Assembly: GCF_000143415.4 (NCBI RefSeq) | Contig: NW_003314329.1 | Coordinates: forward strand, 985,550-1,049,549 | Direction: 5' to 3' | DNA from: Selaginella moellendorffii | Taxonomy: Eukaryota; Plantae; Lycopodiophyta | DNA length: 64,000 bases | Shown here: positions 1 through 64,000 of the stretch, piece by piece | Position numbering within the stretch: position 1 is the first letter of the stretch | Layout: each line of letters begins with the position of its first letter | Notes under the pieces: model-generated | What the model saw: only the letters and a program-made list of their open reading frames with translations | Database searches by the model: none | What the model was told of the DNA's origin: nothing | Made by a program: the position numbers and the translations under genes

Positions 1-2281
1 GGCACCACAGTGAGCCCGCTGATTTCGAGAATGCTCTTGCGGGCGCTGGCGCTGGCGCTGAGCGTCGTCCTGGGCCTTCTCACGGAAGATCACCCTCCTG
101 GACAGAAGGCATTGGAGCACCCGGGGCTCGTCAAACGAAAGCCAAAGACATGTCACAATACATGATCGAGGCGGCCAAGGAGAATCCCGGACTTGCACAA
201 AAGCTACAAGACGTTTTACTGGAGAGCGGGATAGTTGCACCTCCAGAGTTCCTAGCGGAGTTATCCCCTACGGAACCACAGCAGAGGTCTACTGATGCGC
301 GGCCGGATCTGAGGAGGCCCAGTCGAGTCGCGAGAGTTAAAGAGCGAGGAAAACCTCCTCTTTTAACTAAATCGCCTGCTGCAAGACCAGATGATGCGGC
401 TGCAAAGGATAGATTACAACGCTTGAAGTCTGTGGAGGGTCTAGGAGACAGGCGACCGCTCGAGTGCCCGATGCCTTATTATCAGGCCCAAGCAGCAGCA
501 CCAACGGTGTTGACGCCGGTTCACGAGAATAGCTTTCCGGCAAACTTGATAAAGAACTCACCAGTTGCTGCTTCAGCTATAACAGCAGCTGTTGTAGCCT
601 CGTCGATGGTGGTGGCCGCAGCCAAGACGGACATCGGTGATGGTTCGTTGGAAGTTCCGATCACTGCTGCAGCTACAGCAACCGCTGCTGTAGTCGCTGC
701 TACGTCGGCTGCAGTGGTGCTCAAGTCAGAAAGTGGATCAGGGAATTCTGATAAAGGTGGAAGTGGGGACAGCAAAACCAGGACAGAGGAATCAGGAAGT
801 CACAGTGGTTCAAAGAAGAAAAACAATTCCAGAGAATCTGAAGGTGATGCGGGCGACTTGGAAAATGGTCGAACAGGAATCAGCAAATCCGACTCGATCC
901 TTGATGTTGCGGAGTGGGAGATTCCGTGGGGAGAGTTGCGTGTTGGCGATCGTATAGGTCTTGGTAAGGAGTTTAAACTTCTTTTACGCGAACTCATGTT
1001 GGTGTGCAGGGTCCTATGGAGAAGTGTACCGCGGAGAGTGGCATGGAACTGTAAGTAACTGTGACAAGTGTATCCTGAATTCACGACTCATATTAAATTC
1101 ATGCAGGAAGTTGCCATCAAGAAGTTTTTGAACCAGGATATCTCCGGCGATGCCTTGGAAGAATTTATTACTGAGGTGGAATCTAAACCATCATGGGAAT
1201 TTTTTTTTACAAGGTTTTTTTTTTCTTGCGAAAGGTTCGATTGATGAGAAGAATGCGGCATCCAAATGTGGTTCTCTTCATGGGTGCCGTAACCAGGCCG
1301 CCAAATCTGTCGATTGTAACAGAGTTTCTTCCAAGGTACTTTGATGCGGTTTTGGATCATTGTCGATATTTGGAGCGTGCAGAGGGAGCTTGTTTAAGCT
1401 GATTCACCGGCCTTCAAACCAGGTTGACGAGAGAAGAAGGCTGAGAATGGCTCTCGACGTGGTAAGAAAATTTCTTTTTTTCTTGATATGGCATTTAGTA
1501 ACGATCGTGATACCATTGAAAGGCCAAGGGTATGAACTATTTGCACTCTAGTACCCCGATGATAGTTCACAGGGACTTGAAATCTCCGAACTTGTTAGTC
1601 GATAAAAACTGGGTTGTGAAGGTACAGTAAAAGTTATCGGTTTTGTTTAGTAACACGAAAATTTGCAGGTTTGCGACTTTGGATTGTCTCGAATGAAACA
1701 TCACACTTTCTTGTCTTCGAAGTCACAGGCAGGCACGGTGGGTACACAAGACTCCCTTACTTTTCTCCTGGGTAGTTTTTTGGATTTGAGAGGACTTGTT
1801 TTTAACAGCCTGAATGGATGGCACCAGAAGTATTAAGAAATGAACCGTCTAACGAAAAGTAAGAATCGTCTTTGCTTTGCTAAATTGACACGAGCTCCTT
1901 TCGTTTGCAGATCGGATGTCTACAGCTTTGGAGTTATCCTTTGGGAACTGGCTACTCTGCAACAGCCGTGGCATGGAATGAACTCAATGCAAGTCGTCGG
2001 GGCTGTCGGTTTTCAAAACAGGAGGCTCGACATCCCAGCGGACATGGATCCCGCCATCGCAAAAATCATCCAGGAGTGCTGGGAAAAGTATGTGTTTCCT
2101 TCTTAGATTTTGTAGCGCCTGACAAAACAAATCCTCCGTTTCTTTTGGTGGCAGCGATCCTGCTCTTCGTCCAAGTTTTCATGAAATAATGGATTCCCTG
2201 CGGCCTTTCCAAAGACCTGTTATCCCCTCGCAAGGGGAGGCAGGAGGAGGTAAGCAAAAGCAACCACGCAAGGCTTCGTAG
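1..2281 (+). CDS. B3-subgroup Raf-like MAPKKK (EDR1/SIS8/CTR1 family), 5'-truncated by window edge, multi-exon
   Basis: [10 protein letters not shown] and [26 protein letters not shown] linker motifs; spliced kinase motifs [105 protein letters not shown]; short GT-AG introns; stop TAG 2279-2281. Confidence 0.93.
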
Positions 2282-2389
2282 GAACAAAAAATGGCTGGGG
2301 CTCCGTTTACTAATGTATCTGTAAAGTACAGTAATTTATAGGTGGTCGAAGACGGATTCTAGGAAGGAAGAAAAACAGGATCAAGGATG

Positions 2390-4279
2390 TCAAATTTGAC
2401 AGAAGTTCAGGGTGGAAAGACAGGAACTATCGTCTTCGGTTTTGGTTACATGGTCGGACAAACGAGACGAGGAATAAGACGAGGAAGACGAAGACGAAGA
2501 AGCAGCATTTCTAGCAGGGCCGAGATGGAGACCAGAAAGTAGAGTATAAGGCGCAGCATTTGTGGGATCGAGCTCGTAGACGTACTCCGCAGCCTTCCTG
2601 GCCCTGTGAGAATCACCAGCAGCAGTGGAAGCACTGAGAAGCGACGTCCAGGCCACAGCATCCGGCTCAAAAGGCATGGTGGCGATGAGATCTTCGGCCT
2701 CTCTGAGCCTTCCAGATCTCGCCAGAGCATCGACGACGCACATATAGTGATCCAAGCTCGCAGCTATGGCGTAGTCCGCCGAGAGGGACGCAAAGTGGGA
2801 GTAGACGTCGCTGAGAAGGCCGGCGTGAGCACAGGCCAGAAGAACGCTCACAAAGGTGACGGAGTTTGGAGTGAAGCCGTGGAGCTGCATGGCGTGGAAG
2901 ATCTCGAGAGCTTCGTGGCTATGGCCGTTTAGAGCAAAGGCCGCGAGCATGGAGCTCCAGGCTTTGACGTCGCGGTGCTTAAGATCGTCAAACACGAGCT
3001 TGGCCTCGCGGAGGTGGCCAAAGTTTCCATACATCGCTACCAGTGCCGTCTTGATCGCAAAGTGGGCGATCCATCCTCTCCCCTCGTCGGTGAGAATGGA
3101 GTGGACGATCCTTCCCTCGGCGACGCTGGAGCACGAATCGATGATGGCGGTGAAGGTGACGCTGTCGGGAGCGATTCCTTCGAGATCCATGGCGCGGAAG
3201 AGATCAAGAGCCTCGCGGCGGCGATGCCCGGACTGGGCATACGCGGTGATGATCGAGTTCCACGCGACGACGTTGTTATTCTTTCGCGGGATCTTGTCGA
3301 AGAGCTGGCGCGCCGCGTGGAGATCGCCGGCGCGGGCGTAGGTTGTGACCATCGTCGTCCACGAGACGCTGGATCGCAGCCTGGGAGGAGTGTTCTCGAA
3401 GAACTCGCGCGCCTGGGAGGGAGAGTGATTAATCGCATAGGCCGCGAGCATCGCTGCCCATAGCACGGCGTCGCCGCCAGCGCCATCGATCCCAGTGGCG
3501 CGATCGAAAGCCCGCCTCGCGTCCTCGATCTTGCCCAGTCTGCCATACATCTCCACCAGCGCGGTGGAGATCGTGATCTCTCCCTGGAATCCGGCCGTGA
3601 GGAGCTCGGCGTGGATCCACATCCCCAGCCCCATCGCTAGCGACTGACCGCAAGCGTCGAGGATCGCGACGAAGGTCACGCGATCCGGGCGAGCGCCCTC
3701 GAGGTCCATCGCGCGGAAGAGCCCCAGCGCTCGCGCAAAATCCCCTTCTCTGGCAAATGCGCAGATCATCGCGTTCCAAGAGACTGTGTTCCTCTCGGGC
3801 ATTTGATCGAAGAGAAGCTTTGCTCGATCGATGCGATTGCTCTTGGCGTAGGCGACGAGCATCGCGGTCCACGACGCTACGTCCCTCCTGGGCATCCCCG
3901 AGAAGAATTTCTCCGCGCGATCGAGATGCCCGCTCTGGGAGAGGATCGAGAGCATGATGTTCCAGGAGAATTGGTTCCTGGGATCCATCCGGTGGAAGAA
4001 TTCGCTGGCGTCCTCGATCGAGCACTTGCCATACATCTGGAGCACGAGATTGGAGAGGAACTCGTCGCCGCGCAGCCGGCCGTGCTTGATCATCTGGGCG
4101 TGGATCCGGCGGCCATGGGAGAGCGCCCGCGCGGATCCACACCGCCGGAGCAATGATCCATACGTGACGCTGTCCGAGGAAGACGATGAGGATTCTAGGG
4201 ATCTCACTGCCCTCTCGAGCTGCTCTAGGACTAGCGCTGGATCGTCGCTCTTGCTCGCGTGGAGGAGGAACTGCGCCAT
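2390..4279 (-). CDS. PLS-class pentatricopeptide repeat protein with E domain (no DYW), probable organellar RNA-editing factor
   Basis: 629-aa intronless ORF with repeated P/L/S motifs (VSWNAMICAFAREG, PDRVTFVAILDAC, ALVEMYG) and E-domain HYMCVVDALARSGRLREAEDLIATMPFEPDAVAWTSLL. Confidence 0.93.
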   Translation of the reverse strand: MAQFLLHASKSDDPALVLEQLERAVRSLESSSSSSDSVTYGSLLRRCGSARALSHGRRIHAQMIKHGRLRGDEFLSNLVLQMYGKCSIEDASEFFHRMDPRNQFSWNIMLSILSQSGHLDRAEKFFSGMPRRDVASWTAMLVAYAKSNRIDRAKLLFDQMPERNTVSWNAMICAFAREGDFARALGLFRAMDLEGARPDRVTFVAILDACGQSLAMGLGMWIHAELLTAGFQGEITISTALVEMYGRLGKIEDARRAFDRATGIDGAGGDAVLWAAMLAAYAINHSPSQAREFFENTPPRLRSSVSWTTMVTTYARAGDLHAARQLFDKIPRKNNNVVAWNSIITAYAQSGHRRREALDLFRAMDLEGIAPDSVTFTAIIDSCSSVAEGRIVHSILTDEGRGWIAHFAIKTALVAMYGNFGHLREAKLVFDDLKHRDVKAWSSMLAAFALNGHSHEALEIFHAMQLHGFTPNSVTFVSVLLACAHAGLLSDVYSHFASLSADYAIAASLDHYMCVVDALARSGRLREAEDLIATMPFEPDAVAWTSLLSASTAAGDSHRARKAAEYVYELDPTNAAPYTLLSGLHLGPARNAASSSSSSSSYSSSRLSDHVTKTEDDSSCLSTLNFCQI

Positions 4280-4434
4280 GCCGCGCGGCGTACTGCCAAG
4301 TAACGGTATCTTACCGCGCGGTATGGCGGGCTAACTGACACTCAAAGCAATCCAATGTGGATGACCCGCGCATTTCTCTTTTTTGAAAAAAGTGCCCTAT
4401 TAGAAATGGGGAATTAGGGTTTCAATCTCCGGCG
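4275..4434. promoter_or_regulatory. Short divergent (probably bidirectional) promoter between the PPR and channel genes, with a telo-box and two CCGCGCGG elements
   Basis: 155 bp between the PPR ATG (4279, -) and the predicted channel ATG (4435, +); TTAGGGTTT (reverse telo-box AAACCCTAA) at 4414-4422; CCGCGCGG at 4281 and 4314. Confidence 0.5.
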
Positions 4435-7400
4435 ATGGAGGCCGAGAGAGAGAGGCGCTTGAGCCGGCGGATCTCCGGCATTGTCATCGCCGCGGCCAAG
4501 GCGGTGTCCAAGCTCACCGAGGGGTAAGATCACAGCTCCAGCGGCGCTGCATTCTCTGTGCTTGTTGTGTGCTTATCAGGCAGAAAGATCCAGAGGAGGA
4601 CCCGGATTTCGTCGCGAGGAATCCTCAGTGGGAGCCGGAATTGCCGCCGATCCATGGCGTGCGGCGGCCGACGGATGCGAAGGCGCAATCTACTGCTGCG
4701 CTGCTTGCGGCACTTGACGAGCTCCCTCCCATTGCGATCGATTCGGCCGCCAAGCAAAACTGGAAGAAGGCTTACAAGACAGTGAAGAGGATTTTGGTAA
4801 GTCACTCCACCCACCTGTGTAGTGTAAAGCTTTTCACTTTCGTTTCTTCACAGATTGTGAGAAGGAAGGCAATGCGTAGTGCTCTTGGAACTGGAGCTCA
4901 GATGGAAGGACATGCGCTGGGGGTGTGGAGTCCCTATAGCACGGCGCGTTTGAAGCTCTTTATGATGCTCTACAACCAGTAATCATTCTAGCGCTGAAGT
5001 TTTTGCTTCAAAGTTCTCACTACTGTGCCAGGAAAGCGGAGTATGTCGTTCTTTGCTTGATCATATCACACCTCTTGGTGCTCATCTTCCAAGGATCATC
5101 CCAAGAACAATGGACTCACGTCCGGAAGTTCGACCTCGACTTTGCCGATGCGACGCTTACTCTGTTCTACACGTAAGTATATTCCAAGATCTAAGAGGTA
5201 TTTTAGCATTGACATTCTTTTTTGTCTCAGCATTGAGATGATTCTTCGGATCCTCTGTCTTGGCTTTATCAGAGGTCCTAACACATACCTGCGGGATCCA
5301 TACAATAGGCTCGATTTTGTCATCGTGATTGATTCCTGGTAAGTCGGTCTTTCGTGTTTTCTATACTGAAGGTCTTAAAGTTTAGGGTCCATATTGGTGT
5401 AAGAAGTGTGACTGGAAGCGAGTTCTTTGCACGCATTGCGATTCTTCGTGCATTTCGAGCCCTGTTAGTTTTGAAGCATTTCACGTTCTTCGCTGATGTC
5501 ATAGTATGTTCTCTGAGGTTATGTTCCCATAACAACGTATGACGAAAGTGTGAATCACTTGCTAGGCTATCATGTCTGCAGTTGGAAGGAGCATTGTTCC
5601 TCTTGAGAACGTCATTTACTTGACACTGTTCATTATCGTCTTCTATGCGCTCCTTGGTATTGAGTTTCTCGAGGAAACTTTAGATCAACGGTATGTATAA
5701 ACGAGCCTTTTTCTGTAGACTAAAGCGTTTTGCTACTCATCCAGGTGCATTCGAACGACAGATAACCAGTTGGCCTATCCAGAGCGGTTTTGTGATGCGA
5801 AGAAAGTGACGGATGGGTACAAGTGCCCGAGCTCACAAAGTCAGAAATGTCTGGTAAGGAGTTGATCTTTATCATCGAAACAGTAGGTAGTTTTCCTTAA
5901 ATGTTTACTCTTGCAGTGCAGGTGTCCGGTAATCCCAACTGGGGATCTACAAACTTTGATCAGTTCCACTATGCCCTGCTCACTATGTTTCAGGTTCTCA
6001 TTTGACAATTTTGTGTCTTTTAAAATTGTTCTGACGGTCGCTGCTTGTTTCAAGGTCATATCCTTGGAAGGTTGGAGTCTCTTAATGTACAGCATCAAGG
6101 ATGCCGAAGCTGCGCAAGCAGGTGCTGCTTCTAATGTTTCTTCTTCTTGTTGACTCCTCAAGTCTCTTGGATGCAGATGCATATTTTATGACTTTAGTCG
6201 TTTTTGGCACATACTTGCTTATTAATGTTTTCATTGCTGGTATAAGTGGAGTGTTCCTTCGAGTGAGGGCTGAACATCAGGCAAGAACTTTATCTCTCTG
6301 AATTCTATATGTTTTGTGTTTTCTTTTTCCAGATGCTGCTAAAGAAAAGCCGCCAACCGAACCAAGTTACTTTCTACAACGCAACGGTAATGGCAAATGT
6401 TCTCAAAGACGACATTATTAAGGACGATGAGAGGAACAAGAGATGGCACATCCGTTTCATAAACAGATCAAAGAAAATGCACCGGGACGTCATTCGTGCT
6501 GTAAGTCGTACTCGGTCGTCCGTGAAGGCGGCCTTTCAGGCCACCTCGTTCAGGTTCAGTAGACAGTTCTCCATGGCTGGGGGTAGCCGGCGGTTTTCAC
6601 GAACTTACTCACGGGCGCTGAGTCGTAGTGTGACCATGGGTATGAGAGCAGCAATGGACTTGTCGCATAAGTCCCGTGCAATTGTTGAAAATCCAAACTT
6701 CAACCGGGGGGTGCTATTGGCGGTCACTATAAACATCATCATTTTGTGCCTGTACAAATATGGGATGTCGAACGATTTACTCTATACTCTTTGTACGTCT
6801 GATGGTTTTTCTTTCTGGAATTTCTTTCTGACGTCCTTAACATGGTGACAGATGCTATTCAAGCGGTGCTGCTTGTTATATTTGCCGCAGAGATGGTTTT
6901 GCGATTTCTTGCGTATGGACCTAGGCCATTTATTGCAGACAGTGAGTACTTACTGTTTATCTTGTCCTTCACTGAACATGCCTGTCTTTATCAGAAATGA
7001 ACGTGTTCGATGTTTTCGTGATCTCCGTGTCTGCTGGGGCTTTGGTTTCAAGAGCTTATCCCAATATCTCTTCAGTTCGGGTTTTGCGATGGTTTTACTT
7101 GTCGAAAAAGTATGTGGATAAACATCCAAGTACAGTGGTAAGGCTCGTGTACACAGTTTTTTTTTTTTTTTTTCCTGCTCTTACTTTTCTTTTAACTGAC
7201 TTTAACTTCTCCCAGGCCACATGTATAAAAAGTGTGGGCTCTCTTGTTAGTGTTTTTTTCTTCTACCTCCTTGTTATTACAATTTGCTCCATTATCAGCA
7301 TGGAACTGTACAGTGGTCAATACTATAACTTTCCGGACGGTTATCCCAGGGGAAATCATGACTCCATGCTGCAGACTATGCTTTTATGGTTTACCGTCAC

Positions 7401-10400
7401 AACAGGTGAATCCTGGGTCAACCAAATGTGGAACTCTATGAGACCCGGAGTGAAATATAAGTAAGTAAATACTACTATGGTTTTTTCTCTCTGACACGAA
7501 GTAATGGTTTTTCTTTCACAGTTGGCTGGCGCCCTTTCTCTATGTATTATACTACTGCATGACAACTTATGTTATCTTAAATCTTATTATTGCCGTCATC
7601 CTGGAGAGGAGCGAACTTACTGACAACCAAAAAAAACAGATACAACGAGTAAGTACCTGGTTTAATAAAAACTTCTGTCGATGATATTTTTCTCTTTCAG
7701 GTAGAACATATGAAACTACTGAGGCGGATGCATAGCAGGGCTTATATACGAAGCGGAAGCTGGGTTGTAGACGCTGTGGAAGGAGCCCAGGCCGGTTTCA
7801 AAAAGGTGGCATCTCGGGTTTTAAGCATGAATGTGAGGGCATTGAAAGACGGTAGCAGACGGGATGAACGAGAAAGAAGACGAACAAGGGATGGAGGATC
7901 TGAACCAGCCAGTAGTGGACAGTCGGAGCTTCCAGGGGCAGTTTCTGAGCAGCCAGCAGGCAATACAAGCGTCACATTACAGCCCTCAACATCTGCTGCT
8001 GCAGAAAAATCCCGCACCAGTTCTGAAGCAACATCAGAGAAGTTGCATCGCCGCTCTTCTCAAGTTATTCAAACGTCCGGCTTTCCAACCGATATTGGCG
8101 AAAGGCGGGAGTCGAGAACTGCACTAGAGAGCGCAGTTCTCACGCTTGCAACAATGACCAAGCCACCTGTCGTAAGGGCTCCAAGCAGAATGGACAGGAG
8201 GCTGAGCCGGAAAATGAGTAGAACCGCCAGCAAAAGACAGTCGTTTCAGCTAGCTGAGTACGAGGAGCTTGAGAAGAGCATTGCAACTTTAGAGAGGCCG
8301 TGGTACTTGCAAGAAGGGTCACTTCTTCTGTTTGGACAAGGAAACGCCGTCAGGAACTTGTGCCAGCTAGTTGTGGGAAGTGTTTGGTGGTGGTGGTTCT
8401 CAATGTTTTGGGCTGTTATCAGCGTGTGGACTGTGGTCGAGATGAAGCCGAATGGCGATCCCCTCGTTCTCAAGTCCTTCCTGCCTGTACTGCACAACCT
8501 CGTGTTTGTGGTAAGCATCTCAGTTCCATGCTCTGATTTCTTATGCTATGTGATTGGAACAGGTATTCTTCGCGGAGCTTCTCATGAGAGTTATCTCTCA
8601 AGGCCTGATCTTCACTCCCGACGCCTACATGGGGGACTTTTACAACCTGATCGACGTTTTTATACTTATCATCGACGCACTTAACATGAAAACTACGTGG
8701 AGCGAGAATTCAGCAAGGCCTATTCACGCTCTGCTTGCGCTCCGGCCGTTTCGATTCGTGTGTCGACTCACCGGGTTGAAGAGTTTATTCGGTAATCTAG
8801 TGAGTACCTGTCCGGCGATTGCGTCAGTTTTGCTATTCACTTTCACCATCTTTGCAATCTTCGGCTCTATCGCTATTCAACTCTTTCGTGGCCACCTTTA
8901 CTCTTGTAACGACACTAATGTGAGTCACCGAGCCTACTGCACGGGCTATTACATCAACAAAGTCTCGCTTATGGCTCCTCGTGCATGGACCAATCCTACG
9001 TTCCACTTCGATGACATTGGCAACGCTCTTCTCACCCTGTTTATCACGTCTAGCTTCGACAATTGGGTTGGAAACTGGTTATATCCGGTCATGGACATTG
9101 CTCCCGAGAATCATCAGCCCCGCCGAAACCACAGCCCGGTTTACGCTCTTTTCATGGTGGCCTTTGTCTGCGCTGGAGGTTTTTTTATAATGCGAGTTTT
9201 CGTGGGAGTGTTCATCAACGAGTTTGGAGTTAGATCCGGTTCCAAGCTTCTGACAGAACGGCAGAAGCTCTGGAGGGACATGAACCGTATAATTCAGAAG
9301 ATGAGACAGAGACCGGTGCCGCGGCCGCAGAAAGATCCCATCAGGAAGTTTTGCTATCATTTGGTCCATCATAAGTACTATCCCCACGGTATGGTAATCG
9401 TCATTCTTAGTTACTGCGCATTTCTGGCCTCTCATGTTGCCAACCAGACCAAGGCAACCTCCAGAAGCCGGCAGAAACTTCATTGTTTCTACACAACTCT
9501 CTTCTTGGTAGAGATGTTGCTGAAGATAATTGGTAATGAGGTGAGTACAATCAACAACAAACTCTCGGCTACTCTTCTAACTTCTTTCTTTTTCTTTTTC
9601 GGTGAGTGCAGTTTAGCGTTTACAAACATGACCACGCTAGTCATTTGGAAGCTGCGCTCTCCTTGACAGCTGCTGCGTGTTTGTTGCCTAAGAAAGGCTC
9701 GCCTCGTCAAACTATAGGCCGCGTTGCATACAGCTTGCGGCTTTTTTGCCTTATTCCTCACATTCCAAGGGCCCGGGTGCTGATAAACACTATAATCGTC
9801 TGCTTCCCAAGCATGGCAGAGATCATGGCTCTTCTCATGATCTGCCTCTTCGCGTTCTCGGGCATTGGCTTTCAAATGTTTAGCCAAGTGAAGGATGGAG
9901 TTTGCATTGGGCCTGCCATCAACTTCAGGAGCTTTGTAAACTCGTTCATCACCGTATTTCAGGTGCACAATGTTTTCACAAGTTGGCACAGATTAACTCT
10001 GTAGTCTTACAGGTGACAACTGCTGATAACTGGTCTTGCATTATGGGCGATGTTATGGTGGCGCCGCCATACTGCACGAAAGGTTCGTCGCTAATGGCAA
10101 ACGACTGCGGTTTTCCTGTAGCGGGCGTTGTCTACTTTGTGGCGCTCATCGTCGTGGCAAACAACATATTCATGAACTTGTTCGTGGCTATTATCTTGGA
10201 CGTGATCACTTTCGGGCTGGTGAACGAGAACTCGATGATCACTCCGAATCATCTCGAGGACTACAGGGTCCTATGGTCCAAAGACGCATTTGATCCGAGG
10301 TAACTTCCACATTTTCTCTGCTCTTTTCCTCGGAGCCTTTATGCATGCGTACGGATTTGGCAGGGGAACTGGATTTATTGGCATTCACAAGCTCAGGAAT

Positions 10401-10927
10401 TTTGTGAATTCTCTCGGGATTCCTTTGGGACGTCGACACAATGCCTCGTCAGAATGGTGAGCTATAGAAGCCTTAACATTCATCGAGATATGATTTGATT
10501 CTTGTTTCTTGCCGAGACAGGTACGCAAGGATAGAGTACGAAGTCATGAGCTTCCGAGTTCCAAACAAAGGAATTCCTTTCAAGCAACTCCTTGAGACGC
10601 TAACACTCTACAAGATTGGACCCACGGTAACACAAAAATATTTCTAGCTCGTTCTAAACGCTAGCTATAATTCGTCACCAGGGCCTTCCACTCTCGCTAC
10701 GAATCGAGAGGGAGAAACACATCCAGGGCATTTACAGAGGTGGCGCGGTCATCAAAATCCAAGCCGCGTGGAGGGGACATCTGGTGAGAAGAGTTAAGCT
10801 GAGAAAGAAAGAAGAAGAGACTGAAAAGGAGATTGAGAGGACGAGAGAAAAGGGGAGGCCGGAGGAGATAGAAAAGGAGGAGAAACTCAAAAGTGAATCA
10901 ATTTTGTTAGAAGATCTAAAAACCTGA
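4435..10927 (+). CDS. Four-repeat (24-TM) voltage-gated cation channel alpha subunit, Cav-like, with C-terminal IQ motif; many short introns
   Basis: Cav-type S2-S3 motif EMILRILCLGFIRGPNTYLRDPYNRLDFVIV; four pore loops ISLEGW (E 6067), TTGESW (E 7408), SSFDNW (D 9058), TTADNW (D 10025); S6 motifs LINVFIAGI, LNLIIAVIL, MRVFVGVFINEF, MNLFVAIILD; IQAAWRGHLVRR at 10757-10792; ATG 4435 and TGA 10925-10927 from manual splicing. Confidence 0.88.
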
Positions 10928-11043
10928 CTAGTAAAATGTAAAATGCTATTCTTTCTTTTGAAAAGATGGTGGATGTGGATGCTCCAACAATGTAGTAGCT
11001 CGTTTCATTATTCCAGGAGATTATAGAAACCATGTCTCGGTCG

Positions 11044-12988
11044 CTATAGTAGTTTCTCGACGCTAACATCGGGGGCGATTGTTATGATACTGCGATAGCA
11101 GAGGAAGAACTCCCGCCTATCTGTTTTGCTCCCTGTTTGGAAGGAGCTCCGGCGGCTGTGTCTTTCGATTTGTTGAGATGGTGGCTTGGATGATCGTTGT
11201 GAGGTTGAGACTTGGAAGCTCTCGGATTAGCCTGGTGGTAGACAAAAGTTGTAGGAAGGTCAAGTCAGACCGAAAAAAAGAAAAAAAAAAGAAAAAAAAA
11301 AAAAGAGAATTCGGTCACCTTTCTCACATCAGGTTTGGTGGATGGCTCTTGGTAAAACCCAGGCATCGGAGTCGCTTTAAAATTCAGGCCCCGCCGAAGC
11401 TCTTTGATTTCTGCTTGCGTCTCTTCCTGCGGAGCAATGCTCAGGATTAGAACGCCACGCTGATACGATCAGCAAGTTTAAACACCTGTGTCTTTGCTTG
11501 GATCTTGCTCTTTTCAGCCGCCTTGGCACTTTGTTTCTCTTCCATTCTCCGGTTAAACTGTTCCAAAGCACTCTGATCAACACCACTCCAAGAAAAAAAA
11601 AGAAGCCAGCAACTAGCAAAAAACAAGCTTCACCTCTTTTCTCTTCTGGGCACGCTCGTTGCTCTTGAAGGCGAATCCGTTCGCGGTACCAGTAGCACTG
11701 CCATTCGGTCTGGTGCTTTTCTCCTTGTCCTTCGATGACGGCGGCCTGTGGATAGCGTTAAGTTCCACAGCTTGTTGCATGCACACAAACATGTCTGGGC
11801 AGGAAACGAGACAAGCTCAAAAGGATACACCGCACTTTCATTCTTTGTGCTGGCGACTCGGCTGGACCTGTCACAAGACATGTGCTTTTAAAGTGAGCAA
11901 CCGATGTTCACAAGCAAAGCCACCTTACTTACGCGACAGACTTTTTCCCTGTCAATTGTTCCGTCGTTGTTTTGCTTGTCACCTGCATTCAAGAGACGAC
12001 CACAGCAGCTAAGTGGTTTCAACGTCAGCAATTTAATCTCACCTGCGGTGCGCGAACTCCCGGAACAAGTCCCTGTTTTGAATTCCACTTGTTGATAACC
12101 TGCTGCTCCGTGGCACTAGCGCGTGCTGATTTTGTTTTTCTGCTCTGTGATGCTGCTGCTAAAACGCTTGCGGGAGCAGTGGCATCGCTCTTCACTCCAG
12201 TTCCTCCTTTAAGAATCGTCTTTTTGTTTGCCAGGCTTAAATCTGCTGCCTGCAAGGTCTACAGAAAAATAACAAAATCGTGAGAAGCATCTTTAAAACT
12301 CGGAAGTGGAAGAGATATGGACTCACCTTGGCAGAAAACACTGTGGAGTTTGTCGACTCTTCGTCCACTTCTTCCTTGGAATTCATTGTTGTTTGCTGCT
12401 CGGAATAAATAGCTGACTCCATCGGACACTGTACGTCCACCTGTGTTGCCAATGCTGACGCTAACGGCTCTTGTTCTTCATGGCCTTCCACTTGATCCAT
12501 TCTCTCCTCTGGATCATTTGTGTACTCCACAGCTCCTTCCTTTTCTTCTTCTTCTTCCTTTTTTTCTTCTTTTTCTTCTTCTTGTTCTTCTCCTTCCTCT
12601 TGTTCTGCGTGTTCTTCGTGTTCTTCTAGTTGCGGGATTGGTTCTTGGTCACCAGAGACGGCCTTTTTCTCCAGTGACACTGTTCGTATATAGTGATCGA
12701 AGAATGCAGCCTTCCTGGCGACCGATCCGGGGCTTGCAGCCCTGCTCACATCTTCCTGGAACTCTTTGGGTATAGAATTCCATCGCTTTACCGCTAAGTT
12801 CTTGACAGTCTCGATGGAGCTCCTCCCAAAGAAGATCGACACGCCTTCCTTCTCGGGAGCAATCTAAGAAACAAATTCAGACAAGCGCTCCGAGCGAAGT
12901 GAGAAAGACATTATTTTTTTACCTGATCGCTGTGGCCGGCGCCGCTGATCTTCTTGCCGGGGCTGGAATCGCAGGAGAAGGCCCCCAT
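11044..12988 (-). CDS. WVD2-like (WDL7-type) TPX2-domain microtubule-associated protein, multi-exon; start and last exon approximate
   Basis: N-terminal SIFFGR...KRW...SPGSVARKAAFF motif typical of WDL7-type proteins; spliced C-terminal TPX2 domain GFAFKSNERAQKRKE|FNRRMEEKQSAKAAEKSKIQAKTQ|EETQAEIKELRRGLNFKATPMPGFYQEP. Confidence 0.8.
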
Positions 12989-13689
12989 TTCGTCCCTAGG
13001 CCGCTACCATATGGCAGAGGCTCATTGAGAAGGCGGAGATCACTCACCGCATTGCGCTGCTCGCCGCGATCCTTGCTTTCGAGGCATGATTCGCGAGCGC
13101 CAGCGCCGGATTCTTCCTCGTCCTAGCTTGCTGCTTCTGGTGGAGATCGAGGGGCGCAGGCGCTGGAATGGCGGCCAGGGCTGTGCAGAGAAAGATCCAT
13201 CACAGAGGAATGGAACTAGCGGCCAAAGCCAAGGAAAGAAGAACCTCGTTTTAGCTAAGATGATCAATTAGTGTTGATACGTGACCTGCAACCTAATCAC
13301 TGTGGGCCCTATAGCTTTGCATCGAAGGTTCGATCCTAGCAAACCCAAATTATTGTGGGTATAAAATCCTATTATTGTATAAAATCTTATCTAAATTAAA
13401 TTAATATTTAAAAAATGATACGCTTTTCTTGAAACAAAATTTTGTTTACTTATTTATTTATACTAAATATTTTGACTTATTGAAATATTAAAAATTTGAC
13501 TTGGTGTACAAAAAGTTTATACATTTTATAATTTATAAACATAAGATTAATCTAAATAAATATCAACTAAACTGTTCAAATATATTCTAGGTATATCCAC
13601 TATTGGCTTAGGTTTGCTTAAGCAAACAAAAAATTCAAGGCTACTCATCAAATTAAATTTAATATTTTATTTATATTAAAATGGTTTAA

Positions 13690-14565
13690 TTAACAAGGAT
13701 AGGTATTTGATGACCATCTATCCTTAATATAAGGATGATGAGAAAACACTCTTTGAAAAGATTCATATAATACCAAGTTACAGTCATTTTGTAAAGATAA
13801 AAAGCAATTTACTTTATCACAAAAAATATTTGGAGACCAAATAACATTATAGTTATTAGAATATAAAACTATATTTCCATCTATTTGCATTTTAAATTCA
13901 CAGTTTTTATATTTATTTGAACCTACATACCATTTTATTTTTTGTTTTATGTATAAAGCCAAAATACAATTTAGATGTAAATATAAAAGAGCTTTTTTAT
14001 TTGGAGATAATAAAAATTGTGAACCTCTTAAGTAATAAGAAGGTAAAGTACTCATTAATGTTGTAATAGAAATTCTACAATCCTTTAACGTATTAGTTTT
14101 AATATTTAAATTCTCTAATCTTTTTGGTTGATGAAAGTTTTTAATAATATACTCAATTGCATAATAATCAGTTACTATTGTAATAAATGTTGCTCGTAAA
14201 TTTTGTATTGTATAACGATATCTTTGTAATAAATTATTTAGTTGATTTCTCACATTAGTCCCATGATCATATTGAAGAGTATCATCATTTGCACTACATT
14301 GATCATAGTGTTTTCCAGATGTACTGTATACCCACATCTGATTAACAATATTTAATGGACCAACATTATCATCTTGTATTGTGAATGGAAATTCCATACT
14401 TTGTCCTTTAGGCAATTCTTCTGAGGATATATTATTAATCATTAATTCCATTGCATATAAAATTAAATCAACACTCTCTCGACTTATTTTACCATTTCCC
14501 CCATATTCAATTACAGAATTAACTTTAAAGCATAAACATAATATAAAGAAACTTATTAATTTCAT
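13690..14565 (-). CDS. Secreted protein: signal peptide, unknown N-terminal region, C-terminal bulb-type (GNA) mannose-binding lectin domain
   Basis: 291-aa intronless ORF in very AT-rich DNA; MKLISFFILCLCFKVNS signal-like N-terminus; QxDxNxVxY sites QIDGNIVLY and QNDCNLVLY plus degenerate HLNCILALY. Confidence 0.8.
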   Translation of the reverse strand: MKLISFFILCLCFKVNSVIEYGGNGKISRESVDLILYAMELMINNISSEELPKGQSMEFPFTIQDDNVGPLNIVNQMWVYSTSGKHYDQCSANDDTLQYDHGTNVRNQLNNLLQRYRYTIQNLRATFITIVTDYYAIEYIIKNFHQPKRLENLNIKTNTLKDCRISITTLMSTLPSYYLRGSQFLLSPNKKALLYLHLNCILALYIKQKIKWYVGSNKYKNCEFKMQIDGNIVLYSNNYNVIWSPNIFCDKVNCFLSLQNDCNLVLYESFQRVFSHHPYIKDRWSSNTYPC

Positions 14566-15433
14566 ATTTTATTAAAAGGATTACTAGTTAAATATTAACT
14601 TCTGTATATATCATGGTTTTAAAATATACATAGTCCAAATAAATAGTTAATATATTATTATACTTTAAGTAATGTTCAGACAAAAATAATGTCTGTTAGT
14701 CATGGTTATTTTTATGTATTTTTGGTGTTTTTAAAACAAACAATAGAATATCTTTAAAGATACTTGAATTCCAACACGGCTTCATTTCTAAAGAAAGATT
14801 CCTGGTTCCAGCCTCAAGGACATAATATTACCATTGACAAGAATATTTTAAGAATACTTTGGCACACTAAAGAATATTCTGTTAAAATTTTAGAAGTAAT
14901 ATTTTTATTAGATAGGTATTTTGAACCAAATTAATAATTTTTATAATATTTAGATCTGTGTAAAGTACCAGTATCTAATCTTAGTTGCAATAGTTGCTAT
15001 TTAATAGGGGTTTTTCCTTATCAACTAGTTTACAGAAGAAATTATTATTTTAATATTTTATAATTAGTAGCATCCTCTTATTTAATGTATATCTATATTT
15101 AGTTTTTTAATATTACTCTAAAATCCCTATTATAAGTAATTCTTAATGTAATTTTTAAATAAAAATTAATTTATATTATATTAAATTCAAATAAAATACC
15201 AATATCCTATGCTTTTTTAATATTATGAACACCTCATGTTCAAATATTATAGGGTGATAAATCCAAAGTTTAACATTCATCCCATGAATTATATAATATA
15301 TAAAATACATATGTTCGCAAAGGATAAAAGACTTACCAAATGTTTAACATTGAAAAAGATATATTGTAACTTGGGAATTGGATGATTGTAATGTTGCAAA
15401 ACTTTTTGTTATAATATCAATTTGTAATGTTTT

Positions 15434-15535
15434 TGAGTATGTTGCTTTTACTTTCTTTGACCAAGTATTTGTAATCTTCATATGTGAGTATATTGCCTTT
15501 ACTTTCTTTGACCAAGTATTTGTAATCTTCATATG
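15434..15535. repeat. 51-bp tandem duplication (2 copies)
   Basis: tgagtat(g/a)ttgc(t/c)tttactttctttgaccaagtatttgtaatcttcatatg at 15434 and 15485. Confidence 0.85.
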
Positions 15536-18500
15536 TATATTGCTTCTTTTTTTCAGAAAAGTGCTAAAGTTGAGCTTGTGGTTCTGGATGTAAAGCACTC
15601 TTCAAATTCAAAGCTTGTTTCAACCAAAACTTGAAACTTCAAATTTATCAAGTTCACCTATTCTTCAACTAGCAAAATATGTGATACATGTTATGGTTTT
15701 TGGATAATTTGTGTTATAATAGACTATATGTGCAAAACTTTTGTTAGATAGAACCATATAAACTAATCACAATGTTGTGAAGGATCATTATATTGTCATC
15801 ATCCCCAAAAACAAGGTGCTAGAGTGTATAAAGTTCCTATGATAATCTACTTACCACATAATTTTCCTATAATCTGAGTAAAACACTTGACTACAGATCT
15901 TGCTCCAAGTTAGCATATAACCACTCAATCTTATGAATCTTTTGTGTTTTGATTTGGAAGCACCTAAGCTCTTAGTTGCTCGGAAGCATTAGTCCTTCTC
16001 GTTCTTTAGTAACATACTTGTACTCGGAATGGTGCAAATTTGTTAGTTGCTTCGGCTCACTTGCTTGTTGCCTTCTTCTAATAGTTTCAAGGTTCCTAAT
16101 TAGTTTTTTTGTAAATTGAATTTCAAGATCATTTAAAGCTAATCTTATTGCTTTTATGAGCTTGTGACTAGAAAATTGTGTTGATGTTATAATAGATAAG
16201 CATGCCACTAAATCCTCAAGATTTGGTCTATTTCCTATAATTTAGTTTTTTATATAAATGTGCATAAAGGTCTTTTGTAGAATAGAAATGACCAAATCAT
16301 TCCAGCAAGCTTTAAATAGAGGTACATATTTAGAGCCACCTATTTTTACTAGCCACATCGCATGGTAATCTCAATAAGATTTGTTATTAGAAATTGGGTA
16401 GCAACTATTTTAGAACTCATCTACAATAAAAAAAAATTAATAAAAAAGATCAATGCTAATATTTGCTTACATGAGAAATAATTAAAGTCCCCTGATGTGA
16501 AAAACAAGTGAACCATCATGCTAACCATGTTTGTAGTCCTAGAATGGCTTTCTCATATGCATTACCTCCATCCCACTACAAAAGTATAAACTTGTATTGC
16601 TTTTTTACATTTTCTAAAGTGTTTGGAGCTTTTAATCACTAGCATAACTGATTGTGCTTATCATGGTATTTAACTCAAATGCATTTTTCGTATGTTCATG
16701 TAGTGTAAATGATTAAATTTTCTATTTTACTTTAATCACTTAACTACACCTTTAGCCACTTGGAGGAGTCTCACTCATAACTTCCATAAGTTTTATTCTT
16801 GACTTAGAGACATATTATCCCCAAGAATGGCATTTATGCCATTTAGCCTTTGCACTTGGTTGTAGCGCACTTGAATTTGGAGCCGAACTCCAAGCCCATT
16901 GCACTACGAAACGAGGGTTCGGTACAATCCCATGAGCACCAACTCCCCGTATCCAGCACCTGCACGCAAAATGGTGTTAGACGGAGTTTGGCACAATTTT
17001 GGCATATTGATGGCCTAACGTGAGGAGGAGGGTACCACACCGACTAGAGTAGCAATGTCTCAGGTGGTCAGACATGCATTCCAATCACTATCTCTACTAT
17101 ACATTTGGAACCCCCTATATCCCCCCCCCCTTGAGGAACATATGCTTTGGGCTTTCACCCCGAGTCTCCCTTAGCTAGGAGTTAGTCTCTGGGACAAGCT
17201 TAAATCTTACTAAATATGGGATGTCCTTAGATTATGAATTTAGATGTGGGACAAACACCATTGTGTTCAGGCCGATCTCTACATTCCATAGATATGCCAA
17301 ATGAGTAAATCTAGACACTTCCCATAAATAGCATTTGGGACCAAAATGAGACTAACACAAAGGGCATGATAGCGAGGGTGTTTGGCAGACATGATAAGCT
17401 ATCATCCAGCGATATTAAGGGACTAGTCTTAACACGCAAGAGTTCTTGTCACTAGCAAGTGCAAAACAAAACGAGACAGGAACTCCTTACCGGGCTAAGT
17501 ATGCTTAGCTAATAGCACGTAGGAATTCCGTCCTTATACTCGTCTGGTCTAAGTACACTCAAAATGCTTAGTTAACTCCACTAGCACAAGAGGGGCTACC
17601 AAAGGGATCCAACTGTACTGACATTCTGTCGTCATGGCAGTAAAAAAAGAGTGTCTGTAAGAACTGGCCGACAAGTATCTTTCGATACCCGAAGTCACAT
17701 TCGCAACACTCTCCCCCCCTTAGGGAAGATTGATGTCCTCGTCGATGCATACCCGAGTCTAGCAAATTGTCAAGGAAACAACTCCGAAAGTTAACGGAAA
17801 GCACACTATGTGGGAAACACATCGACTTAAATGAGTTATGGAACGACCTCTCCTCTACGTCTAAAGACGTTAAGACTCAGACACCCTCTGGCCGTCACTA
17901 ACAAGGAAATGACTAATGAAGTTAGCCACCCTTGCTACTTCGAGGACCACTCGGCTTACAAAGGAATGATACATCCCTGCCCGCAGGGACATAGGGAGAA
18001 GGCTAGAGGCCTAACTTCCCCTGAGCAAGAAATCAACCCCGTCGGGAAGATTTAAACAACTATTATAAATTGGTAGATTAAGTTATTTACGCAACCACGC
18101 CCCTTTTCAAAAATGAGTTATTGAGAGAGAGGCAGGGATTTGTGATCAGTCTATAATAGTTATCCCTATGGTTATGGATTGGACCCATTGTAAGCCACAA
18201 ATTTTTCCTTTCCAATTTGCCAGCTTACCTCGTCTACCCGTCCAAGACTGCCTTGGCTTTTGCTAAGTTCCCTTGCCAAGGTTCTCGCCTATGGTACCAG
18301 CTCCTACTTGGTCTCAGCTACTCACTGCACGAGCAACGGAGTGTTAGCCATCCATCCACGGATTCCCAAATCACTCCCAATCCCCCTCCCCGGGTTAGAC
18401 TGAACTTAAGGTTCGGCTACACTCCCCGCAAGCACAAGCAGCCAAGCACACCAAGCTTCCAGGTTCCTAACATCCTTTGGTACCACAAGACTTGATCATG

Positions 18501-18964
18501 GGACCCTCTAAATCCCAAGTCTTGAGTGCATCACTTGCTTCGGGACGCTGGGGCGAAACACCGTGGCCTAGCGGCCCGGTATGGGTACCTCTCGCCCCCC
18601 ACTTCCATCCCGAAGGAAGGCCCAAGCCCCTAGGAAGGGCGAGGACCAATGAGCCGCATGGTACTCAAGTGGGGCACCACTCCACATGAGCCGGGAGCAC
18701 CGCAATCGGTTTCCCTTTCGGGAGTGGGAGCTGCTCTTGAGCACTTCCTTGGATGGCCCCTCCGGCACCAACCAAGTCCATGCTCACTCCCACCCAAGGC
18801 CCCTCGGTCCCAGTCCCAACCTCAAGTCAGTTTGGGAGCCCCACTGGAGAGTCCCTTCTAAACTGGTTCCTGGACCTCCCCTGCAGCCCCCCCCCCCCCC
18901 CCTGGGAGACGCACGCTTTGGGCTTTCACCCCTTGACCCGTATTAGTATTTGGACTTAGTCTCT

Positions 18965-19340
18965 GGCTCGATCTCGGACCCGATTTTGGATCCGACTTCG
19001 GATTCGGGTTCGGACTCGATCTCGGACTCGATCTCGGACCCGATCTCGGACCCGACCTCAGACTCGACCTTGGACTCGGTCTCGGACCCGATTTTGGATC
19101 CGACTTCGGATTCGGGTTCGGACTCGATCTCGGACTCGATCTCGGACCCAATCTCGGACCCGACCTCAGACTCGACCTTGGACTCGGTCTCGGACCCGAT
19201 TTCGGATCTCGGACTCCGTCTCGAACTCGGTCTCGAACTCGGACTCGAACTCGGTCCCCGAGTCGGTCTCGGACTCGATTCCGGACTCTATCTCGAACTC
19301 GTTCCTAGAGTCGGTCTTGGACTCGATCTTCGACTTGGTC
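18965..19340. repeat. CpG-rich hexamer/dodecamer array (ctcgga / ctcgaa / cccgat variants) inside family-A LTRs; related arrays in C LTRs (40700-41120, 42100-42360, 56015-56440)
   Basis: Direct reading; produces low-complexity S/D/L/G ORFs in the six-frame track. Confidence 0.85.
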
Positions 19341-19822
19341 CCATCCGATGAACTCTTTGTCATTTTGGTCATGCTTTCGGGGTTCCTTTAGCCTACGACA
19401 CGACAGTTGGTTCCTTACAACTCCACCACCCATAGAAGAAGTTCGATGCCCACATCGAACGTCTCGTTTTATCCTACGACTTGTTGACCATGTCTCCGGG
19501 GGCATCCCCCCACTTAGCGGTGTGCCTAAGTTAGCCTCCCCGGCCAAGAGCCCATGACAATGGAATATAGGTGTCCCTATACTCCTCACCTCACCACGCC
19601 CTAGTATAGGGTCGGGACTTGAACCCAGCCTTGCTTTACTAGGGGGTTGGGACTCGAACCCAACCTCTGTAGAATACGTCTACGGATTTAACATCCCCGC
19701 AGGGAGTCGGGCGTAGCTCCCTACGCCTGGTCGACCTAGCTAACCCATGCTAATTAACTTACCTTCAGCGCGCCTTCGGGTCCCAACATATGCCACTTGC
19801 TCAACTTTGCAAATTGATATTT

Positions 19823-22800
19823 TTAATTGAACTTTGCATAAGTACATAGAGTTCTGCCTTGCAGAAATTCCTCCACTAGATCTCGCGTGTTCGCTAGGTT
19901 CTCCTCCGGTTCCCATGTTGCTTCGCAGTGTGGAAATCCTTTCCACTTCACATGGAACTCTCTCACCTCGCGTCCTTGTTGCTTGCTCTTGCGCGCATTG
20001 AGGATGGCCTCGACTTCCCCATCTCTCGAGGAAGTCGGAGTCGGTAAGCCACTTTACCAATTCGTGCCTCAATCTCGTAAGGCCCTGCGAACCTGCTTAA
20101 GGAACTCAAGATCAATTCATTTACAGGAATACATGCATTTTTACCTTTGGGTCAACTTTCGGCTGATCCCACTTGGTAGCCTGAGGTTCTTGGTGTTCAG
20201 CCACACCTTCTCCCCAGCTTGGAACTCTACATCCCAACGCTTTAGGTTCGCATACTTGGTTTGCCTTTGTTGAGCCCGTTCCAAGGAATCCCTCACTAGA
20301 TTCCAAATGTTGAGTCTTTCCGCCGTGAATGCCTCCACTGCGGGTAGCTCTCCATGATACTCGGCCACGCCGAGTTCCACAGGACCTTCAATAGCTCGCC
20401 TATTGATGACTTCCCATGGACTCACCCCGATACTCGAATGTGGTGAGTTGTTATAACACATTTCCGCAAGTCCCAAATGACTTACCCAATCGGTCTGGTC
20501 TCCCGAGACATAGCATTGCAAATAATCCTCCAGCTGCCTATTCACCCTTTCCGTTTGTCCGTCTGTCAAGAAGTGTTAGGACCACCAAACTTGACTTAAT
20601 ACCCCATACCTGTCTGTGGGTGATAGGCTGTGCTGAATTTCAACTTGGTGCAATACTGTTCCAGGAGGGTCCTCTAGAACCTACTAGTGAAGATCTTATC
20701 TCGATCTGAGATAATCTCTTCTGGCCTTCCCCGCACTCGAACCACTTGTTCGAAGAACAGTTTCGCCACACCTTCCACATCCACTTCCGTTGTGGTGGGT
20801 ATGAAATGTGCCATCTTCGAAAATCGATCCACCACCACGAATATCGCATCGAACCCCTCGCTTGGGGGTAGTCCCGTGATGAAGTCCATCGTAAGACATT
20901 TCCACGGACGATCTGGAATTGGGATGCTTTGCAACAAGCCCCCACTAGCCTTAGTCACGGCTTTGACCTGCTGACATGTTGGACATGTCTTTACATAGTC
21001 TTGGACGTCCTTGGCCATATCTGGCCAATGGTACTTCCTCTTGAGTAAGCCCATCGTCTTGGGCACTCTGCCGTGTCCCGCAAGAGGTCCGTCATGACAC
21101 TCTTCTAAGGCTACCTTCCTTAGTCCCCCTTCTGGAACATATACCCTTGTTTGCTTGTAATAAATGAGTCCGTTGCGTTCCGCATAGCCCGTTTTCTCTT
21201 CCGTTGGCAGCTCACCTCTCTGGTGAGCTTCCCGCGCCTCCAGATTCCTCAACAACACTTCTTGTGCTAGACCATCGTTCTCATATGCTGTCCGCACATC
21301 GTCCCAGAAGGTTGCTGTTGCGCTGGAGATCGCCAACCTCAAGCTCGCTTTTCGACTTAGCGCATCTGCCACGATGTTGCTCTTCCCATGCTTGTACAGA
21401 ATCTCGCAATCAAACTCGGCCAAGGCATTGGCCCACCGACCTTGTTTCCCTCTCAGGTCGGGCTGTGACAAAAAGTGTTTCGTTGCCACATTGTCCGTGT
21501 AAACCTTGAAGTGTCTCCCAAGGTAGTGTTGCCACTCCTTGAGCGCCTTGACCACCACAAACAATTCCTTCTCATGGGCAGGCCACTTCCGTTGAGCCTT
21601 GTCCAACTTCTTCGAGAAGAACGCTACTGGATGGTTGTCTTGCTTCAAAACTGCGCCCATCGCAAAGTCTGAAGCATCCGTGTCTACCTCAAAGTCCTTA
21701 CCAAAATCTGGTAATGCCAACACCGAAGCCTTCCTCAACTTCCCTTTGAGGTGGACGAATGCCGCCTCGCATTCCGCTGTCCATACCATCTTCCTTTTTC
21801 CTGTTTGGTCCGTTAAGGGCAGGGCTACTCTTGAATAGTGTCTGATAAACTTTCGATAGTAGTTGCATAGCCCCAAGAACACCCTCAACTCATGTACATT
21901 CAAAGGTCGTTCCCATTCCTGGATCGCTTGGACCTTCTCCGGGTCCACCTTGAGCCCGTCCTGGCCCACCACATACCCGAGAAACTTTACCTCTTGTTGA
22001 GCAAAGTCACATTTGCTCTCTTTAGCATACAGTTTGTGTTCCCTTAGTTTCTCAAACACCTTCGTCAAGTGTTCGGCATGCTCCTCTAGCGTCTCGCTAT
22101 AGATCAGGATATCGTCGATATAGACGACCATGAAGTGATCCAGATAGGGTACAAAGATGTGGTTCATCAACGCCGAAAACGTTGCCGGCGCATTGCACAG
22201 CCCAAAGGGCATCATCAGAAACTCAAAGCTCCCATACCTCGTTCGACAGGTTGTCTTCTCGACATCTTCCTCAGCTACCCTGATCTGGTAGTATCCTGAC
22301 CTTAGGTCAATCCTCGAGAAGTATTTTGCCTTTCCCAACCTATCGAACAGGTCCTCAATCCTTGGCAAAGGGTACTTGTTCTTCTTGGTATACTTGTTGA
22401 GCAACCGGTAGTCTATGCACATGCGCATAGATCCATCTTTCTTTTTCACAAATAGCACCGGCGCCCCATACGGCGACTTGCTCAACCTAACATACCCTTT
22501 GTCTACCAACTCCTCTAGTTGGCTCTTGAGCTCCTTGAGTTCTTTTTCGTTCAATCGATAGGGTGGACGAACCACCGCCTCAGCACCCTCGACCAGCTCA
22601 ATCTTATGTTCTATCGGTCGTGCGGGGGGCAACCCCGCCGGTAGCTCCTCCGGCATGGTATCTTGGAATTGGTCCAGCACCCGCTGGATCACTAAAGGTA
22701 CTTCTTCCGTTCTTGTCTTTTTGTCACTCTTCACCGAGAGTAAGCACAAAAAGGCTGCCTTAGTTCCTTTAGTGAGTTGTCCTTTCGTGGACACCAGGTT

Positions 22801-24483
22801 TAAGCATGACTCTTTGGCCTTGCTTTGCCCTACCTTTAGATCCTGGGCCTCCACCCTAGATCTTCTTCCTTGGGCATTCGCCAATACCACAAGGTTCCTA
22901 CCTTGTCCATGCAGGGCTACCACGAACCGATTAAACCAATCCATTCCGAAGATCACATCAAATCCCGCCATGTCCAAGACGGTGAAATCCATGTCCACTT
23001 TCCATGTCCCCACTTCGACTCTCGCTTGTCGAAGTACCTCATCAGTGCTTTGGCTACCCTGAACAAACTCTATAGTCCTTGGTTCGCCTAGCCGCTGCAC
23101 CGTTAGTCCGGCTTGCCGGACTATGTCTGCAGCCACAAAATTATCCGAAGCACCCGTGTCAATAAGGATCTTAACAAAGCTACCTCCGAGCTTCCTTCGG
23201 AGGGCTAGTAGATGTCGCAAACGACTCTCTACCAAAGTTGCTTGTGTAATGAGTAACTTTGAGTTAGGGATTGGATCACATACCTCAGTTTGGACTTCAC
23301 CCGACTTGATGGCCATATTGGCTCTGGCCTTCTTCGGGTAGGGACATTCCCTCGAGAAGTGTCCCGCTTTGCCGCAGTTGTAGCATACGTTGTTTCCCAC
23401 GCTGCTATACGACTTGACCTTCTTATCCGTGGGTTTGTCTTTTTTCGCTTGACTCCCCCACGTACTCGCTCGCTGGCCACCGGATTTGCCTTTCCGGAAC
23501 CCCGAGGACTCATTCTTAGAGAAACTCTTCTTGAATTTCCCCTTGCTATACGTTCCCCTTGGTTTGGCCCCTTTGCTAAATGTGGATCCCGACCCCGTCG
23601 TGTTCCCCTTTCGCAGGTTATCGTTGAAATGCACCTTGATGGCCGCATCCAACGCTTCCTTGTAGTTGGTCGGGTTCCACCACATCACCTCACTGCGAGC
23701 CCATGTTTGCAAACCTGATATGAAGGCATGGAACGCATCCACATCCCCCATGTCCGTGACAAGTATCCTCTTTGCCATGAACCCATTCACATATTCCTGA
23801 ATGGTTCCAGTCTGCTTCAGCCTACTCAGCTCATCTCTCAGATGCAGAGTGGCATTCGGAGGAACGTATGTTGCGCGGATCCGCGCCTTCATCATGTCCC
23901 AAGTGGCCACTGGTCCTTCATTGGCCTCTGTCGTTCTCCACCAAGACTTGGCATTATCTGCCAAGTATGGTTTTGCACATGGGACCTTCTTCGAGCTCGG
24001 TAATCGCAACGCTCGGAAGTAGTCCTCCATATCGTAAAACCAATCCTCCACCACTTTATAGTCGTTCACTCCCTTGAAGACCGGTGGGGGCTTTGGTTTG
24101 TATTTGGGAACTGCCTGAGGGACTGATTCTACTTCAGTCTGTTCGACCTTGTCTGGTTTTGCCTCAGTCCCGGCCGAAAGATCCGCACCTTCTGCGCTGC
24201 CAGCATCCGCAGTCTTTTTCTTTTTCTTCCGCCTCTCGTCACGCTTTAGCTTGCATACGAGAGTTTCCAGCAGGGCATTGGTCTATGCCAACTGTCCTTC
24301 TAGCACGTCCAATCGAGCCTTGGACGACCGAACCTCGCCACCGGACTCCTGTTTGGAAGTTTCCTCACTAGAGTCCTCCTCATGCAAGGATTCCTCATCC
24401 ATAGCCTCTTGTTCGACCAGAGGCTCCAGCTCCGGCGGAGGTTCCGTCTCCGCCTGGGTTCGCTTACGCCCTGCCCTTGCCAT
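19823..24483 (-). pseudogene. A1 gag-pol (gag, CCHC knuckle, protease, RT, RNase H, integrase, chromodomain) with two putative introns, nonsense mutations and a ~110-bp deletion near 20015
   Basis: [44 protein letters not shown]2C2 zinc finger, MDFITGLP; stops at 24283 and 20674; introns 20563-20609 and 20093-20144. Confidence 0.9.
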
Positions 24484-26748
24484 CTCCCAGCAATCCGCCT
24501 CTATCCTTCGCTAGAACTGAGATAAAGGCTCCGATACCAAATTGTAAGCCACAAATTTTTCCTTTCCAATTTGCCAGCTTACCTCGTCTACCCGTCCAAC
24601 ACCGCCTTGGCTTTTGCTAAGTTCCCTTGCCAAAGTTCTCGCCTATGGTACCAGCTCCTACTTGGTCTCAGCTACTCACTGCACGAGCAACGGAGTGTTA
24701 GCCATCCATCCACGGATTCCCAAATCACTCCCAATCCCCCTCCCCGGGTTAGACTGGACTTAAGGTTCGGCTACACTCCCCGCAAGCACAAGCAGCCAAG
24801 CACACCAAGCTTCCAGGTTCCTAACATCCTTTGGTACCACAAGACTTGATCATGGGACCCTCTAAATCCCAAGTCTTGAGTGCATCACTTGCTTCGGGAC
24901 GCCGGGGCGAAACACCGTGGCCTAGCGGCCCGGTATGGGTACCTCTCGCCCCCCACTTCCATCCCGAAGGAAGGCCCAAGCCCCTAGGAAGGGCGAGGAC
25001 CAATGAGCCGCATGGTACTCAAGTGGGGCACCACTCCACATGAGCCGGGAGCACCGCAATCGGTTTCCCTTTCGGGAGTGGGAGTTGCTCTTGAGCACTT
25101 CCTTGGATGGCCCCTCCGGCACCAACCAAGTCCATGCTCACTCCCACCCAAGGCCCCTCGGTCCCAGTCCCAACCTCAAGTCAGTTTGGGAGCCCCACTG
25201 GAGAGTCCCTTCTAAACTGGTTCCTGGACCTCACTATCCCTACTATACTTTTGGAACCCCCTGCAACCCCTCCCCCCCCCTGGGAGACGCACGCTTTGGG
25301 CTTTCACCCCTTGACCCGTATTAGTATTTGGACTTAGTCTCTGGCTCGATCTCGGACCCGATTTTGGATCCGACTTCGGATTCGGGTTCGGACTCGATCT
25401 CGGACCCGATCTCGGACCCGACCTCGGACTCGACCTTGGACTCGGTCTTGGACCCGATTTCGGATCTCGGACTCCGTCTCGAACTCGGTCTCGAACTCGG
25501 ACTCGAACTCGGTCCCCGAGTCGGTCTCGGACTCGATTCCGGACTCTATCTCGAACTCGTTCCTAGAGTCGGTCTTGGACTCGATCTTCGACTTGGTCCC
25601 ATCCGATGAACTCTTTGTCATTTTGGTCATGCTTTCGGGGTTCCTTTAGCCTACGACACCTCGGCGAGTTGGTTCCTTACACCCATGCACTGAAGTGCCG
25701 AAGTCAGCCTGCCAAAACTGACCCAAGTACTAATGAACAAGAGAAACGAAACTTTGATTTATAGAAATATATTACTTTATTGATTTGCAAGATTTATTAC
25801 AACGTTTACAAAAACAAGTCTTCATTACTACTTTCATACTGTGTGACAAGCTCATGAGCATGTACAAGATTCCTAAGAGGTTCCCAAGTTGATTCACAAG
25901 TCGGGTAACCTTCCACTTAACTAGATATTCCTTGGAACGAGCTTGTCTCCGAGACCAAGAATCCAAGATAGCTTCAACTTCGTATTTTAGTTCACCGTCC
26001 ACAACGTCTGGTGGCGGGTGAATCTCCCCTTGACATGCAATATCCATAGTGTAAGGAGCCAATAGATTGGCATGAAATACATTATGAACATTGGACATCT
26101 CCGTAGGCAGATCCAACCGATAAAATACATCACCAATGCGTTTTAACACCTGATAGGGTTTGACATATCTCAGCAAAAGCTTCCGAGACAAAGAACCCTT
26201 AGTGTTCAAGTTCTGGGAAGATAGCCACATCTGATCTCCCACTTGATAGGATATATCCAGATGATGCTAATCCTTATCACGTCAATACCTATCCTGAGCT
26301 TTACCCATTGCCTCAGTAGCTCTAGACCAACTTTGGCGTAACTGCTCCGCATAAGTGTCAATGGCCGGGACTAACACTTCAGACATTGGTTTCGGTACAA
26401 CAATCTGTTGAAGAACCCCACAAGCATTCCCTTACAGCATCTCCTACGGAGAACAACCAATGGTGCTGTGAAATGTGTTGCTATAATAGATTTCTGCTAT
26501 GTCTAAATGCTACACCCAATCGTGTTGGTCTGCCGCGACATAGTACCGCAGATAATCCTCTACTTGAGCATTCACGTGTTAGGTCTACCCATCAGTTTGA
26601 AGATGACAAGCCATACTAAACTTCAACTTGGTACCAAACAGCTGGAACAATGTGCCCCAAAACTTTCCTATAAATCTCGAATCTCTATCCAAGATCATCT
26701 CTTCGGGAAGACCACGAACCTGAACTACTTCATGGAAAAAGAGCTTTG

Positions 26749-29700
26749 TGTAAGCCACAAATTTTTCCTTTCCAATTTGCTAGTTTACTTTGTCTATCCG
26801 TCCGACACTGCCTTGGCTTTTGCTAAGTTCCTTCGCCAAAGTTCTCGCCTATGGTACCAACTCCTACTTGGTCCTACTTGCTTTCAGCTACTCACTGCAC
26901 GAGCAACGGAGCGTTAGCCATCCATCCACGGATTCTCAATCTCTCCCAATCCCCCTCCCCGGGTTAGACTGGACTTAAGGTTCGGCTACACTCCCCGCAA
27001 GCACAAGTAGCCAAGCACACCAAGCTTCCAGGTTCCTAACATCCCTTGGTACCACAAGACTTGATCATGGGACTCTCTAAATCCCAAGTCTTGAGTGCAA
27101 CACTTGCTTCAGGACGTCGGGGCGAAACACCATGGCCTAGCGGCCCGGTATGGGTACCTCTACCCCCCCACTTCCATCCCGAAGGAAGGCCCAAGCCCCT
27201 AGGAAGGGCGAGGACTAATGAGCCGCATGGTACTCAAGTGGGGCACCACTCCACATGAGCCGGGAGCACCGCAATCGGTTTCCCTTTCGAGAGTGGGAGC
27301 TGCTCTTGAGCACTTCCTTGGATGGCCCCTCCGGCACCAACCAAGTCCATGCTCACTCCCACCCAATGCCCCTCGGTCCCAGTCCCAACCTCAAGTCGGT
27401 TTGGGAGCCCCACTAGAGAGTCCCTTCAAAACTGGTTCCTGGACCTCACTATCCCTACTATACTTTTGGAACCCCCTGCAGCCCCCCCCCCTCTGGGAGA
27501 CGCACACTTTGGGCTTTCACCCCTTGACCCGTATTAGTATTTGGATTTAGTCTCTGGCTCGATCTCGGACTCGATTTCGGATCCGACTTCGGATTCGGTC
27601 TCGGACTCAATCTCGGACTCGATCTTGGACCCGATCTCGGACCCGACCTCAGACTTAACCTTGGACTCGGTCTCGGACCCGATTTCGGATCTCGGACTCG
27701 GTCTCGAACTCGGTCCCCGAGTCGGTCTTGGACTCGATTCCGGACTCTATCTTGAACTCGGTCTCCGAGTCGGTCTTGGACTCGATCTTCGACTTGGTCC
27801 CATCCGATGAACTCTTTGTCATTTTGGTCATGCTTTCGGGGTTCCTTTAGCCTACGACACCTCGGCGAGTTGGTTCCTTACAACTCCACCACCCATAGAA
27901 GAAGTTCGATGCCCACATCAAACGTCTCTTTTTTATCCTACGACTTGTTGATCATGTCTCCGGGGGCATCCCCCCACTTAGCGGTGTGCCTAAGTTAGCC
28001 TCCCCGGCCAAGAGCCCATGACAACGGAATATAGGTGTCCTTATACTCTTCACCTCACCACGCCCTAGTATGGGGTCGGGACTTGAACCCAGCCTTGCTT
28101 TACTAGGGGGTTGGGACTCGAACCCAACCTCCGTAGAATACGTCTACGGATTCGACATCCCCGCAGGGAGTCGGGTGTAGCTCCCTACGCCTAGTTGACC
28201 TAGCTAACCCATGCTAATTAGCTTACCTTCGGCACGCCTTCGGGTCCCAACATATGCCATTGCTCAACTTCACCAATTGATACTTTTAATTGAACTTTGC
28301 ATAAGTACATAGAGTTCTGCCTTGCAGAAATTCCTCCACTAGATCTCGCGCGTTCGCTAGGTTCTCCTCCGGTTCCCATGTTGCTTCGCAGTGTGGAAAT
28401 CCTTTCCACTTCACATGGAACTCTCTCACCTCGCGTCCTTATCGCTTGCTCCTGCGCACATTGAGGATGGCCTCGACTTTGTATTCCTCTTCCCCTTGGA
28501 TAACCTCAGGTAAAGGCCTTACTTGGTCCTTGCGAAGCGAATCCTCAAAGTACGGCTTGAGTAAGTTCACATGGAACACGGGGTGCATCTTCCCCATCTT
28601 TCGAGGAAGTCAGAGACGGTAAGCCACTTTACCGATTCGAGCCTCAATCTCATAAGGCCCCGCGAACCTGCTCAAGGAACTCAAGATCAATTCATTTACA
28701 GGAATACATGCATTTTTACCTTTGGGTCAACTTTCGGCTGATCCCACTTGGTAGCCTGAGGTTCTTGGTGTTCAGCCACACCTTCTCCCCAGCTTGGAAC
28801 TCTACATCCCGGCGCTTCTGGTTCACGTACTTAGTTTGCCTTTGTTGAGCCCGTTCCAAGGAATCCCTCACTAGATTCCAAATATTGAGTCTTTCCACTG
28901 TAAATGCCTCCACTGCGGGTAACTCCTCATGATACTCGGCCACTCCGAGTTCCATAGGACCCTCAATAGCTCGCTCATTGATGACTTCCCATGCACTCAC
29001 CCCGATGCTCGAATGTGGTGAGTTGTTATAACACATTTCCGCAAGTCCTAAATGACTTACCCAATCGGTCTGGTCTCCTGAGACATAGCATCGCAAATAA
29101 TCCTCTAGCTGCCTATTCACCCTTTCTGTTTGTCCGTCTGTCAAGAAGTGTTAGTGCCATCAACTTGACTTAATACCTCATACCTATCTATGGGTGATAG
29201 GTTGTGCTGAATTTCAACTTGGTGCGATACTGTTCCAGGAGGGTTCTCCAAAACCTACTGGTGAAGATTTTATCTCGATCTGAGATAATCTCTTCTGGCC
29301 TTCCCTGCACTCGACCCACTTGTTTGAAGAACAGCTTCGCCACACCTTCCACATCCACTTCCGTTGTGGTGGGTATGAAATGTGCCATCTTCGAAAATCG
29401 ATCCACCACCACGAATATCGCATCGAACCCCTCGCTTGGGGGTAATCCCGTGATGAAGTCCATCGGAAGACATTTCCACGGTCGATCTGGAATTGGGATG
29501 CTTTGCAACAAGCCCCCACTAGCCTTAGTCACGGCTTTGACCTGCTGACATGTTGGACATGTCTTTACATAGTCTTGGACGTCCTTAGCCATATCTGGCC
29601 AATGGTACTTCCTCTTGAGTAAGCCCATCGTCTTGGGCACTTTGCTGTGTCCCGCAAGAGGTCCGTCATGACACTCTTCTAAGGCTACCTTCCTTAGTTC

Positions 29701-32700
29701 CCCTTCTGGAACATACACCCTCGTTTGCTTGTAATAGATGAGTCCGTTGCGTTCCGCATAGCCCGTTTTCTCTTCCGTTGGCAATTCACCTCTCTGGTGA
29801 GCTTCCCGTGCCTCTAGATTCCTCAGCAACACTTCTTGTGCTAGACCATCGTTCTCATATGCTGTCCGCACATCGTCCCAGAAGGTTGCTATTGCGCTGG
29901 ATATTGCCAACCTCAAGCTCGCTTTCCGACTTAGCACATTCGCCACGATGTTGCTCTTCTTAGGCTTGTATAGAATCTCATAATCAAACTCGGCCAAGGC
30001 ATTGGCCCACCGACCTTGTTTCCCTCTCAGGTTGGGTTGTGACAAGAAGTGTTTCGTTGCCACATTGTCCATATAAACCTTGAAGTGTCTCCCAAGGTAG
30101 TGTCGCCACTCCTTGAGCGCCTTGACCACCGCAAACAATTCCTTCTCGTGGGCAGGCCACTTCCATTGAGCCTTGTCCAACTTCTTCGAGAAGAACGCTA
30201 CTGGATGGTTGTCTTGCTTCAAAATTGCGCCCAACGCGAAGTCCGAAGCATCCGTTTCTACCTCAAAGTCCTTACCAAAGTCTGGTAATGCCAACACAGG
30301 AGCCTTCCTCAACTTCCTTTTGAGGTGGATGAATGCCGCCTCGCATTCCGCTGTCCATACCATCTTCCCTTTTGTTGTTTGGTCCGTTAAGGGTAGGGCT
30401 ACTCTCGAATAGTGTCTGATAAACTTTCGGTAGTAGTTGCATAGCCCCAAGAACGCCCTTAACTCGTGTACATTCGATGGTCGCTCCCATTCCTGGATCG
30501 CTTGGACCTTCTCCGGGTCCACCTTGAGCCCGTCTTGGCCCACCACATGCCCGAGAAACTTTACCCGCCGAGCAAAGTCACATTTGCTCTCTTTAGCATA
30601 CAGTTTGTGTTCCCTTAGTTTCTCAAACACCTTCACCAAGTGTTTGGCATGCTCCTCTAGCGTCTCGCTATAGATCAGGATGTCGTCGATATAGACAACC
30701 ACGAAGTGATCCAGATAGGGTACAAAGATGTGGTTCATCAACACCGAAAACGTTGCCGGCGCATTGCACAGCCCAAAGGGCATCACCAGAAACTCAAAGC
30801 TCCCATACCTCGTTCGACAAGTTGTCTTCTCGACATCCTCCTCAGCTACCCTAATCTGGTAGTATCCTGACTTTATGTTAATCCTCGAGAAGTATTTTGC
30901 TTTTCCCAACCTATCGAACAGGTCCTCAATCCTTGGCAAAGGGTACTTGTTCTTCTTGGTATACTTGTTGAGCAACCGGTAGTCTATGCACATGCGCATA
31001 GATCCATCTTTCTTTTTCACAAATAGCACCGGCGCCCCATACGGCGACTTGCTCAACCTAACATACCCTTTGTCCACCAACTCCTCTAGTTGGTGCTTGA
31101 GCTCCGCGAGTTCTTTTTCGTTCAATCGATAGGGTGGACGAACCACCGCCTCAGCACCCTCAACCAGCTCAATCTTATGTTCTATCGGTCGTGCGGGGGG
31201 CAACCCCGCCGGTAGCTCCTCCGGCATAGTATCTTGGAATTGGTCCAGCACCTGCTGGATCACTAAAGGTACTTCTTCCGTTCTTGTCTTTTTGTCACTC
31301 TTCACCGAGAGTAAGCACAAAAAGGCTGCCTTAGTTCCTTTAGTGAGTTGTCCTCTCGTGGACACCAGGTTTAAGCATGACTCTTTGGCCTTGCTTTGCC
31401 CTACCTTTAGATCCTGGGCCTCCACCCTAGATCTTCTTCCTTGGGCATTCGCCAATACCACAAGGTTCCTACCTTGTCCATGCATGGCTACCACGAACCG
31501 ATTAAACCAATCCATTCCGAAGATCACATCAAATCCCGCCATGTCCAAGACGGTGAAATCCATGTCCACTTTCCATGTCCCCACTTCGACTCTCGCTTGT
31601 CGAAGTACCTCATCGGTGCTTTGGCTACCCTGAACAAACTCTATAGTCCTTGGTTCGCCTAGCCGCTGCACCGTTAGTCCAGCTTGCCGGACTATGTCTG
31701 CAGCCACAAAATTATCCGAAGCACCCGTGTCAATAAGGATCTTAACAAAGCTACCTCCGAGCTTCCCTCGGAGGGCTAGTAGATGTCGCAAACGACTCTC
31801 TACCAAAGTTGCTCGTGTAATGAGTAACTTTGAGTTAGGGATTGGATCACATACCTCAGTTTGGACTTCACCCGACTTGATGGCCATATTGGCTCTGGCC
31901 TTCTTCGGGTAGGGACATTCCCTCGAGAAGTGTCCCGCTTCGCCGCAGTTGTAGCATACGTTGTTTCCCACGCTGCTATACGACTTGACCTTTTTATCCG
32001 TGGGTTTGTCTTTTTTCGCTTGACTCCCCCACGTACTCGCTGGCCACCGGATTTGCCTTTTTAGAACCCCGAGGACTCATTCTTAGAGAAACTCTTCTTG
32101 AATTTCCCTCTGCTATACGTTCCTCTTGGTTTGGCCCCTTTGCTAAACGTGGATCCCGACCCCGTCGTGTTCCCCTTTCGCAGGTTATCGTTGAAATGCA
32201 CCTTGATGGCCGCATCTAACGCTTCCTTGTAGTTGGTCAGGTTCCAGCGCATCACCTCACCGTGAGCCCAAGTTTGCAAACCTGATATGAAGGCATGGAA
32301 CGCATCCATATCCCCCATGTCCGTGACAAGTATCCTCTTTGCCATGAACCCATTCACATATTCCTGGATGGTTCCAGTCTGCTTCAGCCTACTCAGCTCA
32401 TCTCTCAGATGCAGAGTGGCATTCGGAGGAACGTATGTTGGGCAGATCCTCGCCTTCATCATGTCCCAAGTGGCCACTGGTCCTTCGTTGGCCTCCGTCG
32501 TTCTCCACCAAGACTTGGCATTATCTGCCAAGTATGGTTTTGCACATGGGACCTTCTCCGAGCTCGGTAATCGCAATGCTCGAAAGTAGTCCTCCATATC
32601 GTAAAACCAATCCTCCACCACTTTATAGTCATTCACTCCCTTGAAGACCGGTGGGGGCTTTGGTTTGTACTTGGGAACTGCCTGAGGGACTGATTCTACT

Positions 32701-34264
32701 TCAGTCTGCTCGACCTTGTTTGGTTCTACCTCAGTCCCTGCCGAAGGGACCGCACCTTCTGCGCTGCCAGCATCTGCAGTCTTTCTCTTTTTCTTCCGCT
32801 TCTCGTCACGTTTCAGCTTGCGTACGAGAGTCTCCAGCAGGGCATTGGTTTGTGCCAACTGTCCTTCTAGCACGTCCAATCGAGCTTTGGACGACCGAAC
32901 CTCGCCACCGGACTCCTGTTTGGAAGTTTCCTCACTAGAGTCCTCCTCATGCAAGGATTCTTCATCCATAGCCTCTTGTTCGACCGGAGGCTCCAGCTCC
33001 AGCGGAGGTTCCGTCTCCGCCTGGGTTCGCTTACGCCCTGCCCTTGCCATCTCCCGGCAATCCGCCTCTATCCTTCGCTAGAACTGAGGAAAACGCTCTG
33101 ATACCAAATTGTAAGCCACAAATTTTTCCTTTCCAATTTGCTAGCTTACCTCGTCTATCCGTCTGACACTGCCTTGGCTTTTGCTAAGTTCCCTCGCCAA
33201 GGTTCTCGCCTATGGTACCAACTCCTACTTGGTCCTACTTGCTTTCAGCTACTCACTGCACGAGCAACGGAGCGTTAGCCATCCATCCACGGATTCCCAA
33301 TCTCTCCCAATCCCCCTCCCCAGGTTAGACTGGACTTAAGGTTCGGCTACACTCCCCGCAAGCACAAGCAGCCAAGCACACCAAGCTTCCAGGTTCCTAA
33401 CATCCCTTGGTACCACAAGACTTGATCATGGGACTCTCTAAATCCCAAGTCGTGAGTGCAACACTTGCTTTGGGACGCCGGGGCGAAACACCGTGGCCTA
33501 GCGGCCCGGTATGGGTACCTCTACCCCCCCACTTCCATCCCGAAGGAAGGCCCAAGCCCCTAGGAAGGGCGAGGACCAATGAGCCGCATGGTACTCAAGT
33601 GGGGCATCACTCCATATGAGTCGGGAGCACCGCAATCGGTTTCCCTTTCGGGAGTGGGAGCTGCTCTTGAGAACTTCCTTAGATGGCCCCTCCGGCACCA
33701 ACCAAGTCCATGCTCACTCCCACCCAAGGCCCCTCGGTCCCAATCCCAACCTCAAGTCGGTTTGGGAGCCCCACTAGAGAGTCCCTTCAAAACTGGTTCC
33801 TGGACCTCACTATCCCTACTATACTTTTGGAACCCCCTGCAGCCCCCCCCCTGGGAGACGCACGCTTTGGGCTTTCACCCCTTGTCCCGTATTAGTATTT
33901 GGATTTAGTCTCTGACTCGATCTCGGACTCGATTTCGGATTTGACTTCGGATTCGGTCTCGGACTCGATCTCGGACTCGGTCTCGGACCCGATCTCGGAC
34001 TTGACCTCGGACTCGACCTCGGACTCGGTCTCGGACCCGATTTCGGATCTCGGACTCCGTCTTGAACTCGGTCTCGAACTCGATCTTGAACTCGGTCCCC
34101 GAGTTGGTCTCGGACTCGATTCCGGACTCTATCTCAAACTCGGTCTCCGAGTCGGTCTTGGACTCGATCTTCGACTTGGTCCCATCCGATGAACTCTTTG
34201 TCATTTTGGTCATGCTTTCGGGGTTCCTTTAGCCTACGACACCTCGGCGAGTTGGTTCCTTACA
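26749..34264 (-). mobile_element. Full-length Ty3/Gypsy chromovirus family A, copy A2; LTRs 26749-27882 and 33110-34264; TSD CTTTG; inserted in the integrase of B1
   Basis: CTTTG at 26744-26748 and 34265-34269; PBS TGGTATCAGAGC 33095-33106; B1 integrase NAKQAAK|LFFHEVV is split at the insertion. Confidence 0.95.
28286..33050 (-). pseudogene. A2 gag-pol with chromodomain, two putative introns, a frame disruption near 32050 and nonsense mutations
   Basis: ORFs 32061-33050, 29188-31971, 28716-29144; chromodomain YKVEAILNVR...FHVKWKGFPHCEATWEPEENL; introns 29138-29183 and 28668-28719. Confidence 0.9.
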
Positions 34265-36980
34265 CTTTGCTGCTTGTTTCGCATTAACTGTTCCCACAAT
34301 TGGAATGAAGTGTGCAATCTTCGACAACCGATCCACAACCACCATCAAAGTATCATAACCCTTGGACTTTGGCAAGCAAGTGACGAAATCAAGTGTCACA
34401 CTTTGGAATGGCCATGCTAGTGTTGAAATGCACTGCAACTTTCCAGCTTGCTTCTCAGTTCTGCAATTACATTGCTGGCATATAGGGCAGGAATAGACAT
34501 AGTCCGCTACATCACCTTCCATACCAGACCAGAAAAATCCCTTTTTCAATGAAGCTAGAGTCTTCTGCTTTCCACCATGTCCCGCTGCCCAATTGACATG
34601 GAATGTAGAAACAATTGCTACAGATCCTTAGAGGGAAGATACAATCTTTCTTGCTTATAAAATATAAACCCATCCCGAACTAAGAAGTGAAGCTTCACAT
34701 TGGTGCGGCTAGCAACTTTTGCTGCTTTGCTACCAGAGTCCTGCTTCGACAACCCCGCATGGTGTAAGATTTCCTTTGCCAATGGATCACTTCCATATGA
34801 AGCCCAAACATCCTCCAACCAGTGTAAACTGATTGCCGATATTGCCCGAAGCTGAGTTTGACGACTCAACGCATCCGGAACAATATTGTCTTTACCAAGG
34901 TTATATATAATTTCAATATCATATTGAGCGAGCTTCTCTTGCCAACGAGCTTGCTTCGGCGTAAGCTTTGGCTGCATTGCAAAGTAGCTCAGTGTTTTAA
35001 TATCCGTATAAACCTTGGTATGTCCACACAAATAATGTCTATAGTGTTCCAAGGCCAACACTATAGCAAATATCTCTTTTTCATGCATTGGCCATCTTCG
35101 TTGAGTTTCATCCAATTTTTTGGAATAGAATGCAACGGGACAACCATGTCGCCTTAGCGTAATACCAACCGCTTTATCACAATCTTGTTGCAACACGGCA
35201 CCAATAGCATAACCAGATGCATCACAATGCACTTCAAAGGGTTTATCAAGATCTAGAATCTTGAGAATAGGAACCGTCGTCAAGATTTCCTTCAATAGTA
35301 CAAAAGCACGCTGACAAGCTGGTGTCAATGAAACAGAATACTACTCTTCATCAACTCAGTCAATGGAAGAACAATTCTTGCAAAATTGCAAACAAACTTA
35401 CGATAGTATCCCGCTAAACCAAGAAACGAACGAACATCTAATACAGTGGTCAGGACTTCCCAAGATTTCACTGCTTCCACTTTGGATTGACCTCAATTAC
35501 GCCACCACCAACTATATGTCTGAGAAATTTTATGCGCAATTGTCCAAAAGCACATTTACTTTCCTTAGCTTACAATTTGTGTTCACGCAATTTCTGAAAC
35601 ACCAGCTCTAAGTATTTCAAATGATCCTCCAATGTTTCACTGAAGACTAGAACATCGTCGATATATAGGACAACAAATGTGTCCAAATAATCTCTGAATA
35701 TTCTATCCATCATAATATTGAACATTGCCAGAGCATTGCATAATCCGAATGGCATGACAAGGAACTCATAAGATCCATATCGAGTTTGAAAGGTTGTCTT
35801 TTCCACATCCTAATCTGCCACCTGTATCTGATGATACCCGGACCACAAATCAAGTCGTGTAAAATACTTAGCCTTTAAGAGTTGGTCAAAGAAGTCATCA
35901 ATGCGAGGCAAAGGATAACTGTTTTTAACCGTGATTTTATTGAGCGTCTGATAGTCAATACACATCCTCATGGTTCCATCCTTTTTTATAACAAAAAGGA
36001 CCGATGCTCCATAAGGTGACTTGCTTGGTCGGATATGACCTTTGTCAAGAAGCTCCGTGAGTTGCTTCTTGAGTTCAGCTATCTCCTTGATGTTAAGACG
36101 ATACGGAGCCTTTGTAGGTGGTTTAGAACCCGGAATAACCTCAATCCAATGATCAACCTCACAACTAGGAAGTAGCCTTGGTGGTAAATCCTTCGGAAAG
36201 ATATTCTGATTCCATGCCAACAACTCCAATATCTTCGTTGGTATAGCATCAACTCCGTCACCGATTCGAACTAAGTCACCAACACCCTCAGCTTCCATCA
36301 CTTGAACCCAAAAGGTCCGACATCCCCTATTAGCTACTTTTTGAGCGGCTCTCGCCGTTAGGAACTTTGCATCACAATCCTTTAAGGAGCACTTTTGCAA
36401 TTGGAAGGATACATCGGGACGTCCCTCGGACTTCAACGTGATACAACTTTGTTCAACACCATAAATCCCTTTTATGTATTTGTTGAAGAAGTCCATACTA
36501 AACACCATCTGAAAATCTGGTATCTTCAACACTACCAAGTCCACTCTTTCTTTCCACTTGGATATTTTTATTGGAACATCATTCACAAATTTTCTGGCTA
36601 CATGCCCACCTTCCGTAAACCGGAAGTGCATAGGCGACATTTGCTCAGCATTCAATCCTAACAACTTAACTAAGTCTTCAGATATCATGCTGTGCGTAGC
36701 TCCTGTGTCAATCATCACTCGGATTCGGTATCCACGGACAAAGCCTACTAGATACATCAACGGATCAGTGTTTGCATTGATTGTGAGAAAAGCTTGAGGA
36801 AAGCAACGAAAGTAACTCACCTCTTCTTCCTCATAGTCTGCATTGACCAACTCATCAACCCCTTCAGCTTCGCCACCATCGTCTTCCCTCATGACATTAA
36901 CTCGAGACCTTGTCTTATGCTTGTTGGAACATTTTGAGGACCTATGTCCTGATTCTCCACAATGGAAGCAATGACCTACA

Positions 36981-38094
36981 TGTAAGCAACCAAAGGGAAT
37001 GACTTGAGAGATGATCCGTTGGGGTTCAAATATAGAGGGAAAGGGCCCATGAACAAAAGTGCACCCCTTTTCCAATCGGTTAAGGGTCTTGGGATATTTG
37101 GGGTTAAGCGTCCTTGGGTTTGAATAGTACTGGGCTGGGTGACCTCCCAGGAAGTCCAAATTCAAGGAGCTTACATTTGGTATCGGAGCGGTCTCGAGTC
37201 CGACTCTGTTGGTTGGTTAGGGGAATCACACCACATGTTGATTGACATCTGGCTGGTCCAGTTTGCTCCCACTGGGCTCGACCCAAGGGGTAGGGTGTCA
37301 AGAGAGCGGGACTCTCGAGAGAGTTGCGGCTCTCAGCTTCCATTCACGAGGGCGTGAACTTGCAGGGAAGCATGGTGGATTGTAAGCAACCAAAGGGACC
37401 CAAGGGGTAGGGTGTCAAGAGAGCGGGACTCTCGAGAGAGTTGCGGCTCTCAGCTTCCATTCACGAGGGCGTGAACTTGCAGGGAAGCATGGTGGATTGT
37501 AAGCAACCAAAGGGAATGACTTGAGAGATGATCCGTTGGGGTTCAAATATAAAGGGAAAGGGCCCATGAATAAAAGTGCACCCCCTTTTCCAATCGGTTA
37601 AGGGTCTTGGGATATTTGGGGTTAAGCGTCCTTGGGTTTGAATAGTACTGGGCTGGGTGACCTCCTAGGAAGTCCAAATTCAAGAAGCTTACATTTGGTA
37701 TCGGAGCGGTCTCGAGTCTGACTTTGTTGGTTGGCTAGGGGAATCACACCACATGTTGATTGACATCTGGCTGGTCCAGTTTGCTCCCACTGGGCTCGAC
37801 CCAAGGGGTAGGGTGTCAAGAGAGCGGGGCTCTCGAGAGAGCTACGGCTCTCAGCTTCCATTCACGAGGGCGTGAACTTCCAGGGAAGCGTGGTGGATTG
37901 TAAGCAACCAAAGGGAATGACTTGAGAGATGATCCATTGGGGTTCAAATATAGAGGGAAAGGGCCCATGAACAAGAGTGCACCCTCTTTTCCAATCGGTT
38001 AAGGGTCTTGGGATATTTGGGGTTAAGCGTCCTTGGGTTTGAATAGTACTGGGCTGGGTGACCTCCTAAGAAGTCCAAATTCAAGGAGCTTACA
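36981..38094 (+). mobile_element. Cassandra-type TRIM tandem array (LTRs 36981-37175, 37498-37693, 37899-38094) carrying a 5S rRNA-derived segment; TSD CTACA; inserted in B1 gag
   Basis: ~195-bp TG...CA LTRs, PBS TGGTATCGGAGC, ~205-bp non-coding internal part, PPT; each LTR contains gttaagcgtccttgggtttgaatagtactgggctgggtgacctcc(c/t)a(g/a)gaagtcc, matching the A-box/IE/C-box region of plant 5S rRNA; CTACA at 36976-36980 and 38095-38099. Confidence 0.92.
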
Positions 38095-38183
38095 CTACAC
38101 TACCTATTCCACTAGGAGCAAGTTTTGCAAGTTGCTACTACTTGTACTCATTAAGAGGAGGAACAAAGGGTCTAGGACTAAAA

Positions 38184-38489
38184 GAAGCTGCTGGTGGTCT
38201 CCAACCACCACCACCTTGGTTAACCATAGCTTGTGAGCCTCTAGGGTGGAACTTGCCTTCCACCCTCTATTTCCGGTCACTTTGTTTATTCCCAAAATTT
38301 TTATTCTTATCTGAGTTACCAGCATACGATTGCTGAGAAGCTGCTGGTGGTCTCCAACCACCACCACCTTGGTTAACCATAGCTTGTGAGCCTCTAGGGT
38401 GGAACCTGCCTTCCACCCTCTATTTCCGGTCACTTTGTTTATTCCCAAAATTTTTAATCTTATCTGAGTTACCAGCATACGGTTGCTGA
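38184..38489. repeat. 153-bp tandem duplication within B1 gag
   Basis: gaagctgctggtggtctccaaccacc... starts at 38184 and 38337; single copy in B2. Confidence 0.8.
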
Positions 38490-39829
38490 TATTGTTCCAT
38501 GACCGAGTGACTAAAGGCAACTTGTTGTGCTGCCTCCTTACACTCTAGGTACGTCTTTGGCCTAAACTTCAAAATCTCATTGCGAGAAAGTGAACTTAAA
38601 CCTTCCAGGAAATAACTCCAAGCATCTTTGTTACTCATATTTGCAATCACAATGCGTTTCTAAGCAAACGCATTAACGTAATGCATGAAGTCCCCTCGCT
38701 GCTTTAACCGCCGCAGCTTCGCACGAAGTCTTAGACCAAGATCATCAAGCAAGTATTCCTTACGGATACGAGACCGCATCTTGGTCCAACTTCTAGTCTA
38801 CCCTTTTTCAGCACACACCTGGCGCCACCAAGTTTTGGCATGATCGGTGAGAAAGGATTGCGCACACGCAACTTTTGTATGATCATCTACGTTTGCCACT
38901 ATGAAATAGTTTTCCATATCGTAGACCCAGTCTTCCAAAACCTGATAGTCCCGAATGTTTCTAAAATTGGGTGGTTTTGGAGGTTTGAACTTTGAAACTT
39001 GTGCAACCGGGGGTGGTTGTAAAACTTCATCATCCTCAGAACTTAAAGAAGAGTCTTTTTGCTTAGGCTTAGCTGGTTTAGCTGCCTCAACTTTTTTCTT
39101 ATTCTTCTTGTTCTCCTTCTTCAATTTGCGAATCTCCCTTCGCAAATTCTCGATCTCGACTTCATGAGCCGTGCACTACAGTGCTGCAGCATCTGGCTCT
39201 TCCTTTTCTGACTCAGCCTCAGCCTCTTCTGCAGCATCTCTAACAGGAGTTTCCTCCTCTCGATTCGCCCATCTAAAGGTTTCAGTGTCATCAGCACGGT
39301 TCCTTTTCACCATCCCGCTAGCTACATGCATGCCTCTATCAGTAACTGAACATGCATATAGCGTTCTTACCGAATGGTGCAATCCCACTAATCCTACATA
39401 GGTCGCTTTGGATCTACTAAAAGAGTCTCTGCATATGCAATTTGAGTTAGAAAATCTGACAAAAGTTGGATAGGAATTGCTGAGACAATTCCTCTGATAC
39501 CAAATATAGCACACCTGAATTTGGAGCCGAACTCCAAGCCTGTTGCACTACAAAATGAGGGTCCGGTACAATCCCACAAGCACCAGCTCCCTGTATTCAG
39601 CATCTACACATAAAATGGTATTAGATGAAGTCTGGCACAATTTTGGCATACCGGTGGCCTAATGCGAGGAGGAGGGTACCCCACCAAATAGAGCAGCATG
39701 GAGCTTGGGCTTAGACCCAAGCTAAACGCAGAACAAGGAGCGACACAGCCTAGCAGGAGCCAAACTAATGTCTCAGGTGGTCGGACATGCATTCCAACCA
39801 CTATCCCTACTATACATTTGGAACCCCCC

Positions 39830-41152
39830 TATAAGTGACTAAATTTTCCATTCTACTTTAGTCACCTAACCACACCTTCCACCACCTGGAGGAGTGTCAC
39901 TCATAGCCTCCGTAAATCCTATTCTGGATTTAGGGACTTGCTAGCCCTAAGAATGGCATCCATGCCACTCAATCATTACACTTGGTCCAAGTGTTCCACA
40001 TATCTGTTCCCATGACCGACACCCCCAAGGTACCACTGACATACCAGCCCATTATGCTAAGGCCTTGCCCATTCACCTTGGTCACACTGGTGGTCCAACA
40101 CCACCACCAAGTCCCTTTTCTGTCCACGGCTATGTTCGCCAACACTGCCACTAGGACAAGGCCCACAAGCCCGACCACTAAGTCCCACTGTCCTCTGGGA
40201 CTTCCTCACCACATGACCGTATCATTGGTCACTACACCAAAGGACCACTCCTCTTCTTTTCCATAGTCTGGGACTTTGGGACAACATTTCGAAACACCAT
40301 GGCCTTACGCGAGCCTCATAGGTACTCTCCCCACCTTCTGCCTTTTAGTGCTCTAGCCATGGGCTTAGAGCGAGGTTCCATTGAGCCATGCCAGGTATCC
40401 AAGTAGGTAGTGCCACCCACACTTGGACTGAGAGCATCGACCATTCGATCTCCTGAGGGAACTAAAGCCAGCTCTTAAACACTTCACCAAGCTACCCCGC
40501 TTGACAGTTTATATTCACTCTAGCCTTGGACCTCCCAGTGGCTATCCCGTCACCCAACACTTGGGTATAGCCTTCCTGGGCCAAATTGGCCTTTCCTAGC
40601 CAAACTAGCTCCACTGGAGTCCTCCCCTCCTACTATACTTTTGGAGCTCACCAAACGCCCTAGGGTCTGGGAGACAAACGCTTTGGGCTTTCACCCTCTC
40701 AGACTCGAACTTGAACTCGAACTCGAACTTGGACTCGGACTCGGACTCGGCCTCGGACTCGGACTTAGACTCGGACTCAGACTTGGACTCGGGCTTGGGC
40801 TCGGCCTCGGCCTCGGCCACGGTCTCGGTCTCAGTCCCAGTCTCGGTCTCAGTCTCGGTCCCGGTCTCGGTCTCGGTCTCGACTTTAGACTCCATCTCGG
40901 GTCCTTCTCGGACTCCATCTCAGATTCCATCTCGGGTCCTCTCGGACTCCATTTCGGGTCCATCTCGGACTCCATCTCAGTCCATCTCGGACTCTATCTC
41001 AGGTCCATCTCGGACTCTATCTCGTGTCCATCTCGGACTCCATCTCGGACTCCATTTTGGACTCCATCTCGGTTCAATATCGGACTCCATCTCAGTCCAT
41101 CATGGACTCCATCACGAACTCCACTTTGGGGCTTAGGGATTTATGTCTCACA
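39830..41152 (-). mobile_element. Family-C solo LTR inserted in the B1 5' LTR
   Basis: Reverse complement of the C LTR at 48436-48664 + 56015-57431; ends t(a)taagtgact...tgtctcaca; flanks ccccc / ccccg; adjacent part of the B LTR is missing. Confidence 0.75.
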
Positions 41153-44100
41153 CCCCGGGCTAAGTATACTTAGCTAATAGCACGTAGGAATTCTGTCCTT
41201 ATGCTCGTCCGGTCTAAGTACACTCGAAATGCCCAGTTAACTCCACTAGCACAAGAGGGGCTACCAAAGGGATCCAACTGTACCGACCTCCTGCTGTAAT
41301 AGTAGTAAGGAAAGAGTGTCTATAAGGACTGGCCGACAAGTATCTTTTGATACTCGAAGTCACATTCGCGACATACTATCCCTGAGAATGGCATCTATAC
41401 CACTCAGCCTTTGCACTTGGTCTAAGTGCTCCACGTGTTTTATCCCATGATAGACACCCCAAAGGTACTACTGACATATCAACTCATTACATTGAGGCCA
41501 TGTCTATTTACCCTTGTTTCATTAGTAGTCCTAAACCACCCGTGCTATAGTCCCATTTCTCAAAGACTAAGCCATCCATTTATGAATGACCATCCTAGAC
41601 CACACTTTAGCATCCTTAGAATGCCCAAAGATAGGGGGAACACCCTTCCCCAATATCCTTTCTTCAATCCCCACTATGTCCATCTCCATCCATGGCTGTA
41701 TTTGCTAATATTGCCACTAGGTAAGGACTCGAAGGCCAAACCACTAAGTTTGGGTGTTCTAACCATGTAGCTAGAGCGAGGTTTCAATAAGCTACACCAT
41801 GTATCCAAATAAGTAGTGCCACCTCCACTTGGATTGGGAGCATCAGCCATTCGATTTCTTAGGGGAGCTAAAGTTAGTTCTTGCACACTTCACCAAATTA
41901 CCATATTTGTGTGTTTGTGTTCACCCTACATTTGGACTCCTTAGTGGTTAGATCATCACCCACCATATGGGTATAACCTTCCTTGGTCATACTGGCCTTT
42001 CTTAGTAAAATTGGATCCACTAGAGTCCTCCTCCTATTATACTTTTGGAGCTCACCAAACCCCCTAGGGTTTGGGAGACGATTGCTTTGGGCTTTCACCC
42101 TCGGACTCGGATTCAGACTCAGACTCGGGCTCAGACTTGGACTTGGACTTAGTCTTGGTCTCAATCTCGGTCTCGGTCTTGATCTTAGTCTCGGTCTTGG
42201 TTTTGGTCTCAATCTCGATCTTGACCTTGGATTTGACCTCAGACTTCATCTCAATCTCCATCTCAGACTCGACCTTGGACTCCATCTCGGGTCCATCTTG
42301 GACTCCATCTCAAGTCCATCTCGGGTCCATCTCAGGTCCATATTGGATTCCATCTCAGACTCCTTTACAGACTCATTTCTTACACATCCACATATCACGA
42401 TATTTACCATGTGTTAGTCCTTTTTGTATCCCTTTTTAAAAACTCATTCATCAATTGTTTCATACTCATTCCTTGAGCACTTTGTTCGGGGTTCCACTCC
42501 CACTCTTGATTTTCCAAGTCAAAGCTTTTGGTCCAAATATGTTACATTTGTTGGCCTTCCATTTCGACCATTACCATGTGGCACCTTTTTAACTCCACTT
42601 TGGGGCTTAGGGGTTTATATTTCATAACTCTACCACCCATAGACGAAATTTGATGTCGTCATTGAATGATAAATTATTTTATAAAGTAACCTCATTATGG
42701 ATTACCATTTTCATCCTTGGCACTAAGTTAATATTTGTCAATAGTTCAACACCAAAGGCTCACCATGCCTTGCCTATCCTCATAAGGGTATAATGTCTCC
42801 AACTTAGAGATTCATTAAACCACTTCTAGTGGTTCTCTCCCTTTATTTGTTTAGTTCTTGCTAAACTCATTAGAGACATCCATTTGGTCTCAATTTTACT
42901 ACTCATTCTGGAGTAGGTTTAGGCTCTACCAACATAGCCATCACACTTTAGGATTTTAATATTGACATTTCAAATCAATTTCCTAGATGTGCCCTACACC
43001 TTGTATTACACTAGTTATGCAAACACTATATTAGGAAGTTTTTTATTTAAGGGCACCCTCTTTTTTATTTCATGCTACCCTTAGCACTAAGTTCCAATTA
43101 TTTATAATTTGTGTTAGGGCTGTTCACAATCCTATTATTTGGCTATCTTGCTACTCCCCCCTTGGAACTTTCACTTTCTCGATATTGGAACATTTGGGAA
43201 TCTATCTTTGGAAATATATTTCCTTTTCCACAATCCATTAGCATTTAACACCTAAGTGTTCCATTCCTAACTTTGCCACTTGGATTCTTTCCAATAATTT
43301 CTATAACCCAATCTTGGCCACTAGTTTTTTACTTCTATTCTTTAATTTTTGTACCAAGCAACATAAGGACACTACCTTCATCCTCGAGGTATGTTTTTGG
43401 TTCTATAACAAAGGTTCTATTTTGCCAAATCCAAAGGGTGTTTATCCCTAGTAAGTTTTTTTAGCATTTTTTGTTATGTGCTTTATCTATGGCCCAACTT
43501 TATAACCTTTCTATAGGTGTTTCTTAAATATTACTTTCTTGGACTCACCATATTAATACAGGATATTTCCCTTAAGTGTCCTTTCTATTTGGTCACATCG
43601 ACCAAGTCATACCATCACTAATAGTTCAAATCAACACTTTGAATTAGAAATCTTATTCCTTAACTTAATAAAGACCTTGTCTTTATTTAGCTATAAGATC
43701 ACTTAATGATCTCGCTTTAACACCTTGACTATGACCCCGGGGGCATCCCCCACACTTGGTGGTGTGCTTAAGCTCGTTTAAGTTAGATATGTTGAGCTTT
43801 CACACTAAGTAATCTAACCATGCATTATGACTCTGGAGCATCCCCTGTTTAGTAGTGTGTCTAAGCTAGCCCCCTTACTAACAGTCTATAACCACCAAAA
43901 AATGAATGTCCTTATATTCAAAACCATTACTATGCTCTAGTGAATTGGGACTCAAACCCAAACACTAAAGAGTTGGGACTTGAACCCAACCTCCATATAT
44001 GCATTTATAGGCGGCATCACTAAAGATGCCTAGCATGACTCCCTATGTGCTTAACATGACTCCCCATGCCGGTGCACCAATTTATGTTTAACATGTGCTA

Positions 44101-44480
44101 TGGATTATAGCTTAGGAACTTAGTTCCTTTGAGCTTCCAAGTCCTCTCACTTAACAAGCTACTTGACTAGTCTGTGATCATGCATAGACTCCTCCATGGT
44201 TGGCTCCATGGGCCACTCTCTTAAAGTTATCACCTTCAATTAGGGTCTTAGTTCCTTTAACTTGCCAATCCCACTTAGCAAGTTACCCAACTAATATAAT
44301 ATGGTTCTTTGCATAAGCATGAAAGTTCTCAAACATTGACTTTTGTTTAAAGCTATTTCCTTGAACACTTGGGAGTTATTTCCCAAACCTTGATAACTTT
44401 GCCTTACGGCCAAGACCACACTTCTACTGCACTATTTTGATTTTATACATTCATATAAACCATTTACACTTGGCTTTTTA

Positions 44481-47340
44481 AGTACTAACCTACCCATATA
44501 TGTTAGCGTATTTTCACCAATCTTTGAGCAATAATATTGGCCAAACCAGCCTTCTCTACATCAATCTCTAGGACCTGGATGATGGATTGATTCACAACAT
44601 CACTAGAGTGCAAACATGCTTTAAGCTTGCTCACATAGAACGTTGGATGAATTTTTGAACTAGCTAGCAAGTCCAAAGTGTATGCAAGATCCCCCACATG
44701 CTGTAAAATTGTTCAAGGCCCACAATACCATGGAGATAGCTTAGCACTGCCACCTCCTTTCAAAGACTATTATGCATCTTACAACTTAAGGAAACTTTGT
44801 CACCAACTTTGTACTCTTGATAACGACGATGTTCATCAGCCAATCTTTTGTCTCTCTCTTGAGCTTGCCTCATGTTCAACTTTGCCAACTCAAACTTGTC
44901 TTGCATATCTTCCAGGAAATCACAAGCATGAGGTATCCAAACTAAAGCCAAATTCAAACTCACAGGAGACTTAGGCTCATACCTATACATTGCTATAAAG
45001 GGAGACATGCCAATAGTTGATTGATAAGCACTATTGTGAGCAAACTGAAGCAAAGGCAAATACTTCTCCCATACTTCTTGTCAAATCAAGTTTCTCATAA
45101 AAGACCTTAACATATCTTCTAATAGCTGATTCATGCGCTCTATCTACCCATCAGATTGTGGATGCTCACCAGTACTCATGCCCAGCTTAGTCTCTAGCTT
45201 CTCAAAGACCGTTTGCCAAAACTTGGACTTGAACTTGGGATCCTGATCACTCACAATGTCACCCAGTAAACCATAGAGACTGAATAATTGGTCTACAAAT
45301 AATTAGGCAAGTTCAAAAGCTTTTATTATTGTCTTCACAAAGAAGAAGTGAGCCATCTTCATCAAACGATCCACAACAACCCAAATAGCATTATTTTTTT
45401 GAAAGATTTTAGGCAAACCAATGATAAAGTCTATTGAGATGCTATCCCATTTATTCTTGGGTACACGTAAAGGATGATACAGGCCAGCAAACTTCTGATA
45501 ATCAACTTTGACCGCTTGGCAGATCAAACAACCACATACGTACTTCTTAACATTTGACTTCATCCCAGGCCAAAATGAATACTTCTTCACTAACATATAC
45601 ATTCTCAATACCCCCAGATGCCCAACACTTGGCACATCATGACACTCAACCAAAATCTGTTTGATAAGTTTGTCAATATGAGGAACCATCTGTCCCTTCT
45701 TCACCAGGATTCCATCTTGTATTTTGAATAATGCAAACTTGTCACCCTTCAAATCTATAGAGGCATCCCTCAACAAAACCTTCGCGTGAATATCAGTGAT
45801 AAAGGAGTCAAAGTTAGCAAACTCCTTAAGCTCATCCAAAAGATCACTGGATAGCTTCACAAACGAGATAGAATTTACCATCCTCGATAATGCATCAGCC
45901 ATCTTATTGTCACCTCCATGCTTGTACTAGATCTTAACAAATATTTCTTGCAGGAACTCTTGCCAATGAGTAAGGTGGCCTCAAAGATCCACATCTGAAG
46001 AAATTAATGATCTGAATCTACATAAAAGTCCAATCCATATAGATAATATTGCCATTCCTTCATAACAGTAATCACAACATACAACTCCTTATTGCGAGTA
46101 GGCTAATTCCACTGTGTAGCGTCAAACTTGTGGCTCATAAATGCGAAAGAATGCCTAACTTAAAGCAATACAACCCCAAAAACACTATCACTCACATTAT
46201 TGCCCATAATTTTCACCACAATCACTTTATTATTCATTGACCTCTTTAGAACAATCTTTGCTTTGATATCCAACCCTGTGGCAATGAAAACAATTACCCT
46301 CCACCTTGTCTTTCTCTCACTAGTCGAAACGAAGTTTCTTAGCCTCACTGCCATCTTCATTCTTCGAGCCACAATGAAACAACAATCGTTTCTTCCCTGA
46401 ATATAAAGCATTGGCGAGCTGGTCATCACGTTGACCACCCCATAGACCATCCTATTGACCAGAGTTGACTAACAGTTTGGGCGAAAAGATCTAGGCCTTA
46501 GTGATAGCATCAGTCAATGTTGTTAGAAAATCCTTCTTGACCTTCTGCTACACATCCACTAAGCTCAATCCTTTAATAAAACATTGCACCTTTAGCAGCT
46601 CATTATAGGTGCTCGTGAGACTAAAGCAAAGATCATGGAACTTGTAGGCATATGCATCCAAAGACCAAGTCCCTTGCCAAATCTCTAACAAATGGATCAT
46701 GAAATCAATCTTTTCAAACTTCTTGACAAACAAAGTGCGGAAAACCTTCGTCAAATCAGTCCAAGAAATCAGCTTCAGATTAGCTTTGATGTAGTTCTTC
46801 CATCACAAAGAAGCATGGCTTGTAAGCTTCGTCACAAAAAAAATCTATCTTCACCTTATCCTCACACCGATTGTGAGACCAACAACTTTCCCACAATTCC
46901 AACCAAAAATCAACCTTTTGACTATCACAAACATCCAATGATGACTTCTATTCCATGATACCATAATCCCTGGCATGCTTGATGTACCAATGGTAATCAC
47001 GGACATGAGATCGATTCAATCCTTGAGGGTTCATATGAAGCAAGAAATCCTTAATGAGATTGATAGAATCCTTAACCTCCTTTATATCACTCTGAACTTA
47101 AAAAATCTGGCATCCTTGCCACACAACGACATCATCAAGAGTCTCTTCTTCATCGTCATTGCTATCATCACTAACGTCATACTCCTCATCAGGATCAATA
47201 TCTTTCTCACTCGCCATCCCCAAAAAATGTGTTACTCCGATACCAATAAAATGAATAAAAGAGCAAACCCTAGGCCAACCTCCCAACCACAAGCCATAGG
47301 AATATTCTTAGAATATTCCTATGGTTTGTGTTAGCGTCCC
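44481..47340 (-). mobile_element. Decayed, internally deleted Ty3/Gypsy element (family D: gag, RNase H, integrase fragments) within C1
   Basis: ADALSR...ECHDVPSVGHLG...CLICQ...WDSISIDFIIGLP...VVVDRL (45303-45902); FAHNSAYQSTIGMSPF; PBS-like ccgatacca ~47237; protease and RT not visible. Confidence 0.7.
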
Positions 47341-48664
47341 CTCCCTGGGTACAACAGACCTTTATCCAAACAAGATTCCTCTAAGCCTTTAAGACCATCC
47401 TTTAACTCTATTGAGTCATGTAACTTTTAAACTTTGTGAATCTAATATCTTATAATGTCTTAACCTTCTGGCTACTTTTGAAGTGCCACCACACTTGAAT
47501 ATAACTTCTTGTATTTGCATTTTATTCACAAGGACTGTGCTATTCCAACACTTGTTTACCCTTCGTTCTATATAAGTTATTTTCGCTTCTTAGAATTATT
47601 TTATCATATAATGAGAATACCAATTGATCTTTTGAATGCACCCTACAATTCCTTGGGTTGCACTGACCTTTACTAAAGGTAACCCCAGCTACTATTTCAA
47701 GAACACATACTCTCATCTGTATTTGACCTCCCACAGTTATTAACTCTAGTCTCAAATTTATGAGCACCATCTTCAACCATATAAGGATAATCCTATAACT
47801 CCTTTATTGTCTCAAAGTTTCTATCTTTTCCATGATCTCAACTATAATTGTTTACCATAACCACATTAGCCAGCCAAAATCATTCCCTATTTGGCCCCTT
47901 TCTATCTACCATATTGCCAACATATTTACATATGAATTAAGGTGGAGAGTCAAGCTTTCTCAACATGCTACTCCTTGAGGATAGACCCACTTCTGGGACC
48001 TTCTAATGCAATTATGAGTGGTGATATACTTAACCATCAATAAAAGTTGGACTAAGGAACAGCTCTAATACCAAATTGTAAGTGACTAATTTTTTCATTT
48101 TATTTTAGTCACTTAACCATTATAAATCACAAAATTTTCCTTTCTAATTTGCTAGTTTACCTCGTCTATCTAACCACTATTACTTTGGCCTTAGTTAAGT
48201 TCCTTTGCCAAGGTTCCCACTTATATTTCTAACTTCTATTAAGTTTTACTTAGCTTCAGTTACTCACTGCATGAGCAACAAAGCGTTAGCCATCCATTTA
48301 TGATTTCTTAAATTCCCTCCCAATCCCCCCCTTGAGTTAGACTAAATTTAAAGTTTGGCTACACTCTCCATAAGCACAAATAGCTAAGCACACCAAACTT
48401 CAGGTTCTTAACATCTATTGGTACCACAAGACTTATGTGAGACACAAATCCCTAAGCCCCAAAGTGGAGCTGAAAAGGTGCCATGTGGTAGTGGCCGAAG
48501 CGAAAACCAAACAAGCATAACACGTTTGGACTAAAAGGCTCCGACTTCAAAGGTTGAGAGTGGGAGTGGAGCTCCCAACGGAGTGCTCAAGAAACGAGCA
48601 TGAAGTGAGCAATAAAAGAGTCTCTAGAAAAGGGACACAAGAGGACCCGAGATGGACCCGTGAT

Positions 48665-51600
48665 TGTCGCGAATGTGACTTCAGGTATCGAAAGATATTT
48701 GTCGACCAGTCCTTACGGGCACTCTCTCCTTACTGCCACGACAGCAGGAGGTCGGTACTGCTGGTTCCCTTTGTGGTCTTTGCCCAAGCTAGTTGAGAAA
48801 CTAGTTAGCACATGTGCACTTAGACCGGAAGGGCACTAAGGAAGGAAATCCTAAGTTGTCATTAAGTCAAGCATACTTGACACGGTGATGAGAAACTCAT
48901 GATGTTGATTTGCACTTGCTAATGTTGGGAACCCCCGCGATATTGAGACTAATCCCTCAATATTCGCTAGATGATAGCTTACTGTGTTTGCCAAACACCC
49001 TCACTATCACGCCCTTTGTGTTGATCTCATTTCGGTCCCAAATGCTATTTAGGGAAAGTGTCTAGATTAACTCATTTGGCATATCTACGGAATGTAGAGA
49101 TTGGCCTGAACACAATGGTGTTCGTCCCGTGTCCAAATTCGCAATCTAAGGACATTCCATATTTAGTAAGTTTCGGACTTGTCCCAGAGACTAACTCCTG
49201 GTACTAAGGGAGGCTTGGGGTGAAAGCCCAAAGCGTGTGTCCCTCAAGGGGGGGGGGGGGGGGCTTTGGGGGGTTCCAAATGTATAGTAGGGATAGTGGT
49301 TGGAATGCATGTCTGACCACCTGAGAACAACAAGGAACAAGGTGTCGCTCCTTGTTCTGCGTCCGGCTTGGGTCTAAGCCCAAGCTCCACGCTGCTCTAG
49401 TCGGTGGAGTACCCTCCTCCTCCCGGGGTATGCCAAAATCGTGCCAGACTCCGTCTGACACCATTTTGCGTGCAAGTGTTGGATACGGGGAGCTGGTGCT
49501 CGTGGGATTGTACTGGACCCTTGTTTCGTAGCGCAACGGGCTTGGAGTTCGGCTCCAAATTCAGGTGCGCTACATTTGGTATCAGAGGAATTGTCTCAGC
49601 GATTCCTATCCAACTTTTGTCGGATTTTCTGACTCAAGTTGCATACGCAGAGACTTTTCTAGTAGATCCAAAGTGACCTGTGTAGGATTAGTTGGATTGC
49701 ACCATTCGGTAAGAACGTTGTATGCATGTTCAGTTACTGGTAGAGGCATGCATGCAGCTAGCGGGATGGTGAAACGGAACCGTGCTGATGACGCTGAAAC
49801 CTCTAGACAGGCAAATCGAGAGGAGGAAACTCCTGCTAGAGATGGTGCAGAAGAGGCAGAGGCTGAGTCAGAAGAGGAAGAGCCAGATGCTGCGGTGCTG
49901 TAGCAAACAGCTCAAGAAGTCGAGATCGAGAATTTGCGAAAGGAGATTCTCAAATTGAAGAAGGAGAACAAGAAGAGGAAGAAAGAGGCTGAGGTAACTA
50001 AACCAGCTAAGCCTAAGCAACCGAACTCCTCTTTGAGTTCTGAGGACGATGAAGTTCTGCAGCTGCCCCTGGTTGCACGAGTTTCAAAGTTCAAGCCCCC
50101 GAAACCACCCAACTTTAGAGGCATGCGGGACTATCAAGTTTTGGAAGACTGGGTCTACGATATGGAAAACTATTTCATAGCGGCAGACGTAGATGATCGT
50201 ACGAAAGTTGCGTGTGCGCAATCCTTTCTCACCGATCATGCCAAAACTTGGTGGCGCCAGGTGTGTGCTGAAAAAGGGTAGCCTAGAAGTTGGACCAAGA
50301 TGCGGTCTCGTATCCGTAAGGAATACTTGCCGGATGATCTTGGTCTGAGACTTCGCACGGAGCTGTGGCGGTTAAAGCAGCGAGGGGATCTCATGCATTA
50401 CGTTAATGCGTTTGCTCAGAAGCGCATTATGATTGCAAATATGAGTGACGAAGATGCTCGGAGTTATTTCCTGGAGGGTTTGAGTTCACTTTCTCATAAT
50501 GAGATTTTGAAGTTTAAGCCAAAGACGTACCTGGAGTGTAAGGAGGCGGCGCAGCAAGTTGCCTTTAGTCACTCGCTTATGGAACAATATCAGCAATCGT
50601 ATGCTGGTAACTCGGATAAGAATAAAAATTCTGGGAATAAACAAGGTGATCGGAAACAGAGGGTGGAAAGTAGGTTCTGCCCTAGAGGCTCACAAGCAAC
50701 GGTTAACAAAGGTGGTGGTGGTTGGAGACCACCAGCAGCTTCTTCTGGTCCTAGGCCCTCTGTTCCTCCTCCTGGTGGGTACAAGCAGCAGCAACCTGCA
50801 AAACTTGCTCCTAGCGGAACGGGTAGTGTGGGTCATTGCTTCCATTGTGGAGAGTCGGGACATAGGTCCTCGGAATGCCCCAACAAGCATAAGACAAGGT
50901 CTCGGGTTAATGTCATGAGGGAAGATGGTGGTGATGAAGCTGAAGGGGTTGACGAGTTGGTCAATGCAGACTATGAGGAAGAAGAGGTGAGTAACTTTCG
51001 TTGCTTTCCTCAAGCTTTTCTTGCAGTCAATGCAAACACTGATCTGTTGATGTATCTGGTAGGCTTTGTCCGTGGACACTGAATCCGAGTGATGATTGAC
51101 ACGGGAGCTACGCACAACGTGATATCCGAAGACTTAGTTAAGTTGTTAAGATTGAATGCTGAGCAAATGTCGCCTATGCACTTCCGGTTTGCGGAAGGTG
51201 GGCAAGTACCCAGAAAGTTTGTGAGTGATGTTCCAATAAAGATATCCAAGTGGAAAGAAAGAGTGGACTTGGTAGTGTTGAAGATACCAGATTTTCAGAT
51301 GGTGTTTGGTATGGATTTCTTCAACAAGTATATAAAAGGGATTTATGGTGCTGGACAAAGTCGAATCACATTGAAGTCAGAAGGACGTCCTGATGTATCC
51401 TTCCAGTTGCAAAAGCGCTCCTCAAAGGATTGGGATGCTAAGTTCTTGACTGCGAGGGCCGCTCAAAAAGCAGCTAAGAAGGGATGTCGGACCTTTTGGG
51501 TTCAAGTGATGGAAGCTGAGGGTATTGGTGACTCAGTTCGAATCGGCGACAGGGTTGATCCTGTACCAAAGAAGATATTGGAGTTGTTGGCGTGGAATCA

Positions 51601-54600
51601 GGATATCTTTCCGAAGGATTTACCGCCAGGGTTACCACCTAGCCGTGAGGTTGATCATTGGATTGAGGTTATTCCAGGTTCTAAACCACCTACGAAAGCT
51701 CCATATCGGTTGAACATCAAGGAGATGGCTGAACTCAAGAAGCAACTCACGGAGCTTCTTAACAAAGGTCATATCCGACCAAGCAAGTCACCTTATGGAG
51801 CGCTGGTCCTTTTCGTTATGAAAAAGGATGGAACCATGAGGATGTGTATTGACTATTGGGCACTCAACAAGATCACGGTCAAGAATAGTTATCCTTTGCC
51901 TCGCATTGATGACTTCTTTGACCAACTCTTAAAGGCTAAGTATTTTACGCGACTTGATTTGCGGTCCGGGTATCATCAGATACGGGTGGCAGATCAGGAT
52001 GTGGAGAAGACAGCCTTTAAGACTCAGTACGGATCTTATGAGTTCCTTGTCATGCCATTCGGGTTATGCAATGCTTCGGCAATGTTCAGCACTATGATGG
52101 ATAGAATATTCGGAGATTATCTGGACACATTTGTTGTCCTATATATCGATGATGTTCTGGTCTTCAGCGAAACGTTGGAGGATCATTTGAAACACTTGGA
52201 GCTGGTGTTTCAGAAGTTGCGCGAACACAAACTGTATGCTAAGGAAAGTAAATGCGCTTTTGGTCAATTGCACGTAAACTTTCTTGGACATATAGTTGGT
52301 GGTGGCGTGATTGAAGTCGATCCAAAGAAGGTGGAAGCGGTGAAGTCCTGGGAAGTCCCGACCACTATATCAGATGTTCGTTCCTTTCTCGGTTTGGCGG
52401 GATACTATCGCAAGTTTGTCCGCAATTTTGCAAGAATTGCTCTTCCGTTGACTGAGTTGACGAAGAGTAGTATTCCGTTTCATTGGACACCAGCTTGTTA
52501 GCGTGCTTTTGTACGGTTGAAGGAGATCTTGACTATGGTTCCTGTTCTCAGGATCCCAGATCTTGATAAACCCTTCGAAGTGCATTGTGATGCATTTGGT
52601 TATGCTATTGGTGCCGTGTTACAGCAAGATTGTGACAAAGCAGTTGGTGTTAAGCTAAAGCGACATGGTTGTCCCATTGCATTCTATTCCAAGAAATTGG
52701 ATGAAACCCAATGAAGATGGCCAATGCATGAGAAAGAGATGTTTGCTATAGTGTCGGCCCTGGAACACTAGAGACACTACTTGGGTGGACATACCAAGGT
52801 TTATACGGATAGTAACACACTAAGCTACTTTGCTACGCAGCCTAAGCTTACACCGAAGCAGGCTCATTGGCAAGAGAAGCTTGCCAGATATGATATTGAA
52901 ATCATATATAAACCTGGTAAAGACAATATTGTTCCGGATGCGTTGAGTCGTCAAGCTCAATTCCGGGCAATATCGGCAATCAGTCCAGATTGGTTGAAGG
53001 ACGTTCGGGCTTCGTATGGAAGTGATCCATTGGTGAAGGCAATCATATGCCATGCGGGGTTGTTGAAGCAGAGCCCTGGTAGCGAAGCAGCAAAAGTTGC
53101 TAGTCGCACTAATGCAAAGCTTCACTTCTCAATTCGAGATGGGCTTATATTCTATAAGCAAAAAAGATTGTATCTTCCCTCTAAGGATCGTTAGCAGTTA
53201 TTTTTGCGGGAACATCATGATGTTCCAGCAGCAGCACATGGTGGACAACGAAAGACTCTGGCTTCGTTGAAAAAGGGATTTTTCTGGTCTGGTATGGAAG
53301 GTGATGTAGCGGACTATGTCCGTTCCTGCCCTATATGCCAGCAATGTAAGCGCAAAGCTGAGAAACAGGCTGGAAAGTTGCAGTGCATTCCAGCACCGGC
53401 ATGGCCATTTCAAAGTGTGACACTTGATTTCGTCACTTGCTTGCCGAAGTCTAAGGGTTATGATACTTTGATGGTGGTTGTGGATCGGTTGTCGAAGATT
53501 GCACACTTCATTCCAACTGTAGGAACAGTAAATGCGAAACAAGCAGCAAAGCTCTTTTTCCATGAAGTGGTGCGAGTTCGTGGTCTTCCTGAAGAGATGA
53601 TCTCAGATAGAGATTCGAAATTTACAGGGAAGTTTTGGGGCACACTGTTCCAGCTGTTCGGTACCAAGTTGAAGTTTAGTACGGCTTATCATCCTCAAAC
53701 TGATGGGCAGACCGAACACGTTAATGCTCAAGTTGAGGATTATTTGCGGTACTATGTCGCGGCGGACCAACGCGACTGGGTGGAGCATTTGGATACAGCA
53801 GAAATATGTTATAACAACACATTTCACAACACTATAGGCTATTCTCCATGGGAGATGCTGCAAGGGAATGCTCGTGGGGTTCCTCAACAAATTGTTGTAC
53901 CAAAACCAATGTCCGAAATGTTGGTCCCAGCCATTGAGACTTATGCGGAGCAGCTACGCCAAGGTTGGTCTAGAGCTACTGAGGCGATGGGCAAAGCTCA
54001 GGATAGGTATCGACGTGATAAGGATCAGCATCGTCGGGATGTATCCTATCAAGTGGGAGATCAGGTGTGGCTATCTTCCCGGAACTTGAACATTAAGGGA
54101 TCTTTGTCTCGGAAGCTGTTACCGAGATATGTGGGACCCTATCGGGTGTTGAAAAGACTTGGTGATGTATCCTATCAGTTGGATATTCCTCACGAGATGT
54201 CCAGCCTTCATGATGTGTTTCATGTCAGTTTACTGGCCCCATATCATGAGGATCCTGGCTGCTCTAGGGATGTTTGTCCAGCTCTGGATGTTATTGATGG
54301 TGAACCAGAATATGAGGTTGAGGCCATCCTCTTGTCTCGTAAGGCCCGTGGTGGTCGTGCGAAGGAATATCTCGTTAAGTGGAAAGGTTACCCGACTTGT
54401 GAATCAACTTGGGAACCTCTTAGTAATCTTACACATGCCCGTGAGCTTGTCACGGAGTATGAGAATAATAATAAAAGATAGTTTTTGTAAATCTTGTAAT
54501 AAATCTTGCAAATTAATAAAGTAATATATTTCTCTAAATCAAAAGTGTCGTTTCTCTCATTCGTTCGTACTTGGGTCAGTTTTGGCAGATTGACTTCGGC

Positions 54601-56014
54601 ACTTCGGTACATGGGTCTAATCCATAACCATGGGGATACCTATTATAGACTGATCACAAGTCCCCGCCTCTCTCTCGATGACTTACTTTTGCAAAAGGGG
54701 CATGGTCGTGTAAACAACTTAATCTGCCAATCTATAATAATTGTCTAAATCTTCCCGACGGGGTTGATTTCTTGCTCAGGGGTAGTTGGGCCTCTGGCCT
54801 TCTCCCTATGTCCCTGCGGGCAGGGATGTATCATTCCTTTGTAAGCCGAGTGGTACTCGGAGCAGCAAGGGTGGCTAACTTTGTTAGTCATTTCCTTGTC
54901 GGTGACGGCCAGAGGGTGTCTGAGTCTTAACGTCTTTAGACGTAGAGGAGAGGTTGTTCCCTAACTCATTTAAGTCGGTGTGTTTCCCACATAGTGTGCT
55001 TTCCGTTAACTTTCGGAGTTTTTTCCTTGACGGTTTGCTAGACTCGGATATACATCGACGAGGACGTCGATCTTCCCCAAGGGGGGGAGAGTGTCGCAAA
55101 TGTGACTTTGGGTATTGAAAGATACTTGTCGACCAGTCCTTACGGGCACTCTCTCCTTACTGCCACGACGGCAGGAGGTCGGTACTGCTGGTTCCTTTTG
55201 TGGTCTCCACCCAAGCTAGTTGAGAAACTAGTTAGCACATGTGCACTTAGACCGGAAGGGCACTAAGGAAGGAAATCCTAAGTTGTCATTAAGTCAAGCA
55301 TACTTGACACGGTGATGAGAAACTCATGATGTTGACTTGCACTTGCTAATGTTGGGAACCCCCGTGATATTGAGACTAATCCCTCAATATTCGCTAGATG
55401 ATAGCTTACCGTGTTTGCCAAACACCCTCACTATCACACCCTTTGTGTTGATCTCATTTCGGTCCCAAATACTATTTAGGGAAAGTGTCTAGATTAGCTC
55501 ATTTGGCATATCTACGGAATGTAGAGATCGGCCTGAACACAATGGTGTTCGTCCCGTGTCCAAATTCGCAATCTAAGGACATTCCATATTTAGTAAGTTT
55601 CGGACTTGTCCCAGAGACTAACTCCTGGTACTAAGGGAGGCTTGGGGTGAAAGCCCAAAGAGTGTGTCCCTCAAGGGGGGGGGGGCTGTGGGGGGTTCCA
55701 AATGTATAGTAGGGATAGTGGTTGGAATGCATGTCCGACCACCTGAGACAATAGTTTGGCTCCCGCTGAGCTGTGTCGCTCCTTGTTCTGCGTTCGGCTT
55801 GGGTCTAAGCCCAAGCTCCACGCTGCTCTAGTCGGTGGAGTACCCTCCTTCTCGCGTTAGGCCACCGGTATGCCAAAATCGTGCCAAACTCCGTCTTACA
55901 CCATTTTGCGTGCAGGTGCTGGATACGGGGAGCTGGTGCTCGTGGGATTGTACCGGACCCTCGTTTCGTAGCGCAACGGGCTTGGAGTTCGGCTCCAAAT
56001 TCAGGTGCGCTACA
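48665..56014 (+). mobile_element. Full-length Ty3/Gypsy chromovirus family B, copy B2; LTRs 48665-49574 and 55092-56014; TSD GTGAT
   Basis: GTGAT at 48660-48664 and 56015-56019; PBS TGGTATCAGAG at 49577; PPT aagggggggagag 55079-55091. Confidence 0.95.
49766..54481 (+). pseudogene. B2 single-frame gag-pol with chromodomain, interrupted only by in-frame stop codons
   Basis: All ORF pieces (49934, 50300, 51089, 52517, 52781, 53204) share one frame; [48 protein letters not shown]...YLVKWKGYPTCESTWEP. Confidence 0.92.
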
Positions 56015-57852
56015 GTGATGGAGTCCGATATGGAGTCCAAGATGGACCGAGATGGAGTTTGATATGGAGTCCGAGATGGATCGAGATGGAGTCTGAGATG
56101 GAGTCCGAGATGGAGTCCGAGATGGACTCGAGATGGAGTCCGAGATGGACCGAGATGGAGTCCGAGATGGAGTCCGAGATGGACCCAAGATGGAGTCCGA
56201 GATGGAGTCCGAGATGGAGTCTAAGAAGGACCTGAGATGGAGTCCAAGATGGAGTCCAAGATGGAGTCCAAGAAGGACCCGAGATGGAGTCCAAAGTCGA
56301 GACTGAGACCGAGACTGAGACTGGGACCGAGACCGAGACTGGGACCGAGACCAGGACCGAGACCAAGACCGAGACCGAGGCCGAGGCCGAGACCGAGCCC
56401 AAGTCCAAGTCTGAGTCTGAGTCCGAGTCCGAGTTCGAGTCTAGGAGGGTGAAAGCCCAAAGCATTCGTCTCCCAGACCCTAGGGGGTTTGGTGAGCTCC
56501 AAAAGTATAGTAAGGGGGAAGACTCCAGTGGAGCCAGTTTGGCCAAGAAAGGCCAGTTTGGCCCAGGAAGGCTATGTCCAAGTGGTGGGTGACGGGATAA
56601 CCACTGGGAGGTCCAAGGCTAGAGTGAATATGGACTGTCAAGCAGAGTAGCTTGGTGAAGTGTTCAAGAGCCGGTGGGAGATCGAATGGTCAATGCTCCC
56701 AATCTGAGTATGGGTGGCACTACCTACTTGGATAGTTGGTGTGGCTCAATGGAACCTCACTCTAAGCCCATGGCTAGAGCACCAAAAGGTAGAAGGTGGG
56801 GAGAGTACCCATTAGGTTTGTGTAAGGCCACGGTGTTCCAAAATGTTGTCCCAAAGTCCCAGACTATAGAAAGGAAAAGGAGTGGTCCTTTGGTGTAGTG
56901 ACCAATGATACGGTCATATGGTGAGGAAGTCCCAGAGGACAGTGGGAGTTAGTGGTCAGGCCTATGGGCCTTGTCCCAGTGGCAATGTTGGTGAACACGG
57001 CCATGGGCAAAAAAAGGACTTGGAGGGGATTGTAAAAGGGATATTGGGGAAGGTTGTTTTTCATGTCTGCAGGCATCTTAAGGATGATAAGGAGTGGATC
57101 TTGGATAGTCACTTCTGAACGGATGGCCCAGTCTTTGAAAGACAGGACTGCGATGCAGGTGGTGTTGGACCACTGGTTTGACCAAGGTAAAGGGGCATGG
57201 CCTTAGTATAACGGGCTAGTATGTCGGTGGTACCTTGAGGTGTCGGTCTTGGGACCGGGCATGTGAAGCACTTGGACTAATTGCAAGGGATGAGTGGCAT
57301 AGATGCCATTCTTGGGGCTAGCAAGTCCCAAGTCTTGAATTGAACTTAAAGAGGTTGTGAATGAGACTCCTCCAAGTGGTCAAAGATGTGGTTAAGTGAC
57401 TAAAGTAGAATGGAAAAATCAGTCACTTACAACTTAATCATAAGACCTTCTAAATCCCAAGTCTTGGGTGCATCTCTTACTTTGGGAACCTAGGGGGAAA
57501 CACTATGGCTTAACAGCCTAGTATAGTACCTTTACTCCCCCACTTCCATCATGAAGGAAAAGCCTAAGCTCCTAAAGAGCAAAGACTAATGAGCTATATG
57601 GTGCTCAAATGGGGCACCATTCCACATGAGCCAAGAGCACTGTAGTTGGTTTCTTTTCCGAAAGTGAAAGTTGATCTTGAACACTTCCTTGGGTGGCCTC
57701 TCCGGCACCATTTGACTCCATGTTCACTCCCAACCAAAGCCCTTAACCCCCAATCTCAACCTCAAATCAATTTGGAAGCACCATTAAAAAGTTCCTTCAA
57801 AACTGATTTTTGAACCTTACTATCCCTACTATAGCCCCCTACAGCCCCCCAT

Positions 57853-60800
57853 AGGAAGGCTATGCCCAGGTGTTGGGTGACGGGATAACCACTGGGAGGT
57901 CCAAAGCTAGAGTGAATACGAACTGTCAAACGAGGTAGCTTGGTGAAGTATTTAAGAGCTGACTCTAGTTCCCCCGAGAGATCAAATGGTCAATGCTCCC
58001 AATTCGAGTGTGGGTGGCACTACCTACTTGGATACCTGGCATGGCTTAACGGAACCTCGCTCTAAGCCCATGGCTAAAGCACCAAAAGGCGGAAGGTGGG
58101 GAGAGTACCCATGAGGCTTGTGTAAGGCCACGGTGTTCCGAAATGTTGTCCCAAAGTCCTAGACTATGGAAAGGAAGAGGAGTGGTCCTTTAATGTAATG
58201 ACCAATGATACAGTCATGTGGTGAGGAAATCCCAGAGGACAGTGGGACTTAGTGGTCGGGCCTATAGGCCTTGTCCCAGTGGCAGTGTTGGCAAACACGG
58301 CCATGGGCAAAAAAGGGACTTGGTGGGGATTGTAAAAGGGATATTGGGGAAGGTTATTCCCCATATCTACAGGCATTTTAAGGATGCTAAGGAGTGGATC
58401 TTGGATGGTCACTCCTGGATAGATGGCTCAGTCCTTGAGAGACGGGACTGCGATGCAGGTGGTGTTGGACCACTGGTATGACCAAGGTGAAGGGGCATGG
58501 CTTTAGTGTAATGTGATAGTATGTCGGTGGTACCTTGGGGTGTCAGTCTTGGGACCGAGCACGTGGAGCACTTGGACTAAGTGCAAGGGATGAGTGGCAT
58601 GGGTGCCATTCTCAGGGCTAGCAAGTCCTAAGTCCTGAATTGGACTTAAGGAGGTTGTGAATGAGACTCCTCCAAGTGGTCAAAAGTGTGGTTAAGTGAC
58701 TAAAGTAGAATGGAAAAATTAGCCGTTTACAATTTGGTATTGGAGCTGTTCCTTAGTCCGACTTTTATTGGTGCTCAAGTATATCACCACTAGTGTTGGC
58801 ATCGGAAGGTCCTAGAAGTGGGCCTATTTGTGAAGAGTAGCAAGTCGGGAAGACATGGCTCTCCACTATAGTTTATGTGTAAACTGGTAGGTGAGGTAGT
58901 GGATAGAAAAAGGCCAATAATGGAACGACTTCGGGATCTTGGGAATAGTATGAGGTTTTCCTCAAAGAGTTGAGGATGTGATCCAGATGAACGTTTGACT
59001 TAGCAAACTGGCTAATGTAGTTGTGGTAAATAACTATAATTGGGATCACGGGAAAAATAAAGACTCCAAAACCATAAAGGAGTCACAAGATTATCCTCAT
59101 ATACCTGAGGTTAGTGCTTATGAATTTAAAACCAGAATTAATGACCGTGAAAGGTCAAATATGGAAGAGGACACAAGTCCTTGAAATGGTAGCCGAGGCT
59201 ACATTTGATAAATGCTTGAACAACCTAAGGAGTTAAGGGTGTACTTAGAGGATGAGTTGGTATTCTCATCACATGGACAAGTAATCCAAAGGGGCAAAGG
59301 TTGCCCCAGGGAACAACATCAAGTGTTGGAGTGACACTTGCAAAGATGGTCCTTGTGAGTAAGACATGAATACAAGAAGTTGTATTCCAGCAAGCTGACA
59401 CCTCAAATAGGACCTTATGGGTCATTGGATTTTAAAGTCCAAAAAAAAAAAAAAAATGCTAGATGACTCAAGTAGAGTCAAGGAATGGTCCTAAGGGATT
59501 GCTAAAAGCATTTGGACTAAGGTATGTTGTGCCCCACAAAGGTTGGGGAGGATCATAGGATCCAAGTATGAGAACAGTGAGTGTTTCATTGATAGCGGAA
59601 TATGCTATACTAAAGTTGTGGGGAAGGTGTCCCAGAAGAAAACAACTTTGATGCAAAGTTGTGAGTAAACTTTATGATGCAATGCTAACGGATAGTTGGC
59701 ATGAGAAAGAACTGTTTTGGTCTTGACAAGGACCTAAACACAAGTAAGAAGTGTCATAAAAGTAAGCTCATTGAGCTGATAGTGTGGAGACACCGAATAT
59801 GCCAAGGCGTGATGCCTTAAGGTGAGTTGGGGGATTCACGAGAACCCCTTCCCAAAGGAATCCTAGTGGAAATGGGAATAGCATAGCCCAAGTTAGAAGG
59901 CATGCAGTTGGAGTGTGGTGACCCAAATAATGATGGAGGTGTGGAAGCACCAGCAATGAGTTGTAAGACTTGACAACTATGAGGCAACTAAGCAAAAGGT
60001 GCAAAATAATCAGTTAAACTAGTAGCAGGTAACTACATAAGACTTCTTAATGGTATAAAGAAGTTAGATATACCCTTATGGGGGGAATAAATTGCTTATG
60101 TGCCAATATAGTAAGTCAATGTTGTAAAAAGGAATGCTCATTGGCAAAGATGCTATCATTGGGACACCCAAACACTCTAGAACACCAGGAGGTGTTGTTT
60201 GATGTCGCGAGGGCAATAAATAAGGCCCAAAGGACTAAGTCCTTAACAAATGATGGACAGAAGGTGTTATCCAAACGTCCAAGGTTGCAAAAACGAGAGA
60301 AGTCTGTCTACCCGAATTAGACAAAGCCAAAAATGGAATTTTGGCAAGGCTAGTGATGGGCATATAAAGGCCCATATATAGCAATATTAATTCTGGTGTG
60401 TGGGATTATAAGGTGAGCATACCCGGATTGAGGAACCACTCCCTAGGTTATTAGGTAGGTTCATCCCTAAGAATACTTGCTAAAACATGGTAGAAAGTGC
60501 AAAGCCATTCTCCTAGTTTGGAGGTGAATAACCGAAAGAAATGTGTGAGGCCAAAAGCAAGTAGTAAGGGGATAAAACCAAACCATAGGAATCGAAGAGC
60601 ATAACCAAGAGTGGTTATATCAGTTAGGAGTGGAGAATCAAGTGGGCGCTCGAGCATGTTATTATTAGCAACTATGGTGCTATGAAGAGTCTAAAGCATA
60701 GAATTGTCCAAGCTAAACCATATGGTAAATGGAAAGCTTGCGAAAGGAAAGGCCTTAGCAAGCTAAGGGACAAAGTTCCTTCAAGGTTCCCAAAGACAAT

Positions 60801-62301
60801 TCTAGGTAGTATAGTACCTAGAAAGCCAAGTGTAAATAGTCTATAGAACGTGCAAAATCAGAGTAGCGTAGCAAAAGCGTGGTCTTGAAGCTTGTCATAA
60901 GGTAATGCTATCAAGGTTGGGGAAGTAGTTCCCGAGTATTCAAAGGGATGACTTTGAACAAAAGTCGATGGTCAAGAACTTTCATGCTTATGCATGAAAC
61001 CATGTTACATTGGTCGAATGACTTACTAAACGAGAGTGGCAAGTAAGGGGAACAAATCCCCTAGTTGAAGGTGCTAACTTCAAAAGGGGTGGCCCATGGG
61101 GCCAAGTATGGAGGAGTCCATGCATGATCATAGACTTGTTAAGTGAGAGGACTTGGCAATTTGGAGGGACTAGGTTCCTAAGCTATGATCCGTAGCGCGC
61201 TTTGGAGATAAATTGGTGCACCAACGTGGGGAGTCATGCCAAGCATCTAGGGTGATGTCGTCCGTAGATGCATATACGGAGGTTGGGTTCAAGTCCCAAC
61301 CCTCCAGTGTTTGGGTTCAAGTCCCAAATCACTAGGGCGTGGTGATAGTTTGGAATATGAGGACATTCATATTTCGATGATCGTGAACTCTCAGTAGGGA
61401 GATTGGCTTGGGCACACTACCAAGCAGGGGATGCTCCGGAGTCGTGATGCATGGTTAGATTGCTTAGAGTGAAAGCTCAGCATATATAACTTAAAAACAC
61501 TTTGGTGCAAAGGGCACCAAAGACGTGGTGAATGAGATGGGGACACCCAATCTCAGTTGCTATGGATCCTTGGCCAAAAGGGCTGACTTGGGCGCACCGC
61601 CAAGTGTGGGGGATGCCCCTAGGGTCATAGTCAACAATTTAAAAGGGTCTAGAAGACTTTAGTGGTAGACCTGTTAAGGGGTTAAGATGAGGTCACTAGG
61701 TGATCTTGTGGCTAAACAAGGACAAGGTCTTTGTTTGGGTTAAGGAATATGATTCCTAGTTCAAAGTGTTGATTTGAACTATTGATAATGGTGTGGCTTG
61801 GTCAAGGTGACCAAGTGGGAAGGACACCTAAAGAGAAATCAGTTGTGCCAATACGATGGTATAATAAGTCTAAGAAAGTAGTCTCTAGGAGAGAGCTATG
61901 GGAGGGTCGCAAAGTTGGGCTGTGGACAAAGGCTGTAATAGAAAATGCTAAAGAAACCTACTAAGGGTGAGCACCCTCTGGATTTAGCAAAGTAGAGTTT
62001 TTGCTATGGAACCAAAAGGATACCTTGAAAATGGAGGTAGTGACCCTATGTTGCTTAGTGCAACAATCAACGAATAAAAGCAAAAGACTAATGGCCAAGT
62101 GTGGGCCATGAAGTTCATTAGAAAGAATCCAAGTGGCAAAGTTAGGCATGAAACACTAAGGTGTTAGATACTAACGGATTGTGAGACAGAAAGTATGCTT
62201 CCAAGGATAGATTCCCAAATGCTCTAAATTGGCAAAAGTGAAAGCTCCAAGGGAAAGAGCGGCAAAATAGCCAAATGATAAGACCATGGACAGCTCTAAC
62301 A
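57853..62301 (+). mobile_element. Truncated family-C element (C2): partial 5' LTR to 58731, PBS, internal region without recognisable ORFs
   Basis: LTR end ...gtttaca followed by tttggtattggagc PBS; internal region matches the reverse complement of 42627-44480 and 47400-48076. Confidence 0.7.
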
Positions 62302-63306
62302 CCATTAAAGAGTTCCTTCAAAACTGATTTTTGAACCTCATTATCCCTACTATACTTTTAAAACCCCTTACAGCCCCCTTCCCCCTAAGAGATAATCACT
62401 TTGGGCTTTCACCCCATGACAGTATTAGTATTCAAACTTGGTTTTCGACTTGATCTTGGACTTGATCTCAGACTCAACCTCAGCCTTAGTCTCGGACTCG
62501 ATCTCGAACTTAATTTCATACTTGACTTCGGACTTAGTCTCAGACCCAATCTCGAATCTCAAACTCAATCTTTAAAAGTTATGTGAAGGTTTCATCACCA
62601 CTAGCAATAAGCAAGGATCTTCAAAAGCTGGATGTCAACAAAACCACTCTCTCCACCACAATTATAACGAGTCAATAGACAAAGCCTATGGCTCAATGCT
62701 ATTGGTATGGTAGAGTTGTGGTAGCAACCATGAGATGCAGTAGCATAAGACTAACTTTAAAAACAAAGGTAGTGAGAGAATATAAAGATTGTATTTAAAG
62801 ACTAACTATGGACATCTACTCAATTATAATACTGTAAGAAATCTAAATATTTGAAATTTTGTCAAACAAAGAAAATACTTTTCCGCATGTGTTTATTTTT
62901 TCCCCATGTTCAATTATAGAATATTTAATTTAATAGAAAGGTATTGCATAATTTTTTTTTTAAAAGTAAAGTATTCAAAATACATTATCTTAAAATAGTG
63001 TTTAAATTGTTTGAAGTTAATTAATATTATATACTAATAAAATTTTTAATAAAAATAAAATAATAAAGAAACATGATAATAATAATATAGCTACCAAGCA
63101 ATGAGTACAGCATTGTTATATTTGCAAAAGTTGTGGTCTTTTCTTGTTTACTTTGATCTTTGCACCATTCAAAACATTGGTCACACAGGTTTTGTGAATA
63201 AGGTAGATTTTAACTTATTTCTGATATGTGATTGATGCTCAAATTAAAGAAAATCTTAAAGGTTTAAATACTTCCATGTTGAGGAACTTAGATTAAATAG
63301 CTTAAA

Positions 63307-64000
63307 TTAATTGTTAACTAGGATAATAATTATATTCAAGTTAAGCAAATAATTGACGTTCTTCTTGAGTAAACCAGGAATTCTTGTCGCGTTTATGGCA
63401 AACGAGATCCACGCTAACAATGCATCGCTCCTTCGTCCAAGCACCATCTTGAGGTACATCCGGGACTCAGCTGCCTTGAATCTACACTGGCAGCTTGAGT
63501 GCTTGTGCACAATTACTGAGCGTGCCTCAGAGACGTGAACAAGGCCGAGAAAATCCTTGTAGAGCATCATACCAGTGATCTCATCGGCTTCAACTACAAC
63601 TTGAAGCCGGAAGCACAAGAGTTACTTTGACACTCTTGTCCTTCCGCTTTCAAGTTGTAGTTGAAGCCGATAAGTATAGCAAGCTAAGTAATGGATCCAT
63701 ACCCTCTCGTTAAGCCTCTCATTCCTCGAGGCTCTTCCATGGAAGAATGATCTGAGAATGTCACGAGTTTCATTATCACAAGAAAGACACCTGGTTACTT
63801 GCTTGATAATCACAGCGGTTTGCCTTGAGTCGTAATCTCAAGTCCAAAAGAAACGAACCACTCGCCAGTATCTCGCCTGAAAAGTAAAAAAGCACCGTTA
63901 CATGGGGGAGCTAAAAGACTGATTGCTTGAAACTTGCCTCTAGGGACGACGAAGGCTAGGAGTGTAACAAGCTTGAGACATCCGCAGCTCCAGTCACGAA
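63307..64000 (-). CDS. Probable 3' exons of an uncharacterised gene running off the window
   Basis: Return to genic GC content, adjacent minus-strand ORFs (63622-63813, 63307-63618) separated by intron-like GT/AG segments; no recognisable domain. Confidence 0.35.

Follow-up and report, generated by a model that had tools for sequence, protein, structure and literature searches.

Two likely spliceosomal introns within the integrase of a Ty3/Gypsy chromovirus of Selaginella moellendorffii

Precise loss of an intron is a classic proof of retrotransposition. Some LTR elements, as far as the accessible text of the literature describes them, keep introns. Ogre elements (Ty3/Gypsy, Tat lineage) retain an intron in the genome and splice it from a subset of transcripts for the translation of RT-RH-INT (PMC6317226, PMC12786077, PMC3735527). 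In the accessible text of a 2025 review, Ogre and EVADE are the sole plant LTR elements listed with functional introns (PMC12786077). For BARE, the text of PMC3735527 available to us describes a translated RNA pool that lacks R and is not packaged, and states that spliced DNA copies were not found. We found no intron within the integrase of an LTR element in the accessible full-text literature searched, which included PMC2864245, PMC8557442, PMC7175516, PMC6839031, PMC12130899 and the bioRxiv preprints 2024.04.02.587720 and 2022.06.16.496473; subscription papers, bioRxiv supplements and Repbase/REXdb might hold one.

SM1-Galahad of S. moellendorffii was described by Novikov et al. (2012; PMC3350952) as an element of about 7.5 kb with LTRs of more than 1 kb and a Met primer-binding site (PBS). 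It is present in hundreds of copies with about 95% mutual similarity, none of which was found intact in 2012 (PMC3350952). The consensus was reported to carry an ORF of 3,885 bp (1,295 aa) that lacks a chromodomain, two further small ORFs (316 and 309 bp) downstream of it, and poly-G tracts of 11-25 (PMC3350952). The words "intron" and "splic" do not occur in the main text of that paper. SM2-Galahad, from the same source, has a length of 7,353 bp and an ORF of 4,731 bp (PMC3350952). Here we describe a family of the SM1-Galahad type in a 64-kb stretch of S. moellendorffii DNA, the whole of which is called the window. A first-pass annotation of this stretch had proposed an intron inside a Gypsy integrase.

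Family A and its match to SM1-Galahad

Two full-length LTR elements of one family, family A, lie on the minus strand of the window. Copy A1 (18189..25681) is 7,493 bp long, is flanked by the target-site duplication (TSD) CCCAT and has LTRs that diverge by 1.2%. Copy A2 (26749..34264) is 7,516 bp long, with the TSD CTTTG and an LTR divergence of 3.6%. Both TSDs are perfect, as the first-pass annotation had stated, and both integrated copies carry the inserts described below. The 5' LTR of A1 (24543..25681; 1,139 bp) contains a poly-G tract and 12-bp tandem repeats, and is followed by a PBS (24528..24539), presumably of the initiator-Met type. Exon 1 (20610..24483) encodes gag, PR, RT, RH and the integrase N-terminal part as a single frame. 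The reading frame is interrupted in the integrase core by intron 1 (20563..20609; 47 nt, phase 1), which brings in a stop at 20598. Exon 2 (20145..20562; 418 nt) carries the catalytic Glu and the remaining integrase core and is free of stops in A1 and A2 alike. Intron 2 (20093..20144; 52 nt, phase 2) lies in the GPY/F-SH3 region at an AG|GT site. Exon 3 (19823..20092) covers the rest of SH3 and the chromodomain; a deletion of 112 nt near 20015 is private to A1. The 3' non-coding region (19420..19822) ends with the polypurine tract (PPT) and is followed by the 3' LTR (18189..19419; 1,231 bp). In A2, intron 1 is at 29138..29183 (46 nt) and intron 2 at 28668..28719 (52 nt). The 47-nt insert and its 46-nt twin had been pointed out in the first-pass annotation, and both were located in full-length elements. 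The 52-nt insert (20144-20093 in A1, 28719-28668 in A2) had not been mentioned there and was revealed by three-frame translation.

Family A is a Ty3/Gypsy chromovirus: a Pfam scan gave the domain order GAG-PR-RT-RH-INT, and TG..CA LTRs, the 5-bp TSD, PBS and PPT were all found. Exon 3 of A2 aligns at 50% to a segment of copy B2 in which Pfam recognizes SH3_Tf2-1 and Chromo; judged from this alignment, a predicted C-terminal chromodomain is present. Copy B2 (48665..56014, plus strand; 7,350 bp, TSD GTGAT) belongs to a second family, family B, and has a frame of 1,577 codons. Its length and its 4,731-nt frame agree with SM2-Galahad. B2 is uninterrupted at both intron sites, as had been claimed for family B at the first of them, and serves as the intron-less comparator. 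The LTRs of B2 diverge by 4%, and its frame has seven internal in-frame stops. A third, older Gypsy family (about 41370-48430 and 57430-62550) has low CpG and many stops; its intron-1 site is without the insert. Arrays of 12-bp tandem repeats occupy 18900-19350 and 25250-25640 in the family-A LTRs; these repeats are about 66-70% like the arrays at 40600-41100 and 56020-56500 by copies of family B and the third family.

By published features, family A matches SM1-Galahad; the consensus sequences themselves were not compared directly. The element sizes (7,493 and 7,516 bp) and the LTR lengths (1,134-1,231 bp) agree, and the poly-G runs are 16, 9, 10 and 9, with 11-25 in SM1-Galahad. In A1, the ATG at 24483 and the stop that intron 1 brings in span exactly 3,885 nt, counted through two premature stops. 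The ATG-started frame of exon 2 is 318-321 nt long (316 bp in SM1-Galahad), and neither copy has an unbroken exon 3. Since the 3,885-bp ORF ends precisely at the intron-1 stop, both introns are most likely part of the published genome-wide consensus, where they would have been taken for ORF ends.

Both copies in the window are decayed. A1 has premature stops at 24285 and 20676, both in exon 1. In A2 there are a gag frameshift, a stop immediately ahead of intron 1 and two stops in exon 3. Because premature stops precede intron 1 in both copies, neither can encode integrase today. A1 and A2 were inserted at differing points within one family-B copy. Their sites, TSDs and ages differ, which indicates independent insertions and rules out a segmental duplication of a single one. 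The host copy (about 16860-39830, minus strand) received both of them in or just after its integrase; it also has a tandem duplication of gag at 36981-38094. The divergence of A1 from A2 is uneven, 2.1% in PR-RT and 6.3% in exon 2, which suggests past recombination between subfamilies.

The inserts as introns

We determined whether the inserts have the properties of spliceosomal introns. Insert 1 (20609-20563, minus strand) has GT..AG ends and a CTAAC motif with the branch A at -14, and lies five codons ahead of the catalytic Glu. All four inserts have GT..YAG ends and a branch motif (CTAAC at -14, TTGAT at -20). Each of them shifts the frame and contains an in-frame stop. GT..AG ends occur by chance in 127 of 15,715 random 47-nt stretches of the elements and in 149 of 15,710 stretches of 52 nt; when YAG and a branch motif are also demanded, the counts are 15 of 15,715 and 24 of 15,710. 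For either length this is about 1% and about 0.1%, respectively.

For comparison with host introns, we used the adjacent gene at 4435-10924 (plus strand). It encodes a four-domain voltage-gated Ca/Na-channel-like protein, has at least 21 very short introns and matches a 1,736-aa protein from S. moellendorffii in 22 segments with 87-100% identity, most above 95%; the species has several paralogues. Twenty of the 21 placed introns were taken, and a 107-nt intron of poor fit was left out. They are 47-78 nt long (median 57.5) with an AT content of 0.48-0.69 (n=20). The inserts are 46-52 nt long with an AT content of 0.57-0.67, and the exons of the element have about 0.50. Intron 1 of A2, at 46 nt, is 1 nt under the shortest of the 20 host introns. 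Thus, the donor, branch point, acceptor and host-like size proposed for insert 1 in the first-pass annotation were all found. Elsewhere in this part of the window there are an intact PPR gene (2390-4330, minus strand), an ORF with a B-lectin match that is weak and under the Pfam cut-off (13690-14568, minus strand), and a stretch of 26% GC at 14000-16000.

Removal of the inserts restores the integrase, as had been proposed for the catalytic-Glu region. The catalytic D..E spacing is 36 residues only when insert 1 is removed, and the alignment of the family-A integrase with the intron-less B2 integrase has no gap at the junctions. In the B2 alignment, the Glu five codons past intron 1 falls on a Glu of foamy-virus integrase, which we take to be the catalytic E221. 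With a profile of integrases built from 45 of 53 outside homologues, the A2 read-through (X at the breaks) scored 506.9 bits, B2 496.5 and the unspliced frame 220.6. Taken singly, the family-A exons 2 and 3 scored 134.8 and 116.9 bits, and the corresponding parts of B 127.6 and 110.1. The integrase motif is intact in 48 of the 53 homologues; these are continuous by construction and so are silent on how rare introns are. The unspliced frame ends before the catalytic Glu. Since the stop in intron 1 precedes this residue, unspliced RNA encodes Gag-PR-RT-RH and an integrase stump. Taken together, both inserts are likely to be true spliceosomal introns of the U2 type.

The first-pass annotation had also described the middle of intron 1 as diverged. 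Between A1 and A2 this divergence is not significant (4 substitutions in 46 nt vs a background of 4.4%, P=0.14); family-wide it holds, with 6 variant sites in the 47 nt of the intron vs 28 in 1,577 nt of coding sequence among the rows listed. Intron 2 differs between A1 and A2 at 1 of 52 nt. Intron 1 with its 40-nt flanks has a folding z of -2.5 against mononucleotide shuffles.

A quick tree of 49 integrase rows places A and B as sisters (SH-aLRT 97); the stem of A, at 0.45, does not exceed the branch of B, at 0.70. The simpler reading is that both introns were gained on the A lineage after its split from B. Short direct repeats border both inserts, and the gain probably took place at them: at 5 nt, repeated at the two ends of insert 1, and at AG|GT for intron 2. 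The two introns are unlike each other, and neither insert has a match of more than 11 nt elsewhere in the 64-kb window; an origin from introners is unsupported within this window.

Selection and read evidence

Because both introns are common to A1 and A2, the two copies diverged while already carrying them. We compared the number of synonymous differences between them with a context-matched neutral expectation. In exon 2, 16 of 26 differences are synonymous vs 9.1 expected (P=0.006), and the shifted frames give 5 and 6. For exon 2 with the start of exon 3 the count is 21 of 33 vs 10.9 expected (P=1e-4), and for everything downstream of intron 1 it is 21 of 38 vs 12.4 (P=0.003). Upstream of intron 1, RH-integrase has 38 synonymous differences of 74 (26.4 expected) and gag 24 of 47 (16.2 expected). 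No excess is seen in PR-RT (12 of 31 vs 11.0 expected), and none of the 5 differences in the chromodomain part is synonymous; both of these regions diverge by just 2-3%, about the level of post-insertion decay. From the variants of a DNA run, 40 of 154 rows were listed, of which 6 in the 3' non-coding region were dropped and 34 were classified. Among these rows, 5 of the 6 variants present at 15-85% downstream of intron 1 are synonymous (P=0.01), as are 4 of the 5 upstream of it, and about half of the A1-private variants are non-synonymous. At the level of such substitution counts, this shows that the integrase downstream of intron 1 has been under purifying selection between intron-bearing copies.

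We also assessed whether splicing is visible in RNA. About 12% of each of three RNA runs was read, with 9 matching reads in X22, 3 in X23 and 0 in X24. Depth arithmetic for X22 assigns at least 7 of the 9 reads to the minus column, leaving 2 in the plus column. One 150-nt read accounts for 11, 70 and 23 letters up to 20562 and for 46 letters in the bin that starts at 20610, and none of the six intron-1 sites listed (20580-20606) is covered. It has about two further differences, both common to most DNA copies. This intron-1-skipping read was deduced from bin depths and lies under the listing threshold; as a single inferred read it appears to fit spliced intron 1. The 5-nt repeat at the intron ends allows a template switch of the reverse transcriptase as its origin; alternatively, it could derive from a rare DNA copy that has no intron 1. 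In the 12 reads of the three runs there were no reads that skip intron 2 and none that retain intron 1. One X22 read appears to stop exactly at 20120, 25 nt into intron 2, and continues with unlike sequence; intronic polyadenylation, a chimeric locus or an adaptor are possible reasons. Two partial X23 reads share its bin. All three X23 reads are partial, mostly divergent and uninformative.

Reads of the DNA run X1 cover both inserts to a depth of the same order as that of the flanking sequence. Neither intron is matched by any of the best 15 of 39 joints, the weakest of which has a count of 138 vs summed depths of 310,000-595,000 in intron 1, and the listing at 5% contains no deletion of either intron. 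We consider an intron-less master family of A unlikely; the other 24 joints could include one isolated intron-less copy. Protein searches returned no family-A product, spliced or intron-less (best 42% identity among 53 matches), which is uninformative either way. A search for proteins of near length gave none, and in a further search the best of the 150 matches listed had 45% identity. A metagenome scan gave two loci, both unrelated. The first-pass annotation had named two results that would speak against splicing, a lack of junction reads and an intron-less autonomous master family. One inferred junction read was obtained, and no such family appears among the joints listed.

Proposed replication route and comparison with known systems

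We consider it probable that the two inserts are spliceosomal introns removed for integrase synthesis, that unspliced RNA is the form copied and that family A is autonomous. From one deduced read we infer splicing of intron 1 in vivo, and the autonomy of the family is read from the selection signal in the aligned copies. One family-A locus would yield both a spliced mRNA for the whole polyprotein and an unspliced RNA as the genome. In the translated pool, both introns would be excised to give full-length integrase, and the unspliced RNA would be packaged and reverse transcribed. The product of the spliced mRNA and the unspliced genome would come together in the particle, so that selection acts on the locus. 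Splicing would then set the dose of integrase, not the Gag:RT ratio. This division of roles between the two RNAs had been suggested in the first-pass annotation, and the selection downstream of intron 1 and the apparent intron-1-skipping read support it.

Intron loss is irreversible, and family B, which has no introns at these sites, thrives; hence something must bar the copying of spliced RNA. Within this explanation, we give about even chances to separate RNA pools as in BARE, in which the translated pool would lack a replication signal. Alternatively, a packaging signal may lie within an intron, or intron-less copies may be selected against. A more specific version, in which an autonomous LTR retrotransposon is locked into its introns since the splicing that enables integrase is coupled to loss of a replication signal, is tentative and in our view rather doubtful. 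Such a loss might come about through a 3' intron, through a different start site or through a co-spliced intron that spans the PBS and the end of the LTR. A candidate donor at 24582, at the end of the 5' LTR, is conserved in A1 and A2, and acceptor-like AGs lie right past the PBS (24582-24511, minus strand); as a hypothesis, an intron of 66-72 nt from this donor would remove the PBS. The donor agrees with the consensus at 7 of 9 positions, which 24 sites of A1 equal or beat and which is thus background, and the PBS-spanning candidates contain no YTRAY branch motif. The best donor-like site of family A is at 19762 (9 of 9 positions; 28226 in A2, 8 of 9; minus strand), about 60 nt past the integrase stop and ahead of the PPT. 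It could belong to an intron of the 3' UTR or serve as a U1 site.

It is unlikely, though consistent with every splicing and selection result, that spliced RNA is packaged too and that intron-less daughters are lost, through a cis signal in an intron or through silencing or harm. The introns would then be retained by selection and not by sorting. The near-invariance of intron 2 (1/52 nt) and the folding of intron 1 with its flanks (z -2.5) would fit a cis signal. However, dead-on-arrival intron-less insertions would be expected in the DNA and none is among the best 15 of 39 joints; moreover, the intron-less sister family replicates well and the middle of intron 1 varies freely.

We hold it to be somewhat less likely still that family A is non-autonomous, that the inserts disabled its integrase and that the SM2-Galahad integrase mobilises it, any splicing being incidental. 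No intact copy was known in 2012, the two copies in the window are defective and lie within a B copy, intact B copies have been published, parasitism of this kind has a precedent in BARE2, and the chromodomain part has no synonymous excess. Against this, two independent inserts have GT..AG ends at frame-restoring positions (a chance of about 1% each), the synonymous excess downstream of intron 1 exists between intron-bearing copies, exons 2 and 3 score as high on the profile as those of B, and one read appears spliced. That the inserts are short insertions which ribosomes bypass by recoding, or chance indels, with an artefactual junction read, would suit a single inferred read and the short direct repeats around both inserts, but it is very improbable given that each insert shifts the frame and contains an in-frame stop, that size, composition and ends are host-like, and that two recoding events within one domain have no support here.

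If the preferred explanation, with unspliced RNA copied and spliced RNA translated, is correct, hundreds of copies keeping two integrase introns imply strict sorting of translated and packaged RNA. With the introns as built-in markers, a long-open question of RNA sorting becomes testable through sequencing alone. The double intron gain is datable and has an intron-less sister family as control. If the element is indeed locked into its introns, ORF-based annotation would score such families as dead, and more of them may hide where introns are very short.

The systems closest to family A can be compared as far as their accessible descriptions go. Like Ogre, family A keeps its introns in the genome and would splice them out for translation of pol. 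In contrast to the single Ogre spacer of about 274 bp between two ORFs, it has two introns of 46-52 nt, a size typical of the host, within conserved integrase domains. It is a single-ORF chromovirus in which the integrase alone depends on introns, and its one frame from gag to integrase, with introns inside the latter, sets it apart from Ogre-type elements. BARE1, EVADE and copia also translate a spliced RNA and replicate an unspliced one (PMC3735527, PMC5580714); there, splicing cuts out pol to raise Gag, with the complete ORF present in the unspliced RNA, whereas family A would do the reverse. Foamy viruses make integrase from a spliced pol mRNA distinct from the packaged genome (PMC7828637), but they are retroviruses that excise gag in a single large splice and have a continuous pol frame, unlike the interrupted frame of family A. 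In Penelope-like elements introns survive retrotransposition, and one Selaginella family has an inferred intron (PMC8557442); these are not LTR/DDE elements and use another mechanism of priming and integration. The paper on SM1-Galahad treated the three exons as three ORFs, whereas we describe one frame with an exon-intron structure, and two introns thus re-explain a published family believed to have no intact copy. The first-pass annotation had set this splicing apart from that of known LTR elements. This is true of the position and type of the introns, and not of the logic, which is that of Ogre and of foamy-virus pol. Thus, both the family (SM1-Galahad) and spliced-pol logic were already known, and what is new is where the introns lie and of which type they are.
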